Source of the DNA: an uncultured Haloferula sp.
GTDB taxonomy: Bacteria > Verrucomicrobiota > Verrucomicrobiia > Verrucomicrobiales > Akkermansiaceae
Assembly: GCA_965652295.1 (NCBI GenBank)
Contig: CBFGTS010000002.1
Coordinates: 256,001 to 320,000, forward strand
DNA: 64,000 bases
Reading direction: 5' to 3'
Shown: positions 1 to 64,000 of the stretch, in pieces
Numbering within the stretch: position 1 is the first letter of the stretch
How the letters are laid out: each line of letters opens with the position of its first letter
Notes under the pieces: generated by a model
Databases searched by the model: none
Seen by the model: only the letters and a program-made list of their open reading frames with translations
What the model was told of the DNA's origin: nothing
Position numbers and translations under genes: made by a program

Positions 1-1
1 C

Positions 2-1288
2 CCCGAGTCGGTGAAGGTGCTGATCATCGAAACCCTCCCCCGCTGGGAATACCGCTATCTTCGCAACGCCCTGTCGCGCGACCCGGGCGTGGAGCTCTCC
101 TGTCTGCTTTTCCACCCGGTGCTCGGCATGGGAGAAGGCCCGGACTACATCGAGACCTTCCCTTCGAAACCCGAGGAACTCGCCAGCTACGACGTCATCA
201 TGATCGGCGATGTCGGCACCGGACAGCTCACCGCCGAGCAGTGCGCGATGATCGCCGGGCTCGTGGAAAACCAAGCCAGCGGCGTGGTTTTCCTGCCCGG
301 CCCCCAAGGCAATCAGCTCTCCCTGCTGGAAACGCCGCTCGGCGAGCTGATGCCGGTCATTCCGGACACCGGCACGCCCCAGGGCATCGTCGACCCCACC
401 CCCTCGCCGCTCGAACTCACCAGCGAGGGCCGCAGCTCGCTGCTCACGCTGCTGGCGGATACAGAGGAGGAGAACCCCGAAGTCTGGAGTTCGCTCCCCG
501 GCTTCACCTGGCACGCCGCTGTGACCCGCGCCAAGGGCGGCACTCAGGTGCTCGCCGTCCACGCCAATCGCCGCACCCAGTTCGGCCCCACCCCGATCAT
601 CGTCACCGCCTCCGCCGGCTCCGGAAAAGTCCTCTACATGGGCATCGACTCGGCATGGCGCTGGCGGCGCGGCGTGGAGGACAAATACCACTATCGCTTC
701 TGGGGCCAGGTCGCACGATGGATGTCGTACCAGCGGAACATGGCCTCCGGTCAGCGCATCCGCCTCTACTACACGCCGGAGCGACCCGAACCCGGCAACG
801 TCGTCACGTTCAACGCCAATGCCTTCGCCCCCAACGGAGCACCGCTCGACGAGGGCAGCGTGCTTCTCGAAGCCACCGCGCCCGATGGTTCCACCCGCAC
901 CGTGATCATGGAAAAGAGCGATGCCGCCTGGGGTGCCTACACCGGCAGCTTGCGCATCACTCAACCCGGCCAGTGGCAGATCACCGCCCGCATCGACGGC
1001 GAAGATGATACCACTGTGGAAACCAAGCTCCTCGCCCAGGGCGTCGAGCTTGAAAAGGTCGGCCAACCCGCCCGCCCCGAAGTCTTGGAAGAAATGGTTC
1101 GGATCACCCGCGGCCGCCTCATCCGTGCGGCCGATCTGGCGCAGTTGGCCGATGAAATCCGCGCCCTTCCCGCCCCTCGTCCCATCGAGAACCGCATACC
1201 GCTGTGGTCGAACTGGATCGTCGCCGGGTTCCTCGTCCTCCTGCTTGCGGCCTTCTGGACCGCCAGGAAACTCAACGGCACGTTCTGA
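2..1288 (+). CDS. 5'-truncated membrane-anchored protein with glutamine-amidotransferase-like (DUF1355-type) domain, typical C-terminal half of PVC vWA-domain proteins
   Basis: Frame is open to the window edge; motifs PRWEYRYLRNALSRD, YDVIMIGDV, GSGKVLYMGIDSAWRWR; C-terminal TM helix ending RKLNG. Confidence 0.65.
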   Translation, partial: PESVKVLIIETLPRWEYRYLRNALSRDPGVELSCLLFHPVLGMGEGPDYIETFPSKPEELASYDVIMIGDVGTGQLTAEQCAMIAGLVENQASGVVFLPGPQGNQLSLLETPLGELMPVIPDTGTPQGIVDPTPSPLELTSEGRSSLLTLLADTEEENPEVWSSLPGFTWHAAVTRAKGGTQVLAVHANRRTQFGPTPIIVTASAGSGKVLYMGIDSAWRWRRGVEDKYHYRFWGQVARWMSYQRNMASGQRIRLYYTPERPEPGNVVTFNANAFAPNGAPLDEGSVLLEATAPDGSTRTVIMEKSDAAWGAYTGSLRITQPGQWQITARIDGEDDTTVETKLLAQGVELEKVGQPARPEVLEEMVRITRGRLIRAADLAQLADEIRALPAPRPIENRIPLWSNWIVAGFLVLLLAAFWTARKLNGTF

Positions 1289-1357
1289 GGCACACCCCGG
1301 CGTGCCAATGGCCCCGCCCTTGCCGAACCCCGCCCCACCGCCTACAAGGCCGGCCTG

Positions 1358-2281
1358 ATGGAGATCGAAGTGGATGGCGATTCCGGAGCCCGGCTGGATG
1401 CGTTTCTCGCCTCCCGCCTGCCGGAGCTTTCGCGCTCGCGCATCCAGACGCTGATCCGCGAGCAGCACATCCACCGCAATGGCAGCCCCGCCAAACCACG
1501 CGACGCCGTGGCACTCGGCGACCGGATCCAGATCGCCCTGCCCGAGGCCGTCCCCGCCGAAGCCCAGCCGGAAGACATCGCCCTGTCCGTGCTTTACGAG
1601 GACGACGACCTCCTCGTCATCGACAAGGCCGAGGGCATGGTCGTCCATCCCGCGGCGGGAAATCCCGACGGCACCTTGGTCAATGCCCTGCTCCACCACT
1701 GCCAGGGCCGGCTTTCCGGCATCGGCGGCGTCGAACGTCCGGGAATCGTCCATCGCCTCGACAAGGACACCTCCGGTTGCATGGTCGTGGCGAAATCCGA
1801 CACCGCCCACCGCTCGCTGGTCGAACAGTTCTCCGGCCGCATCACCTCGAAACGCTACCTCGCCGTCGTCCAAGGCACGCCGCCGCAGGACCGCGACACG
1901 GTCTTCACCCACATCGCCCGGCACCCGGTGAACCGCATGAAAATGGCCGTCGCCACCCCTCCCGCCGGCAAGGCATCGATCACCGACTACCGGACGATTT
2001 CCCGGGATCCCGCCACCGACAGCACGCTGGTTTTATGCGACCTCCACACCGGCCGCACCCATCAGATCCGCGTCCACATGCACCACCTCGGCTGCCCGCT
2101 CATCGGCGATCCCATCTATGGAAAGCCCGCGCGTCAGAAAGCGCAGACCGGCCGCATGATGCTCCACGCCTGGCAGCTCGAATTCGATCACCCCGCCCAC
2201 GGTCGGCGGATGAAATTCGAGGCTCCGATCCCGCCCGAATACACCCCGTGGCTACAAATGGCCGAATCCCCGATTTCCTGA
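1358..2281 (+). CDS. rluD: RluA-family (RluD-like) 23S rRNA pseudouridine synthase
   Basis: N-terminal S4 domain (RLDAFLA..SRSRIQ), catalytic GIVHRLDKDTSG, TGRTHQIRVH, GDPIYG. Confidence 0.9.
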   Translation: MEIEVDGDSGARLDAFLASRLPELSRSRIQTLIREQHIHRNGSPAKPRDAVALGDRIQIALPEAVPAEAQPEDIALSVLYEDDDLLVIDKAEGMVVHPAAGNPDGTLVNALLHHCQGRLSGIGGVERPGIVHRLDKDTSGCMVVAKSDTAHRSLVEQFSGRITSKRYLAVVQGTPPQDRDTVFTHIARHPVNRMKMAVATPPAGKASITDYRTISRDPATDSTLVLCDLHTGRTHQIRVHMHHLGCPLIGDPIYGKPARQKAQTGRMMLHAWQLEFDHPAHGRRMKFEAPIPPEYTPWLQMAESPIS

Positions 2282-2286
2282 CCCGC

Positions 2287-2556
2287 ATGGACCTGCCCTT
2301 TGACGACGATGCCGCGGCCGATCGTTTTTTCGACGACCTGCTCGATGCCGTGGACCAGCAGCTCACCTCGCCCGCCACACCCTTCGTTTCCAAGACCCTC
2401 GACCGGCTGATGAAAGAGGGCATGGAGCGCGACGAAGCCCGCGAGGCGATCGCCCGCTGCCTGGCGGAGGAAGCCGACCAAGTCATGCGCAGCGGCCGGG
2501 CGTTCGATCTCGATGGCTATCGCAAATCGCTTGAGAGGATCAGTCCCGGCTCCTGA
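2287..2556 (+). CDS. Small hypothetical helical protein (89 aa)
   Basis: ATG 5 nt after the rluD stop; host-like codon usage; MDLPFDDDAAADRFF... Confidence 0.7.
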   Translation: MDLPFDDDAAADRFFDDLLDAVDQQLTSPATPFVSKTLDRLMKEGMERDEAREAIARCLAEEADQVMRSGRAFDLDGYRKSLERISPGS

Positions 2557-3746
2557 GACGCCTTCTCATCGCTTTCCGCCAGCGCCTTCATCGGCTTGCG
2601 GTGCACCCAAACGCTCTGCACCAGACCCAACAGGAACATGCACATCACCACGAAGGTGCCCGAGTAGCTGATGAGCGGCAGCGGGATGCCCGTGATCGGC
2701 ATCAGCTGGATGCACATGCCGATGTTCTCGAAAACGTGCGCGAAAAACAACGCCACCACCCCGCCGACCAGCATGCAGCCCATCAGGTCGCGCGCATAGG
2801 AGGCGATGAAAAGGCACAGCACCAGCAGCACGGTGAAGCCGGAAATCAGCAGCAGTCCGCCCTTGAAGCCCAGCTCCTCGGCGAGGACCGGGAAAATGAA
2901 GTCGTTGTGTGCGGTGTTGAAAGGAATCATGCGGCGATCGTGGATCGAGCCCTGATCCGCGTTCGATAGCCAGCCGGTGCCGTTCCATCCGGCATGGCCC
3001 ACCGCGATCGCGATGTTGTAAGGAGCCCAGGCATCGCCGCTGGTATCCACCGGCCGCTCCGCCAGCATGTCCAGAAACAGCTCGATCCGCGCAGGACCGC
3101 GCTCCGACACCTTCGGCAGCACCACGTAATACAGCAGCGGCACCGCCGCCACCGCGACCAGCAGGAGGAAGGTCAGATACCGGAACGGCACGCCGCCCAC
3201 GATCATCGCCACCAAGGCCACCGGCAGCCAGACCACCGCCGAGCCCATGTCGCCCATTTTCATCACCACCAGGAAAGGAACGCCCGTGATGCCCCCCACC
3301 AACAGGATCTTGGTCAGCGGCTCCTCAAGCAGCCAACCCACCTTCGGAATTTTCCTCCCGAGCCGCGGCAGATCCTGCAACAGCCAGGCCAGCATCAGGA
3401 TGCCCGAGGCGATCGCCAGCTGCGCCGGCTGGAAGCTCAATCCGGCCACGGTGATCTGGTGGACCTCCGAGTCGGAATTCATGATCGACGCACACAGTGC
3501 AAGGCTCACCCCGTAAATCGGCAACGCCAGCCAGCGGAACCATTTGTAGTCGAACAGCGCCGTGATGAAATACACCCCGCTGCCCAGCAGGATCCACTTC
3601 TTCTGGAGGTTGGCGAAATACTCGCCACCCTCACTGAGGTGGCGTGCGGCGCTCTCGATCGAAAACACGCCGACGGTGAGGAGACCGTACATCACGATCA
3701 CCAGCCACCAGTTCATTCCGAGAAGTTTGCGCAACAGGGGCGTCAT
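2517..3746 (-). CDS. rodA: SEDS peptidoglycan glycosyltransferase, RodA/FtsW family
   Basis: Multi-TM; SFQPAQLA, DMGSA, AHNDFIF..LAEELGF, ENIGM...PITGIPLPLISYSG; start placed at MTPLLRK. Confidence 0.85.
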   Translation of the reverse strand: MTPLLRKLLGMNWWLVIVMYGLLTVGVFSIESAARHLSEGGEYFANLQKKWILLGSGVYFITALFDYKWFRWLALPIYGVSLALCASIMNSDSEVHQITVAGLSFQPAQLAIASGILMLAWLLQDLPRLGRKIPKVGWLLEEPLTKILLVGGITGVPFLVVMKMGDMGSAVVWLPVALVAMIVGGVPFRYLTFLLLVAVAAVPLLYYVVLPKVSERGPARIELFLDMLAERPVDTSGDAWAPYNIAIAVGHAGWNGTGWLSNADQGSIHDRRMIPFNTAHNDFIFPVLAEELGFKGGLLLISGFTVLLVLCLFIASYARDLMGCMLVGGVVALFFAHVFENIGMCIQLMPITGIPLPLISYSGTFVVMCMFLLGLVQSVWVHRKPMKALAESDEKASQEPGLILSSDLR

Positions 3747-3886
3747 CCGCCCCGGACGCTCCCTCATCGCCCCGGACCGCGCAAGCCAACAAACCCGGTG
3801 AGCGAAGAGCGGTGTGCGCTCGTCACGGTCTCCCCATCAATTTCCCACTTGGCATTGCCGTCCACGCCGGCGAGAGCCCACCAGCA

Positions 3887-3994
3887 CTACTCTACTGCGT
3901 TGTGCTGAGCGAGCCTCGCCTCAACCTCTTCGCTGATGCCGATGTAGCGGCGACCGGCGGAAGCCGTCAGCAGGTAAACTCGATAGATCTCCAT
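3887..3994 (-). pseudogene. Truncated GIY-YIG nuclease fragment (35 aa)
   Basis: MEIYRVYLLTASAGRRYIGISEEVEARLAQHNAVE* matches the N-terminal Y.VY.L...YIG....L..RL..HN signature and then stops. Confidence 0.65.
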
Positions 3995-4020
3995 CCCTCG
4001 AAGCCATCTCTCAAAACGGC

Positions 4021-4048
4021 GAAGGCCCGGTCGGACGACCGGGCCTTC
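4021..4048 (-). terminator. Hairpin immediately 3' of tRNA-fMet
   Basis: Perfect 13-bp inverted repeat gaaggcccggtcg/cgaccgggccttc. Confidence 0.6.
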
Positions 4049-4050
4049 AT

Positions 4051-4127
<77 letters not shown>

Positions 4128-4246
4128 ATTTGTTTTGTGTCCGCCCCTTTCGGCGCGGGCCGGCAGACTAATGCGAAGCGGACTCCACGCAAGAGGTTTT
4201 TACCACTTTTCTCCCGCTTCGTTCGCGCTTTGATTCCGGCCTGCCA

Positions 4247-5137
4247 ATGGTCACCTCCGAACCACCCGAAACCCTGCCCGCTTCCATCTGGCGCGAGCGG
4301 GCACGACTCCATGAGGAACGGACGGCGGCACGGATTTCGCCGGCCCTCCAGCGGCGGGCGAAGGGGACGCCCCATCCCGTTGAGGATTTCCTTTTCACCT
4401 ACTACCAGTTCTCCTTTGCCAAGCTCCGCGAGTGGCACCCGCCCTTCGGCACGGGGTTGGAGTGGGAAAGCGCCCTGCCCCACGCTTTCTCGAAGCCGCC
4501 CTACCGCCGGGACGGCCCGCTGGTTTCCGCCGATTCCGGCACGCTTTCCGAAAAGGAACGGGCCCGGCTGCGATGGATCCGCGAGCTTCTGGCCGCCACC
4601 CGCGAGCGCGCTGCGAACTTCGGCTGCCACGGAATGCACGAGTGGGCGATGGTTTATCGAGGACGGGAGATCCGTCATGAGAAAACCGCGACGCTCCGCC
4701 TGCCGCAGGCGGCGATCGATGAATTGGTCGAAAGCCGTCCGATCGCCTGTTCCCACTTCGACGCTTTCCGTTTTTTCGCTCCGGAGGCGCGACCGCTGAA
4801 CAAGCTCCAGCCGGACGTGAAAAGCCGCCCGGAGCACGAACAACCGGGATGCGTCCACGCCAACATGGACCTCTACAAGTGGGCGGGAAAGGCCATGCCC
4901 TGGGTGGGCTCGGAGCTGTGGTTCGAGTGCTTCGAGCTGGCCTTGGAGTTGCGCGATCTGGACATGCGGGCGAGCCCCTACGATCTGGAGCCGTGGGGTC
5001 TGAAGCCGGTGCCGGTGGAGACCTCCGAGGGACGTCGTACTTACGAGCTGGAGCAGCGGCGTCTGGCGGAAAAAGCGGTGCCTTTGCGGGAGCGTTTGAT
5101 CGCGTTGCTCGGACGCGTGCTCAACGTGGGGGCGTGA
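4247..5137 (+). CDS. Conserved protein of the family usually annotated '3-methyladenine DNA glycosylase' (actinobacterial type; function uncertain)
   Basis: HPVEDFLFTYY, CHGMHEWAMVY, CSHFDAFRFF, EQPGCVHANMDLYKW, DMRASPYDL. Confidence 0.75.
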   Translation: MVTSEPPETLPASIWRERARLHEERTAARISPALQRRAKGTPHPVEDFLFTYYQFSFAKLREWHPPFGTGLEWESALPHAFSKPPYRRDGPLVSADSGTLSEKERARLRWIRELLAATRERAANFGCHGMHEWAMVYRGREIRHEKTATLRLPQAAIDELVESRPIACSHFDAFRFFAPEARPLNKLQPDVKSRPEHEQPGCVHANMDLYKWAGKAMPWVGSELWFECFELALELRDLDMRASPYDLEPWGLKPVPVETSEGRRTYELEQRRLAEKAVPLRERLIALLGRVLNVGA

Positions 5138-7457
5138 CGAGACGAAAGGCCTTTTCCCACAACTCGACGAACTCCGCCCCCTCGCCGGAGAGCTTGGCGA
5201 CCGCAGCCCTCGCCCGTTCAGAATCGCCCGCGAGATAATCGAACGCCACCGCCCGCTGGTGCCACAGCGCGCCGTCGCCGGCGCTCATGGCAGCGGCGCG
5301 GTGAAGATCGATCAGTGAGTCGGCCTCGACCTCCGCCCATTCCAAGCGTGAAATGGTGCCATCGTCCGCGCCCACGGTGAGACCCTCGGCCTCCGCCTTG
5401 AGGACCCGGGGAAATTCCCGGCCATCGCGGGCGATGACGGTGCCCTCCGATGCGACCGGTCGGTCGGCGAGCCCCCTGAGGAATTCGTCCGCCTCGCCGA
5501 TCAACTGAAGCAGTACCTCCTTGCGCTCGACCGCCTGCGGATCGTCCGGCTGCCACTCGCTCACTTTCGCCGCCGCTTCGCGGAAAGCGTAGCGCTTGAT
5601 GTCTTTCCACGCATCCCATGGGAAACGGACCGACGCTTCCGACGGCTCCTCCTGCGCCACGGGCTCCTCCACCCGCCGGGCCGCCCGTTCGAGGGCGAGT
5701 TGCCAAGCGCGGACGTTGAAGGGCGCACGGCCGCGCGTCTCAAGAGCTTGATAGACCGTCTCCAGCTCACCCGCCATGCGCTTCGCCTCCGCTGGAGCCG
5801 GATGGAAATCCTGCGGTTCGGCGGCGGCGAGACGGTCCAGATCGGCGAGGTACCGCCCGGCGAGGCTCGCCATGACATCATCGCCGGCCGCCAACGGCTC
5901 CAGCAACGCCCGGGCCAGCTCCATCATCCCCTGATCCCAATTTTTCAACGCACTCAGCCAGTTCAACAACCGGTCCACGTCCGTGTCGTCCGTGGTCGGC
6001 ACCACAAGCACCGGCGGGTAACCACCCAGCGTCTCGAAATGATCCAGGAGCGTCTGGCGAAGCGCCGGCGCGAGAGACGTCGCGCTCTTGAAATGGCTGA
6101 TGCCACTGCGCAGTTCGTCCCTCGCCTCGTCCGACCGCCCGGCCAGCCAGGCGCAGGCGACCGCCTCGCACGCGGCACGTATGCCGGTGGGCTGCATGAC
6201 CTCGGGGTGGTCCCTTACTTCCGCGAAACGGGCGCGTGCCGTGTCGAAGTCATCGCCCGCCAAGGCGCTCCCTGCCTCGCGATACGCCTGGACAATTTGA
6301 GCGGCTGACTCGGGCGCTGCGATCGGTGCCGGTGGGTCACTGGCAGGCAGGGTTTCCACCACGACCGCCTCGGGCGGCGGCATCTCCTCGCTCTCCGCCG
6401 GCATCATCGCCCGCACGGCCACGGCGAGCGCGGCCACCACCACCGCTCCGCCCGCCACCCAGGCGATCTTCTCTCCGCGACCCGCCTGGCGTTTCCGCGG
6501 GGCTGCCTCGGAGGCACCGGCCGGCATCTCCCCCTGGGCCGCCGAGCGCAGGGCGGACAACAGTTCGTCATAGGAGGCGAACCGGTCATCGGGACGGAAG
6601 GCCATGCAGCGGTCGATCACCGCGGCCGTGCCGGGCGAAACCCAGGGCGCGGCCTTTCCCAAAGGGGTGATGTTCTGCTTCGCCTTGCGGAGACGCAGCG
6701 TGTCCATCGTCTCCTCATCGCAGGGCGGCTGGCCGGCCAGCGCATGGTAAAAAGTCGCGCCGAAGGCATAAATGTCCGAGCGGAAATCCTCCTCCCGGCC
6801 CTCGATCGTTTCCGGGGGAACATAGTACGGCGTCGCCCATAGTTCGGTCGCGGTGGCCTTGCCTCCTTGGGTGACGAGCGCCAAGCCGAAGTCCACGAGC
6901 TTTGCCGAGCCGTTCTCATCGAGCAGGATGTTTCCCGGTTTCACGTCGCGGTGGATCAGACCGGCGGATTTCGCGGCTTTGAGACCGGAGGCGACTTCCG
7001 TGGCCAGCGAAAGCGCCTCGTCCTCCGGGATCCTCCCCCTTTCACGGATGTGGTGCTCGAAGTGCCCGCCCGGGACGAACTCCATGGCGATGAAGAACCG
7101 CCCGAAAGCCCGGCCGGTGGTGAACACGCGCACCACGTTCGGATGGCTGAAAGACGCCGTGATGCGAGCTTCTTCTTCGAAAGCACGAATGCGGTTTTCG
7201 TCCGCCGAATACTCTTCACTGAGGATCTTCACCACCACCTCCCGCCCGAGCGTCGGATCCGCCGCCACGTAGACCATGCTCATGCCTCCGATGGCATGAC
7301 GTCGCTCCAGCGTGTAGGGTCCGAACTGGCACTTGACCCGCGTGTGCTCGCCGCACGCCGGGCAGGCGACGTTCGTGAAGGGGCCGACGGTCGAGACGTC
7401 CATCGCCCCGCCGCAGGCGTGGCAGAAGGCTAGATCTCCGGCGTCGGGATTCGACAT
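5121..7457 (-). CDS. Hanks-type Ser/Thr protein kinase with N-terminal Zn-ribbon, TM helix and C-terminal extracytoplasmic domain
   Basis: CHAC...CPAC; GGMSMVY, VVVK, HRDVKPGN, DFG, PPE, DIYAFG; hydrophobic segment IAWVAGGAVVVAALAVAV. Confidence 0.9.
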   Translation of the reverse strand: MSNPDAGDLAFCHACGGAMDVSTVGPFTNVACPACGEHTRVKCQFGPYTLERRHAIGGMSMVYVAADPTLGREVVVKILSEEYSADENRIRAFEEEARITASFSHPNVVRVFTTGRAFGRFFIAMEFVPGGHFEHHIRERGRIPEDEALSLATEVASGLKAAKSAGLIHRDVKPGNILLDENGSAKLVDFGLALVTQGGKATATELWATPYYVPPETIEGREEDFRSDIYAFGATFYHALAGQPPCDEETMDTLRLRKAKQNITPLGKAAPWVSPGTAAVIDRCMAFRPDDRFASYDELLSALRSAAQGEMPAGASEAAPRKRQAGRGEKIAWVAGGAVVVAALAVAVRAMMPAESEEMPPPEAVVVETLPASDPPAPIAAPESAAQIVQAYREAGSALAGDDFDTARARFAEVRDHPEVMQPTGIRAACEAVACAWLAGRSDEARDELRSGISHFKSATSLAPALRQTLLDHFETLGGYPPVLVVPTTDDTDVDRLLNWLSALKNWDQGMMELARALLEPLAAGDDVMASLAGRYLADLDRLAAAEPQDFHPAPAEAKRMAGELETVYQALETRGRAPFNVRAWQLALERAARRVEEPVAQEEPSEASVRFPWDAWKDIKRYAFREAAAKVSEWQPDDPQAVERKEVLLQLIGEADEFLRGLADRPVASEGTVIARDGREFPRVLKAEAEGLTVGADDGTISRLEWAEVEADSLIDLHRAAAMSAGDGALWHQRAVAFDYLAGDSERARAAVAKLSGEGAEFVELWEKAFRLVTPPR

Positions 7458-7567
7458 GGCGGAGGCTATCTACGGTCGTGCGGCTCTGGAAACTTCAAAG
7501 AGCGGGCGATACAGAGCCTCTTCTTCGATCCTTGCCGCCCGCCCCACCACGGCCGAAGATTCCCGGC

Positions 7568-8062
7568 ATGAAACGCTTGCCGTGGATTCTTGGCGCTGCC
7601 GTCCTGCTCGCCCTCGGGCTGTGGTGGTTTTCCCCCACCCAGAAAATGAAGCGCCGGGTGACGGGGATGATCGAGACCGCCAACGTGCCGCCCGGCATGC
7701 CCGACATCGCCCGCAACACGCGGGGACCGAACCTCGAGAAATACCTCGCCAAACGCCTGACGGTCGCAGTGCCCGATGCGCTCGATGACCGCGTCCCGGG
7801 TTCATTGAAACGCGACTCCGCCGTGGCCTACTACTCGCTCGCCGCCCGCGGTGTCCGTCAAATCTCGCTGGAGGACCTGGAAATCGAAGAGATCATCTTC
7901 GAAGGCGATGACGCCACCGTGCGCTTCCAGGTCGACGCCATTGTCGAGCTCCCGGGCAGCACGCCGGTCAATGGAATCCTCCACGTGGACAGCCGCTGGC
8001 AGCTTGATCCGGAGGAGGGCTGGCGGATGAGATCGGTGAGCTGGGAGGAAACCGGGCGCTGA
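7568..8062 (+). CDS. Hypothetical membrane-anchored protein, possibly NTF2-like fold
   Basis: N-terminal TM (MKRLPWILGAAVLLALGLWWF); beta-rich C-terminus GDDATV...WRMRSV. Confidence 0.6.
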   Translation: MKRLPWILGAAVLLALGLWWFSPTQKMKRRVTGMIETANVPPGMPDIARNTRGPNLEKYLAKRLTVAVPDALDDRVPGSLKRDSAVAYYSLAARGVRQISLEDLEIEEIIFEGDDATVRFQVDAIVELPGSTPVNGILHVDSRWQLDPEEGWRMRSVSWEETGR

Positions 8063-8151
8063 CCTGCGCTTCCACCCACTAAACGTTTCCTACCCCTCCT
8101 CATGACCCAACTGTGGGTTTCCTTTTCCCCGAGGATGTGCAGGTTCCCCGC

Positions 8152-9816
8152 ATGTCTTACACCATCGGCATCGATTACGGGACCAACTCGGTCCGCGCCT
8201 TGGTCGTCCGCGTCTCCGACGGGGCGGAACTCGGCACCTGCATTTTTGATTACCCCTCCGGAAAACAGGGCATCCTGCTCGACCCCGCCGACCACCACCT
8301 GGCCCGCCAGAACCCGGCCGACTACATCCAAGGGGTCGAAACCGCGGTGAAAGGTGCGCTCGCCGAAGCCGCCAAAACCGACGGCTTCTCCGCGGATCAG
8401 GTGATCGGCATCGGCGTCGATGGTACCGGCTCAAGCCCGATCCCGGTGGACGCATCGAACCGTCCGCTCGCTCTCGACCCGAAGTTTTCCGGCAATCCCA
8501 ACGCCCACTGCTGGCTCTGGAAAGACCACACCTCGATCAAGGAAGCCGCCACGATCACCGCGAAAGCCGGCGAGATGCGTCCGCAGTATCTCGCCAAGAT
8601 CGGCGGCACCTACTCTTCCGAGTGGTTCTGGGCCAAGCTCTGGCATTGCCTCAACGTCGACCGCGAGGTCTTCGAAGCGGCCTACTCGTGGGTCGAGCTT
8701 TCCGATTTCGTTCCCGCGCTGCTCGCCGGCGTGACCGATCCCAAGGCGATCCGCCGCGGCATCTGCATGGCTGGTCACAAGGCGATGTATGCCGACGACT
8801 GGAACGGCCTGCCTGACCCGGAGTTCCTGTCCGCTCTGGATCCCGCTCTCGCCGACCTGCGCGGCCGGCTCTTCGAGAAAGCATACGACGCCTCGGAAAA
8901 AGCCGGCAGCCTGTGCGCGGAGTGGGCGGAAAAGCTCGGCCTGCCGAAGGGCATCGCCATCGCCATCGGCGAAATGGACGTCCACTACGGCTCGATCGGC
9001 TGCGGCGTCGATGAAGGTACGCTGGTCAAGGTCATCGGCACCTCCACCTGCGATTGCGCCGTGGTTTCCGCCGACAAGGACGTGGCCGACATCCCCGGCA
9101 TCTGCGGCATCGTGAAGGGGGCCATCCTTCCCGGCTACTACGGTGTCGAGGCCGGGCAGTCGGCCGTGGGCGACATCTTCAAGTGGTTCGTCGAGGGCGT
9201 GATCGGCGACGTCACCCAGCACGGTCCGCTCACCGACGAGGCCGCGAAACTCCAGCCCGGGCAATCCGGCCTGCTGGCGCTCGACTGGAACAACGGCAAC
9301 CGCACGATCCTCGTCGATCAAAGTCTCACCGGCCTGATGCTCGGCCAAACCCTGCACACCAGCCGCGCCGAGATGTATCGCGCCCTGATCGAGGCCACCG
9401 CCTTCGGGGCGCGGGCGATCATCGAACGCATCAAGGAATTCGGCGTCCCCGTCGAGCGCGTCGTTTGCTCCGGCGGCATCGCGGAAAAGAACGCCATGCT
9501 GATGCAGATCTACGCCGACGTGACCGGCTGCGAAATGCGCGTCGCCCGTTCCAGCCAGGCCTGTGCGCTGGGATCGGCCGTGGGTGCCGCGGTCGTGGGT
9601 GGAGGTCACCCGGACTTCGCCACCGCTCAGGCCGCGATGACCGGGCTCAAAGACGTGACCTATCGCCCGATCCCCGAAAACCAGGCCGTCTACAACAAGC
9701 TCTATGCGCTCTACCGCGAACTGCACGATGCCTTCGGCGGTGTGACCGACTCCGCGAACCTTGGCCACGTGATGAAGGACCTGCTTGCCATCAAGGCCGA
9801 GGCCAACGCCCGCTAA
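8152..9816 (+). CDS. araB: Ribulokinase (FGGY kinase family)
   Basis: IGIDYGTNSVRA, WKDHTS, GGTYSSEWFWAK, GHKAMY, IGTSTCD, EAGQSAVGDIF, LDWNNGNRT, EATAFG. Confidence 0.92.
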   Translation: MSYTIGIDYGTNSVRALVVRVSDGAELGTCIFDYPSGKQGILLDPADHHLARQNPADYIQGVETAVKGALAEAAKTDGFSADQVIGIGVDGTGSSPIPVDASNRPLALDPKFSGNPNAHCWLWKDHTSIKEAATITAKAGEMRPQYLAKIGGTYSSEWFWAKLWHCLNVDREVFEAAYSWVELSDFVPALLAGVTDPKAIRRGICMAGHKAMYADDWNGLPDPEFLSALDPALADLRGRLFEKAYDASEKAGSLCAEWAEKLGLPKGIAIAIGEMDVHYGSIGCGVDEGTLVKVIGTSTCDCAVVSADKDVADIPGICGIVKGAILPGYYGVEAGQSAVGDIFKWFVEGVIGDVTQHGPLTDEAAKLQPGQSGLLALDWNNGNRTILVDQSLTGLMLGQTLHTSRAEMYRALIEATAFGARAIIERIKEFGVPVERVVCSGGIAEKNAMLMQIYADVTGCEMRVARSSQACALGSAVGAAVVGGGHPDFATAQAAMTGLKDVTYRPIPENQAVYNKLYALYRELHDAFGGVTDSANLGHVMKDLLAIKAEANAR

Positions 9817-9840
9817 TCCAGGATTCCGATCCTTCGAACG

Positions 9841-9873
9841 ATGCCCGCCGGAATCTTCCGGCGGGCATTTTTT
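9841..9873 (+). terminator. Rho-independent terminator after araB
   Basis: atgcccgccggaa-tc-ttccggcgggcat followed by T-run. Confidence 0.85.
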
Positions 9874-9955
9874 CGACCCACCCGTTTATGGGGGTGAGGG
9901 AGTTACCCATTGCTTCGTGATCCTTCCCCCCGGAAGGTGATCAAAAGCCCACTTG

Positions 9956-12900
9956 ATGCCCGAATTCTCTTCCAGCCGCCTCGTTTCCAGCCTGGCCGCC
10001 CTTTTCATTCCCGGAGCGGTTCACGCCCAGCTGCCCGCCGGAAACTGGCAGTACGCCTGGGGCGATGATTTCTCGGGAAACGCGGTGGACACCGGCAAAT
10101 GGAACATCGCCTCTCCGTCATGGACCATGCCGAACAGTCTGGCGGTCGCCTCCGCCGACAAGGTGCGCGTGGCGGGCGGCGTGCTCACGCTCGATGCCAC
10201 ACGCACCGCCACCAGTGGCGGCACCCAGTTTTCGTCCGGCTCCGTTTCCACCTATCAGAAGAAGAATTTCAATGGCGGCTACATCGAAGCCCGCATCTTC
10301 CTGCCCGACACACCCGGATCGTGGCCTGCTTTCTGGGGCCTCTACGACGGCTGGCCGCCGGAGTGCGATATCATGGAGTACCCCATCGATACCGCCGCCG
10401 GCAGTGGCTACGCTCAGGATGAATACCACACCGCCTTCCACTACACGAACTCCAGCGGGAACGCCGCCGCCGGTGCGGGAAAAGTGAACCCCGGCAGCGC
10501 CGGCGACCTCGGTGGCAGCTACCACACCTTCGCGGTGAGGTGGATCGAGGACAGCTCGGTAACGTTCTACTTCGATGGCCAGCCGGTCAGCTCGTTCAAC
10601 AGCGCCGCGGATGTCGCCGAAATGGCGCACATGTATCTGATCCTCGACTACGCGGTCGGCGGGTGGCCGGGAACTCCGAACACCACCGAATGGCCGCTGG
10701 GATTCACTGATAAAACCCTCGTGGACTGGGTCCGCGTGTGGACCTCGGCCGCCTCCAAAACCAGCGACTGGACCAACCCCGGCACCGCCGAATATGCGAC
10801 CTGGGACACCACCGCCAACTGGACCAACGGCGTTCCGAACCTCGGCGGCGTGACCTCCCATTTCGGGACCGTCACTCCCGCCGTCCAGAACATCGACTGG
10901 AGCGGCAGCAGGATGCTCAGCGTCATCAACCTGAGCGGTGGTACCCGCTACCGCTTCGGCTGGCCGGACGACCGACTGGTCCTCGGCTTCGGCGACAACG
11001 GCGCGATCCAGCCCACCATTCATCTCGCCGCCTCCACCACCGCCGAGCAGGAAATCCACGGCGAACTGGAGTGGTCCGGCACGCTGAATCTCACGAACGA
11101 TTCGTCCCAACCGCTGCTCCTCACCGGCGCGGTTCGCGGCGGCGATGGCATTGCGATCAACGGTCCGGGCGTCGTCAGCTTCGACGGCGATGCAAACACC
11201 TACAGCGGAACCACCGTCATCGACTCCGGAGGTGCCGGTCCGGCCATCGCCCGGGCTCGCGGCCGGAATGCCCTGGGCTTGGGCGGGCTGGTTGTGATCG
11301 GCGAACAAGGCAACGCCACCACCGCCCGCCTCGAACTCGAGGACGATGCCCTCGTTTCCAACCCCGTCAGCCTCAACGGCCGCACCAACCCCAGCGCCGC
11401 GATCGTCAACAACAGTGGCGACAATGCGATCTCGGGAACCGTGAGCGTCCAGGTAGGCGGGTCGGATTACCGGATCCAATCCAACGCCGGAACCCTCCGC
11501 CTCGCCGGCAATGGTGAAGGTGCGGGAGGCGTCGCCTTGCGCTCCGCGGCGGGCGGCTCGCGCACCGTCACGCTTCAGGGAGCCGGCGATGGTGAGATCG
11601 GCGGAGTCATCGAAAACGGCAACGCCACCCTCACGCTGATGAAGGAAGGCTCGGGCCGCTGGACCCTCGAAAAAACCAACACCTACACCGGCACCACCAC
11701 CGTTTCCGAAGGCGTGCTGGTCGTCGATGGATCGACCGGCACGGGTGCGACCACGGCCGCCTCCACCGCCCGACTCGAAGGTCGCGGCACCATCCGCACC
11801 GGGCTCACCGCCCAGTCCGGATCGACCGTCCGGGCCGGCGGCATCGGTCCGGCGGAATGGTTGGAACCGATCGACGATTTCTCCACTTACCCGCTGGGCG
11901 ACATCGGTGCCACGCCCAACACCACCGGAGATGTGTGGACGGGCGTTTTCAATGGCACCGCCAACGCGGACATCACCAGTGTCGGCGGCGACCACGCCCT
12001 GGCCGTGAACGGAACCAATGCCAGCAGTGGCTGGCGTGGCGCGATCACCGACCTCCGCTACGCCCACGGAACGGATTTCAGTCTGCCGGATGGCCAGGCA
12101 GGCACCTATTTCCTCCGGTTCAGGAGTACGAACCCCTCCACCACCGACTTTATCTTCGGCCTCACCGATCAGGCCGCTTCGACGACGACCGCCCCTGGGA
12201 ACGACACCACCGATCCGTGGAACGAGTACGCCGTCATGCTCTCGATCGCCGGAGGCAACCTGCGTGCCTACAGCCAGGGCGCGGGCGATGTCGCGGTGAC
12301 CCCGATTGGAGCCGGCCAATGGCTCAACATCTGGATCATCGCCGACAACGCCGCGAAGACTTTCCGCGTCGCCACCTCCACCGGAACCTCGGATGGAGTG
12401 CTCCACGGGCAGACCTTCAACTTCGGTCGAAGGACCGCGGCGACGGTGGCCTCGAATCCGCTCATCACCTTCGGGCTCCACGAGCGGGCGAATGTTCCCG
12501 GGCAGATCGACGACCTCCATTTCGCCTCCGGCACCAACCTCGCGTTTCCCATCCAAACGACCCCACCGCTGGTTTCGGAAACACTGACCGTAGATGGCAA
12601 TTTCACCCTCGCCGCCGGTGCGGAGCTCGAATTCGAACTCCTCGACGAATCCCTCCACGGCCGGCTGGCAGTCGACGGCGCGTTCCTCGCCAACGGCGTC
12701 CTCCGGGTCGTTCTCGCCGACGGGGCTCCCGCCCCCTCCGAAGGCGACAGCTTTGACTTTTTCGACGCATCCGGCGGCACGGTCGATTTCTCCAGCTACG
12801 ACCTTCCCGCCTTGTCCGAGGGTCTCGTTTGGGACACCAGCGCCGTCGCCAACGGGGTGCTCTCGGTGACCTCCGACGCCACGGTTTACGCGGGCTGGCT

Positions 12901-13318
12901 TCTCGATCAGACGCTTCCTCCGGAGGCCAATGCCCCGGCCTTCGACGCGGACGGCGATGGCATCGCCAATGCCTTCGAATGGCTCTTCGGTTCGAATCCC
13001 CTCATACCCGATCCCGGGCCTCTCCCCACCGGGGCCACCCGCTCCCCAACCCCGGACGAGTTTCCAGGCGCGGAACCGGAAAAATCCTATCTCACGCTTG
13101 AGGCCACCATTCGCAAAAACATCACCGGCATGACCCTGCTCGGGCAGGCCTCGGCATCGCTCGACACACTCGATGAAGCCGGATCTTCGGACTCAGTCGT
13201 TTCCTTTCCGCGCGAGGACCTCGGCGATTTCGAGCGCCGGGAGTGGATCTACACCGTTCCCCTTGAGGATCAACCCAGGGGATTCATGCGATTGAAACTT
13301 ATCGACGAATCGCCCTAA
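9956..13318 (+). CDS. Secreted GH16 glycoside hydrolase with autotransporter-associated beta-strand repeats and C-terminal DxDGDG module
   Basis: Signal peptide (..AVHA/Q); GH16 WPAFW..ECDIMEY (ExDxxE), VDWVRVW; repeats NTYSGTTVI and KEGSGRWTL..NTYTGTTTVSEG; DADGDGIANAFE. Confidence 0.85.
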   Translation: MPEFSSSRLVSSLAALFIPGAVHAQLPAGNWQYAWGDDFSGNAVDTGKWNIASPSWTMPNSLAVASADKVRVAGGVLTLDATRTATSGGTQFSSGSVSTYQKKNFNGGYIEARIFLPDTPGSWPAFWGLYDGWPPECDIMEYPIDTAAGSGYAQDEYHTAFHYTNSSGNAAAGAGKVNPGSAGDLGGSYHTFAVRWIEDSSVTFYFDGQPVSSFNSAADVAEMAHMYLILDYAVGGWPGTPNTTEWPLGFTDKTLVDWVRVWTSAASKTSDWTNPGTAEYATWDTTANWTNGVPNLGGVTSHFGTVTPAVQNIDWSGSRMLSVINLSGGTRYRFGWPDDRLVLGFGDNGAIQPTIHLAASTTAEQEIHGELEWSGTLNLTNDSSQPLLLTGAVRGGDGIAINGPGVVSFDGDANTYSGTTVIDSGGAGPAIARARGRNALGLGGLVVIGEQGNATTARLELEDDALVSNPVSLNGRTNPSAAIVNNSGDNAISGTVSVQVGGSDYRIQSNAGTLRLAGNGEGAGGVALRSAAGGSRTVTLQGAGDGEIGGVIENGNATLTLMKEGSGRWTLEKTNTYTGTTTVSEGVLVVDGSTGTGATTAASTARLEGRGTIRTGLTAQSGSTVRAGGIGPAEWLEPIDDFSTYPLGDIGATPNTTGDVWTGVFNGTANADITSVGGDHALAVNGTNASSGWRGAITDLRYAHGTDFSLPDGQAGTYFLRFRSTNPSTTDFIFGLTDQAASTTTAPGNDTTDPWNEYAVMLSIAGGNLRAYSQGAGDVAVTPIGAGQWLNIWIIADNAAKTFRVATSTGTSDGVLHGQTFNFGRRTAATVASNPLITFGLHERANVPGQIDDLHFASGTNLAFPIQTTPPLVSETLTVDGNFTLAAGAELEFELLDESLHGRLAVDGAFLANGVLRVVLADGAPAPSEGDSFDFFDASGGTVDFSSYDLPALSEGLVWDTSAVANGVLSVTSDATVYAGWLLDQTLPPEANAPAFDADGDGIANAFEWLFGSNPLIPDPGPLPTGATRSPTPDEFPGAEPEKSYLTLEATIRKNITGMTLLGQASASLDTLDEAGSSDSVVSFPREDLGDFERREWIYTVPLEDQPRGFMRLKLIDESP

Positions 13319-13347
13319 CTCGGCTTCCCGCGACGGCGGAATTTCTC

Positions 13348-14883
13348 ATGTTGCTCCGACTTCTTCTTCTCCTTGCGATGAGCGCGTCGCTTGATGCCCG
13401 GCAGTGGGTTTTCAAAGGCGTCGATGAACCCGTGGAAGCGGATTTCGTCACGGAAAACAACGGCTTTGTCGTCCTCACCGGCAGCAATGGCAAGAGCTTC
13501 GAACTGCCCCTGAAGAACTTCACCCCCGCCAACCAATCCTTCATCGAGGTAATGGCGGCGAAGCAGGCGTTCAAACCCTTCGCCTCGCCCGGGAAGGCGG
13601 TCGACCGCCGCAACCGCTACACCATCCGCGAGGACGAACGGATCACCGACACCTTTCTGGAAATCGGCCCCGCCAGCGAGGTCCACCTCACCGGCGACGG
13701 CGACCTCCTGCTCGGCAGCTCCGTTCATTTCACCGCGCCCGACGGGTGGCTGTTCTTCGAAAATGTCCCGCCCTCACAGGTCATCGAGCGCTTCCTCGAT
13801 CGCATGCTGGTCCATGGTTCGCCTGCCGTGAACGACAAGAACGTCCGCGTCGAGCAATACGCCTCCGGGGCCGTCGTCATCCCCCACCATCCGGGATTTC
13901 CCGCCCTCAGCCTGTTTCCCTCGCCCGGCCTCTCCGGCGAACCCGCGACCTACCACACGTACGAGAAATACAGTAGCGACGACATCCGACCCGCCGGCTC
14001 CTTCATCCTCAAACGCGGCTACACCGCCACCCTCGCGGAAAACGAAGACGGCACCGGCTTCAGCCGGAACTGGGTCGCGCAGGATCACGATGTCGTGATC
14101 GAAAAACTTCCGCCGGAACTGAACGGACGCCCGAAGTTCATCCGGATCTTTCCCTGGAACTGGTGCAGCAAGAAGGGCATCGCAGGCGGCATCCATCAGG
14201 ACCTTGCCTGCGGTTGGTTCTACGATTGGAACATCGGAGCCCGCTCGTCCGCCGATCTCGAGTACGTCGCCATCCGCCAGAACCGTCACTGGCCGGGCAT
14301 GGACCAGGATTGGCGCTACAAGGGCATCAACCACGTCCTCGGCTTCAACGAGCCGGACAAAAAGGACCAGGCGAACATGTCCGTGGATGACGCCATCGCC
14401 GCGTGGCCGATCGTCCTCCGGACCGGCATGCGCGTCGGCTCCCCCGCCGTGTCCGACGGCGGCCTCGGCTGGCTTTACGACTTCATGAACAAGGCCGACC
14501 GGGCCGGGCTCCGCGTCGACTTCGTGGCCGTCCACTACTACCGCGCCGTGCCCGATCCGGGCGATGGCCGCGCGGCGGCGGCCGCCCTCAAGGGCTTTCT
14601 CGACGACATTCACCAGCGCACGAAGCGACCCATCTGGCTGACCGAGTGGAACAACGGAGCCAACTGGACTCCCCACCGCGACCCCACGGAAAAGGAGCAG
14701 GCCCGCGCGATCGGAGCCATGATCGAGATGCTCGATGAAACGCCCTACGTTGAACGTTACGCGCTCTACAACTGGGTGGAGGACGGCCGCATGGTGAAGC
14801 GCAAGGATGGTAGCCTGACCCCCGCCGGCGAAGTCTATCGGGACCAACGCAGCCCCCTTTTCTTCACCCAGCCGAAATACTGA
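13348..14883 (+). CDS. Secreted glycoside hydrolase, GH128-like catalytic domain, with N-terminal SHD1-like domain
   Basis: Signal peptide; [37 protein letters not shown]. Confidence 0.75.
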
Positions 14884-14885
14884 TC

Positions 14886-15200
14886 ATGATCCGCAAGGCC
14901 TTCGTCATGTCCGTCCGCCCCGGTGCTGAAACCGAATACGAGCGCCGTCACCGCCCGATCTGGCCGGAGCTGGAGGACGTCCTCAAAGCACACGGAGCCT
15001 CGAACTACTCGATCTTCCTCCATCCCGGCACCCACCAGCTTTTCGGCTACGTGGAAATTGAGGACGAGGAACGCTGGAACGCGATCGCCTCAACGGAAGT
15101 CTGCCAGCGTTGGTGGAAACACATGGCCGACCTGATGCCGTCGAATCCGGATCACAGCCCCGTCAGCGAAGCCCTGCGCGAGGTCTTCCACCTCGATTGA
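14886..15200 (+). CDS. rhaM: L-rhamnose mutarotase
   Basis: RKAFVM, EYERRH.PIWPEL, NYSIFL, LFGYVE, CQRWW..MADLM, EVFHL. Confidence 0.92.
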
Positions 15201-15209
15201 ACGCCGCGG

Positions 15210-15593
15210 TCAGCTCTTGAACGCCATCGCCTTCGCCACGGCGTAGTCGCGGGCGTGGCTGATGCTGATCTTGATCTCGGAGATACCCGCCGCTTCTGCA
15301 AATGCCGCGCCCTGTCCGGTGAGACGGATCTCCGGGGCACCGCCCACCCTGCGGAACACCTCGACGTCCAGCCAACCGAGTTCCGCCCCGATGCCGGTGC
15401 CGAAGGCCTTGGACACCGCCTCCTTCGCCGCGAAACGCGCCGCGATGTGCGTCGCCGGCTTCTTCTGCGCCAGACAATACGCCCGCTCGCCCTCGGTCAG
15501 GATCTTGTGCAGGAACCGCTCGCCGTGCCGCTCGAGAGTCTCCTCAATACGGTGGATTTCGATGATGTCGATTCCGATCCCGAACACGTGCAT
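15210..15593 (-). CDS. acpS: Holo-[acyl-carrier-protein] synthase
   Basis: GIGIDIIE, AARFAAKEAVSKAFGTG, ISISH. Confidence 0.93.
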   Translation of the reverse strand: MHVFGIGIDIIEIHRIEETLERHGERFLHKILTEGERAYCLAQKKPATHIAARFAAKEAVSKAFGTGIGAELGWLDVEVFRRVGGAPEIRLTGQGAAFAEAAGISEIKISISHARDYAVAKAMAFKS

Positions 15594-15596
15594 GAG

Positions 15597-16337
15597 TTAT
15601 TCCGGGTAGTAGGACATCGCCTCCTTCATCTCGCGCACCGCTGTCTCCATCCCCACCCGCATGGCCCGGGAAACAATCGAATGGCCGATGTTCAGTTCCG
15701 CCAGGTGCGGCACGGTGAAAAGTCTACTAAGGTTCACGTAGTTGATTCCATGCCCGGCGTTGACCTGGAGGTCCATCCCCTTGCCCATGCGCGCGGCAAC
15801 GATCAGCCGTTCGACCTCGCCCATCACCGCATCGCCTTCCGCATTCGCGAAGCACCCGGTGTGCAGCTCGATCATCTGACCGCCGCATTCCGCGGAAGCT
15901 TCGACCTGATGGCCATCGGGATCGATGAAAAGCGAGACCTTGATGCCCGCCTCGCGCAAGCTGCCGACGCAGCGCTTCACTTCCTCCATCCGCCCGGCCA
16001 CGTCCAGACCTCCCTCCGTGGTTACCTCCTCCCGGGTCTCGGGAACCAGGCACACATAATCGGGTTTCAACTCCTGCGCGAGCTTCAGCATTTCCGCCGT
16101 CACGCCCATCTCCAGATTGAGCGGCAGCGGGCACTCCCGCCGGATTTCGAAGGCGTCGCGCTCCTGCATGTGGCGGCGATCGGCGCGAACGTGAATGGTG
16201 ATCGAGTCCGCCCCGCCCGCCATCGCGTCCATCGAGGCCTCGAGAGGCGATGGTTCCGCATTCGGCGAATCCGGCAGCAAGGCATACCTCGCCTGCCGCA
16301 GCGTCGCCACATGATCCACGTTTACTCCCAGCAGCAT
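15597..16337 (-). CDS. pdxJ: Pyridoxine 5'-phosphate synthase
   Basis: LGVNVDHVATLRQAR, LNLEM, LVPE.REEVTTEGGLD, SLFID, IELHTG, NAGHG, ELNIGHS. Confidence 0.95.
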   Translation of the reverse strand: MLLGVNVDHVATLRQARYALLPDSPNAEPSPLEASMDAMAGGADSITIHVRADRRHMQERDAFEIRRECPLPLNLEMGVTAEMLKLAQELKPDYVCLVPETREEVTTEGGLDVAGRMEEVKRCVGSLREAGIKVSLFIDPDGHQVEASAECGGQMIELHTGCFANAEGDAVMGEVERLIVAARMGKGMDLQVNAGHGINYVNLSRLFTVPHLAELNIGHSIVSRAMRVGMETAVREMKEAMSYYPE

Positions 16338-16351
16338 GACCGCGAGTCTCG

Positions 16352-16381
16352 CTGAAAACTTGAAACTGAAAACATGAAACT
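16352..16381 (+). repeat. Intergenic heptamer tandem repeat (4 x C-T/A-T/G-G/A-AAA)
   Basis: ctgaaaa cttgaaa ctgaaaa catgaaa between purH and pdxJ. Confidence 0.6.
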
Positions 16382-16386
16382 CGTCT

Positions 16387-17928
16387 TCAGTGCCTGAAAT
16401 GGCGGTGGCCGGTGAAGATCATCGCCATGCCCGCGGCATCCGCGGCGGCGATCACCTCCTCGTCGCGGATCGATCCGCCAGGCTGGATACAGGCCGTGGC
16501 GCCGGCCTCGATCGCCGTCTGCAAGCCATCGGCGAACGGAAACATCGCGTCCGAGGCAATCACCGAGCCCTTGAGGCTGAGGCCCGCTTCGGCGGCTTTC
16601 CACACGGCGATCCGCGAACTGTCCACGCGGCTCATCTGGCCCGCCCCGATCCCCAGCGTCCGGTCGGCGTTGGCATAGACGATGGCGTTCGATTTCACAT
16701 GCTTCACCACCCGCCAGGCGAAACGCATCGCACGCATCTCCTCCTGGGTCGGCGGACGCTTGGTCACGACCTTCGATTCGAGGTCGTCGAGGCCGAGCGT
16801 GGCGTGGTCGCGATCCATCACCATGAATCCGCCGGGTGAGGAGCGAAGCAGCGGCTCCTTCTTGGCAGCAAGGTAGGCCTCGTTCATTTTCATCAGGCGC
16901 AGATTCTTCTTTTTCTGAAGCAGCGCGCGGGCTTCCGGCTCGTAGTCCGGGGCGATGATCACGTCGGTGAAAATCTCGGAAATGATGCGGGCCACGCCTT
17001 CGGTCAGCGGGCGGTTGCAGACGATCACGCCGCCGAACGGAGCCTGGCGGTCGGTCTCGAACGCCTTTTTCCAAGCTTCGCGCAGGTCATCGTCGTCCTG
17101 ACCCACGCCGCAGGGGTTGGTGTGTTTGAGGATGCCGATGGTGGGGCGCACGAAATCGAGGATCAGGTCGGCCGCGGCCTCGATGTCGAGGATGTTGGTG
17201 TAGCTGAGTTCCTTGCCTTGAAGCTGGGAGAAGCAGCCGGTGAAGTCGCCGTAGAGCGCCGCCTTCTGGTGCGGATTGTCGCCGTAGCGCAGTTCGCGAT
17301 CGAGAGGCAGATCGAGCGTGTAACGACAGCGGGTCCCCTGCTCGCAGCGGCCGAGGTAGTTGGAGATCGCGCGGTCATAGCTGGCGGTACGGTTGAAAAC
17401 CTTCACCGCAAGCTGCTCGCGCAGACCCAGGGTTGTGTCGCCGCCGTGGTCCTTCATTTCCTCGATCACCCGTGGGTAGTCCGCGGGATCGGTCACGACC
17501 GTCACGCTGCCGTAATTCTTCGCCGCGCTGCGCAGCATCGAAGGGCCGCCGATGTCGATGTTTTCGATCGCCTCGGCGAGCGTGACGTCCTCCTTCGCGA
17601 TCGTCTGCTCGAACGGGTAGAGATTGACCACCACGAGGTCGATCGGCTGCACGTCGTGGGCCTTTGCCTGCTTGAGGTGCTCCTTGTCATCGCGCTTGAA
17701 GAGCAATCCGCCGTGGACCTTCGGATGGAGGGTTTTGACGCGGCCTTCGAAAAGTTCCGGAGCGCCGGTGAAATCCGAGACGTCGATCACCGGCAGGCCG
17801 GCATCGCGAAGAGCCTTCGAGGTGCCGCCGGTGGAGAGGAGTTCGACCCCCATCTCGTGGAGTTCCTTGGCGAATTCGGCCAGGCCGGACTTGTCTGAAA
17901 CGGAAAGCAGGGCGCGCTGAATGGGCAT
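16387..17928 (-). CDS. purH: Bifunctional AICAR transformylase/IMP cyclohydrolase
   Basis: RALLSVSDK, STGGT, GRVKTLHP, IDIGGPSMLRSAAKN, LRYGDNPHQ, KHTNPCG, KSNAI, GAGQMSRVD, QPGGSIRD. Confidence 0.96.
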   Translation of the reverse strand: MPIQRALLSVSDKSGLAEFAKELHEMGVELLSTGGTSKALRDAGLPVIDVSDFTGAPELFEGRVKTLHPKVHGGLLFKRDDKEHLKQAKAHDVQPIDLVVVNLYPFEQTIAKEDVTLAEAIENIDIGGPSMLRSAAKNYGSVTVVTDPADYPRVIEEMKDHGGDTTLGLREQLAVKVFNRTASYDRAISNYLGRCEQGTRCRYTLDLPLDRELRYGDNPHQKAALYGDFTGCFSQLQGKELSYTNILDIEAAADLILDFVRPTIGILKHTNPCGVGQDDDDLREAWKKAFETDRQAPFGGVIVCNRPLTEGVARIISEIFTDVIIAPDYEPEARALLQKKKNLRLMKMNEAYLAAKKEPLLRSSPGGFMVMDRDHATLGLDDLESKVVTKRPPTQEEMRAMRFAWRVVKHVKSNAIVYANADRTLGIGAGQMSRVDSSRIAVWKAAEAGLSLKGSVIASDAMFPFADGLQTAIEAGATACIQPGGSIRDEEVIAAADAAGMAMIFTGHRHFRH

Positions 17929-18086
17929 CGTGAATAGGGGTGGTTGAGGGAAGGCAGGACCTTCCGCCGCCCGCCGTACTCCTCCCCATCCGGGGCGGCA
18001 AGTACCAATGGCGACCGCATCGACCGCACTCTTCGCGCCGGCGGTTGGAATCCGCTCCGGAACATGCCAGGTTCCCGACCCACTCC

Positions 18087-18506
18087 ATGGAACCCAACGG
18101 CTTTACCATTTTCGAAACCCGGCTTCAGGTCCGGCCGGATGACATCGACATGAACGCCCACGTTCACAACAGCCGCTACCTCGACTACGTCCTCGCCGCC
18201 AGGTTCGATCAAATGGAGCGCTGCTACGGCATGGCCATGGAGCGGTTCCTCGAACGCGGCCTCAGCTGGTTTGTCCGCACCGCTCACATCGAGCACAAGC
18301 GGCCGCTGTTTCTCGGCCAGTGGATGCTCGTCCGCACCCGTATCGGCGAAGTTTCCCGCCGCGGCGTGCGGGTGGATTTCCAGATCCTCCGCGAGGCCGA
18401 TGGCCGCGAAAGTGCGGATGGCTGGTTTCACTACCAGCTCGTCAGCCGCGAAAGCGGCCGGCCGGTCACGATCCCCGAAGACATCGTGGAGAAGTATTCG
18501 GTTTAG
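18087..18506 (+). CDS. Acyl-CoA thioesterase (4HBT/YbgC hot-dog family)
   Basis: VRPDDIDMNAHVHNSRYLDY; start placed at MEPNG. Confidence 0.85.
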   Translation: MEPNGFTIFETRLQVRPDDIDMNAHVHNSRYLDYVLAARFDQMERCYGMAMERFLERGLSWFVRTAHIEHKRPLFLGQWMLVRTRIGEVSRRGVRVDFQILREADGRESADGWFHYQLVSRESGRPVTIPEDIVEKYSV

Positions 18507-18512
18507 CCGGAC

Positions 18513-19367
18513 CTAACCCTGCACCACGCGCTGGCGGAGTTCGCCGAGACCTTCAATCCCGCATTCCACGAAATCCCCGGGTTCGAGGAACGATGGAGGG
18601 TTCATGCCCATCCCCACGCCGGAGGGGGTGCCGGTGGCGATCACATCGCCGGGCAGCAGGCTCATGAACCGGCTGACGTAGTGGATCAGATGCGCCACAC
18701 CGAACATCATGTCGCCAGTCCAGCCGTTCTGCCTCATCTCGCCATTCACCGAGCACCACAGCCGCAGACCCTGCGGATCCGGCACGGCGCCCGCCGGGGT
18801 GAGCCAGGGCCCGATGGGTGCGAAGCTGTCGCAGCTCTTTCCCTTCACCCACTGCCCCCCCATCTCCTTCTGGAACGCCCGCTCGGAGTAGTCGCAGAAA
18901 ACCGAGTAGCCCGCCACGTGCTCCAGCGCCTCCGCCTTCGAAACGCAGCCGGAAACCGTCTTCCCGATCACCACCGCGAGCTCGACCTCGTAGTCGAGCT
19001 TGGTCGAGCCCGGCGGTCGCACGACGTCGTCGGTCGGCCCGCTCCAGGCCGTCGTCGCCTTCATGAAAAGCACCGGCTCGGCCGGGATCCCCTCCCCGAA
19101 TTCCTTGGCGTGCTCCAGATAGTTTTTCCCGATGCAGACGATTTTCGACGGCCGCTCGAGCGGTGGACCCAGCCGCGACCCCGGCGGGATGGGCACGCAG
19201 TCGCGGCATCCGTCCGACACCCACGCTTCCAGCGCCTCCATGCCGCCGAAAGCGAAGAACGATTCGTCGTAGTCAAGAAATTGGCCACTCGCATCGATCC
19301 ACCGGCCGTCATCCAGAATCACCCCCGGCTCCTCGCGCCCCGCCTCGCCAAACCGAATCAGTTTCAC
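18513..19367 (-). CDS. Fumarylacetoacetate hydrolase family protein
   Basis: [48 protein letters not shown]. Confidence 0.9.
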
Positions 19368-19440
19368 CCTGTTCCGCTACCACGGATCAGCGTCGCGGTC
19401 GATGCGATCTTCACCCGAATGGGCGGGCGCGGAGAAAAAA

Positions 19441-19517
19441 TGGTCGGGGCGGCCAGATTCGAACTGACGACATCCTGCTCCCAAAGCAGGCACTCTACCA
19501 GGCTGAGTTACGCCCCG
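19441..19517 (-). tRNA. tRNA-Pro(TGG)
   Basis: Reverse complement cggggcgtaactcagcctggtagagtgcctgcttTGGgagcaggatgtcgtcagttcgaatctggccgccccgaCCA. Confidence 0.95.
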
Positions 19518-19684
19518 GAACCGGGCGGGAAAAGGACAGATCCCTTCCCCCTTGGCAAGCGGTAAAGCCGGAACGACCGACTTTTCCCAAGATTCTGCTT
19601 GGCAAGCGAATGCGCTCCGTACAATTTCCGCGCCCGCCCGCTTGCTGTGGGACCCGATTTTTCCCTACACACATTCTATTTATC

Positions 19685-19936
19685 ATGGCCGTCGCTCTCC
19701 GCCTCAACCGCCAAGGAACCAAGGACCGTCCGTACTACAAGATCGTCGCTGTCGATAGCCGCAAGCGCCGTGACGGACGTTTCATCGAGCAACTCGGCAC
19801 CTACGACCCGATGAAAGAAGGCGAGAACTTCACCATCGACATCGAGAAGGCCGACAAGTGGATCGGCAACGGCGCCAAGCCCTCCGAAACCGTGGCCAGC
19901 ATTATCCGCAAGGCCCGCACCGCCGCCAAGGCCTGA
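19685..19936 (+). CDS. rpsP: 30S ribosomal protein S16
   Basis: [42 protein letters not shown]...GAKPSETV. Confidence 0.96.
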
Positions 19937-19966
19937 TCCCCTCCGGGGAAATCGGAAATCCATCCG

Positions 19967-19999
19967 CGACCGCGCGCCCTTCCGGGTCCGCGGTCGTTT
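19967..19999 (+). terminator. Possible terminator/attenuating hairpin between rpsP and prfA
   Basis: cgaccgcg...cgcggtcg stem followed by ttt. Confidence 0.4.
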
Positions 20000-20031
20000 C
20001 ATGTCCGGAACTCATCCTCCCTGCCACCTCC

Positions 20032-21105
20032 ATGGACTTCGCCACCCTGATCGCCCAGCGCCGACGCCGCTTCGCGGAAATCACCGAGATCATGGGCGAC
20101 CCCGACCTGTTCTCCGACGCCCGCCGCGCCAGTGAGATCATGCGTGAACACCGCCGGCTGAAGGAAACGCTGGAGATCTGGGAGGAGCTGGAGAAGTCCC
20201 GCTCCGAGCTAGCGGAGAACGAAGAACTCGCCGCCTCGGACGATTCCGGGCTGGCGGAACTCGCCGCCGAAGAGCTGGTCCGCCTCCGCGCTGCGATCCC
20301 CGTCCTCGAAGAACGCCTCCAATACGCCCTGTTGCCGGCCGATCCGAACGAGGACCGCGACGCGATCGTCGAAATCCGCGCCGGTGCCGGAGGCGACGAA
20401 GCTTCGCTCTTCGCCGCCGAGCTGCTGCGCCTCTACCAGCGCCACGCCGAGACCCGCGGCTGGAAAACCGAGCACCTCGGTTCCTCGCCCTCCGAAGTCG
20501 GCGGCTTCAAGGAAGTCGCTCTCGGCGTGTCGGGTGACGAAGTCTTCCGTTTCCTCAAATACGAGTCCGGCGTCCACCGCGTCCAGCGCGTCCCCGCCAC
20601 CGAAACGCAGGGCCGCATCCACACCTCCACCGTCACCGTCGCCGTCCTCCCGGAGGCCGAGGAAGTCGATGTCCAACTCAAACCCGACGAACTGCGCATC
20701 GAAGTCTGCCGGGCTGGCGGCGCGGGCGGGCAGCACGTCAACCGCACCGAGTCCGCCGTGCAGGTTTTCCACCTGCCCACCGGCATCATGGTGCGCTGCG
20801 AGGACGGCCGCTCGCAGGGTCAGAACAAGGAGCGCGCGCTCCAGATCCTGCGCTCGCGGCTCTATGAAATGAAGGTCCGCGAGGAGCAGGAGAAATATTC
20901 CGCCACCCGCCGCGCCCTGATCGGCTCCGGCGACCGCTCGGAGAAGATCCGCACCTACAATTTCCCCCAGAGCCGCGTCACCGATCACCGCATCGGCTAC
21001 ACCTCGCACAATCTCGATGCGATCATGAACGGCTCGCTCGAGGAGCTGACCACCGAGCTGCAGAAAGCAGAAATGGCCGAGCGTCTCGCTGGCATGGAAA
21101 GCTGA
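20032..21105 (+). CDS. prfA: Peptide chain release factor 1
   Basis: EIRAGAGGDEA, ESGVHRVQRVPATE (PxT), GAGGQHVN (GGQ), SEKIRTYN. Confidence 0.95.
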   Translation: MDFATLIAQRRRRFAEITEIMGDPDLFSDARRASEIMREHRRLKETLEIWEELEKSRSELAENEELAASDDSGLAELAAEELVRLRAAIPVLEERLQYALLPADPNEDRDAIVEIRAGAGGDEASLFAAELLRLYQRHAETRGWKTEHLGSSPSEVGGFKEVALGVSGDEVFRFLKYESGVHRVQRVPATETQGRIHTSTVTVAVLPEAEEVDVQLKPDELRIEVCRAGGAGGQHVNRTESAVQVFHLPTGIMVRCEDGRSQGQNKERALQILRSRLYEMKVREEQEKYSATRRALIGSGDRSEKIRTYNFPQSRVTDHRIGYTSHNLDAIMNGSLEELTTELQKAEMAERLAGMES

Positions 21106-21109
21106 AGCG

Positions 21110-21493
21110 CTACTTCAGGAAAAGCTCACCCTTCACCTGGCTCACGATGCGGATCTGGTCGCCGCCGCGGTTTTCCACCGGCTGCTGGAGAAACCAGCCG
21201 TAATCCTCACTCCAGGAAAAATCGTACCAGCCGGAGCGGCGGACCTGGCTTCCTCCCTCGGACATGGGGCGGATCACGGATACCCGCCGGACGTGGCTTT
21301 CCTGGAATTTTTCGCACTGCCGCACGCCCTCGACGATCGACACCACCGTAATCGGTTGCGGTCGGATTTCCTCCGCCATCGCGATCAATCGGACCGCTTC
21401 GTCCGCATCGAGCTCCACCGTGGGTTCCGCTGCCATCAACCATCCGGAACCGACAAGCAGCCCGGCCGACATCATCGCGATAAACGATTTCAT
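21110..21493 (-). CDS. Hypothetical secreted protein
   Basis: Signal-peptide-like N-terminus; fills gap between prfA and mnmA. Confidence 0.6.
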   Translation of the reverse strand: MKSFIAMMSAGLLVGSGWLMAAEPTVELDADEAVRLIAMAEEIRPQPITVVSIVEGVRQCEKFQESHVRRVSVIRPMSEGGSQVRRSGWYDFSWSEDYGWFLQQPVENRGGDQIRIVSQVKGELFLK

Positions 21494-21528
21494 CCCCGCT
21501 TAGACGAAATCGTGCGGAATTTATTCCA

Positions 21529-22608
21529 TCATCCTATCTCTTCGAACACGCCGCCGCCCAGCAGGCGGCCGCCATCGTAGAACGCACAAATCTGCCCGAG
21601 GGCGAGCGCACGCTGCGGCTTCTCGAACACCAGCTCGACCTTCCCCCCCTCCAGCGGCGACACCCGGCAGGGCTCCGGTTTCGCGCGGTAACGCGGCAGC
21701 GCCTCGACCCGACGGGGGCGGTCGAAAGGCTCGTTGATGGTCGAAAGCGTCCCGATCACACAGCGCTCCGCATAGAGGCCCGGAGTAGTCGCCTCATCCC
21801 AGCCGAGGATCAGCCGGTTGTTCGCCAGGTCCTTCCCCACCACCACGTAGGCCATGCCATCGCGCGGCGAAGCCACCCCGTGGCCCTTCCGCTGACCGAG
21901 CGTGTAGAGGTGCAGCCCGTCGTGACGGCCGAGCACCTTGCCGGAAACATCCACGATGTCGCCGGGCGAATCGGGGATGTAGTGGCGGATGAAATCGCGC
22001 ATCTTGATCTCGCCGATGAAGCAGATCCCCTGGCTGTCCTTCTTTCCGGCGGTTGGCAGGTCATGACGTTTCGCCACCTCGCGCACCGCGGGTTTCAGCA
22101 GCTCGCCGACGGGAAAAAGCGCGTGCGCCACCTGCCGCTGGGTCATCAGGGAAAGGAAATAGCTCTGGTCTTTGTTCGGATCCGCCCCTTTCAACACCGC
22201 GGCCTCGCCGTTCGCGAGATCGCGACGGCGCGCATAGTGACCGGTCGCCACGAACTCGAAACCCTGCTCCAGCGCATAGTCGAGGAACACCCCGAACTTC
22301 ATTTCGCGGTTGCACCAGACATCCGGGTTCGGCGTCACGCCACAGCGGTAGCCCTCGACCAGATAATCCACGATCCGCGCCTTGTATTGATCGATCAGAT
22401 CGATCACCCGGAACTCGATCCCGAGCTTTTTCGCCACCGCCAGCGCATCCTCCAGGTCGCTCTCCCACGCGCAGTCGCCGGGCAGACCCTCGGCATTGAT
22501 CCAGTTTTTCATGAAGGCACCCGCGACCTCATGCCCCTGCTCCAGCAGCATCGCCGCCGCCGCCGAGCTATCGACACCTCCCGAGAGTCCCACCAGCACC
22601 TTCGCCAT
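21529..22608 (-). CDS. mnmA: tRNA-specific 2-thiouridylase
   Basis: SGGVDS, TPNPDVWCN, ATGHYA, KDQSYFL, KDSQGICFIG, YTLGQRKG; start placed at MAKVLVG. Confidence 0.95.
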   Translation of the reverse strand: MAKVLVGLSGGVDSSAAAAMLLEQGHEVAGAFMKNWINAEGLPGDCAWESDLEDALAVAKKLGIEFRVIDLIDQYKARIVDYLVEGYRCGVTPNPDVWCNREMKFGVFLDYALEQGFEFVATGHYARRRDLANGEAAVLKGADPNKDQSYFLSLMTQRQVAHALFPVGELLKPAVREVAKRHDLPTAGKKDSQGICFIGEIKMRDFIRHYIPDSPGDIVDVSGKVLGRHDGLHLYTLGQRKGHGVASPRDGMAYVVVGKDLANNRLILGWDEATTPGLYAERCVIGTLSTINEPFDRPRRVEALPRYRAKPEPCRVSPLEGGKVELVFEKPQRALALGQICAFYDGGRLLGGGVFEEIG

Positions 22609-22616
22609 GCGCCGGG

Positions 22617-22710
22617 TTTGAAACCTGGGACCGGAAACTTCAAATCCCAAAAACGGCGCGGTCCACCCCGCATCCGCGGAAGCTTCAAACTTGGAACTTG
22701 GAACTTTCCA
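22617..22710 (+). repeat. Two clusters of degenerate intergenic heptamer repeats
   Basis: tttgaaa cctggga ccggaaa cttcaaa (22617-22644) and cttcaaa cttggaa cttggaa ctttcca (22683-22710). Confidence 0.5.
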
Positions 22711-22732
22711 CTGGCGGGCGTAGCCCGCATCC

Positions 22733-23593
22733 GTGTCCGACACCGCCCGTTCCCCGCTTTCCGGCTGCGCGATCCTGATCGCCGCGGTCTGCATGCTCCT
22801 GTTCCTCATCGGCTTCTCCGTCTGGGTGCCCTTCCGCCAGGCCGCCGCGATGGAATCCTTCACCCGACCCGCCCCCGCTCCGGTGCCGACGGCGGAGGTT
22901 TCCGAAACCGCAGGAGAACAACTGGACGCCCGTCTCCGGGACTTCACGAAATCCTTGGAAGATTCCGACGAAACCGCCCGGCTCGAGCTCAGCGCCGCCG
23001 ACCTGAACGTCGCGATCGCCCGCTATCCCCATTTCCAGGAGCTTCGCGGAACGTTTTTCGTGAAGGACATCCGCGAGGACGAGATTCTCGTCGACATCAA
23101 CTACCAGCTCAACGGCCGGCCGCGCCTCACCAAGGATGGCGAAGAAGGCTTCGTCACCTCGGATCCCCGCTATCTCGTCGGCACCATCCACGTCACCCCG
23201 CTGCTCTCGAAACGCGAGCTATCCCTGCACGTCAACAAGTTGGACGTCCCCGGCGCGGAAGTGGACGAGGGATTCATGGGCCATTTCTCCACCCTCCGGA
23301 TCCTCGAACGCTACCTCGACGATCCCCACCTCGGCCCCGCCATGGCGCAACTTACCCGCGCCTCGATCGAGGACGGCCAGCTCGTCCTCGCCCGCCATCC
23401 CGGTGAGGCGGTCCCTGACGTGATGACCGACGAACAGTTTCAAAAGAGCGGCTCCAAGGTCGCATGGTTCATCGGAGGAGCCCTGCTGCTCTTCCTGCTC
23501 GTGGCAGGAACGCTGCTTTTTCTAGGCTACCGCACCCAGTTGAAGAAAATCCAAGAACAAGAACGAACGAATTCCGATTCCAGCAACGTTTGA
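22733..23593 (+). CDS. Hypothetical membrane protein (N- and C-terminal TM helices)
   Basis: GTG start; two hydrophobic segments flanking a soluble domain; host-like codon usage. Confidence 0.7.
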   Translation: MSDTARSPLSGCAILIAAVCMLLFLIGFSVWVPFRQAAAMESFTRPAPAPVPTAEVSETAGEQLDARLRDFTKSLEDSDETARLELSAADLNVAIARYPHFQELRGTFFVKDIREDEILVDINYQLNGRPRLTKDGEEGFVTSDPRYLVGTIHVTPLLSKRELSLHVNKLDVPGAEVDEGFMGHFSTLRILERYLDDPHLGPAMAQLTRASIEDGQLVLARHPGEAVPDVMTDEQFQKSGSKVAWFIGGALLLFLLVAGTLLFLGYRTQLKKIQEQERTNSDSSNV

Positions 23594-23631
23594 ACTGGGA
23601 TCCCGCTTCCGCAGCCTCTCCACCATTTGCC

Positions 23632-24903
23632 ATGAAACACCGCCTCACCCGCGCCGCCCTCCTTTCCCTCGCGCTCGCCGCGCCGCTCCACGCCCTGGAG
23701 TCCTCGGCCTCGCCCGGCACCCCGCCCGCTCCAGGCGCTCCCAGCGCGGATTCCGCCGCCTCCGGCTCCGCTCAGGACAACAGCATGAAGGCCGAGCAGG
23801 AACGCCTGGCTCTCGAAAACGCTCTCGTCGATGAGCGGGTGAAAAAGGAAACCGCCGACATGCGGGCCGAAATCGCCCGGCTCAAAGCGGAGAAGGAACT
23901 CGTCGGTGAGAAGCTCGCGCTGGCCGAACTCAAGCGTCAGGCCGAGTCCCAAACGGAAATCATCGCCTCGAAGGTCGAGGAAGAACGTCTCACCCGCGAA
24001 GCCGGCATCGCCAAGGCCCGCGCCGAAGCCCTCGCCCACGAACTGAAGGCCGCGCAGGCGGAGCACGCCATCGAGCTGGAAAAGCTCGAAAGCGCGATCG
24101 CCCGCTTCAAAAAAACCGACGAACGCGAGACCTACGCCGATGCGGGCCCCGAATACCTCGACCAGCCTCTCCGCGAGGACGGCACCCTGGTGATTTCCGA
24201 CCGTCGGATCCCGCTCAACGGTGCGATCACCACCCACACCGCCGATTTTGTCACCGACCGCATCCATTTCTACAACAACCTCGATGGCGCGAAGCCGATC
24301 TTCATCGTCATCGACGAAAGCCCCGGCGGCTCGGTGATGGCCGGCTACCGCATCCTCAAGGCCATGGAAGCCAGCGAAGCACCGGTCCATGTGGTGGTGA
24401 AATCCTTCGCCGCATCGATGGCCGCCGCCATCACCACCCTGGCCGAGGAATCCTATGCCTACCCGAATTCCGTCATCCTCCACCACCAGATCAGCTCGAC
24501 CGTTTTCGGCCGCCTCAACCTCACCCAGCAGGAAGAACTCCTGAAGGAAAGCCAGCGCTGGTGGAACCGTTTCGGCACGCCCATCGCCGAGAAGATGGGC
24601 ATCACCAAGGAGGAATTCATCAAACGCATGTATGCCACCTCCACCAGCGGCGATTGGAGTGAGTTCGGAACGGATGCCAGCAAGCTGAAGTGGGTCGACC
24701 ACATCGTCTCCGGTATCGAGGAAACCTCCTTCACCCGTTCGCCCGATGCCGAGGACGAGGCGAAATCCTCGAAAAAGGCCGCCGTCTTCGGCACCGAGGC
24801 CGGTGTCGATGAAGAGGGTCGGCCTGTCATGTATCTGCCGCGGATCAACCCGAAGGATGTCTATTTCCTCTACAATCCCGACGGTTACTACCGGATGCGC
24901 TGA
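23632..24903 (+). CDS. Exported ClpP-like (peptidase S14) protein with N-terminal coiled coil
   Basis: Signal peptide (..PLHA/L); coiled coil; ClpP motifs RRIPLNGAI, IDESPGGSV..G, FAASMAA (Ser), ILHHQ (His). Confidence 0.75.
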   Translation: MKHRLTRAALLSLALAAPLHALESSASPGTPPAPGAPSADSAASGSAQDNSMKAEQERLALENALVDERVKKETADMRAEIARLKAEKELVGEKLALAELKRQAESQTEIIASKVEEERLTREAGIAKARAEALAHELKAAQAEHAIELEKLESAIARFKKTDERETYADAGPEYLDQPLREDGTLVISDRRIPLNGAITTHTADFVTDRIHFYNNLDGAKPIFIVIDESPGGSVMAGYRILKAMEASEAPVHVVVKSFAASMAAAITTLAEESYAYPNSVILHHQISSTVFGRLNLTQQEELLKESQRWWNRFGTPIAEKMGITKEEFIKRMYATSTSGDWSEFGTDASKLKWVDHIVSGIEETSFTRSPDAEDEAKSSKKAAVFGTEAGVDEEGRPVMYLPRINPKDVYFLYNPDGYYRMR

Positions 24904-25019
24904 ACCGGGCGGGGAAAGTGCCCTCCTCCAGGCTGGCCGGGCTCCTCAACCCCCTCGGTATCATAGGAAAGCAGCCGGAATCCCGCTTGACCGGCAGAGG
25001 GCGCTATCCGCATATTCCC

Positions 25020-25059
25020 AGCCCTCCCGGATGGCCGTGCCCCGGGGGGGCTTTTTTTA
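25020..25059 (+). terminator. Terminator-like hairpin upstream of mreB
   Basis: agccctcccgg...ccgggggggct followed by T-run. Confidence 0.55.
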
Positions 25060-25137
25060 TCCACGCCGCCGTCCCGGGCACGAGCCCGGCGGCCGCATCA
25101 CGCGCCTTTCGAAGTTCACATCTCATTCATTTTCAAC

Positions 25138-26166
25138 ATGCTAGGCAAGCTTTTCGGAAACTGGTTTTCCAATGACATCGGCATCGACCTCGGCACCGCA
25201 AACACTCTCGTCAACGTCAAGGATCAGGGCATCGTGCTCCGCGAGCCTTCCGTGGTGGCTGTGAAAGCCGGCACCAACGAGGTGCTCGCCGTCGGGGACG
25301 ATGCAAAACGCATGCTCGGCCGGACCCCAGGCAACATTGTTGCCATCCGCCCGCTGAAGGACGGGGTCATCGCCGACTTCCAAGTTACCGAGGCCATGCT
25401 TCGGCACTTCATCCGCAAGGTGAACCAACGCCACCGCGGCAACACGCGCGTCGTGATCGCAGTCCCCTCGGGCATCACCGAAGTCGAGCGCCGCGCCGTC
25501 TCCGAATCCGCCGAGCAGGCGGGTGCCAAGTGGGTCCACATCGTCGAGGAACCCATGGCGGCCGCGATCGGCGTCGGCCTCCCGGTCATGGACGCCTCGG
25601 GAAACATGATCGTCGACATCGGCGGCGGCACCACCGAGGTGGCTCTCATTTCCCTCGGCGGGATCGTTTACGCCCGCTCCGTCCGCACCGCAGGCGATGA
25701 GCTGGACGAAGGCATCGTCTCCTACATGAAGCGGAACTACAACCTGATGATCGGCGAACGCACGGCCGAGGACATCAAGATCCGCCTCGGCTCCGCCGCC
25801 CCCCTCGCCAAGGAGCTGACTATGGACGTCAAGGGCCGCGACCTCGTCGCCGGCCTGCCGAAAACCATCACCATCACCTCGCAGGAAATCCGCGAGGCGA
25901 TGGCCGACCCGCTCGCGACCATCGTCGATGCGGTCCGCACCACTCTCGAACGCTGCCCGCCGGAGCTCGCCGCCGACCTCGTCGATCGCGGCATCGTGCT
26001 GGCCGGCGGCGGAGCGCTGCTCCGCGGCCTCGACAAGCTCCTGCGCGAAGAGACCGGCCTGCCGGTTCACATCGCCGAGGACCCGCTGAGCGCGGTCGCC
26101 GAGGGCACCGGGAAAATGCTTCAGGAGCTGGACGTCCTGAAGCGCGTCACGCATCGCACCAACTGA
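25138..26166 (+). CDS. mreB: Rod shape-determining protein MreB
   Basis: [52 protein letters not shown]. Confidence 0.97.
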
Positions 26167-26200
26167 GGCCCTCCACGGGGCCCTCTGACCTGATCCGGGC

Positions 26201-27016
26201 ATGCGGCCGCTCAATTTGCTCGCACTGCTTCTCTTCCTCGCCGGAGCCACCTGGGCCCTGACGAGGAGTCCGAAGACCGTGCGCTCGATGCAAGCCACCT
26301 ACTATCGCACCATCTCGCCCTTCCTCACCGTGGGCTCGGATCTGGAAATGCGCGCCCGCGCCTTCCTCGATGAGATCGAACACTCCGAAACCCTCCAGGC
26401 CGAGGTCGATGCCATGCGCGAGGACTTCGGCCGCCTGAAGCTCATCGAAGCCCGCTTCCGCACCATCGAGGCGGAAAACGCCAGCCTGCGGAAAGCCCTC
26501 GATTTCAAGGAACGCAATCGCTTCGACGTCATCGCCGCCCGCATCACCCGCCGCCAGCCGACCACTTGGTGGCAGACCATGGAAATCGATCGCGGCGAAA
26601 AATCCGGCATCGCCACCGCCTACACGGTCGTCACCGATGGCGGGCTGGTCGGTAAAATCGATCGCCTCGGCGAGGACCGCTCCACGGTGATCCTGCTCAC
26701 CGACGAAGCCTGTCAGGTTTCGGCCAAAGTCGAGGGCAGTCCCGAGGTCGGCATCGTCCAGGGCCAGCGCGAGCAGTTCGGCAGCTCACCACTCCTGAGG
26801 CTGCGCTTTCTTTCTCCGCGTGCCCGCCTCCAGGAAGGCATGCGGGTCTTTTCCACCGGCAAGGGCGGCGTGTTCCCGCCCGATATCCTGCTCGGTGAAA
26901 TCGTCAGGATCGAACCCGGACCGCTCTCGACCGAGGCGGTTCTGAGGCCCTCGGTCGACTTCCAGAACCTCTCCACCGTGTTCGTCCTCACGCCGCAAAA
27001 GGACCCTTCGAGATGA
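26201..27016 (+). CDS. mreC: Rod shape-determining protein MreC
   Basis: TM + coiled coil (EN..LRK.L.F), IDRG...GI, GGLVGKI, STGKGGVFPPDI; follows mreB. Confidence 0.9.
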   Translation: MRPLNLLALLLFLAGATWALTRSPKTVRSMQATYYRTISPFLTVGSDLEMRARAFLDEIEHSETLQAEVDAMREDFGRLKLIEARFRTIEAENASLRKALDFKERNRFDVIAARITRRQPTTWWQTMEIDRGEKSGIATAYTVVTDGGLVGKIDRLGEDRSTVILLTDEACQVSAKVEGSPEVGIVQGQREQFGSSPLLRLRFLSPRARLQEGMRVFSTGKGGVFPPDILLGEIVRIEPGPLSTEAVLRPSVDFQNLSTVFVLTPQKDPSR

Positions 27017-27597
27017 TCCGCTACCTGGCGTCCATTCTCGTGCTGATCCTGCTGGCGGTCATCGTCCAGCAGTTCCTCCCGGCGTTGACCGCGCTGTCCG
27101 GCTCACGGATCCTCCCCGTGGCCTTGGTTTTCCTCTGCGCGGCGGTCACCCTGCCGCCGCCGGCCATGTTGATCGTGGCCTTCGTCTGCGGCTTCCTCAC
27201 CGACCTTGAGAATTGGATCGGCCCCCACGGCGGCGATCGCGAGGTTTACGAGTATCCCGTCGAGACGCTGCGCTTCGGCTACTCCATCATTCTCTACGGC
27301 ATCATGGGCATGCTGATGCAGGGCATCCGGCCGCTTTTCCGTCGCGGAAACTGGCAGCTCTCGGCCGCCCTCGCCGGGATCGCCGTGTTCCTCTACCTGG
27401 CCACCGAGTTCCTGCTCATCAATTTCATCCGCGGCGACTTCAGCTTCGGCAACCGCACCGTTTTCAAAATCGCCATGAGCTCGGCCCTGACCACGCTCTT
27501 CGCCCCGCTGGTCTTCTGGATCCTTTTCGCCCTCGCCGAACGCTTCCAATACACGATCCGTCTCGACACCTCCCGTCGTCGTCCCGGAGAGTCATGA
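27013..27597 (+). CDS. mreD: MreD-like integral membrane protein
   Basis: Five TM helices, GFLTD; position between mreC and PBP2. Confidence 0.7.
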   Translation: MIRYLASILVLILLAVIVQQFLPALTALSGSRILPVALVFLCAAVTLPPPAMLIVAFVCGFLTDLENWIGPHGGDREVYEYPVETLRFGYSIILYGIMGMLMQGIRPLFRRGNWQLSAALAGIAVFLYLATEFLLINFIRGDFSFGNRTVFKIAMSSALTTLFAPLVFWILFALAERFQYTIRLDTSRRRPGES

Positions 27598-27604
27598 ATC
27601 GGTC

Positions 27605-29758
27605 ATGAATTTTCTCAGTCAAGGCATCCGCGTCCTCCTCCTCACCCTGATGGTGCTGGCGGGCTTCGGTGCGTTGGTGAAAAGGCTCTACTACTTCCAG
27701 ATCACCAAACGCGATCACTACCAATCGCTGGTTCCCGGCGATCGCGAAGTCACCGTCCGCGAACCCGGCATCCGCGGCCCGATCCGCGACCGCAACGGCA
27801 TCGATCTCGCCCGCAACCAGCGGAACTACGCCATCTATTTCGACCTCAAGGAGATCCACCGCTCCTACCGCCAGCAGCACGAGCAGGATCCCAAACGCGA
27901 CAAGCTCACCACCGAGCAGGGCATGCCGCGCAAGGGCGTCGAGACGGACATCGTCGAGATCGTCAACACCTGGATCATCCCCAAGCTCGACGAACTGGGC
28001 CTGGCCAAGAACTACAGCGCCAAAGCCCTGCGCATCCACTACATCACCCACCACGGGCTGGTGCCGTTTTCCTACAACTCCGGCCTCACATACGAGCAGT
28101 TCGCCAGACTAGCGGAGCACAGCCTCGAAGTCCCCGGAGTCTATCTCGACGTCCGCCCCGAACGGGAATACCCCTACAAGGCCCTGGCCTCCCACATGCT
28201 CGGATATGTCCAGCCATGGAGGGAGGGCGAGGTCCCGGACAGCGAGAAGAGGAAATTCAATCACTACATTGGTGACGAGAAAGGCTACGTCGGACTCGAA
28301 GCCACCCTTGATGACTTCCTCCGCGGACCCGCCGGTAGCAAGACGCTGGTGAAAAACGAGAAGGGCCAGATCACCGCCCTCACCGACTACCGCGCGCCGG
28401 AAGAAGGGGCGACCGTCACGCTCGGCATCGACGCCCGCATCCAGTATCTCGTCACCAACACCCTGCGCCGCGCCGGTCGCGCCGCGGGCGTGGTCATGGA
28501 TGTGAATACCGGCGAGGTCCTCGCCATGGCATCCGTGCCGGATTACAACCCGAACGACTTCATCCCCAGCATCGACGCCAAGACCTACAAGGCTTATCTT
28601 GAGAACGATTGCACCCCGCTCATCGACCGCAGCATTTCCCCCTTTGCTCCCGGATCGACCTTCAAGCTCGGCACCGCCCTCACCGGTTGCCTTCACCAAC
28701 TTGGCAGCCGCTCGTTTTCCTGTGATGGCTATGTTTCCTACGGCAGCTACAAGCCTGCGTGCTGGCTTTGGAACAAATCGAGAGGAAGCCACGGCCTGCT
28801 CAGCCTCCCGCAAGCCATCCAGAAATCCTGCAACCCCTACTTCTACAAACTCGGCAACACCCTGGGCGAAGACCGGATGGTCACCGGCTTCACCATGCTC
28901 GGTTTCGGGCGCCAAACCGGCATCCGACTGCCCAACGAAAACCCCGGAAATCTCCCCGGTTCAAAAGCCTGGAAGTACCTCACCCGCAAGAGCGGCCTCA
29001 CGCCCGGCGACATTGCCCAGCTTTCCATCGGCCAAGGCGGCTCGCTCGCCACTCCCCTCCAGCTTTGCTCGATGGTCTCGTGCATCGCCAACGGCGGCCG
29101 CTATTACCGTCCCCGTCTGGTCAAGGAAGTGGTGATGGCCGACGGCAAACGCCCTATCGAGGATAAGCCCGAGCTGCGCTTCGACCTGATCCAGGAGGGT
29201 GTCCAACCCGAACACCTTGAACTGGTCCGCCAGGGCATGTGGAAGGCCGTCAATGAAGCAGGCGGCACCGCCGGCCGGGCGAGAATTCCAGGAGTCGAAC
29301 TCGCCGCCAAAACCGGCACCGCCCAGACCGCCGACCTCGGCAAAGCCTCCCACAACTCGTGGACCGTCGCGTTCGGTCCCTTCGAGAATCCGAAGTACGC
29401 CGTGGCCGTTCTCGTTCAAAACGGCAAGTCCGGCGGCGCGGTTTGCGGACCACTCGTCCATCTCATTTTCCGGGGCCTGCTCGCACGCGACGACGGCATG
29501 CAGCTCCCGCTTTCTCCGCTCGATCCCGTCGAAGGCAACCGAGACCCGATCGAAGAGATTCCCCTTCCGGATGACGTCATGGCGGCAATCGACGCCACCG
29601 ACGCCGGAGAAACCGGTGACGAAGCGAGCGACCCCATCGAGGTTCGCCCGACCGTCACCCTGCCCACTCAACCCGTCACCCCCGAGCCCGCCATCACTCC
29701 CGAAGTGGATGAGGAAGGCTCGGTCGTCCCCGAAGCTTCCGCCGACGATGACGAATGA
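27605..29758 (+). CDS. mrdA: Penicillin-binding protein 2 (class B transpeptidase)
   Basis: RGPIRDRNG, REYP, PGSTFK (SxxK), SCN (SxN), KTGTAQ. Confidence 0.92.
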   Translation: MNFLSQGIRVLLLTLMVLAGFGALVKRLYYFQITKRDHYQSLVPGDREVTVREPGIRGPIRDRNGIDLARNQRNYAIYFDLKEIHRSYRQQHEQDPKRDKLTTEQGMPRKGVETDIVEIVNTWIIPKLDELGLAKNYSAKALRIHYITHHGLVPFSYNSGLTYEQFARLAEHSLEVPGVYLDVRPEREYPYKALASHMLGYVQPWREGEVPDSEKRKFNHYIGDEKGYVGLEATLDDFLRGPAGSKTLVKNEKGQITALTDYRAPEEGATVTLGIDARIQYLVTNTLRRAGRAAGVVMDVNTGEVLAMASVPDYNPNDFIPSIDAKTYKAYLENDCTPLIDRSISPFAPGSTFKLGTALTGCLHQLGSRSFSCDGYVSYGSYKPACWLWNKSRGSHGLLSLPQAIQKSCNPYFYKLGNTLGEDRMVTGFTMLGFGRQTGIRLPNENPGNLPGSKAWKYLTRKSGLTPGDIAQLSIGQGGSLATPLQLCSMVSCIANGGRYYRPRLVKEVVMADGKRPIEDKPELRFDLIQEGVQPEHLELVRQGMWKAVNEAGGTAGRARIPGVELAAKTGTAQTADLGKASHNSWTVAFGPFENPKYAVAVLVQNGKSGGAVCGPLVHLIFRGLLARDDGMQLPLSPLDPVEGNRDPIEEIPLPDDVMAAIDATDAGETGDEASDPIEVRPTVTLPTQPVTPEPAITPEVDEEGSVVPEASADDDE

Positions 29759-29780
29759 CGCCCACCTTTAACCATCATCC

Positions 29781-31367
29781 ATGATCCAACGAATCAAACG
29801 CATCTTCGGAATCGGAAAACCCAGCCCGAAAGAAGGAAACACACTCATCATCAACGTCGAAAGCCTCGAGCGCCGCGTCGCCCTGCTGGAAAACGGGCTG
29901 CTTGAGGAATACACCGTCGAACGGGAAGGAGACCAGAACATCGTCGGTGGCATCTTCAAGGGCCGCGTCCGCAACATCGAACCCGGCCTCAAAGCCATGT
30001 TCGTGGACATCGGCCTGGAAAAGAACGCGTTCCTCCACTTCTGGGACGCCATCCCCGCGGCGCTCGATTCCGGACTTGAGGAAATCGAACGCGGCGACCG
30101 GCCGAAGAAGAAAAAACAGAAGATCACCTCCAAGGACATCCCGTCGATTTATCCCGTCGGCTCGGAGATCATGATCCAGGTCTCCAAAGGACCCATCGGC
30201 ACCAAGGGCCCGCGCGTCACCACCAACGTCTCGCTCGCCGGACGCTATCTGGTGCTCATGCCCTACACCGAGCAGTTCGGCATCTCCCGCAAGATCGATG
30301 ACCCGAAGGAGCGCGCCCGCCTGCGCAAGATCATGCAGCGCCTCTCCGTGCCCGACGGCATGGGCATCATCATGCGCACCGTCGCCCAAGGCACCCGCGC
30401 CCGCCATTTCGTCCGCGACCTCGCCATGCTGCTGGAGCAGTGGGACGAAGTGGAGGACAGGCGCGACGCCACCCCCGCTCCGGTCTGTGTCTTCCAGGAA
30501 CCGGGCCTGATCGAAAAAACCGCCCGCGATTTCCTCACCGACGAGATCGATCAGGTCATCTGCGACTCCGTGGAAACCACCGAGCTGGTCCGCGAGATCG
30601 CCGGCAAGATTTCACGCCGCGCCAAACGCCGCATCCACCACCTGCCGACACAGCAGCCGATCTTCGAAAGCCTCAACCTTCAGAAGCAGATCGACGAGGC
30701 ATTCTCCCGTCAGGTCTGGCTGAAGTGCGGCGGCTACATCGTCATCGATGAAACCGAGGCCCTCATCTCCATCGACGTCAACACCGGCCGTAACCGCGGC
30801 GCGAAGGACGTGGAGAAGATGATCCTCCAGACCAACATCGAAGCGGCCGAGGAAGTCGCCCGCCAGCTCCGCCTGCGGAACATCGGCGGTCTCGTCGTCG
30901 TCGACTTCATCGACATGCGTCACCGCAAGGACCAGCAGGCGGTTTACAAGGCGATGAAAGACCGCCTCAAGAAGGACAAGGCGAAGACCCAGATCCTCCA
31001 GATTTCCGCCATCGGCCTCATGGAGATGACCCGGCAGCGGCTCAACGAATCGCTCCGCGACACCATGTTCGAGCCCTGCCCCTACTGCCAGGGCCGCGGC
31101 CGCGTCAAGACCCCCATGACCATGAGCGTCGAGATCCAACGCCGCCTGGTATCGATCATCAACAAACGCCGCGACCAAGGCGGCGACCTCGTCGTAGTCG
31201 TCAACTCCGACGTCCTGAACCGCTTCAAGACGGAGGACAGCAAGCTGCTCACCGAGCTCGAACGCCAGCATTCCGGGCGGCTCATCTTCCGCTCCGATCC
31301 GGCGCTCCATCGCGAACGCTTCGCCGTGATCGATGCCAAAACCGAGAAGACCATCGAACAGGTCTGA
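29781..31367 (+). CDS. Ribonuclease E/G family
   Basis: S1 domain, KGPRVTT, IDVNTG, TNIEAAEEVARQLRLRNIGGLVVVDFIDM, CPYCQG. Confidence 0.93.
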   Translation: MIQRIKRIFGIGKPSPKEGNTLIINVESLERRVALLENGLLEEYTVEREGDQNIVGGIFKGRVRNIEPGLKAMFVDIGLEKNAFLHFWDAIPAALDSGLEEIERGDRPKKKKQKITSKDIPSIYPVGSEIMIQVSKGPIGTKGPRVTTNVSLAGRYLVLMPYTEQFGISRKIDDPKERARLRKIMQRLSVPDGMGIIMRTVAQGTRARHFVRDLAMLLEQWDEVEDRRDATPAPVCVFQEPGLIEKTARDFLTDEIDQVICDSVETTELVREIAGKISRRAKRRIHHLPTQQPIFESLNLQKQIDEAFSRQVWLKCGGYIVIDETEALISIDVNTGRNRGAKDVEKMILQTNIEAAEEVARQLRLRNIGGLVVVDFIDMRHRKDQQAVYKAMKDRLKKDKAKTQILQISAIGLMEMTRQRLNESLRDTMFEPCPYCQGRGRVKTPMTMSVEIQRRLVSIINKRRDQGGDLVVVVNSDVLNRFKTEDSKLLTELERQHSGRLIFRSDPALHRERFAVIDAKTEKTIEQV

Positions 31368-31373
31368 CCCAAA

Positions 31374-31394
31374 GGGGCGAAACGCGTTCGCCTC
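31374..31394. terminator. Hairpin between convergent rne/rng and nucleotidase genes
   Basis: ggggcgaa-acgcg-ttcgcctc. Confidence 0.4.
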
Positions 31395-32900
31395 TCAAAT
31401 CGATTCCCGCTCCAGTAGAAAATCGATCAACGCCTCGCGCGCGCCCACATCGGTCATCACCCTCTTCGACTCGGGGCGCGAAAGAATCTCCAGCGTCCGC
31501 ATCATCGCGCGTCCCGCCGACTGCGCGTCGTACGAATTCAACGCCACCCGGTAGCGCCGCCCCGGGTCGAGCGGTTTGCCGTCCAGCAGAAACCCCGCTC
31601 CGCCCTCGCCGCGGACTTTCTCCATCGGCCACAGCGCGCGGTCGCCACGTGCAGCCCCCTCCTCTTCCATGATCGCGATCTCCGCCGGCGTGAGTTCAGC
31701 GGTCACCAACAGGTTCTCATAGGGCAGCCACTCCCAGCAATCGCCCACGGTCTTCACCCCCGGTTCCACCGGGCCGGTGCCGAAGGTGCCGTGAAACACC
31801 GCGTCCACCGGTTTACCCGCCCTCCCCAGCGCCACGGCGAACGCTTCGCAAAGCAGGCTGCGGAGCGAGCGCTCACCCTTGACAGGAAGCGTCGCCGTCA
31901 CCCTGCACACCGGTCGCGCGAGCTGCTCCTCCGCCTGTGCCAGCTCCGGTTGCGCGGTCTCCATCACCGCCGGATCGAGCTCGAAACGGGAATCCATCAG
32001 CACCGTGAAAGCCCGCTTGTCGACCAACACGCGACTCTCCGTGTCGAAAGCCAGATCCACCCGGCCACAGTGAATCCCATAGTAGCTGGCCTGGCTGCCG
32101 AGCGTCTTCCCCACGTAGAATGCCCCCCTGTCCTGATGGCTATGTCCTGCCAGATAAACATCGACGCCCGGGACCGCCTCCAGCATCGCCCGCACCGGAT
32201 TCGCGAAATCATCTTCAAACCGCCAGCCCATGTGGCCGATCGCCACCACCGCATCCACCCCCTGCGCTTTGAGTTCCGCCACACTTCGCCGCAGCGACTC
32301 AATCGGATCCGTCACCGCGATCCCGTCCAGCGTCTCCGGTGCCAGCCAGAACGGCATCCCCGGCGTGGTCAGGCCCACCAGACCGATGCGAAACCCGCCG
32401 ACTTCCTTGATCTGCCACGGTTTCACCTTGCGCCACGGCCCGCCAGCGTCGTCCGACGACTTCCCATCGACCGTCAGATTTCCCGTTAAAATCGAAGCGT
32501 TCGAGCGATCCAGCGCTCCCTCGATCACCCCGCGACCCCAGTCCAGATCGTGGTTGCCGATCGTCCAAGCGTCGTAGCCGAGCCGGTTGAAAAGGTCGAT
32601 CATCACCGCTCCATCCGTTTCAAAACCGACCGCCGTGCCCTGATAGACATCGCCGATGTCCACCAGCAGCATGTCCGGATTCGCCTGCCTCCAGCGGCGG
32701 ATCTGCGTCGCACAGCGGGCGAGCCCGCCGAGATCGCCGATGCCATCGTAGTTCAGGGTCGGGAGGATGTGCCCGTGAAGGTCGGTCGTGAAGGCGATCG
32801 AGACCGTCTTCACCCGCCGTTCGTCCTTACCGAATCCCACGGCAGCCGCGCCGAGCCACGCTCCGCCCGTCAACAACCACTCGCGTCTCGTCCAATCCAT
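31395..32900 (-). CDS. Bifunctional metallophosphatase/5'-nucleotidase, Tat-exported
   Basis: TRREWL Tat motif; TTDLHG, DIGD..QG, GNHDLD, GHMG, GHSH; C-terminal nucleotidase domain. Confidence 0.88.
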   Translation of the reverse strand: MDWTRREWLLTGGAWLGAAAVGFGKDERRVKTVSIAFTTDLHGHILPTLNYDGIGDLGGLARCATQIRRWRQANPDMLLVDIGDVYQGTAVGFETDGAVMIDLFNRLGYDAWTIGNHDLDWGRGVIEGALDRSNASILTGNLTVDGKSSDDAGGPWRKVKPWQIKEVGGFRIGLVGLTTPGMPFWLAPETLDGIAVTDPIESLRRSVAELKAQGVDAVVAIGHMGWRFEDDFANPVRAMLEAVPGVDVYLAGHSHQDRGAFYVGKTLGSQASYYGIHCGRVDLAFDTESRVLVDKRAFTVLMDSRFELDPAVMETAQPELAQAEEQLARPVCRVTATLPVKGERSLRSLLCEAFAVALGRAGKPVDAVFHGTFGTGPVEPGVKTVGDCWEWLPYENLLVTAELTPAEIAIMEEEGAARGDRALWPMEKVRGEGGAGFLLDGKPLDPGRRYRVALNSYDAQSAGRAMMRTLEILSRPESKRVMTDVGAREALIDFLLERESI

Positions 32901-33097
32901 GATGCCCACCAGCATCTCCCGTTCCGTCCGCGTGACAAGCTCGCGAATCGTGTCGGAAATGCCCCAACCGCACAGATCCCGCACGGATCACCCGGCACTA
33001 CCGCAACCCTCACCCGACCTTCGACAGTCCTTCAGGACCGGCTCAGGGCTCCTACGTTAGGGAGAAAGCGGAGACCACTGGCTGTTGGTGGACCAGT

Positions 33098-33167
33098 GAT
33101 GGATGGGATATTTTGAGGCTGCCGGGTGCGGTTTCTATGCATTTCCATCCTATTCATCCCATCCATC
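33098..33167. repeat. Inverted repeat at left edge of island
   Basis: gatggatggga (33098-33108) / tcccatccatc (33157-33167). Confidence 0.5.
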
Positions 33168-33294
33168 CTGAGAACCATTTTTGTTCCAAGCAGGGCCCGG
33201 CTCGCTCCCTACTGGAGGAGCCCTGACTACCAGCCAAGTGATCTTACTGCTTGACTTGAAACCCGCCTGTTATCCATCAATTGAATAACAACGG

Positions 33295-33939
33295 ATGCAA
33301 CTTCATTACGTCACCAACAAAAGCCACACACGCCTCGAAAAAGACTACTTTCTCCCCAGCCTTCCGGAAGGACTTGTCCCGGTCGAACATGTTTGCTCGA
33401 TTTCCAACGACAGCGGAACCTTCATGAGTTCTGATTTCCTGGAAGTCATCCGCTGGAAAATCAGACAGGTCCTTCAATCACTCGACACCAACGAGGTTCA
33501 GGTGTGGTCGGATGTCGATATCGTCTTCAACTCCTCCCATACGAGAATCGTGCATGAGCTGCAGGGCATGGTGGCGGGAGGCAAGCCACCTCTGGCTTTC
33601 CAACAGGAACACGCCGGCAACCATCGTTTGATCAATGCAGGATTTGTCATCATCCGACCGTGCCCCGAAGTCCGGAATTTCTACCGGATCGTCGATAAAC
33701 TCCTCTCCCTTTCACCCAACAAACACGATCAAGACATCATCAACGATATTTTTCTCGGCGGGGAGTATCTCCACAGCCTCTACGCAACCCTCCCTCCGAA
33801 CTTGTACGCCGCTGAATCCAATCGCGGCCTCGCGCCGGGAAGCCGAATCTACCACGCCAACTGCACCGGGCGTGTCGAAGACAAATATCAGCTACTCGAA
33901 AAAGCCCGCGCCTGTTTCCATAGCATCACGCCACCTTAA
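33295..33939 (+). CDS. Putative nucleotide-diphospho-sugar transferase (GT77/PF03407-like)
   Basis: VWSDVDIVF (DxD), INAGFVII, HDQDIIN, IYHAN; no TM or signal peptide. Confidence 0.75.
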   Translation: MQLHYVTNKSHTRLEKDYFLPSLPEGLVPVEHVCSISNDSGTFMSSDFLEVIRWKIRQVLQSLDTNEVQVWSDVDIVFNSSHTRIVHELQGMVAGGKPPLAFQQEHAGNHRLINAGFVIIRPCPEVRNFYRIVDKLLSLSPNKHDQDIINDIFLGGEYLHSLYATLPPNLYAAESNRGLAPGSRIYHANCTGRVEDKYQLLEKARACFHSITPP

Positions 33940-33967
33940 AACCAAGCGGATCTCGGAGCACAGGCTG

Positions 33968-34564
33968 TCAGCCGTCGTCAGCAACTCCCTCCCTCCAGAT
34001 CGCAAGCACCCGCGGGTCTCCCTTAATCTCTGAACGCAAGTACTCGTCGGGTTCTCCGAGAAATCTGTCGCAGCAGCTCCGCTCCCAATCGCGCTCGTAA
34101 TCATGCACGAGCACCGCCGCCCCTGAGCGGGCCCGAAACTCGGCCGCAGCGTAGATGCTCTCCTCACGTCCGGGATGACCCGCAGCGTACCCCCGGGGCC
34201 CGTCGACAAGGATTGCATTCCAATCTCGATTCAGATGCTCGATTTGCTTCAGGATCGTGTCGGGATGATCAAGAGGAAACCCTATGCAGCCCCGGTAGGA
34301 CACTTGGATCGTCTCTACCTCACCGTGATGGACCCATTCCGGATCGTCCTCCAAGATGGTAAGGTGTCTGGTGACCTTTTCCCAAAAAGGAGCATCGAAT
34401 CCAGCTCCAAAGACCAACATGTTCCGGTCCCTGACGATACCGGCAACGCGCGCGTATTAATGCGGCGTCATGCTGACTTCGCTCCGGTCTTGGCAAAGTT
34501 TCAGGAACGTCATGAGCTGGACCTCGAATGATTCCATTGGGCTTGGGCTGGATGATTCCTTCAT
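33968..34564 (-). pseudogene. DUF579 (IRX15/GXM-like) glycan O-methyltransferase interrupted by an in-frame TAA at 34457-34459
   Basis: NMLVFGAGFDAPFW, LEDDPEW, WNAILVDGPRGY..HPGREESIYAA, VLVHDYER..E...RFL; frame continues across the stop (MTPH*YARVAG); the 33968-34420 part could restart at MLVFG. Confidence 0.7.
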
Positions 34565-34603
34565 GCATTCTTCAGGAGATTCACCTTCTAAAACGAGGCG
34601 ACA

Positions 34604-34854
34604 CGCTGGCTCGCGAGGTTGTAGCCTTGCTTGATCTGTTCGATCTCCCCCGACCCCTTCAGCCAACGCATGTTCCAGTGCGCCCGAAACGGTCCCAGCC
34701 GATGTAGGGGACCCCCGCATCGCCGCCGTTCTGGCCGTTGGCGCTGATATAACTCAGCTTCACCCCCGGGTGGGCGTAATTGATTTCCACGGAACGATTC
34801 AAGCCCACGTATTCGTAGGCCGCAAGAACGGAAAGATCATCGGTCCGAAGACGC
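34604..34854 (-). repeat. Degenerate ~250-nt copy of an internal Rhs core segment (37272-37523); orphan Rhs fragment
   Basis: Manual alignment gives about 20 substitutions and one 1-nt deletion; encodes RLRTDDLSVLAAYEYVGLNR...GWDRFGRT. Confidence 0.9.
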
Positions 34855-35037
34855 CCAGCGGAATCCCGGGCCTTTCCAGGCGAGGGCCGGGTGTTGAAAC
34901 GTTCGGATGAATGATCACGATCTACTTTCGGGGGCTCTCGCGACAAGAAGCTCCGAGCCGAAACTTGGCATCATTCCCGGATGGCTCGATCATTGCGGTT
35001 GGCTGAAACTATTGGTCGCGTACAGTCCACTTGTAAA

Positions 35038-35559
35038 TTACTTGTCGAAATCTTGATGGGAGCCTCTGTTCTTAATTTTTCCCCGCAACTCGTTTGCCCA
35101 TCGATTTAAATCAGTCCACCATCGGTCCAAATCGGAAGCTCCGTCGATGAAACCAAAACATTCAAAATAGGCATCAATTGCATTTTTTTGATTTTCGCTC
35201 AATCGAACATATCGGTTTGAAGGACCATTTTTTTTAATCAGACAATCCTCCCACCATGCTCGAAAATTCTCCATCCATGTTGCGGTAACGCAATCATAAT
35301 TTTCAAGAGCATACTCTGCAAGAGCAGGCATAAAATACCTTCGCCCATTCGAACTAAGCAAATCCATAAATAGCAATGCCCTTTCATCTTTGCATCTTCC
35401 TTCCACCACATCCTCCCGACTTAATGTTTGCAGGAATTTCTCACCTTCCAAGGACAAAACGCCGCTAACGCTCGTCATTCCTTCTCCAATTGGACGTTCG
35501 CAATCCGAAAAACTTTCTTTCATTTTGCGAATTACTTCTAAATTCGAAATTGCGCTCAT
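35038..35559 (-). CDS. Probable cognate immunity protein of the Rhs toxin (DUF6714-like)
   Basis: AT-rich 173-aa ORF 40 nt downstream of the Rhs stop, same strand; LS..G.RYFMPAL motif. Confidence 0.7.
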   Translation of the reverse strand: MSAISNLEVIRKMKESFSDCERPIGEGMTSVSGVLSLEGEKFLQTLSREDVVEGRCKDERALLFMDLLSSNGRRYFMPALAEYALENYDCVTATWMENFRAWWEDCLIKKNGPSNRYVRLSENQKNAIDAYFECFGFIDGASDLDRWWTDLNRWANELRGKIKNRGSHQDFDK

Positions 35560-35599
35560 TCTATATTAAAAAATCTCTGACCAGGATTTAGGTACACTT

Positions 35600-38500
35600 T
35601 CACCAAATATCTTTATACAAATCTTGCACAGATTCCTCCTCTCCACAGCACTTTTTGAGTACCACCTCACCACATTTTTTGATTTGATTGGCAGTTCGCC
35701 CCAAGGGCTCTTGGTGGTTCTTGTTGCCACTACCCCAGGGAATCTGATCACAATTCATTGCCATGTATATTGAACGGTTTGCGTTCTCCAAAAGAGCCTT
35801 ACCCATTTTCGCTAAGGCCTCCTTGCATGAGTCCGTTGGACTGCAACCAGAGCTTTTATTACTATCATATTTCTTATAAGCTTCTCTGCAGCTTGCAACG
35901 CGTTTGGCTCGAGCGAGCACTTCAGTAGCATCCCGTCCCTTTTTAATCCAGTCCATTACCTTATCTTTATCAATGCCGGGAACACCATCGATGGCATCAC
36001 TGGCCTCATCAACCGCTGATCGAGCAGCATGTATGGCTCTTGCCCTATTAAAGGCTTCAGATGCTTCGCTGGAAGGTGGATAGTGGGTCGGAACTCTAGC
36101 TTCAAGGGCGTCTGCCCACTTTTCACCGGCCTTGTATCCAAGGTATCCTGCAGCTGGGACTGCAGCCACCCCAGCGGCAACTGTTGCACCGGCTCCTGCT
36201 GCAGCCGCACCTGCGCTGACTGCAGGGAGAGCAATTGTACTCAGCCCGTACTGATCATTCTGGTTAGCCGGCGAATTTTCCACGAATCTGTAAATATTAA
36301 CTCCGCCCTCTTCCCCAATAGGATCCCTGCTCAACCACCTCCCAAGGAACACGTTCAAATACCGGAATCCAAAGTTGTAGTAGCCCGTCTCCCCATCCCG
36401 GAACTGCGCCTTGTAAAGCACTTCCCAATCGTAAGCACTCTCCACCCGCGCATCAAAGCTCCCGCTCAGGAACCTCACATCGCCAAACGCGCTATAACCG
36501 TACCGCTCGACCACTACTCCCGCAGCGTTGGTGATGCCCGTCACGTTGTAGTAGTCATGCAGCGCGTAGTGCGCCTCGGTCACGGGCGTGGTGGAGCCGC
36601 CGCCACCGCTGCTTCCGCTTGACGAGCCGGAGGACGACGAAGGAGGCTCGGGCGTGTGCGTCCACAGCCGCCGCACCAGATCGTCCCGGTAGCGGATGCC
36701 CCAGTCGTAGGTCTTCGACGGTTCGATGGAGCTGCCTTCGCGCTCTTCGACCGGACGCCACTGCTGGTTGTAGTAGCTGTGCGTCACCTGGCCATTAACT
36801 GTTTTGGTGGTGCGGCGGAACAGGCCGTCGTAGTCGTAGCGGATGGTGTCGCCACCACCGGTCACCGTGCTCAGGCGGTTCCATGCGTCCCACTTCAGGA
36901 TCTGCCTGATCGACCAGTTGCCACCGGCCGAGGGCGGGCATTTGGTGACATTCCCTGAGGCGTCGTGGCTCATCCAGGTGCTCGACGGGCTGCCGGGTGG
37001 GTAACCGATCTGGGTGATCTGGTTGGAGGTGTTGTGCACCCGGTCCTGATTGAAGGTCGGGCTGCCGTTCTGGAAGACCTTGTAGTTCTCCCAGTTGCCG
37101 ATCGGATCGTAGTCGAAGGCCTCACCACGGAGCGGCACACCTCCGATGGCGTCGCGGTTCTCGTTGAGCGTCCCGCGCTGACGGCCCACCAACTGCCTCA
37201 GGCCGTCGTACTGGTAGCACTCGTCCTCCTTGGCCAGCGCTGCGGTGGCCACCGGGTTCTCGCGCCACGTCCGCTGGCTCGCCAGATTGTAGCCGTACTT
37301 GATCTGCTCGATCTCCCCCGCGCCCTTCAGCCAACGCATGTTCTGGGTGCGCCCGAAACGGTCCCAGCCGATGTAGGGGTCCCCCGCATCGCCGCCGTTC
37401 TGACCGTTGGCGCTGATGTAACTCAGCTTCACCCCCGGTTGGGCATAATCGATTTCCACGAAACGATTCAAGCCGACGTATTCGTAGGCCGCAAGAACGG
37501 AAAGGTCATCGGTCCGGAGGCGCTCGATCCGCCCGAGCTTCCAGTTCGCTGCCGTAGCGGAACCGTAAACGTAGTCCAGTCTCCGCGCCGAGGGATAAGT
37601 GATCCGGGTCGGCAGGATCCGGTTGTTGAAGCCACTATGGTAGCTGTAGGCAACCTTGGGCGTGCTGCCGGTGACCGCTCCACCGTGGGCCTGCCGGTCA
37701 GCCTCCACCTGGCTCCACGGCGTGTATTCGAAGGCGACCTGGTTGGCGACCGACCCTGCTCCCACCGTGGCGCTGGTGTGGCTGGTGACCTGATGAGGTT
37801 GCCCCTTGGGGGTGTAGGTGGTGCTGATGCGCCGGATCGCGCCATCGATACCCGATGCCAGCGTCGTCACCCGGTCCTGGGTCAGGCGGCCCAGAAGGTC
37901 GTAGTCATACTCGTGCACCGTCGAATTCGGGTCCTCATATCGGACGACCTGCGACTGCCAATTGTAGCGGTACTGGTACTTCCCGTTGTCGGGCATCTGC
38001 TTCTCCTTGAGCAGGCGGTTGCTCGCGAGATCCACACCCGGGGTGCCGCTCACGCCGTAGATCCAATCGGTCACCTCATCGGTCAGCGTGCCGCCGACCC
38101 TCACGGCATTGACCAGCGTCAGCTTCTTGAGCTGGGAATCCGCGTGGTACTGGTAACGGGTGGTCCGGCTTTCGTCGTCGCTGCTGGGACTGGCCTTGTA
38201 GTTCTCGATCAGTTCGGTGCGGCGCCCCATCGCGTCTTCCTTCCAGATCGATTCGATGCCCTGCGGATCCACCATGCCCGAGGGGTCGCCATCGGCCGCG
38301 AAGTTGTAGGTCGTCACCAGCACGGTGCCGCCGCTCGCCGGCGGCTGGGCCGGGCGCACCAGATCGGCTCCGCCGTGGGTGCCGTAATCGGCTTCTTTCC
38401 TCCTCCGCCCGATCCCATCGGACCAGTAGGCGGTGTAGGAGCGTCGTCCTTTTGCCGTACCTACCGGCGCGTTGGGCCCGCCCAAGGGCCCCTTGCCTAC

Positions 38501-41500
38501 CGTCGAATGAAATCGCTCGGTGCGCGCGTACACGGTCAGATTGCTCGCCGGATCGTAAGTGTAGTCCTCCTGTTCATACACCTCATCCCAAGTCACGTCG
38601 TTGGGCGGATTGGTCCCGCCGCCGCCGGTTTCGCCCGACGAACCTCCTCCGAAGAAGGTGTAGCCTCGGCCAATTCTTGAACTCGTATTTTCCGAGGTGA
38701 ATTTCTGGCTGCTGGTCATCGGATAGATCGACATCCCGGACCCGGAGGCATGCGAACCGTAATCATACGACTCCAAAATGAGGGGGATGCCGAGCCTGCC
38801 GTCAGAGACCGTGACCTTCCGCAGCAAATTCGGTCCAGCAGGGTCGGTCGGCGGGTTGTACGTGTAACGCTTGACCTCGCCCTCGCCATCCTTGAGACGG
38901 ACAATGAGATCGCCCGTCGCTTCGGTCGGCGAAACCACCACCGGCTCCGTGAGCATCTCGCCGTTCACCGCGGCCGAGCTTGCGCGGAGCGTGGTGAGGA
39001 AGGCGCTGTTGAACTGACGAAAGCGGTACCAGCGGGCTCCGTTGGAGGTCTGCTCCAGGATGGAGAGAATGGTTTTGCCGCCGGGGTTGCTGTAAATGAT
39101 CTTCTTGTTGCCGTCCGGCCGGGTCTCGACGGTCTTGACCGCCCACGTGTTGACCTGGAAGAGGCTGGGATTGGCGGTGTTCCGGAAATACTGGTAGCCG
39201 TACGGCTTGGCTCCTCCCTGCACCTTCTCCAAGGTGACCCGCCGCTCATCGTCGTACTCGAAGTAGTAATCGCTGTAAGGCTCGAGTTCGGCATCGGTGA
39301 GTAGTTCCGGATCCTCGCCATCCGCCGTCAGCCTGCGGCACCCCTGCGGCCCGACCACGAACTTCAGGCCGTGGAGAAAGCCCTTGGACTCCCCCGTTTC
39401 ATAGTAGCGGTAGAAATTCCGCCGGATTTCCTGGAACGCCGTGCCATTCCACTCTTCCACGATCACGTGCTTGAGGTCGCCCTCCGTGCCTCCGCTCTCA
39501 CCGCTCACGTAGTAGTTGTAGCGGACCCGGCGCAACACCGTGCCGTCCATAATCTGGGTGATCACGGACATCAGGCCGGCTTCTCCCCCGGTGGTATGAT
39601 AGTCGTAGTCAAAGGACACCGTCCGCGTGCCGTCCGACCACGTCACCAGATCCACGCGACCGTCGCCATAGTAGGTCACCAGGCCCTCGTTGCCATACCG
39701 GTTGCTGAATTTCCAGATCTTGCCCCGGAGGTTCTCCGACGCTCCCTGCCCGTAGTAGGTTTTCCTGCTGCCGTCCCCGAGCTCCAAGGTGACCCCATCC
39801 GTGTTGCTCACCAGGCGGCTGCGTCCGCCGAACTGGTTGTCCGCCACACCACCGCTGAAAGGAGCGAACCATTCGCTGGTGTCGGCTCCGGTGACCACCA
39901 CCGACATCTCGCCGGACTCTCCCTGGCCGGTTTGGAAATGGGACAACTGTTCGGAGAGCCAACGCGCCCCGTTGTAGCCGGTGCCGTTGCCGTTCATCCC
40001 ATTGGAGTAGCTGCGCTTCTGCCCCCAGCGAAATCCCAAGCCTTTCCAGGCGAGGTCCTCCACTTCGTACAGCAGCTCGCCGGTGAAATACCTCACCGGG
40101 TTGTTGCTAGCCTCATCCTGGTTGCAAGAAGCATCACCGTCCGATCCATTTTCGGTTCCGTTCTCGCTTGAGGTCTCACTGACCCCGCCACCCTGCCCGC
40201 CGCACTTGCACCGGGGAGAGGCGGGTTGGCCATAGGATGAGCCTGCGGAACCGCTGCTCCAACCACTGCCCGAGGAACCGCCACTGCCCGAGGAACCGCC
40301 ACTGCCCGAGGAACCGCCGCTGCCCGAGGAACCGCCGCTGCCCGAGGAGCCACCACTGTCCGAGGAGCCGCCGCTGTCCGAGGAGCCGCCGCTGTTCGAA
40401 GAGCCGCCGCTGTCCGAAGAACCGCCGCTGTCCGAGGAGCCACCGCTGGATGAATCCGAGCTGCCGCTGGAACCCGGGTCGGGCGGCTCGTCCGACGACG
40501 AAGAGCCGTTGGTACTTCCCGAGCTGGGCGGGCCAGGAGGAGCCTCTCCTTCCAAGACGACGTAGCGGGCTTTGTTGCGCTCCACTCCGTCATAGAGATA
40601 CTTCACCGCGGCGTCTGTGTTCGGGCCCGTTTCTTTGATCAGATTCCCGCTCGCGTCATACCAGCGGCGGGTTTCGAGGGCTGCTGCGGTCAGCTCCCCC
40701 GTGGTTTCATCCGCACCCTGCACTTCCTCAAGGTACACCTGGCCCTGCTCGTTGTAGTGAGTGACCTGGCGTCCCAGATAATGGCCGGCCCCGACTTGAT
40801 CCCGATAGCGCACCACTTCGGTCAATTGACCCTGCCGGTCGTGTACGTAGGTCGTGAGCAGATCCACGGTCCCGTCGGTCGTCTGGCTCAGCCTCAGACG
40901 GTCACGGAAATCATACTCCATGATCTCGATCCGGTCTTCCGCATCGTCCGAACTGACCTTCCGCGTCACCCGGGTCAGGTTCCCATTTCCTCCCGGCACC
41001 CCGTTGTCGTACTCGTATTCCTCCACCGGGAGCATGTTGTTGGAAGTGCTTGAGCCTCCCGCCGGATCGGAATCGGTCGCGCCGTCGTCGTCGGTGCCCA
41101 CCCACTTCGAGGTCACGAGCCCGCGCGCATCATAGACACTCCGGGTGATGGTTCCCGTCTCGTCCTTGACCCGGACAAGACGGTCCATTTCGTCGTATTT
41201 GTATTCAACGAGTTCGTAGTTGTCGTGCTGCGTTCCCTCCCCGCTGTCCGGGATCTTGTGGTAGATCTTCCTGCTCAGCAGCTTGCCCCAAGGGTCGTAG
41301 TGGTTGGTCGTCCACTTCCTGCGGTTGGAGTAAGCTTTGAGGTTCGAGGCTTCACTGGGAGAAAGAGGGCCGTTGTTCGACTGCCTGACGGCACCGATTT
41401 CCTCCACCACCCGTCCAAACGCGTCCGTGCGCGTGATCGTCACCAAGCCGACCGTCGTGTAGTCGTAGGAACTTCCCGATGCCACCGCGTAGCCGCGCGC

Positions 41501-41911
41501 TTCCCAACGCTCCAAGCTCGGGTCGAAATAGAGATAAAGCTGCACCTGCCGGACCTCCTCCACGACATCCATCACCTCGTGGGGCGGCCCCATTTCAACG
41601 AGAATCCGCCCGAGGTCATCGCGTTCGTAAAGCGTTTCCAAATTCAAGCCTCCGCCAGCCGGGGTGACCCAATTGCCGGGAGCGCCATCCCCATACGGTG
41701 ACGACGTATCCACATCCTCCACCCTCCGCGTCAGGGCACCGGTCAGCGGATCATACTCGTAACTGGTGATGAAGCCACGGGGGGACTTTTCCCAGTTCAG
41801 ACGACCGGACACTCCGAACACCTGCTGCACCTGATCCTGCACCCCGGTTCCTCCTGACCCGGGCGAAACCAAAGGCATCGAAATCCACTTCTCTTGAATC
41901 TGGTAACTCAT
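35600..41911 (-). CDS. Rhs/YD-repeat polymorphic toxin (~2100 aa) with internal DUF6531-like motif, Ser/Gly linkers and Cys-rich C-terminal toxin domain
   Basis: Many YD/YxYD..GR repeats; core end YYNFGFRYL...[34 protein letters not shown]; GC drop after the core; start placed at MSYQIQEK. Confidence 0.93.
   Translation of the reverse strand: [2103 protein letters not shown]
40232..40447 (-). repeat. 18-bp coding tandem repeat, 12 units (10 x SGGSS[D/N/G] + SGWSSG + SAGSSY)
   Basis: Units such as ccgaggaaccgccactgc repeated in tandem within the Rhs gene. Confidence 0.92.
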
Positions 41912-41947
41912 TTGCTTTAAATCGGTTGAAATCAAAAATCTCCGTTT

Positions 41948-43012
41948 TCAGGCTGCCGAGGAGCTCCTCAGCTCGGCGCATCCCATGGTTCCTTCATTCA
42001 GGGCATGGGCGAACAAACCGTTGAAAGGGTAGCCGATCAGCTCATCGAGCTTCGCTTGACCCACATCCAGCACCGAACTGGACCAGCACGATCGCACCCT
42101 GCCCATCGGAATGGCCTCGTGTGAAATCCCCGGCACCAATTGCATGTCCATTGCTTCGCGCGCGATCAGCTGAAGCCACTTGCGCAGCTCCTCGTCACTT
42201 CCCACGCACGCATCGAGACCGATGTCCTCAAGGGTTCCTTCCTTCAGGTTGTTGCCGAAATGCACGAACTGCTTCAGCCGCTCCGCATCGTGCGAGCCCG
42301 GCTCCACCACAACGAAAGGCAGCCGCGAACTGAACCCGGAGAAATTCCACCACAGGCGAGGGTTGGTGCGTCCTGAAATGTTGCTCGAACCGGCTTCCTG
42401 GCCCGCCATCCACCACGTGGGCGCATAGGTCCGCCATCTTCCGGCCTCATGCGCCAACCCAAGCTGGTGGTCGATATGCCACCCGCCCCTCGCGATGTAG
42501 TCCGGCGCATAGCAGACGTGCTGCTGAAACTCCACCATGGCCCGCCGGTGCAGCGCGAACGCGTGGGTCCGGTTCACATTCGCGCAGCGAAACACGTAAG
42601 AGCTGCCGAGCACAGGATCGGGATCGCGCAGGTGCTGGCCACCCAGATAGATCTGCCCCCAGTCCCCGGGAACCTCGTGCATCAACCGCCAGAGAAGCTC
42701 CGGCGAGCGCTCGTGGAACACCACGTCATCCTCCAGAACCAGATAATTATCAATGCCATCCATGATCGCATCCTGGACGATTCTGACATGCGTCTGAAGA
42801 CATCCCCAGGCTCCGTTCCCGCCCTTGAAATACGCCGGCGGGGGACTCCAATCGCCCGACAGGGCACGGACCCAATGCAACCGGCTCACGTCCGCAATAT
42901 CCACTTCCGCCAGATGCTTCTCCAGTCTCGCGCGACGATCCTTCTTATAGGGAAGGTTGATCACGTACACCCGCTCGAAGTAGTCCGTAAGCCTTCCTCT
43001 TCTTGACATCAT
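41948..43012 (-). CDS. GT25-family glycosyltransferase with ~130-aa C-terminal extension
   Basis: VYVINL...DRR, GAWGCLQTH, LVLEDDV, THAFAL, HIDHQL, AGQ...SSNI; stop lies 36 nt before the Rhs ATG. Confidence 0.8.
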   Translation of the reverse strand: MMSRRGRLTDYFERVYVINLPYKKDRRARLEKHLAEVDIADVSRLHWVRALSGDWSPPPAYFKGGNGAWGCLQTHVRIVQDAIMDGIDNYLVLEDDVVFHERSPELLWRLMHEVPGDWGQIYLGGQHLRDPDPVLGSSYVFRCANVNRTHAFALHRRAMVEFQQHVCYAPDYIARGGWHIDHQLGLAHEAGRWRTYAPTWWMAGQEAGSSNISGRTNPRLWWNFSGFSSRLPFVVVEPGSHDAERLKQFVHFGNNLKEGTLEDIGLDACVGSDEELRKWLQLIAREAMDMQLVPGISHEAIPMGRVRSCWSSSVLDVGQAKLDELIGYPFNGLFAHALNEGTMGCAELRSSSAA

Positions 43013-43148
43013 GCTCCACCCTCTATTGGACTTCGCTGCGTAGTGGCAAGAGTTTTTGATGAAGCCACTGAGATTTCATCATCCTGACCCACCACCATCA
43101 CCTCGGCACAAGCCCGCCGTCTTCCTCATAACTCTCGATTTATCAATC

Positions 43149-44051
43149 ATGTTTGAAAGTTACAAAATTGTTGCAGTCACCTGCTACGGGCGCCGCCGCT
43201 ACACCGAGCTTTTGACCCGCTACACCCGCAGCTGCCCCCTCATCGACACCCATCAGCTTTGGATCAACACCCGGAACCCCGACGATCTGGCAGAAGCGGA
43301 GCTCTACTGCAAGCAAGACCCTGGATTCTTCGAGCTCGTTCATTGTGAAGTGCCTTACGACCAGCTTTCCGGGTCGCACCGGCTCGCCTGCTTCTATCCT
43401 CTGCTCCCCTCCGCTCCGGACACCATCTACCTCCGGTTTGACGACGATATCGTCTGGATGGCGGACGACGCCGTTGAAAAGCTTCTAACCGCGAGGTTGG
43501 CAAACCCTCTGCCGCTCCTTGTGTACGCCAACACGATCAACAACTCGCTTTGCTCGCACCTCCATCAACGCCGGGGAGCACTGCCAGCGGTCCCGCACCT
43601 TGAATACGACTGCCTCGGCGCGAATTCCTGGCGAAACGCCGAAACCGCGAAGGTGATCCATCGCCTCTTCCTCGATCGTTTGGAATCCGGAGAACCCCCG
43701 ACGGACTTCCTTTTCGACAACCATTCCCTGGAATCCTACCAACGATGCTCCATCAACTGCATGGCTTGGTTCGGACGCGACAATCACGCCCTGAGATCCG
43801 GCGTCGCCCGGGACGAGGAGCACGAGCTTTCCTGTGTCATCCCGAGGCTGCTATGCCGGCCGAACCTCATCGCAGGCGATGCTTTGGTCAGTCACTTCGC
43901 CTACCACACCCAGAGGGCGTCGTTGGAACAGGATTCCTCGTTCCTCGAACGATACCGGGCTCTTGCGCCACCCCGGGCACCTGCCGGTCCTCGTCCGAAA
44001 CCTCGGAACCATCCCACGCTCCCTCTTCGTCGCGAAAGCGCCGCCGCCTGA
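43149..44051 (+). CDS. Putative GT-A-fold glycosyltransferase (orphan family)
   Basis: YGRRRY, IYLRFDDDIVW, VYANTINN, CSINCMAW, DEEHELS, VSHFAYHTQR; start placed at MFESYK. Confidence 0.6.
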   Translation: MFESYKIVAVTCYGRRRYTELLTRYTRSCPLIDTHQLWINTRNPDDLAEAELYCKQDPGFFELVHCEVPYDQLSGSHRLACFYPLLPSAPDTIYLRFDDDIVWMADDAVEKLLTARLANPLPLLVYANTINNSLCSHLHQRRGALPAVPHLEYDCLGANSWRNAETAKVIHRLFLDRLESGEPPTDFLFDNHSLESYQRCSINCMAWFGRDNHALRSGVARDEEHELSCVIPRLLCRPNLIAGDALVSHFAYHTQRASLEQDSSFLERYRALAPPRAPAGPRPKPRNHPTLPLRRESAAA

Positions 44052-44096
44052 GAGGGGCGATCCCCGTGTCATTCGTTCATTCTGTCTCCATCCATC

Positions 44097-45551
44097 ATGC
44101 AACACGTCGTCGTCCAGCAGCACCGGGGAGCCCGAACCTACCAATTCACCCACTGCTACGAAAACCGGGGCGAGGCGGTTCGCAACCTCGTCGAGGACAC
44201 GGTCGAGCGGTTCAATATCCGCGATGATTTCGAATTCTCGGTCTGCACCGAGGACCACTCGCATCCCGGCTGCGACTACCACTTTTCGGTCAGAAAGGGC
44301 GAGTATGCCGTCTCCTTTCCGCAGTTCCTTTTCGATGGCTGGCCGCATTGCGGGATCGCTAACTACGAGGAGGTCCGGAAATCGCTCACCGATGGTCCGC
44401 CGGACAGCAACAAGCTGGGATGGATCGGCAATCCCACCACTCATTGGAGACGCCGCAAGTTTCTGAACGATTTCTCCAACGCTGATTTCGCCGAAGGCAT
44501 TTCCAACATTTGGAACACCAGGGAAAGGGACGCTCAGTGGAGGAACACGCCGACCTACCTCTCGCTTCCCCAACAGATACAGCGCTGGAAATACCTCCTC
44601 GACATTGAAGGAGTCGGCTGGTCAGCCCGCCTCCCTCTTCTCCTGTCCTCCCCCAGGATCGTATTCATCGTCGAGCGGGACTGGGTGGAATGGTGGCATG
44701 AGCACTTGGTGCCGTGGAAGCATTTCGTTCCAATCGATCGCGATCTATCTTCGCTCGAAGAGGCCTACCACGCCGTCGAGTCGGACGAGGCACTCCAGAA
44801 GCACATTTCGCTCCATCAACGTGAATTCGCCCTGCGGCACCTCACCCGCGATGCGGCCCTTGAGCGGATCCGGCACCTTCTGTCGCAACGACTACAACCG
44901 CCGAGCGCCAAGGCGGCCACGTCCAAGAACGGTCAACCGCGAAGGAACCGGCTTACTCCTCGCAGCGTCGACACACGGGTCCGCTCGTGGAAAGATGTGC
45001 TGGAAGAGCAAGCCAAACCCTTCCGACTCGTCGTCGCATCCTACTCGGAGAATCTGGATTGGACGCAGGCGGTCCAAGGGCGTGTTTGTATTTATGATGC
45101 CTCGGGTCGATCTGATTTTCCGGGGGCCATCCCAATCGAGAACCGGGCAAGGGAAGCCAGCCAATACCTGCACCACATCATCACCCACTACCCTGATTTC
45201 CACGAGTGGGAGATCTTCGTGCAGGGAAACCCCTTCGATCACTGCAACGATCCCATCCTCCGTGGTGAGCCATTGCCGGAGAACTGGACACCTTTTCAGC
45301 CCTTGGGAAGAATGGCGGTGTTCAATCCACACCACTGTGCGCACGACCGGTTCGCGGCGCAATTCGCGCGCGAATGGTTCGGTGGGATACCGCGCAACCT
45401 CCACTGGGTGGTCGGCGCGCAGTTCGCGGTTCACCGGAAGGTGATCTTGAACCGCTCCCTCAGCTATTGGCAACGCCTTCATGCCAAGACCTGTGAGGAA
45501 CACAAAACGTCGCCATGGGCTTTGGAGCGCCTCTGGTTCCGGATTTTCTGA
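44097..45551 (+). CDS. GT90 (CAP10/POGLUT-like) glycosyltransferase fused to a DUF3431-like domain
   Basis: KLGWIGN, LSL.QQ..WKYLLDIEGVGWSARL..LL, EWW...LVPWKHFVPI; then VVASYSENLDW, N.AREA.QYLHHII..Y, FVQG.PFDH, GAQFAV.R..I, LERLW..IF. Confidence 0.8.
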   Translation: MQHVVVQQHRGARTYQFTHCYENRGEAVRNLVEDTVERFNIRDDFEFSVCTEDHSHPGCDYHFSVRKGEYAVSFPQFLFDGWPHCGIANYEEVRKSLTDGPPDSNKLGWIGNPTTHWRRRKFLNDFSNADFAEGISNIWNTRERDAQWRNTPTYLSLPQQIQRWKYLLDIEGVGWSARLPLLLSSPRIVFIVERDWVEWWHEHLVPWKHFVPIDRDLSSLEEAYHAVESDEALQKHISLHQREFALRHLTRDAALERIRHLLSQRLQPPSAKAATSKNGQPRRNRLTPRSVDTRVRSWKDVLEEQAKPFRLVVASYSENLDWTQAVQGRVCIYDASGRSDFPGAIPIENRAREASQYLHHIITHYPDFHEWEIFVQGNPFDHCNDPILRGEPLPENWTPFQPLGRMAVFNPHHCAHDRFAAQFAREWFGGIPRNLHWVVGAQFAVHRKVILNRSLSYWQRLHAKTCEEHKTSPWALERLWFRIF

Positions 45552-45605
45552 CCCACCGTCCTCCTCATTCGCCGGGTTGGAAGCCCCGGATCAGCTCCCG
45601 CCACC

Positions 45606-47258
45606 ATGAATTTCGCGATCATTCTCCACGGGCTCGTTCACCGGAGCCTTCCCCTCGTCGCCAGCAGCTTCAACGACAACCTCCTGAACCCGTTGCAGCC
45701 GCTCGGTTCCACCGACGTTTACTTCCATTCATGGGATACGGACCGGCTCGACAATCCACGGACAGGCGAGAATGACGTCCGCATCGAGCCTGGCTCGATC
45801 GACCGGTTTTTGGGAATGGCACAAGGTCGTCTCGAATCTCGATCGGCTTTCGACGCCACCATCGATTGGCAACCTTTGCTCGAGAGAAACCCGATGCGTC
45901 ACTGCACCGATAGTGAGGCAGCCGCACGAGTCACCTTGATGAACTACGTTCGGTCCCTCGAATCGCTACGCCGAGCATGGGAAATCTACCTGGAGAGGCG
46001 TGAAGTCCGACACGACTGGATCATCGTCACCCGGGCAGATCTCCGCTTTCTCCACCCTGTCTTTCTCCCAACTCTGGATGCCGGATTTTGCCCACCACCG
46101 GGAAGAGCCGACAGCGCCCCCCAAGACTCCACTCTCTGGGTCCCCGCATTTCAGGATTGGGGAGGTTTCAATGACCGGTTCGCGATCGGGCGGGAGCGGG
46201 AAATGGCAACCTATTCCCGCCGCTTTGATTTTGCCTTGCAATGGATCCGGGAAGGAAAAGGAGGGAATCCCCAAAGAATCCTGAAGCACTACCTTGAGTC
46301 GAAGGCCATTTCGACCCAGCAGATCGACCTCGCTTTCCAACGGGTCCGCGCCACAGGAGAAATCGCAGGATTCGACCGCGAGCTGAGTCCTGCCGACATT
46401 CCAGCGCCTGAACCTGCATCTTCCACAAAGAAGCAGCACCGAACCCACATTCCTGAATCCTTCGGCGACGCCATGGGCAAAACTCCACCGCAAACCCGGG
46501 ATCGATTCATCGTTCTCGCTCGTGAAGCCGGCCCGGCTGCCGGAAAGCTCGCGCGGATGTTGGCATACTGGGGAAAGGCGGAGATCGTCATTGATCGAGT
46601 AGAGGACCCTCCACCGTGCCCGGCCCCGTCTTCCCACGAGCCGGAGATCGTGTGGATCCCAGATGCCGAAGCCCGGGGGTTCGAGGGGCTGATGAGCGAC
46701 TCCGGTCCTTTCCCTGCCGTGACCGCTTGGTCCCGGGCTCTCGCTCACCTCAACCGCACCCTTTCAGACGGAGAATCGGTCTGGTTCGTTGAAGACGATG
46801 TCGCAGGGGACACGGAATCCTTCGACTGCCTAATCCGGCAAACCCAGGCATCGCTGCCCGATCTTGCCGCAACCACCATCAGGAGGCAGCAAGAAGACCC
46901 GGACTGGCCCTACTGGGGTTACTGTGAGGAGTTCTTCGACCATCATGTCCGCGCGTTCCAACCTCTATGCCGTCTGAGTTCACGCCTAATCCGGAAGGCA
47001 CTCGATTTTCGCGCACAACACGGGAGGTTCACCTTTCACGAGGTTCTTTTCCCCTCCGTCGCTCTCGAGCATTCCATGAGCCTCTTCTGCTGGGAAGATC
47101 ATCCCAGCCTGAAGCCCCTGCTTCACTCATTCCAGTATCGCCCCCTCGTCTCATCGATCTCCCGTGGGATCAGTCATCCCGTAAAGGACTCTTCAACCCT
47201 CTCAGCGATCTGCGATCTTCCATCCCCAAAGATGACTGTCTCTGGATGCGTCAGTTGA
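45606..47258 (+). CDS. Two-domain putative glycan-modifying protein (two GT-like domains)
   Basis: Domain 1: AIILHG..RS, DVYFHSW, DWIIVTRADL, GFNDRFAIG. Domain 2: TAWSRAL, VWFVEDDV, CRLS.RL, FHEVLFPS, HPVKD. Confidence 0.55.
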   Translation: MNFAIILHGLVHRSLPLVASSFNDNLLNPLQPLGSTDVYFHSWDTDRLDNPRTGENDVRIEPGSIDRFLGMAQGRLESRSAFDATIDWQPLLERNPMRHCTDSEAAARVTLMNYVRSLESLRRAWEIYLERREVRHDWIIVTRADLRFLHPVFLPTLDAGFCPPPGRADSAPQDSTLWVPAFQDWGGFNDRFAIGREREMATYSRRFDFALQWIREGKGGNPQRILKHYLESKAISTQQIDLAFQRVRATGEIAGFDRELSPADIPAPEPASSTKKQHRTHIPESFGDAMGKTPPQTRDRFIVLAREAGPAAGKLARMLAYWGKAEIVIDRVEDPPPCPAPSSHEPEIVWIPDAEARGFEGLMSDSGPFPAVTAWSRALAHLNRTLSDGESVWFVEDDVAGDTESFDCLIRQTQASLPDLAATTIRRQQEDPDWPYWGYCEEFFDHHVRAFQPLCRLSSRLIRKALDFRAQHGRFTFHEVLFPSVALEHSMSLFCWEDHPSLKPLLHSFQYRPLVSSISRGISHPVKDSSTLSAICDLPSPKMTVSGCVS

Positions 47259-47652
47259 TAGATCGAGGGCATCACGGCTCCATTTGGCACGCATCAGATG
47301 AACATGGATCTCTTGCACAGAGAAACGCAGAGGATTGAGACGATCCCTCGACCTCAACTCTTCCACGATTTCGTCACCACTTCAGCTGCCAGGGGGGAAA
47401 GAAGAGCGGCGGAATGTGTCCGCCGTGAGTGGTCCCTGTCGGCTGTCTTTCCCGGTGACTCCCGGCGAACGCGTTTCGCCGCTCCTTTTAGCGATCCGCG
47501 ATCTCCCCCTCCTGCCGAGCGAGTTCGCGGCGAATTCGTTGTCATCCGGAGGCTGACGGATAGAGAATCGAACCAAGGCGTTATCTAGGATGCCGGAGGT
47601 CCTCTTCGACTCAAAAGATTGACCCAGCGTGAACGTTGAGGGATCACAAGCC

Positions 47653-48090
47653 ATGCAACTCCGACCCTACCACCCGGCCGACGAATCAGCAGTGATCGCG
47701 CTTTGGCGCGAATGCGGGCTGATCGTCCCCCAAAATGATCCGCACAAGGATATCGCCCGAAAGATGCAGGTGGCTCCGGAGCTCTTCATCGTCGGAGAGG
47801 CTGATGGGGAGATCGTTGGATCCTGCATGGCTGGATATGAAGGACATCGGGGATGGATCAACTATCTGGCGGTCCACCCTTCCCGGCAGCGCCGTGGCTA
47901 CGCAACGGATCTCATGCGGGAAGCGGAACGATTGTTGCGCTTGGCGGGATGCCCGAAGATCAACTTGCAGGTCCGCTCCTCGAATTCCCAGGTGATCGCC
48001 TTCTACGAGAGCCTTGGCTTCTCCAAGGATCCCGTGGTCAGTTTGGGGAAGCGTTTGGAGGACGAACTGGCGGAATCGAGCAAGGAATGA
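47653..48090 (+). CDS. GNAT acetyltransferase (YpeA-like)
   Basis: NDPHKDI.RK, MAGYEGHRGWINYLAVHP..QRRG.A, GCPKINLQVR..N..VI.FY..LGF. Confidence 0.9.
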   Translation: MQLRPYHPADESAVIALWRECGLIVPQNDPHKDIARKMQVAPELFIVGEADGEIVGSCMAGYEGHRGWINYLAVHPSRQRRGYATDLMREAERLLRLAGCPKINLQVRSSNSQVIAFYESLGFSKDPVVSLGKRLEDELAESSKE

Positions 48091-48425
48091 CAGAACACCC
48101 TACCAGCGAGAACTCGACGACGTGGCGTTTCGGCCTCGCAGCTTGGATCGGCATTCCGCTGCTTCACCTCGTTTGGATAATGATTGACTGGAATCTCCGA
48201 GATCCGGAAAGACCGGTGCTTGGAGGGGTCCCTGCGGTGGCCACGACGGCATTTCAGTGGATCTCATTGACGGTGTTCTGTGTGTTGGTGGCAGCTTCGA
48301 CAGCCGGATTCCGGTCGAAACTGCTCCGAGTCCTCATCACCATCGCAGCCACGGGAGTGGCGGGTTTGGGGATGATTTTCGCGTGGCTATCCTACGTGAT
48401 CGGTGAAGGCATCGATACCTTGTAG
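48087..48425 (+). CDS. Hypothetical membrane protein (3 TM)
   Basis: ATGA overlap with the GNAT stop; hydrophobic segments. Confidence 0.6.
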   Translation: MTEHPTSENSTTWRFGLAAWIGIPLLHLVWIMIDWNLRDPERPVLGGVPAVATTAFQWISLTVFCVLVAASTAGFRSKLLRVLITIAATGVAGLGMIFAWLSYVIGEGIDTL

Positions 48426-48535
48426 AACAAGGGAATGAACAAACCTGATGATTCGAAACAGGGCATCAGATTGTTGGTTTCGGGACGAGTGCTTCGTGGG
48501 GAGGCTCTCTAAAGAAGTAGCGGGCTGCCGGGGTT

Positions 48536-48659
48536 GTGGGACGGGGACGTCCCACCTCCTATGCGGCCCGAGGCTCCCTATCGCAAGGTTGAGACGCGGT
48601 GCCGGTTTCGTCGTTGGGCGCCCGGCGCGACCGACGGAACGCCCTGAAGGGCGCACTAC
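48536..48659. repeat. REP-like palindromes at right edge of island
   Basis: gtgggacg-ggga-cgtcccac (48536-48555) and cgccct-ga-agggcg-cactac (48640-48659; GTAG-type on minus strand). Confidence 0.55.
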
Positions 48660-48730
48660 GAACCGAGGTGGCCGACTTCCGATGGATTTCAGCATCGGCG
48701 CGGCGCTCCGACGAGGCCGCTCCCCCACCT

Positions 48731-50059
48731 TCACGCCAGCTCTTCGAGCAGCGCCTGATTGAGACGGATGCCGGCTTCGAAGTTCTCGACGGGGAAGTTC
48801 TCGTTGGGCGAGTGGATCTGGGCATCGGCCAGGGCGAGGCCGAGGAGCAGGGTATCGGCACCGAGGATTTCGCGGAAGCTCTGGATGATCGGGATGCTGC
48901 CGCCTTCGCGGATCAGGACGGGCTCCTTCCCGAAGGACTTCCGCAATGCCTGCTGGGCCGCCTTTCCAAAGACGCCGTGAGGGTCGGTGTGGTAGGGCTT
49001 GCCGTCGTGGCCGGGGATGAAATCCAGCGTCACTCCCGGCGGGCAGTGGGCCTCGAAGTGAGCGCGGACCTTGTTGAGGATGTCGGCGGGATCCTGATCG
49101 GGCACGAGCCGGAAGGAAAACTTGGCCATCGCCTCGGCGGGCAGGACGGTTTTCGAGCCCTCGCCCTGATAGCCACCGCCGATGCCGTTGACCTCGGCGG
49201 TCGGGCGGGCCCAGGTCTGCTCGGCGGGGGTGTAGCCCCGCTCGCCGAAGAGCGAGGGCGAGCCGGTGACCTCGAGGAAATCCCGCTCCGAGGTGCCGGG
49301 CACCTTGGCCCACATCTCGCGCTCCCAGGGTTCGAGCGGCTGGACGTCGTCGTAGAAGCCCTCGATCAGGACCTTGCCCGCGGCGTCGTGGAGGCTGGCG
49401 ATGAGCCGCGCCACGGCGGTCGCGGGATTCATCACCGCTCCGCCGAAAAGCCCGGAATGCAGGTCGCGCGCCGGACCGCGGACGACGATCTCGCAGCAGG
49501 AGATCCCGCGCAGTCCGTAGCCGAGGGTCGGGGTGCCGGGGGCGACCATGCCGGTGTCCGAGACGGCGATCACGTCGCAGGCCAACATTTCGCGATGCCG
49601 CTCAAGGAAGGGGGCGAGATTCGGGCTGCCGATCTCCTCCTCGCCCTCGAAGAGGAAGGTGAGGTTGACGGGCAGGTCGCCCGCCGCCGCCATGGTTTTC
49701 CCCACGCCCAACAAGTGAGCGAACATCTGGCCTTTGTTATCGGTCGCCCCGCGTGCCCAGATCCGACCGTCGCGGATTTCCGGCTGGAAAGGATCGGAGG
49801 TCCAGAGGTGGAGCGGATCCACTGGCTGGACGTCGTAGTGGCCGTAGATGAGGACGTTGCGGCGGCCGGCCCGATGGACGTTGCGGGCGATCACCACCGG
49901 GTGTCCGGGCGTCTCGTGCAGCTCGGCGGAAAGGCCGAGTTCCGTGGCCTTGGCCACCAGCCACTGCGCGCAGGCCCGGACATCCCCGACGTGGCGGGAG
50001 TCCGTGGAGATGCTGGGGAAACGAAGGAAGGCGAACAACTGCTCCAGCTCGGGCGTCAT
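48731..50059 (-). CDS. M20 family dipeptidase
   Basis: YGHYDVQP, ARGATDNKG, EGEEEIGS, SDT, DLHSG, GGSIP, HSPNE. Confidence 0.92.
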   Translation of the reverse strand: MTPELEQLFAFLRFPSISTDSRHVGDVRACAQWLVAKATELGLSAELHETPGHPVVIARNVHRAGRRNVLIYGHYDVQPVDPLHLWTSDPFQPEIRDGRIWARGATDNKGQMFAHLLGVGKTMAAAGDLPVNLTFLFEGEEEIGSPNLAPFLERHREMLACDVIAVSDTGMVAPGTPTLGYGLRGISCCEIVVRGPARDLHSGLFGGAVMNPATAVARLIASLHDAAGKVLIEGFYDDVQPLEPWEREMWAKVPGTSERDFLEVTGSPSLFGERGYTPAEQTWARPTAEVNGIGGGYQGEGSKTVLPAEAMAKFSFRLVPDQDPADILNKVRAHFEAHCPPGVTLDFIPGHDGKPYHTDPHGVFGKAAQQALRKSFGKEPVLIREGGSIPIIQSFREILGADTLLLGLALADAQIHSPNENFPVENFEAGIRLNQALLEELA

Positions 50060-50202
50060 GCTCCGCTTCTTGCCCGCCCGCCCCGGCAGCGACAAGGCGA
50101 AACCCCACGGCAATTTCGCCTGCTGGCACCTTTAGGCTTTGCCCCTATCCGGAAGCGGCCCTACTTTCGCAATCAAAACACCCTATCATCTTTTTTCGCC
50201 TC

Positions 50203-51774
50203 GTGAGCACAGCCCCCGCCGATCCGAAACGTCCGCGCATCCTCGTCGTCACCCCGGAGATCACCTATCTTCCGGAGGGGATGGGGAACCTGGCGCAGCG
50301 TCTTTCGGCGAAAGCCGGGGGCATGGCCGACGTCTCGGCCTCGCTGGTGAAGGCGCTCTACGACCAGGGGGCCGACGTCCACGTGGCGCTGCCGAACTAC
50401 CGGCGGATGTTCCACCTCGATGTCGCCAGCGTGCACGACTACGAGTTCGGAAAAGTCAGCCGGGCCCTGCCGGAGCAGCGCATCCACCTCGCCGAGGACC
50501 GCGTTTTCTACCATCGCTCGCGGGTTTACAGCTCCACGGAGAACCACACGCTGGCCCTCGCCTTCCAGCGCGAGGTCATCAACCACATCCTTCCCCAGGT
50601 CCGGCCCGACCTGATCCACTGCAATGACTGGATGACCGGGCTGATCCCCGCCGTGGCGAAGCGCTTCGGCATCAAGTCCCTCTTCACCCTCCACAACATC
50701 CACACCGAGCGGACGACCATGGAGGCGATCGAGGACCGCGGGATCGACGCCGCCGAGTTCTGGCAGCACATCTTTTTCTCCCGCCCGCCCCAGAGCTACG
50801 AGGAAAGCCGTACCACCAACGTGGTCGACCTCCTGACCACCGGCATCTTCGCTTCCGATCACGTCAACACCGTCAGTCCCACCTTCCTCAGCGAGGTGGT
50901 GGACGGCCTCCACCAGCACATCCCGGGACACATCCGCCACGAACTGTGGTCGAAGTGCCAGGCCGGCTGCGCCACCGGCATCCTCAACGCGCCGGATCCG
51001 TCCTATAACCCGCTCAAGGACCAGTACATCGAGGACCACTACTCGGTGGAAACGGTCATGAACGGCAAGCGCGCCAACAAGCTCCGCCTCCAGCAGGAGC
51101 TCGGACTCGAGCTCAACCCCGACGCGCCGATGCTGTTCTGGCCCTCGCGTCTCGATCCGGTGCAAAAGGGCTGCCAGCTGGTCACCGACATCCTCCATTC
51201 GATCCTGCGCGACTACGAGGACATCGGCCTTCAGGTCGCGGTCGTCGCCAGCGGCACCTTCCAGCCGCATTTCCACCACATCGCGGATCTGCACGGCATC
51301 CGCCACCGTCTCGCGGTCACCGATTTCAACGAGCGCCAGTCCCGCATCGCCTTCGCCGGCTCGGATTTCATCCTTATGCCTTCGTCCTTCGAACCCTGCG
51401 GCCTGCCCCAGATGATCGCGCCGAAGTACGGCTCGCTGACCATCGCCCACGACACCGGCGGCCTGCACGACACCGTCGAGCCACTTCAGGCCGCCCACGA
51501 CCGCGGCAACGGCTTTCTTTTCAATGTCTTCAATGCCGAGGGTCTGCGCTGGGCCATCGACCAGGCGATGCATTTCCACCGCCTGCCCTACGACGTCAAA
51601 GAGGCGCAGATCCAGCGGATCATGCGCGAGGCGAGGAACCGCTTCAACCACATGGCTACCGCCGCCGAATACATCCGCACCTACGAGCGGATGCTCGGTC
51701 GCCCGGTCTCCGGCCCGGTTTCCGCCCCAGCGGAAACGGTCAAGGCGCTCAAAGGCGTTCCTTCTCCTCCTTGA
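50203..51774 (+). CDS. glgA: Glycogen synthase (GT5) homologue
   Basis: KAGGMADV, HCNDW, FTLHN, NTVSP, GILN, SRL..QKG, MPSSFEPCGL.QM, TGGLHDTV. Confidence 0.82.
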   Translation: MSTAPADPKRPRILVVTPEITYLPEGMGNLAQRLSAKAGGMADVSASLVKALYDQGADVHVALPNYRRMFHLDVASVHDYEFGKVSRALPEQRIHLAEDRVFYHRSRVYSSTENHTLALAFQREVINHILPQVRPDLIHCNDWMTGLIPAVAKRFGIKSLFTLHNIHTERTTMEAIEDRGIDAAEFWQHIFFSRPPQSYEESRTTNVVDLLTTGIFASDHVNTVSPTFLSEVVDGLHQHIPGHIRHELWSKCQAGCATGILNAPDPSYNPLKDQYIEDHYSVETVMNGKRANKLRLQQELGLELNPDAPMLFWPSRLDPVQKGCQLVTDILHSILRDYEDIGLQVAVVASGTFQPHFHHIADLHGIRHRLAVTDFNERQSRIAFAGSDFILMPSSFEPCGLPQMIAPKYGSLTIAHDTGGLHDTVEPLQAAHDRGNGFLFNVFNAEGLRWAIDQAMHFHRLPYDVKEAQIQRIMREARNRFNHMATAAEYIRTYERMLGRPVSGPVSAPAETVKALKGVPSPP

Positions 51775-52024
51775 TCACCGCCAGCGCATCAAAGAGGGCG
51801 AAGAGCATCACGAATAGGCACAGCCCCCCGCAGGCGACCCAATAAAGGGCAAAGCGGACGATCGAACCCGCCAGCCACTCATCGATCACGAACAGCCCGA
51901 TGAGGAGCATCGCGATCATCACGGCGGCAAAAATCCCCAACGCGCGACGCCGCTTCCCGCGATCGGCGAGGATTCCCGCCGCCACCGCCTTGTCGATTTC
52001 CCACTGATTGGGCCCCTTGGACAT
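51749..52024 (-). CDS. Small hypothetical membrane protein
   Basis: MSKGPNQW...; two TM helices; ALFDAL motif. Confidence 0.65.
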   Translation of the reverse strand: MSKGPNQWEIDKAVAAGILADRGKRRRALGIFAAVMIAMLLIGLFVIDEWLAGSIVRFALYWVACGGLCLFVMLFALFDALAVIKEEKERL

Positions 52025-52154
52025 GCTCGGAACCTGTGGCCATCTCCGGAGAGCGGCCAGCGGGAAATACTTCGCACAATATGACAATTCAGCCCTGTGA
52101 TGGAGACGGGGCCCCAGGAATCCGATTGGTGGAGTAAGGGCCATCCGCTCCGCC

Positions 52155-55100
52155 ATGCGTTCACCGTCTTTCCTTCTCGCTTTTCCGGCTCTGCTGCTTG
52201 GCTCGCTGGTGCTGACTCTCGTCACCCGCGAAAGCGCCCTTTCCCCGGAATCCGCCGCCGAGGTTTCGGTGGTCCGGGCACATCCGTGGCACGTCGGTGC
52301 CCTTACGCGGGAGGAGGCCGGATCGGAAATCGAACTGCCCTTCGAGCTCGACGGCATCCGGCATGCCCGGGTGATTTCCCGCGCCCAGCTTCCGGACGGC
52401 CGTCAGACCGCCAGCCTGCGCTTGGCCGGCGGCAGCGACCTTTTTCTCGTCGCCCGCGGTGACCGCTGGGAAGCCCGGGCTCTACCCCGGGGGAATGGCA
52501 ATGGTTGGCGGCTGGAGGGTGATTCCACAGGCAGCTCGCTGACCCGACTGCCGAAGTCCGCGCTGATCTGCCACAGCGATTTCGAGGTCGCCGGCCTGCC
52601 GCCGATGCTCGGCTACGAGGACGAGAATCCGGCCCCGCGGACCAAGGCTGCTGCGGCGGCAGCCGCGCCCCTCTTCCACAGTCTGGAAGGAGCCACGGCG
52701 GTGATCTACCTCGACTTCGACGGGGAAACCGTTAGCGGCACCCAGTGGAATTCGTCCTTCACCGGCGGAGCTCCGATCGTCGCCGGCGGCGCTCCGTTCA
52801 GCTCCAGCCAGATCGAGGAACTCTGGCTGGGCGTCGCCGAGGACTTCTCGCCTTTCGACATCAACGTCACCACCGACCGCGCCGCCTACGACGCCGCGCC
52901 GCTCAATCGGCGCGTCATGGTGATCTTCACGCCCGACAACGAATGGTATGGCAGTGCCGGCGGCGTGGCATACGTCGATGTTTTCGGCAGCTCCTTGATG
53001 GATCCGCCGGCCTGGGTCTTCACCGACCAGCTTTCGAACTCCGTCTCCTTCGCCGCCGAGGCCGCATCGCACGAAGCCGGCCACACCCTTGGGCTCCGGC
53101 ACGATGGCGATGCCGCCAGCGACTACCATCTGGGAAGCAGCCAATGGGCCCCCATCATGGGAGCCGCCTACAGCGCCGCCGTTTCCCAGTGGAGCAAGGG
53201 CGAATACGCCGGGGCCACCAACACCGAGGACGATCTCGCCATCATCTCCAGCTCGCGCAACGGCTTCGGCTACTATCCCGACGACCACTCGGAAACGTCC
53301 GCCGGCGCGACCGCGCTGGAGCTGGTCGGGCTCGATACGCTCGAGGGCTGGGGTTACATCGAGCGCGACTCGGACACCGACGTCTTCATGTTCCAGACCA
53401 CGGGCGGGCCGGTGGAGATCAGCGCCGACAATGCCGAGCGCGATCCGAACCTCGACATCCGCCTCGCGCTGCTCGACCAGGCCGGGAATGAAATCGCCGT
53501 CAGTGATCCTTCGTCTTCGCTCGACGCCACCTTGGCCACCTCGCTGGCCTCCGGTTCCTACTTTCTGGCGGTCACCGGCGTCGGAAACAACACGTCGGGA
53601 TATACAGGATACGGCAGCCTCGGCGAATACGAGCTACGCGTCACCGCCCCGCAAAGCACCAATCTCGCCGCGGAGATCGTTTCTCCCGCTGCGGCGGAAA
53701 TCAGCCTGCCCTACGGGACCGGCCTGCGTCTCAAAGGTCTCGCCAGTGGCGGCAGCGCCTCGTGGCTGGTTGTCCAGACTCCTTCCGGTGCCACCGTGAC
53801 CCTGTCCGATCCCAATGCGTCGGCCACCGACGCGACCTTCTCCCACGCCGGCCTCTATCAAGTCCGCTTTTCAAGCACACTGGACAGCCAACAGGAGAGC
53901 GATCTGATCACGATCGCCGTGGACGACGGGGCACCCACCTATACGACGCGCGCACCCGCCGTGGTCCTCGGAGCGGACAGGGATGTGTATGGGAACCGCA
54001 TTCAGCTCGACCCCCTCGTCACGGATGACTCTCCCTCCGGGGCGCTCACGTTTTCATGGACCGTGCTGTCGGGTCCCGCCCAGCTCACCTCGCCGAATGC
54101 TCCCACGTCCGAGCTGCTTTTCAACGCCGCCTACAGCGAGGTGCGGCTGAGGCTTGAGGTCAGCGACGGCTCGCAGATCGGCTTCGCCGAGGTCAGCCTC
54201 ACCGCTCATTTCAAAAACGCCACCTTCGCTGTCGACGGAGCCTACGCCCGGGTGCTGGTCCCCTCCTCCGCCCCTCCGGCCGGATGGGACACACCGCTTT
54301 TCAATGATTCCGCCTGGGCCGCCGGAAACCTCGGAGCGGGCTACGACACCACCCCGGGAGGAAATCCCAAGAACCCCTCGCGACGCATCCTGCTGCCGGA
54401 GATCAACCTCGACCTTGCCAGCGCGATGGATGGTTCCCGCACCACCTGCTACGTCCGCATTCCCTTCCATCTCGTGGTCGCTCCTGAAGATGTGCTCTCG
54501 CTCCAGCTCCGGATGAAGTACGACGACGGCTTCGTGGCATCCATCAACGGCATCGAAGTCGCCCGCGACAATGCCGGCAGCGGCACCCCCGCCTGGAACG
54601 CCACCGCGCCGGCGGACCGGCCGGACGAGGAAGCCCTCTCGTCGCGCACCTTCACCCTCGACCTCCCGCCCGGGACCCTCTCCGCCGGCTCGAACGTTCT
54701 TGCGATTCACGCGCTGAACTCGTCCACCGGCAGTGCCGACCGCCGTTTCCTCGTCTCTGCGGAAATGGACGGCGTGATCGCCGATCCCGATCCGGGCCTT
54801 CCCCCTCTCACTCCCTTCGTGGATCTCGTCTCGGGCATTGCCGACCCGGAGCTTCGGGGCATCGATGACGACCCCGACGGTGACGGCCTCACCAACCTTT
54901 ACGAGCACGCCACCGGCACCTCGCCCACCTCCGCCGATCCCGGCGGCCAGGTCATGCGTGCCTCCGGTCAAACCGCCTCCGTCGTCCTGCCCGAACCTCC
55001 GCCGGACGACGTTCTCTATTTCCTCGAGTATTCCGCCACTCTCGGCGGAACCTGGGACGTGCTCGCCGGGAAATCCGGCACCGGTGCGTGGACCGGCATC

Positions 55101-55208
55101 ACGCCGATCACCTCCGTGCCCGACGAAGAGGGCCACGCACGGCACAGTTTCCCCACCGGCAGCGGAACCGCCGGCTTCTACCGCCTGCGGATGGAGCTGG
55201 CGCCCTGA
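52155..55208 (+). CDS. Secreted metzincin zinc metalloprotease with PPC/PKD-like and C-terminal DxDGDG modules
   Basis: IYLDFDG, HEAGHTLGLRH, Met-turn APIMG, DTDVF, LKYDDGF-type domain, DPDGDGLTNLYE. Confidence 0.85.
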   Translation: MRSPSFLLAFPALLLGSLVLTLVTRESALSPESAAEVSVVRAHPWHVGALTREEAGSEIELPFELDGIRHARVISRAQLPDGRQTASLRLAGGSDLFLVARGDRWEARALPRGNGNGWRLEGDSTGSSLTRLPKSALICHSDFEVAGLPPMLGYEDENPAPRTKAAAAAAAPLFHSLEGATAVIYLDFDGETVSGTQWNSSFTGGAPIVAGGAPFSSSQIEELWLGVAEDFSPFDINVTTDRAAYDAAPLNRRVMVIFTPDNEWYGSAGGVAYVDVFGSSLMDPPAWVFTDQLSNSVSFAAEAASHEAGHTLGLRHDGDAASDYHLGSSQWAPIMGAAYSAAVSQWSKGEYAGATNTEDDLAIISSSRNGFGYYPDDHSETSAGATALELVGLDTLEGWGYIERDSDTDVFMFQTTGGPVEISADNAERDPNLDIRLALLDQAGNEIAVSDPSSSLDATLATSLASGSYFLAVTGVGNNTSGYTGYGSLGEYELRVTAPQSTNLAAEIVSPAAAEISLPYGTGLRLKGLASGGSASWLVVQTPSGATVTLSDPNASATDATFSHAGLYQVRFSSTLDSQQESDLITIAVDDGAPTYTTRAPAVVLGADRDVYGNRIQLDPLVTDDSPSGALTFSWTVLSGPAQLTSPNAPTSELLFNAAYSEVRLRLEVSDGSQIGFAEVSLTAHFKNATFAVDGAYARVLVPSSAPPAGWDTPLFNDSAWAAGNLGAGYDTTPGGNPKNPSRRILLPEINLDLASAMDGSRTTCYVRIPFHLVVAPEDVLSLQLRMKYDDGFVASINGIEVARDNAGSGTPAWNATAPADRPDEEALSSRTFTLDLPPGTLSAGSNVLAIHALNSSTGSADRRFLVSAEMDGVIADPDPGLPPLTPFVDLVSGIADPELRGIDDDPDGDGLTNLYEHATGTSPTSADPGGQVMRASGQTASVVLPEPPPDDVLYFLEYSATLGGTWDVLAGKSGTGAWTGITPITSVPDEEGHARHSFPTGSGTAGFYRLRMELAP

Positions 55209-55232
55209 TCTCCACCAGAGAACTCCGGTGGA

Positions 55233-55251
55233 TTGACAGATCGTTCTGTCA
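55233..55251 (+). promoter_or_regulatory. TTGACA -35-like box overlapped by palindrome TGACAGA-N4-TCTGTCA (candidate operator)
   Basis: ttgacagatcgttctgtca ending 40 nt upstream of the SGNH ATG. Confidence 0.4.
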
Positions 55252-55290
55252 TGCGGGAAATGACAGCCGTTCCAACCCCGTAACCGCTCC

Positions 55291-56583
55291 ATGTTCCGCA
55301 CCGCCCTTCTCGCACTTTCCTTCTCCGCCGTCCTCGCCGCCCGCGAGGCACCCTCCCTCCCGGCCGATCCTCATTTCGCCCCCTACTCGCTGGACCCGGC
55401 ACCGGTCGCGGCAGAGCTGGTGTTGAAAAAGGGCGACCGTCTTGCGATCTGCGGCGACTCCATCACCGAGCAGAAGCGTTACTCGCTCATCATGGAGGCC
55501 TACCTCACCGCCTGCGTGCCGGAGCTGGAAGTGACCTGCCGCCAGTATGGCTGGGGTGGCGAAACCGCGGAGGGTTTCCTCAAACGGATGGAGAACGACG
55601 TCCTCCGCTTCGAGCCGGACGTCGCCACCACCTGCTACGGCATGAACGACTTCCGCTACGTGCCCTTCGAGCAAACCATCGCCGACGCCTACGTGCGCAA
55701 TCAGACCGAGGTCGTCCGCAAGTTCAAGCAGGCCGGCTGCGAGGTCGTTCTCGGTTCGCCGGGCATCATCGATGGCGTCCCCCACTGGCAGAACCACCCC
55801 GGCTCCACCCCGCTCAGCCTGAATCAGTCCCTTTCCGAATTCCGCAACCTCGACGTGGCCCTCGCCGCCCGCGAGGAAACCGGCTTCGCCGATGTTTTCC
55901 AGCCCATGCTCATCGCCGATTGGCAGGCGAAAAAGGCGCACGGCCCCGACTTCAAGGTCGCCGGCAAGGACGGCGTCCACCCCGGCTGGGCCGGCCACCT
56001 CACCATGGCTTACGCCTTTCTCAAGGGTCTCGGTTTCGACGGCGACCTCGGCGGCATCACCCTCCACGGTGATCGCGCCCAAGGCAGCGGCGGCCACCAG
56101 GTGAAAGAGTCGGACGGCGGGACGGTCACCATCGTCAGCACCCGTTTCCCCTTCTCTGCCGGCCCCGGCGATCTCGCCAATGACGACAGCCTCCGCGCCG
56201 GTCTCGCGCTCGTGCCCTTCGACGCCGAGCTCAACCGCTTCACTCTGCGGCTCGAGCAACCGTCCGCCGCCCGTTATGCCGTGACCTGGGGTAAGGAAAC
56301 CCGCGAATACGACGCCGCCGAGCTTGAGCAAGGCATCAACCTCGCAGCCGATTTCGTCGAGCACCCGCTGCTCGAACCCTTCCGCAAGGTGTGGGCCGCC
56401 GCCGAGCGGAAGCAGAACTACGAGACCCGCCAGATCAAGGATCTCTTCCACGGCCCCGAGGCCGCGATCGAGATGGAAACCATCGCCGATCTCACGGAAA
56501 AAGTTCACTCGAAACTCGTCGCGCAACTCGCCGAGTCCATGCAACCCGTCGAGCACCAGATCACCGTCAAGGCCCTCCCTTGA
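55291..56583 (+). CDS. Secreted SGNH/GDSL hydrolase
   Basis: Signal peptide; GDSIT, GWGG, YGMND, DGVHP. Confidence 0.88.
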   Translation: MFRTALLALSFSAVLAAREAPSLPADPHFAPYSLDPAPVAAELVLKKGDRLAICGDSITEQKRYSLIMEAYLTACVPELEVTCRQYGWGGETAEGFLKRMENDVLRFEPDVATTCYGMNDFRYVPFEQTIADAYVRNQTEVVRKFKQAGCEVVLGSPGIIDGVPHWQNHPGSTPLSLNQSLSEFRNLDVALAAREETGFADVFQPMLIADWQAKKAHGPDFKVAGKDGVHPGWAGHLTMAYAFLKGLGFDGDLGGITLHGDRAQGSGGHQVKESDGGTVTIVSTRFPFSAGPGDLANDDSLRAGLALVPFDAELNRFTLRLEQPSAARYAVTWGKETREYDAAELEQGINLAADFVEHPLLEPFRKVWAAAERKQNYETRQIKDLFHGPEAAIEMETIADLTEKVHSKLVAQLAESMQPVEHQITVKALP

Positions 56584-57091
56584 CCCGCGACAGCAGCTCC
56601 TCCGCCCGTCCCTCGGACTTCGAGATCACGCTGAACGCGCCATTCGTTTCCAGAATCACGGAGCCGGCCCGGTCGAGACCTCCCAACCCACTCGACCGCA
56701 CGGCCTGGAGGATTTCGTCGCGACTCACCCGCTCACGTTTCATCGTTTTCTCCACGAAGCTGCCGTCGTGAAAGAGCAGCGCCGGCTCGGCACGCGCCAG
56801 CTTCCGCACTGCGGCGGAGCGGACGGAGAGCCAGGTGATCAGGAACTGCAACGCGAGCAACAGGACCAGCGCGGTCACCCCCTCGGCGAGCGAGGTTTGT
56901 TTCGAGAGCATCGTGGTGGCCATGATCGAGCCCAGCGAGATCGTCACCACCAGATCGAAGGCGTTCATCTGTCCCAAACTCCGTTTGCCGGAAATCCGGA
57001 GGGAAAGGAGCAGGACGAGATAGATCGGCAGTCCGATCGCGATGGTCCGCAGGATCGCGCTCCCACTTGAGAAAAACGTGTCGTCTGGCAT
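56567..57091 (-). CDS. DUF421/YetF-family membrane protein
   Basis: RISGKRSLGQMNAFDLVVTISLGS, ILETNG.FSVI. Confidence 0.88.
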   Translation of the reverse strand: MPDDTFFSSGSAILRTIAIGLPIYLVLLLSLRISGKRSLGQMNAFDLVVTISLGSIMATTMLSKQTSLAEGVTALVLLLALQFLITWLSVRSAAVRKLARAEPALLFHDGSFVEKTMKRERVSRDEILQAVRSSGLGGLDRAGSVILETNGAFSVISKSEGRAEELLSRVKGGP

Positions 57092-57437
57092 GAGGGCTTT
57101 TCTTCATGGCAGCGCGGATGCCAGCTCGTCGCGGCCCCCGAAAAGGGACCGACGCGGATGCCGTCATCCCACGGATCGTGCAACCTGCGCTTCCCGCGGC
57201 GCGGGCTGCGCCCTGACCGGTCCTCCGGCATCCCGCTTTTCCCTTGGCGCTGCGGGCACGCCTGCTGCGAAGCCGCGGGCACATCCGATGCCCGAAAACC
57301 AGTCTTCCGAAGCCACTTCCTTTTCGCAGCTCGCACGGCAAGATTTGCTTCGGGGCGGGCACTAGCGCGTGGAACGAAAAAGGGTGCCGACGAGCAAGCC
57401 GTCGACACCCTCTGATGCGTAGGAAAACCTCGGCCGG

Positions 57438-58364
57438 TCAGCGCGCCACCTGCGCGAGCATGTCCTGCAGCGCCTTGGCCGAAGCCTTGAGCGCCTGCTC
57501 TTCTTTCGGCCAGAGCTTCAATTGCAGATGCTTTTCCGCGCCGCCGCGGCCAACGATGGTCGGGACGCTGAGACAGACGTGACGCAGGCCGTAGCAGCCG
57601 TTCTGCAGCGAGGAAACGGGGAGCAACTGCTTGCGGTCGAGCACGATGGCATGGACGGTCTCGGCGATGGTCGCGCCGACGGCCCAGCCAGCACCTCCCT
57701 TGCGGCTGATGACTTCCGCTCCGCTCTTCTTGGTGCGCTCGAAGACCTGGCGCTGGAAATTCGCATCGCAGCCGGGCACCTCGGTCAGCGGCAGGCCACC
57801 GACGGTGGCCGACGACCACACGGGCAACATGCTATCGCCGTGTTCCCCGAGGATCAACGCCCGGACCTGCGTCGGCGCGAGTTGCAATGCCTCGGCGATG
57901 AGTGAGCGGAAGCGCGACGTGTCGAGCATGGTGCCCAGCCCGATGACCTGGTTCGACGGCAGATCGAGGAAGCTGGCGGCAAGGTGCGTGAGGATATCGA
58001 CCGGGTTCGAGACGACGAAAACGATCGCGTCCTTCTTCATGCCCGCGGACTTGATGTCGGCGATGATCTGCGAAAACAGCCCGACGTTGCGCTGGATCAG
58101 ATCGAGGCGGCTCTCGTCGGGCTTGCGCCGCAGCCCCGCGGTGATCACGAAGATATCCGAATCCTTCGCGCGCTCGTAGTCGCCCGAGTAGATCCGTTGG
58201 TCGGCCAGCGCCGCCGCACCGTGCATCAGATCGAGCGCTTCGCCGTCGGCGAGGTCCTTGTTGGCATCGAGAATCTGGATTTCGGAAACGATGCCGGCGC
58301 ACTGGAGACAGAACGCGGCGTTCGATCCGACGCGGCCTCCGCCGCCGATGATGGTCACTTTCAT
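57438..58364 (-). CDS. Lactate/malate dehydrogenase family protein (PV-BMC associated)
   Basis: IIGGGGRVG, ITAG.RRKP.ESRLDL, VSNPVD, GT.LDTSRFR, GEHGDS. Confidence 0.9.
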   Translation of the reverse strand: MKVTIIGGGGRVGSNAAFCLQCAGIVSEIQILDANKDLADGEALDLMHGAAALADQRIYSGDYERAKDSDIFVITAGLRRKPDESRLDLIQRNVGLFSQIIADIKSAGMKKDAIVFVVSNPVDILTHLAASFLDLPSNQVIGLGTMLDTSRFRSLIAEALQLAPTQVRALILGEHGDSMLPVWSSATVGGLPLTEVPGCDANFQRQVFERTKKSGAEVISRKGGAGWAVGATIAETVHAIVLDRKQLLPVSSLQNGCYGLRHVCLSVPTIVGRGGAEKHLQLKLWPKEEQALKASAKALQDMLAQVAR

Positions 58365-58372
58365 GAAAAAAA

Positions 58373-59443
58373 CTAGCTGTTGAGTTGTTTGAGGATCTCC
58401 TGCGTCACGGCCGAAACCATGGCCTCGGCATCGGGATTCGGAGCCGTGGATGAAGCGGGCGCGGCGGTCGGCACCTGGCAGACGACGCCCGGACGGAATT
58501 CCGAGTTGTCGCAGAGTTCGCATTCCTTCCAGCCCGCGCGTTTGTCTTCCATGCCGAGCTGGCCGCGGAGGTCGATGAGTTCCTTGGCCTGACTGCCGGT
58601 GATGGTAAGCAGGTCGCGGCCCTTGAGCTGGGTGGCGAGCAGCACCGTCTGGCAATAGGCGTCGGTGTTCTCCATTTTCCAATACGCATCCTCGATGTCC
58701 TTGCCCCAGCAAATCACGCCGTGGTTGAGCATCAGGACGGACATGTGGTTGACGGCTTCCTCACCGATGATGTCGGCATTCGCCGGAGTGCCGGGCGTGC
58801 GGTATTCAGCCATGCCGATTTCCCCGAGGAAGACCTCCGCTTCGGGAATCATGCAGGTCGGTGGGCGGACGCCGGCCACGGCGAATGCCCCGGCGTGCGG
58901 CGGGTGGGCGTGGCAGCAGGCCTTGGCCTTCGGCTGGCGCTTCATGATGCCGAGGTGGGTCAGACACTCGCTGGTGCGCTTGAATTTCCCGGCGAGCTGG
59001 TTGCCGTCCATGTCGATCAACGCCATCTGCTCGGGCTTCATGAAACCCTTCGAAACGAGCGTGGGCGTGCAGAGCACGAGGTTGTCGCCGACGCGGACGG
59101 TGAGGTTGCCGCCGTTGCCATCGGTATAGCCACGTTGCCACATCCGCTGGCCCATCTCGCACATCCGGACCTTGATCGCCTCGATCTCCGGGGAACGGAA
59201 GAACGCCTGGATCTCCGCCGGTGTCTTCGGGTCCTGTCCGGGCGCCCAGCGGAACTCGTAATCAGGTACGACGGGTGCCGTATTTTCCACCGGGCTGGCG
59301 GCCGATCGGCCCGCCGGTTTCTTCGCCCCGCGCAACGCGTCCCGGGCCGAGGGGGTGAGGACCGCGCCGGCGGGGATCGCCTCGGCTCCCTTGCCCTGCC
59401 GCAGCAGCGTTTCCACGTCCTTGCCTGTGAATACCTTCTTCAT
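58373..59443 (-). CDS. Class II aldolase (fuculose/rhamnulose-1-phosphate aldolase-like; PV-BMC signature enzyme) with C-terminal encapsulation peptide
   Basis: GGNLTVR, TPT..SKG, TSE..H, HAHP, NHG; C-terminal AMVSAVTQEILKQL. Confidence 0.88.
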   Translation of the reverse strand: MKKVFTGKDVETLLRQGKGAEAIPAGAVLTPSARDALRGAKKPAGRSAASPVENTAPVVPDYEFRWAPGQDPKTPAEIQAFFRSPEIEAIKVRMCEMGQRMWQRGYTDGNGGNLTVRVGDNLVLCTPTLVSKGFMKPEQMALIDMDGNQLAGKFKRTSECLTHLGIMKRQPKAKACCHAHPPHAGAFAVAGVRPPTCMIPEAEVFLGEIGMAEYRTPGTPANADIIGEEAVNHMSVLMLNHGVICWGKDIEDAYWKMENTDAYCQTVLLATQLKGRDLLTITGSQAKELIDLRGQLGMEDKRAGWKECELCDNSEFRPGVVCQVPTAAPASSTAPNPDAEAMVSAVTQEILKQLNS

Positions 59444-59454
59444 GAGTGTTCGTT

Positions 59455-59760
59455 TCAGCCCGCGTGCGGGCGGTGATGGATTTGATCGAAAATCGCCACG
59501 GTGATCGCATCGACCGGGGTCGGCCGGTCGAATGGAGCGGTGGCTTCCGCGCCCTCGACGAAGCCGACGATGTCGTGAAGTCCCGCTCCGAGCTGGTCGT
59601 AGACGATGAGCGAGGGGAGCTTCGAGAGCGGCGGCGGGGTGTCGCAGGCGGTGTTGAGATGCGTGGCATCCACCGGGCTGATCACGAGCCAGCGCGCGCC
59701 TTTGAACCCGGCGTCCTGGCGGTTCATGGTGGCCTTGCCGATGACTTGTCCGATGCGCAT
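59455..59760 (-). CDS. BMC pentameric vertex protein (EutN/CcmL family)
   Basis: MRIGQVIG, YDQLGAG, EG.EA, PVDA..VAIFD. Confidence 0.85.
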   Translation of the reverse strand: MRIGQVIGKATMNRQDAGFKGARWLVISPVDATHLNTACDTPPPLSKLPSLIVYDQLGAGLHDIVGFVEGAEATAPFDRPTPVDAITVAIFDQIHHRPHAG

Positions 59761-59761
59761 A

Positions 59762-60022
59762 TCAGTCGTCGAGGACGCCTTGGATGAAATTGCGGATCGG
59801 CGAGTGTTCGTCATGGACGATGCCGCGGGCGGCGATGCCATCGGTGCTGACGAAAACGCGCTGATGCAGTCCTGCGTTGAAATGATCGATCGCCACGAAG
59901 GGCGGCTCGGAGGTCGCGGTGCCATCGGCCTCCTCACGCTGACACAGCTTCAGGGAAGAACCCTTGAGGCTGGGATGGGCGCATGTGGCCACGGCATTTC
60001 CCACGATCCGGCAGAGCAGCAT
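59762..60022 (-). CDS. BMC pentameric vertex protein (EutN/CcmL family)
   Basis: MLLCRIVG..VAT..H.SL.G, VAID.FNAG, DG.AAR, SPIR..I.GVLD. Confidence 0.85.
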   Translation of the reverse strand: MLLCRIVGNAVATCAHPSLKGSSLKLCQREEADGTATSEPPFVAIDHFNAGLHQRVFVSTDGIAARGIVHDEHSPIRNFIQGVLDD

Positions 60023-60027
60023 GGCGA

Positions 60028-61524
60028 TCAGATGATGCGGAGGTTTTCCACCATCACGCAGCGCCGGATGCGGGTGAAGGTCTTCGGGGTGGTGATGCCC
60101 TCGCCGGTGGTGGTGGCGATCGAATAGCTCAGGTAGCCCTCGCCGCCGAGGCCGAGGCCGGTGACGCATGCGCCGTTCTTGACGAAGATGGTGGTGTCCA
60201 TCTCGCGCGCCATATGGGTCATGTGATCGACGTTGGTCGAGTGGATGATCGCCGAGTGGCGGTAGTTGTGCTCGGCGCGCTTCGCTTCGCGGACGGCGGT
60301 CTCGAAGTCCGGCACTGAAACGATCGGCAGCATGGGCATCATCTGCTCCTTCTGCACGTAGGGGTGATCCGCATCGGTTTCGGCGAAGAGCAGCTCGCAC
60401 TTGTCGGCGACGCTCGCGCCGGCCTTTTGAGCCAGGACGGTCGCATCGGCACCGATGAGTTCGCGGTTGAGCACCGCTTGGGCACAGCCGCCACCTTTGC
60501 CTTCCTTGATCGTGAAAGCCTCGGCCGTGAGGCGGTCGAGCTGGGCCTTGTTGAGGCGGGCGGCTCCTGCCTTTTCCAGCTCCTCCATGAAGCGGCTGAA
60601 CACGGAGCCGACGACGAACACGACCTTCTCGCCGATGCACAGCAGGTTGTTGTCGAAAGCCGCGCCTTCGATCACCGCGCGGGCGGCCTTGGCGAGATTG
60701 GCGGTTTCATCGACGACAACCACCGGGTTGCCGGGGCCGGCACAGATCGAGCGCTTGCCGGACTTCATCGCCGCTTGCACGACGGCCGGACCACCGGTGA
60801 TGGCCATGATCGCGATCTGCTCGTTCTTGCAAATCAGGTCGAAGGACTCGAGCGATGGCTCCTCGATCGTGCAGATGAGGTTTTCGATGCCCAGTTCGCG
60901 CTTGATGGCGCGGTTGTATTCGCGGACGGCCAGGGCGGCGCTCTTCGCACCACCGGGGTGCGGGTTGAAAACGACCGAATTGCCGGCGGCGACCATGTTG
61001 ATGACGTTGCCGGTCAGCGTGGGCACCGAGTGGGTCACGGGCAGGATCGCGCCGACGACGCCGAAGGGGGCGTATTCCTCGAGCATGATGCCGGAGTCGC
61101 CGCTCATCGCGTCCGGCCGCAGCCACTCGACGCCGGGCACGCGGTCCATGATGTCGAGCTTGGCGATCTTGTGGTCGAGCCGGCCGATCTTCGTCTCGGC
61201 GAGTTCGAAACGGCCCCACTCCTCCTTGTTGGCGGCGCAGACGCCCTTGACGATATCGATCGCGCGGCGGCGGCCTTCGACTCCGAGCTTGCGGAGTTTC
61301 AGGAAGGCATCGTTGGCGGCTTCGGCGGCGAGATCGACACAGCCGAACACGCCCTCTTTTCCCGAGCCGCTGCCATTGCAGGCGCAGCCGCAGGATTTCC
61401 CGTCGGCGGGCTTGGCGGCAACGCGGGCGGGCGATGGAGCAGGTGCGGGCGCGGGAGCCTTGCCGAGATCGGCAAGCACCCTTTCCACCACGCCGCGCAG
61501 GGCGTCTTGATCGAGAGTTTTCAT
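60028..61524 (-). CDS. CoA-acylating aldehyde dehydrogenase (EutE/PduP type) with N-terminal encapsulation peptide
   Basis: PFGVVGAI.PVTH, AAGN.VVF.PHP, TGGP.VV, AGPGNP, FDNNLLCIGEK, EQMMP, TTTGEG. Confidence 0.92.
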   Translation of the reverse strand: MKTLDQDALRGVVERVLADLGKAPAPAPAPSPARVAAKPADGKSCGCACNGSGSGKEGVFGCVDLAAEAANDAFLKLRKLGVEGRRRAIDIVKGVCAANKEEWGRFELAETKIGRLDHKIAKLDIMDRVPGVEWLRPDAMSGDSGIMLEEYAPFGVVGAILPVTHSVPTLTGNVINMVAAGNSVVFNPHPGGAKSAALAVREYNRAIKRELGIENLICTIEEPSLESFDLICKNEQIAIMAITGGPAVVQAAMKSGKRSICAGPGNPVVVVDETANLAKAARAVIEGAAFDNNLLCIGEKVVFVVGSVFSRFMEELEKAGAARLNKAQLDRLTAEAFTIKEGKGGGCAQAVLNRELIGADATVLAQKAGASVADKCELLFAETDADHPYVQKEQMMPMLPIVSVPDFETAVREAKRAEHNYRHSAIIHSTNVDHMTHMAREMDTTIFVKNGACVTGLGLGGEGYLSYSIATTTGEGITTPKTFTRIRRCVMVENLRII

Positions 61525-61559
61525 GCTATCAGGAACGATCTAACCGTAGATGACTTCGC

Positions 61560-61871
61560 TTAGCTGGATTTGCCGTGGATGCGTTTGCCGAGGACGTCGA
61601 CGCTGTCGACGATGGCGACCACGGCCGCATCGACGGGGAGCGTTTTCATGCCCTCGGCCTGCCTTGCGGAGCTGCCCTGGCAGAACATGACCAGATCGCC
61701 CTCGCCGGCACCGACCGTATCGACGGACACGATCGTATTGCTGCCGGGCCTGAAACGCGCGGGGTCGCTCTCGTCCACCAGCATCGGGCGCAACAGGAGG
61801 AGCTTGCGCCCCTTCATGCTGTCGTCCTTCCGGGTGGCCACGACCTGGCCGATGACTTCCGCCAGAAACAT
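61560..61871 (-). CDS. BMC pentameric vertex protein (EutN/CcmL family)
   Basis: VIGQVVATRKD, VDTVGAGEG, QGSSAR, PVDA.VVAIVD. Confidence 0.92.
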   Translation of the reverse strand: MFLAEVIGQVVATRKDDSMKGRKLLLLRPMLVDESDPARFRPGSNTIVSVDTVGAGEGDLVMFCQGSSARQAEGMKTLPVDAAVVAIVDSVDVLGKRIHGKSS

Positions 61872-61883
61872 TTTCCGAGCGGG

Positions 61884-62183
61884 TTATTTCTTCGCGGCGG
61901 GCTTCTTGGGACCCGAAACGATGCCATCGGTGGCGTCGTCGGGACGGGCGATGACGTGCGCGCTGACCACGTCGCCCAGCTGGGCGGCGGCGTCGGCGGC
62001 GGCATCGATGCCGGCCTTCACCGCTGCGACGTCGCCGACGATGACGGCGTTGCAAAGGGCGGAGCCGACGTTTTTCATCGGCCCGGCGAGGCGGACGTTG
62101 GCGGACTTGAGAGCCGCGTCGATGCCGGTCACGAGGCAGCAAAGGCCGCGCGTTTCAATGAGTCCGAGTGCTTCTTTAGCCAT
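61884..62183 (-). CDS. BMC hexameric shell protein (BMC-H)
   Basis: ALGLIETRG, DAALKSANV, GDVAAVKA, HVIARP. Confidence 0.92.
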   Translation of the reverse strand: MAKEALGLIETRGLCCLVTGIDAALKSANVRLAGPMKNVGSALCNAVIVGDVAAVKAGIDAAADAAAQLGDVVSAHVIARPDDATDGIVSGPKKPAAKK

Positions 62184-62219
62184 GGTGGTATTCGGTTGGA
62201 GGTTCGTTGAGAGTTGGAT

Positions 62220-63392
62220 TCAGGAAAGTTTGCGGAAGACTTCGCGGGCGAGGACAAGTTCCTCGTTGGCGGGGATGACGAAGACTTTGACGCGGGAATC
62301 GGCGGCGCTGATCTCGGCTTCGGTGGCGCGGCAGGCGGCGTTCTTTTCCGGATCGAGTTTGAGCCCGAAGCCTTCGAGTCCCCGGCAGACCGCCTCGCGG
62401 AGAGGTGGGCCGTTTTCGCCGATGCCGGCGGTGAAGGTCAGGGCATCGAGCCCGCCGAGATCGAAGAGAAAGGAGGATGCCCAGCGACGGATTTCGTGGA
62501 CGAGGACATCGAGTGCGAGCTGGGCGTCGGCATTGCCGGCATGCGCGGCTTCGTTGACATCGCGGATGTCATTGCTGACGCCGGAGATTCCGAGCAGGCC
62601 GGACTCCTGGGTGAGCTGGCGCTCGATTTCCTCAAGGTCGAGACCGAGGGTTTTCTGGGCATAGGGAATCGCGCCGGAGTCGAGGTCGCCCACGCGGTTG
62701 TTCTGCGGGAGGCCGCTCTGGGGCGAGAACCCCATGCTGGTGCCGATGGCGACGCCATCGCGGATGCCCGTGACCGAGCTGCTACCACCGAGGTGGCAGG
62801 AGATGACGCGCAGCGGATTCTCCACCGGCCGCGGGCCGTCCTGATAGAGCGAGCGGACGGATTCGGCGACGTCCCCGCGGCCGAGCAGCTCGGCGGAGCG
62901 CTCGGCGACGAATTTGTGGCTGGCACCGTGGAAGCCGTAGCGGCGGATGCCGGCTTCGTGCCAGGCCTTGGGCACCGCATAGCGCGAGGCAGCCTCGGGC
63001 ACCCACTGGTAGAAGGCGGTTTCGAAGAGTGCAATCAGCCGCGCCTTCGGCAGCAGTCGCGAGAACTGACGGATACCCGCCGCGTAGGGCGGGTTGTGCG
63101 CGGGTGCCACGGCGGCGAAGCCATCAAGTGCGTCGAGCACCCGCTGGTCCGCCTCCACGCAGCCGCTCAGGTTCCGGCCGAGCACGGTTTTGAAACCGAC
63201 GGCATCGATGTCCTCGCGGGACCCGATCACACCGCCGGACTCCAGCTCGGACAGCGCGGCCTCGATCGTTTCGCCATGATCAGTGACCCGCTCGAATCCG
63301 CCCTGCGCCAACACGCGACCGTCCCCCGCCTCCATTTCGAAGAGGCGGTATTTGAACGAGGTCGAGCCGAGGTTGGCGATCAGGACGAGCAT
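62220..63392 (-). CDS. ackA: Acetate/propionate kinase (BMC associated)
   Basis: NLGSTSFKY, APAHNP, RRYGFHGASH, CHLGGSSS, TSMGFSP, GLLGISG.S.D.RD, FTAGIGEN, PANEE. Confidence 0.9.
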   Translation of the reverse strand: MLVLIANLGSTSFKYRLFEMEAGDGRVLAQGGFERVTDHGETIEAALSELESGGVIGSREDIDAVGFKTVLGRNLSGCVEADQRVLDALDGFAAVAPAHNPPYAAGIRQFSRLLPKARLIALFETAFYQWVPEAASRYAVPKAWHEAGIRRYGFHGASHKFVAERSAELLGRGDVAESVRSLYQDGPRPVENPLRVISCHLGGSSSVTGIRDGVAIGTSMGFSPQSGLPQNNRVGDLDSGAIPYAQKTLGLDLEEIERQLTQESGLLGISGVSNDIRDVNEAAHAGNADAQLALDVLVHEIRRWASSFLFDLGGLDALTFTAGIGENGPPLREAVCRGLEGFGLKLDPEKNAACRATEAEISAADSRVKVFVIPANEELVLAREVFRKLS

Positions 63393-63413
63393 GAGCCGGG
63401 AAACCGATCGAGG

Positions 63414-63689
63414 TCAGGCGAAGGGAACGAAGCCTTCGAGGTCGTCGTGCGGACGCGGAAGGACCTGCACGGAGGTCACCTCGCCGACTTGCGCGGCGGC
63501 TTCGGCGGCGGCATCGATGCCGGCCTTCACCGCGGCGACGTCGCCGGCGAAGAAGCCGGTGACCATGCCGGAGCCGATCTTGGTCCAGCCGACCATGGTG
63601 ATGTCGGCGGACTTCAGCGCGGCGTCGGCGCCTTCGATGAGGGACACGAGGCCCTTCGTTTCGAGAATTCCAAGTGCTTGTTTGGCCAT
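63414..63689 (-). CDS. BMC hexameric shell protein (BMC-H)
   Basis: ALGILETKG, ADAALKSA, GDVAAVKA, VLPRPH. Confidence 0.93.
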   Translation of the reverse strand: MAKQALGILETKGLVSLIEGADAALKSADITMVGWTKIGSGMVTGFFAGDVAAVKAGIDAAAEAAAQVGEVTSVQVLPRPHDDLEGFVPFA

Positions 63690-63718
63690 GATGATGGGGT
63701 GGTTGGAAAGTTGCGGGA

Positions 63719-63991
63719 TCAGGAGAGACCGAACTGCTTCAGCAGGTCCGTGTGCGGGCGGGCGATGACGTGGGCGGAGACCAGTTCGCCGACGCGGCCG
63801 GCAGCTTCGGCTCCGGCATCGACGGCGGCCTTCACGCCTCCGACGTCCCCTTGCACGAGGATGGTCAGGAAGCCGCCACCGATCTGGACTTGCTTCACGA
63901 CGGTCACGTTGGCGGCTTTGGCCATCGCATCGGCGGCCTCCACGTTGCCCACGTAGCCCTTCGTCTCAATCATTCCGAGTGCTTGGCTCAT
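63719..63991 (-). CDS. BMC hexameric shell protein (BMC-H)
   Basis: [36 protein letters not shown]. Confidence 0.94.
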
Positions 63992-64000
63992 GTTGTTTGG

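What the first reader, a model, noticed from the sequence alone, without database searches (positions are those of the whole stretch)
33295..47258. Candidate new system: Rhs toxin/immunity pair embedded in a dedicated glycosylation and methylation island
Seen in sequence: a GT25 gene ends 36 nt before the Rhs ATG and leads the minus-strand run GT25 > Rhs > immunity > Rhs fragment > DUF579 methyltransferase. Diverging from it are an orphan DDD-motif GT, a GT90-DUF3431 fusion and a two-domain GT-like protein. A GT77-like transferase closes the left end. None has an evident signal peptide or TM helix. No Wzx/Wzy/Wza/ABC exporter, priming transferase or nucleotide-sugar synthesis gene is present, so this is not a normal EPS/LPS cluster. 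The Rhs carries three Ser/Gly-rich tracts. Established knowledge: these families contain protein- or glycoprotein-modifying enzymes (GT90 POGLUT/Rumi on Ser, GT25 COLGALT on collagen, GT77 extensin arabinosyltransferases, DUF579 GlcA 4-O-methyltransferases), and cytoplasmic serial O-glycosylation of Ser-rich repeats is known for streptococcal SRR adhesins. Inference: the island builds a methyl-capped O-glycan on the Ser-rich loops of the Rhs cage (for protection, targeting or export). I am not aware of this being described for Rhs toxins.
Basis: partly seen in the sequence, partly recalled or inferred. Interest (0 to 1): 0.88.

Follow-up and report, generated by a model that had tools for sequence, protein, structure and literature searches.

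The report
Glycosyltransferase islands beside Verrucomicrobial Rhs toxins
A bacterial Rhs toxin gene with long serine-rich stretches sits in an island of sugar-adding enzymes, and the same pairing recurs in many related genomes, which suggests, without proving it, that the toxin itself is sugar-coated.

Summary
A low-GC island (about 33.2-47.6 kb) between housekeeping genes carries the genome's only full Rhs gene. With it are a GT25-like gene ending 36 nt before the Rhs ATG, GT90-DUF3431, a PF03407 transferase, a DUF579-like gene (possibly truncated) and two unassigned GT-A-like genes. No exporter, flippase or priming transferase was found.

The pairing is not local chance. Rhs lies beside the GT25 gene in 10 of the 12 closest loci. 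Of 23 Rhs loci chosen without regard to GT25, 15 have other glycan enzymes within 6.5 kb, against 2 of 13 control loci.

Ser-rich tracts occur in nearly all full-length members of this Rhs family.

Two new points emerged:
- The window's Rhs has a transposed core, B-A-C instead of A-B-C. Two of the three S/G tracts sit exactly at the junctions.
- The only other (GGSS)n protein in the genome lies in a second cluster of paralogous GTs.

Best reading (about 0.5): cytoplasmic O-glycosylation of the Rhs tracts. The main rival is a flippase-independent LOS-type surface-glycan island. No glycan has been shown.

The parts
33295..33939 (+). PF03407 Nucleotid_trans (GT77-type) transferase, 214 aa, at the left end of the island
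   Evidence: Pfam E 9.1e-9, 36 bits against a cut-off of 22. No TM-like segment.
33968..34420 (-). DUF579/GXM-like methyltransferase ORF, 150 aa, possibly truncated. An in-frame TAA at 34457-34459 separates it from an 87-aa ORF in the same frame.
   Evidence: PF21729 E 1.2e-15, but only profile positions 112-176 of 189. TIGR01627 scores 54.5 bits against a cut-off of 149.85. Translation and DNA. Read-through with TAA=X barely raises the score, 58 to 60.3 bits.
34644..34856 (-). Orphan Rhs core fragment, degenerate, with one TGA inside
   Evidence: 80% identity to Rhs aa 1471-1541, E 2e-30. ORF 34659-34946 seen.
35038..35559 (-). 173-aa ORF directly downstream of the Rhs toxin end; putative immunity protein, inferred from position
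   Evidence: Weak DUF6714 match, E 9.8e-6, 26.1 bits against a cut-off of 27. No NCBIfam match.
35600..41911 (-). Rhs polymorphic toxin. The ORF runs from the TTG at 41935; the likely start is the ATG at 41911. It is the only full Rhs in the genome.
   Evidence: PF05593, E 4.6e-8. TIGR03696 Rhs core domain at aa 1814-1898, 53.8 bits against 32.5, and TIGR01643. Single full copy in G000. 48-53% identical orthologue in G005 with a different C-terminal toxin.
40556..41908 (-). Rhs segment B (aa 10-460). It corresponds to the middle third of standard relatives but is placed first here.
   Evidence: blastp against 5 standard Rhs, e.g. L038 aa 512-957. AF2 strands with pLDDT above 90.
40229..40528 (-). 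S/G tract 1 (aa 470-569: 49 Ser, 33 Gly), at the B/A junction, followed by a CKCGG motif
   Evidence: 18-nt tandem array at 40266-40448. Predicted disordered, pLDDT below 50.
38714..40126 (-). Rhs segment A (aa 604-1074). It is the N-terminal third of standard relatives and includes a DUF6531-like plug at aa 612-670.
38612..38653 (-). Gly-rich tract 2 (aa 1095-1108), at the A/C junction
   Evidence: pLDDT below 50 at model residues 1091-1101, which are ORF aa 1099-1109.
36242..38659 (-). Rhs segment C (aa 1093-1898), ending in the Rhs core domain and the ...DQYGL motif
36584..36649 (-). Ser-rich tract 3 (aa 1763-1784). Relatives carry S-rich inserts of up to about 400 aa at the same site.
   Evidence: L074, L075 and L080 have gaps between standard aa 1603 and 1613. 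G005 carries a longer tract at the same site.
35603..36241 (-). C-terminal toxin domain (aa 1899-2111), unassigned. It starts with an Ala/Gly-rich hydrophobic stretch.
   Evidence: No Pfam or NCBIfam match. Diverges from G005 directly after the core. KD19 of 1.58 at aa 1908.
41948..43012 (-). GT25-like glycosyltransferase, 354 aa, ending 36 nt before the Rhs ATG
   Evidence: PF01755. Invariant E94-D95-D96 in 18 homologues. AF2 pLDDT 90. Best Foldseek matches are Mimivirus R655 and human COLGALT1. Beside Rhs in 10 of 12 closest loci.
43149..44051 (+). Unassigned GT-A-like protein with an RFDDDIV motif. The ORF runs from the TTG at 43056, but homologues align from the Met at 43149.
   Evidence: No Pfam match. 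Sequence. Homologues sit beside Rhs/GT25 in L033 (51% identity) and in the second GT cluster of the same genome (53-60%). Atlas leads are viral hypothetical clusters and a DUF707/GT2-named cluster.
44097..45551 (+). GT90 + DUF3431 fusion, 484 aa
   Evidence: PF05686 E 1.4e-21 and PF11913 E 1.3e-12. One paralogue on C1. A GT90 gene lies beside Rhs in L033.
45606..47258 (+). 550-aa unassigned protein. Its C-terminal half (aa about 288-541, with a FVEDDV motif) recurs in Rhs/GT25 islands.
   Evidence: No Pfam match. The C-terminal half is 40-42% identical to neighbours of Rhs in G005 and L028 and to the C1 cluster. Atlas leads only. Sequence.

Best explanation
The island is a substrate-dedicated, cytoplasmic protein-glycosylation cassette for the Rhs toxin. 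Soluble GT-A enzymes have no signal peptide or TM helix and no lipid-carrier machinery. They would add and extend O-linked sugars on the intrinsically disordered Ser/Gly-rich tracts of the Rhs before a T6SS-independent export. The GT25-like enzyme is encoded 36 nt upstream and is probably co-transcribed. GT90-DUF3431, the PF03407 transferase and the two unassigned GT-A-like proteins would act with it, possibly with methyl capping. Different strains carry different GT, methyl-, sulfo- and pyruvyl-transferase sets beside orthologous Rhs genes, so the glycan would be strain-variable.

Shown here: the anatomy; conservation and enrichment of the GT-Rhs linkage; the GT25 fold; predicted disorder of the tracts; no T6SS marker found.

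Inferred: that the Rhs is the acceptor, that Ser is the site, which sugars are used and in what order, and what the glycan is for (protease protection, solubility, export or targeting).
For: (1) Orthologous island in G005, same genus: GT32-like, GT2_5-like, Methyltransf_24, a homologue of the 550-aa protein's C-terminal half, then a divergently transcribed GT25 (61% identity) followed by an Rhs (48-53% identity). The Rhs has the same three tracts but a different toxin, and the island sits in another genomic context beside a recombinase.

(2) Of the 12 genome-contig loci with the closest GT25 relatives (E <= 1e-85), 10 hold an Rhs within 10 kb. One is a 1977-bp contig and one is a prophage. Their other glycan genes vary: GT32, GT34, GT90, GT_PLOD, GT92-like, PF11397 GlcNAc-transferase, sulfotransferases plus APS kinase, pyruvyl transferase, Methyltransf_24.

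(3) Of 23 Rhs loci picked by Rhs similarity without regard to GT25 (one of them, L078, holds a short 238-aa GT25-family ORF), 15 have a GT-type gene within 6.5 kb: GT9, Mannosyl_trans3, GT4, GT2, GT11, GT31/32, LicD, MptE/Maf-like, pyruvyl transferase. In 9 of the 23 it is the immediate 5' neighbour. In 3 more the 5' neighbour is a 640-656-aa Maf-like protein. Control loci in the same genomes give 2 of 13. At gene level the counts are 25 of 173 against 4 of 106. Fisher p is 0.006 and 0.004, but kin are not independent.

(4) In the window's own genome, homologues of 66 such neighbour enzymes hit only 7 places. Only 5 ORFs carry a strong S/G tract, and the two perfect ones are the Rhs and a TAT-signal 112-aa (GGSS)n protein inside the second cluster of paralogous GTs.

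(5) GT25-like genes also sit beside non-Rhs poly-Ser proteins: L058, immediately adjacent, and L087, 6.4 kb away.

(6) The GT25 model (pLDDT 90) matches Mimivirus R655 (E 8e-12) and human collagen galactosyltransferase COLGALT1 (E 4e-11) better than a bacterial beta-1,4-galactosyltransferase (E 6e-8).

(7) The tracts are predicted disordered.

(8) None of the 11 island ORFs scanned matches an exporter, flippase, polymerase or priming transferase family. No VipB/TssC, PAAR or Phage_base_V (a VgrG/spike domain) was found in the 98%-complete genome.
Against: No glycan has been observed, so everything about the acceptor is inference from gene order.

Rhs matches occur in 115 of 201 genomes of the order, but GT25 matches (E <= 1e-20) in only 23. 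The enzyme is therefore dispensable for most family members.

8 of 23 Rhs loci have no recognised GT nearby. Two of these have very long poly-Ser tracts (L069, L076).

GT presence does not follow tract length: L030, L033, L038 and L039 have GT25 but only short N-terminal Ser runs.

GT25, GT9 and LicD are classical LOS/LPS-core families that act in the cytoplasm without a dedicated flippase (recalled). The missing Wzx/Wzy therefore does not discriminate.

Tracts 1 and 2 lie exactly at the junctions of the transposed core, where flexible linkers are needed anyway.

The DUF579-like gene may be truncated.

One close GT25 (L085, 53-54% identical) and the whole 37-45% clade are linked to a Ser/Thr kinase rather than to Rhs.
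Confidence: 0.5

Rival explanations
1. The GTs decorate a surface glycolipid or glycan (LOS/LPS core or similar) at the cytoplasmic face. The decorated product would then be exported by general machinery such as MsbA. The island couples a strain-specific surface glycan to the Rhs toxin, for example for self-protection by receptor masking, kin discrimination or toxin docking. The Rhs itself is not glycosylated.
For: The recurring families include GT25, GT9 (heptosyltransferase family), LicD, GT2 and GT4, plus sulfo-, pyruvyl- and methyl-transferases. These are typical of LOS/O-antigen variation (family roles recalled). The gene content is hypervariable, as in surface-antigen loci. Islands are mobile, with recombinases or integrases in G005, L065, L072, L077, L094, L095 and L103. 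A GT25 relative is carried by a prophage (L037), as seroconverting phages do. GT presence does not follow Ser-tract length.
Against: It does not explain why both (GGSS)n-tract proteins of the genome sit in the two clusters of these rare GTs. It does not explain why GT25-like genes also flank non-Rhs poly-Ser proteins. The GT25 fold is nearer to COLGALT1 and Mimivirus R655 than to the bacterial beta-1,4-GalT. No lipid A/core or O-antigen ligase gene is in the island. Several neighbour families are mainly eukaryotic or viral protein- or glycoprotein-modifying types (recalled): GT90, PF11397, GT_PLOD, GT31/Fringe, MptE/Maf-like.
Confidence: 0.25
2. The GT genes and the Rhs gene are unrelated cargo of the same mobile islands or integration hot spots. 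The GTs act on other substrates, such as other Ser-rich secreted proteins or polysaccharide.
For: The island has low GC. Mobility genes occur in many loci. A second GT cluster exists in the same genome without an Rhs. 8 of 23 Rhs loci have no recognised GT. Most Rhs-bearing genomes lack the GT25 clade.
Against: The adjacency recurs with unrelated GT families and in unrelated genomic contexts. A GT gene is often the immediate 5' neighbour, co-directional or divergent (9 of 23, plus 3 Maf-like). There is a 36-nt gap here and an overlap in L039. Control loci give 2 of 13.
Confidence: 0.12
3. The S/G tracts are only flexible, unmodified linkers. Tracts 1 and 2 bridge the junctions created by the B-A-C transposition of the cocoon. 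Tract 3 is a tolerated loop expansion.
For: All 7 permuted Rhs share the same breakpoints. Each has a 95-273-aa Ser-rich B/A linker and a short (0-69 aa) A/C linker. AF2 gives a single confident body (pTM 0.82) with the linkers disordered. Tandem 18-nt repeats suggest slippage-driven expansion.
Against: Standard (unpermuted) relatives also carry N-terminal poly-Ser leaders from a few residues to more than 90 consecutive Ser. They also carry S-rich inserts of up to about 400 aa at other sites where no topological linker is needed. A Ser bias, rather than Gly alone, is what O-glycosylated linkers typically show (recalled). This reading does not explain the GT linkage.
Confidence: 0.1

Closest known systems
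Serine-rich repeat adhesins (SRRPs) of streptococci and staphylococci, with GtfA/GtfB, further Gtfs and the accessory Sec system
   Same: A large exported protein with long Ser-rich disordered tracts is encoded beside several soluble cytoplasmic GTs with strain-variable extension enzymes. Modification is expected before export (SRRP biology recalled; anatomy here).
   Different: No GtfA/GtfB-type pair and no SecA2/SecY2/Asp genes appear among the island ORFs. The GTs here are GT-A families (GT25, GT90, PF03407). The substrate is an Rhs toxin cage rather than an adhesin stalk. The host is a Verrucomicrobial diderm.
Flagellin glycosylation islands (Maf/MptE-like transferases) and autotransporter heptosyltransferases (BAHT, GT9 family)
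   Same: These are dedicated cytoplasmic O-glycosylation systems for one protein substrate, encoded next to it, with hypervariable gene content. MptE/Maf-like and GT9-family genes are immediate neighbours of related Rhs genes.
   Different: The Maf-like matches are weak: 20.8 bits (L074) and 27.6 bits (L078) against a cut-off of 34.6. The GT9-like proteins gave no PDB sequence match, so closeness to BAHT rather than to WaaC/F is untested. Neither family is in the window's own island.
GT25 enzymes: human COLGALT1 (collagen hydroxylysine galactosyltransferase), Mimivirus R655, and bacterial LOS beta-1,4-galactosyltransferases
   Same: PF01755 match, GT-A fold and an invariant EDD motif. The best structural matches are R655 and COLGALT1.
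   Different: Only 16-23% identity. The TM-score normalised to the query is 0.41-0.46. There is an extra conserved C-terminal region (aa about 215-340) of unknown role. No lysyl hydroxylase is in the island, so a Hyl acceptor is unlikely. Acceptor and sugar are unknown.
T6SS-linked Rhs effectors (RhsA, Tse5, Tse15, RhsP), Tc toxin TcB/TcC and teneurin YD shells
   Same: YD repeats, an Rhs core domain with a C-terminal cleavage-type motif, a variable C-terminal toxin, a downstream small ORF and an orphan fragment. Foldseek finds these structures at E 1e-22 to 1e-12.
   Different: No PAAR, VgrG or TssC in the genome. The core order is B-A-C instead of A-B-C, and global superposition is poor (TM 0.13-0.22). 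There are long Ser-rich tracts and GT neighbours.
LOS/LPS outer-core variation loci (Lgt, Lic2A, LpsA, LicD, Waa heptosyltransferases)
   Same: Clusters of soluble GT25/GT9/LicD-type enzymes without Wzx/Wzy, with strain-variable content (family roles recalled).
   Different: They sit beside and apparently in operon with an Rhs toxin. They are accompanied by eukaryote- or virus-type families (GT90, DUF3431, PF03407, DUF579). No lipid A/core genes are in the island.

Membership tests
Rhs / YD-repeat polymorphic toxin | YD (RHS) repeats | tested here: met
   PF05593 E 4.6e-8, 33.7 bits against a cut-off of 22. TIGR01643, 29.7 bits against 15.8. Foldseek finds Rhs, Tc and teneurin shells at E down to 5e-22.
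Rhs / YD-repeat polymorphic toxin | RHS repeat-associated core domain ending in the cleavage-type motif, followed by a variable toxin | tested here: met
   TIGR03696 at aa 1814-1898, 53.8 bits against 32.5. The core ends ...NQNDQYGL. The sequence after it is unrelated to that of the G005 orthologue.
Rhs / YD-repeat polymorphic toxin | Cognate immunity gene directly downstream | tested here: inconclusive
   A 173-aa ORF lies 41 nt downstream. Its only match is DUF6714, below the cut-off. The immunity role is inferred from position.
Rhs / YD-repeat polymorphic toxin | Collinear shell (plug, then a continuous repeat strip, then the core) | tested here: not met
   The segment order is B-A-C relative to 24 standard relatives. 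The same order occurs in 7 Rhs from 4 families. The protein is still filed as Rhs because all parts are present and AF2 builds one body (pTM 0.82).
T6SS-delivered Rhs effector | PAAR or VgrG linkage and a T6SS in the genome | tested here: not met
   PF05488, PF04717 and PF05943 gave no match in G000 at 98% completeness; the positive controls gave matches.
CAZy GT25 (PF01755) | Family profile match above the curated cut-off | tested here: met
   31.4 bits against 24, but only profile positions 65-114 of 199.
CAZy GT25 (PF01755) | GT-A fold with an acidic metal-binding motif | tested here: met
   AF2 pLDDT 90. Foldseek matches COLGALT1, R655 and a beta-1,4-GalT with probability 1.00. E94-D95-D96 is invariant in 18 of 18 homologues.
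CAZy GT25 (PF01755) | Donor sugar and acceptor | not testable with these tools
   Needs enzymology.
Dedicated protein O-glycosylation system (SRRP, Maf or BAHT type) | Substrate gene with Ser/Thr-rich acceptor tracts adjacent to soluble GT genes | tested here: met
   Recurs in relatives.
Dedicated protein O-glycosylation system (SRRP, Maf or BAHT type) | Homology of the GTs to GtfA/B, Maf or BAHT, or presence of the accessory Sec system | tested here: not met
   No such Pfam family occurs among the window's island ORFs. Maf-like and GT9-family neighbours are found only in other loci, with weak or unresolved matches. The rest of the genome was not searched for SecA2.
Dedicated protein O-glycosylation system (SRRP, Maf or BAHT type) | Glycan demonstrated on the protein | not testable with these tools
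   Needs mass spectrometry.
Wzx/Wzy- or ABC-dependent EPS/O-antigen cluster | Flippase, polymerase, ABC exporter, priming transferase, nucleotide-sugar synthesis genes | tested here: not met
   None found among the 11 island ORFs scanned. LOS-type core extension needs none of these, so it is not excluded.
DUF579 / GXM methyltransferase (PF21729) | Full-length domain | tested here: inconclusive
   58 bits against 27.8, but only profile positions 112-176 of 189. An in-frame TAA lies upstream, and read-through adds 2 bits. TIGR01627 is far below its cut-off.
GT90 (PF05686) + DUF3431 (PF11913) | Both profiles above the cut-off in one polypeptide | tested here: met
   77.3 bits against 24 and 48.4 bits against 25.

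The most novel reading that the evidence does not exclude
A family of Verrucomicrobial Rhs toxins are mucin-like glycoproteins. Hypervariable cytoplasmic GT, methyl-, sulfo- and pyruvyl-transferase cassettes, encoded beside each rhs gene, coat its poly-Ser tracts with a strain-specific glycan. That glycan is needed for T6SS-independent export, surface display or target recognition. A sub-lineage of the family has, in addition, a segment-transposed (B-A-C) cocoon held together by these glycosylated linkers.
Probability: 0.3. Interest if true: 0.85.

Novelty: new variant of a known kind. Interest (0 to 1): 0.72.

Why it matters
Rhs toxins are known as T6SS, Tc or cell-wall-anchored effectors. 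None of my six literature searches of the held library found a paper describing glycosylation of an Rhs by neighbouring enzymes or a non-collinear Rhs shell.

If the linkage reflects Rhs glycosylation, three things would follow. It would add a post-translational layer to polymorphic toxin systems. It would point to a T6SS-independent route in a poorly studied phylum. It would also give a bacterial home for GT families (GT90, GT77-type, DUF579, PF11397, GT25/PLOD-type) otherwise known, as I recall, mainly from eukaryotic and giant-virus protein glycosylation.

The B-A-C Rhs is a natural test of how tolerant the YD cocoon is to changes in strand order. The hypothesis is directly testable in cultured Luteolibacter or Haloferula strains.

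Tried and rejected
- Expression evidence: no RNA holder was listed for window 41000-44000.
- Earlier notes of this scan: nothing near the locus.
- Promoter and terminator scans of 33000-48200 were at chance level: 4 promoter-like sites against 4.7 expected, 14 terminator-like against 13.2. They say nothing about co-transcription.
- I tried to tell whether the GT9-like Rhs neighbours resemble autotransporter heptosyltransferases rather than WaaC/F. phmmer of two of them, of the Maf-like protein, and a 5-sequence profile all gave 0 PDB matches. This stays unresolved.
- Reading the DUF579-like gene through its upstream TAA did not extend the Pfam match. Whether the gene is broken stays open.
- NCBIfam added nothing for the GTs, the toxin or the immunity ORF.
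- ESM Atlas gave only leads for the two unassigned proteins: viral hypothetical clusters, one DUF707/GT2-named cluster and one DUF3405-named cluster.
- Foldseek cannot superpose the permuted Rhs model on solved shells (TM 0.13-0.22). The B-A packing rests on pTM 0.82 alone, because I could not inspect coordinates.
- Complex prediction was not run, because enzyme-substrate pairs are outside what that test resolves.
- The idea that GT25 alone defines the system was rejected: most Rhs loci use other GT families.
- The idea that Ser-tract length predicts GT presence was also rejected.
- Three fetched Rhs loci (L091, L093, L099, all partial Rhs), L071 (no flanks), six GT25-selected loci (L083, L085-L087, L090, L102) and control L117 (dropped for the residue limit) were not Pfam-scanned.
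- The 24 more distant GT25 loci were checked for Rhs only by tblastn, apart from L041, L044 and L058, which were also Pfam-scanned.

Full report
ANATOMY. The window is G000:C2:256001-320000, in a 4.37-Mb genome that is 98% complete. Titles of related records place it in or near Luteolibacter, Verrucomicrobiota. GC is 0.63-0.66 over most of the window and falls to 0.50-0.62 between about 33 and 48 kb. The flanks are housekeeping genes: RF-2, MnmA, MreB, MreC, PBP2, RNase G and a 5'-nucleotidase on the left; GNAT, M20 peptidase and glycogen synthase on the right.

33295-33939(+) is PF03407. 33968-34420(-) is PF21729 (DUF579/GXM). 35600-41935(-) is a 2111-aa Rhs. 41948-43012(-) is PF01755 (GT25). 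44097-45551(+) is GT90 plus DUF3431. 43056-44051(+) and 45606-47258(+) have no family. The first of these carries RFDDDIV and the second FVEDDV. The GT25 stop is 36 nt from the Rhs ATG at 41911. NCBIfam places the Rhs core domain at aa 1814-1898. The genome has this one full Rhs plus a degenerate fragment at 34644-34856. None of the GTs has a TM-like segment. None of the 11 island ORFs matches an exporter, flippase, polymerase or priming transferase family. The three S/G tracts are at aa 470-569, 1095-1108 and 1763-1784, and the first contains an 18-nt tandem array. The DUF579-like ORF matches only the last third of its profile. An in-frame TAA lies 13 codons upstream of its ATG, and reading through it adds almost nothing. 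The gene may be truncated or broken.

IS THE GT-RHS PAIRING MORE THAN LOCAL CHANCE? In G005, another species of the same genus, an orthologous Rhs is again preceded by a GT25 gene (61% identity). This Rhs is 48-53% identical over the core, has the same three tracts and carries a different toxin. Diverging from the GT25 gene are a homologue of the 550-aa protein's C-terminal half, a 955-aa Methyltransf_24 protein, a GT2_5-like ORF and a GT32-like protein. The surroundings are different and include a serine recombinase.

A scan of one genome per species with a GT25 alignment gave 36 loci. Of the 12 with E <= 1e-85, 8 have a window-type Rhs within 10 kb by tblastn. Two more (L035, L036) have a more divergent Rhs, with PF05593 at E 2e-82 in L035 and homology between the two shown. 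L031 is a 1977-bp contig and L037 is a prophage. Of the other 24 loci, only L046 showed an Rhs by tblastn. Those loci were not otherwise screened, except L041, L044 and L058. The 37-45% clade, and also one close GT25 (L085, 53-54% identical), sit in an operon-like arrangement with a Ser/Thr kinase instead.

The other glycan genes in the Rhs+GT25 loci differ from locus to locus. They include GT32, GT34, GT90, GT_PLOD, GT2_4/GT92, PF11397 GlcNAc-transferase, Sulfotransfer_2 with APS kinase, a pyruvyl transferase and Methyltransf_24.

THE CONVERSE TEST. In 201 genomes of the order, 115 have a match to Rhs segment C, but only 23 have a GT25 match at E <= 1e-20. GT25 is therefore not a general partner. 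I fetched Rhs loci chosen by Rhs similarity alone and Pfam-scanned the flanks of 23 of them. Fifteen have a GT-type gene within 6.5 kb: GT9, Mannosyl_trans3, GT4, GT2, GT11, GT31/GT32, LicD, MptE/Maf-like, a pyruvyl transferase, PF11397 or a short GT25. Methyltransferases or APS kinase often accompany them. In 9 of the 23 the GT-type gene is the immediate 5' neighbour. In 3 more (L074, L075, L080) the 5' neighbour is a conserved 640-656-aa protein related to the MptE-like protein of L078. Eight loci show none (L069, L076, L080 by the strict criterion, L094-L098), and several of these are short contigs.

Two of the 13 have GT-type genes. At gene level the counts are 25 of 173 against 4 of 106. 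Fisher p is 0.006 for loci and 0.004 for genes. Related genomes are not independent, so these values overstate the case.

In the window's own genome, 66 such neighbour enzymes find homologues at only 7 places. Two are in this island and two are in a second cluster on C1.

SER TRACTS. Nearly all full-length members of this Rhs family that I read start with a Ser run, in most followed by a Cys motif and the DUF6531-type PVRY segment. The run ranges from 'MSSTTGG' to more than 90 consecutive Ser. GT25 is found beside Rhs with short runs (L030, L033, L038, L039) and beside Rhs with long ones (window, G005, L028, L029, L082, L084). Long-tract Rhs also occur without any recognised GT nearby (L069, L076).

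Two other observations do tie Ser tracts to these GTs. First, a genome-wide scan of G000 finds only 5 ORFs with a strong S/G tract. The two perfect ones are the Rhs and a 112-aa protein with a twin-arginine signal, (GGSS)n and a CKKCG motif. That protein lies inside the C1 cluster of paralogous GTs: GT90, two Branch/GT14 genes, DUF707, and a fusion of the DDD-GT with the 550-aa protein's C-terminal half. Second, GT25-like genes flank non-Rhs poly-Ser proteins in a Tepidisphaeraceae MAG (L058, immediately upstream) and in L087, 6.4 kb away.

A TRANSPOSED RHS CORE. blastp against standard relatives shows that their order is A (window aa 604-1074), then B (aa 10-460), then C (aa 1093-1898). The window's protein is B-A-C. 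Among 29 long Rhs ORFs in the fetched loci, 5 share this order. With the window and G005 that makes 7, spread over 4 families. All 7 have the same breakpoints, a 95-273-aa Ser-rich B/A linker and a 0-69-aa A/C linker. Tract 1 is the B/A linker and looks like the ancestral N-terminal Ser leader of segment A. Tract 2 is the A/C scar. Tract 3 lies at a site where relatives carry S-rich inserts of up to about 400 aa.

AF2 on aa 9-1150, with a 47-row alignment, gives pLDDT 84 and pTM 0.82, with only the two linkers disordered. I take this to mean that B and A form one rigid body, but that is an inference because I could not inspect coordinates. Foldseek finds Rhs, teneurin and Tc shells (E down to 5e-22) but cannot superpose them (TM 0.13-0.22, rmsd 33-41 A). 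That is what a non-sequential topology would give, though the missing segment C could also contribute.

THE GT25-LIKE ENZYME. The AF2 model has pLDDT 90. Its best solved matches are Mimivirus R655 (E 8e-12) and human collagen galactosyltransferase COLGALT1 (E 4e-11 to 1e-10), ahead of a bacterial beta-1,4-galactosyltransferase (E 6e-8). E94-D95-D96 is invariant in 18 of 18 homologues, and a conserved C-terminal region of about 130 aa has no assigned role.

EXPORT. VipB/TssC, PAAR and Phage_base_V (a VgrG/spike domain) are not found in the genome, and the positive controls responded. This Rhs has no signal peptide. The export route is unknown.

READING. The best-supported explanation is a substrate-dedicated cytoplasmic glycosylation cassette acting on the disordered Ser-rich tracts of the Rhs, with strain-variable chemistry (confidence about 0.5). 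The main rival is a flippase-independent LOS-type surface-glycan island functionally or physically coupled to the toxin (about 0.25). GT25, GT9 and LicD are classical LOS families, so the lack of Wzx/Wzy does not discriminate between the two. Hitch-hiking of unrelated cargo (about 0.12) is disfavoured by the immediate, recurrent adjacency across unrelated GT families and genomic contexts. A linker-only role for the tracts (about 0.1) explains tracts 1 and 2 but not the leaders and inserts of standard relatives, nor the GT linkage.

LITERATURE. Six full-text searches of the held library found no paper describing Rhs glycosylation by neighbouring GTs or a permuted Rhs shell. In Zhang et al. 2012 (PMC3482391; I read the passages returned by a term search), glycosyltransferases appear only as toxin domains. 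Subscription journals are not covered, so this is not proof of absence.

VERDICT. I rate it a new variant of a known kind, and the transposed Rhs core is a second, independent novelty.

Noticed in passing
G000 C1:360000-372000 (L025:10054-19264, L026:7527-9683); small ORF L025:16798-17136: A second cluster of eukaryote- or virus-type GTs in the same genome: DUF707, two Branch/GT14 genes, GT90, and a fusion of the DDD-GT with the 550-aa protein's C-terminal half. Embedded in it is a 112-aa protein with a twin-arginine signal, a (GGSS)n tract and a CKKCG motif. No Rhs is present there.
   Followed up: partly
L041:7035-10975, L042, L044:5852-11138, L085:9996-14675: A clade of GT25-like genes (37-54% identical to the window's) lies directly downstream of a roughly 800-1030-aa Ser/Thr protein kinase gene instead of an Rhs. 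In L040 and L041 a 1314-1360-aa protein with an S/G/R-rich C-terminal tail lies upstream.
   Followed up: partly
L037:4542-15275; L102: A GT25-like gene (42% identical) sits inside a prophage-like region with a podophage fibre, an SU10-type portal and an integrase. Another copy, broken by stop codons, lies among phage-like ORFs in L102.
   Followed up: no
L058:1056-4003 (Tepidisphaeraceae MAG): A 622-aa protein with three poly-Ser tracts, each flanked by Cys-rich motifs, lies immediately upstream of a GT25-like gene. It is not an Rhs.
   Followed up: no
L087:17103-18362: A 419-aa protein lies 6.4 kb from a GT25-like gene. Its N-terminal half is almost pure Ser (starting MSSSISSS...), and it has a C-terminal hydrophobic segment with a weak holin-like match.
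   Followed up: no
window 34457-34459: An in-frame TAA separates an 87-aa ORF from the DUF579-like ORF in the same frame. This may be a nonsense-interrupted methyltransferase gene lying next to the degenerate Rhs fragment.
   Followed up: partly
window 35603-36241 (Rhs aa 1899-2111): The unassigned toxin domain begins with an Ala/Gly-rich hydrophobic stretch (AGAAAAGAGATVAAGVAAV). The unrelated toxin of the G005 orthologue also begins with a Gly/Ala-rich hydrophobic region.
   Followed up: no
L083:7601-13885 (G034 C6): A GT25 gene and a 572-aa remnant of a permuted-type Rhs lie next to an M20 peptidase 61% identical to the one flanking the window's island (window 48731-50113). This hints at a shared insertion site in a different family.
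   Followed up: no
G000 C4:53294-60457: A third place in the genome has homologues of Rhs-neighbour enzymes (a GT11/pyruvyl-transferase-type and a sulfotransferase-type). No S/G-tract ORF was detected nearby.
   Followed up: no
L074, L075, L080 (Rhs ORFs): The permuted Rhs of these three loci carry a 330-400-aa insert between standard positions 1603 and 1613, the same site as the window's tract 3. In L080 the insert begins with a poly-Ser run; the others were not read. L075 and L080 also keep a poly-Ser leader in front of segment B.
   Followed up: partly
window 47407-47481: Terminator-like hairpins on both strands lie just after the 550-aa gene, at the right edge of the low-GC island. The scan as a whole was at chance level.
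   Followed up: no
L039:18375-21044, L038:19113-21008, L122-type arrays listed (e.g. G122 C37): Orphan Rhs C-terminal modules, or second Rhs genes, follow the main Rhs in several loci. G122 C37 shows five tandem C-terminal modules, as in classical Rhs displacement arrays.
   Followed up: no
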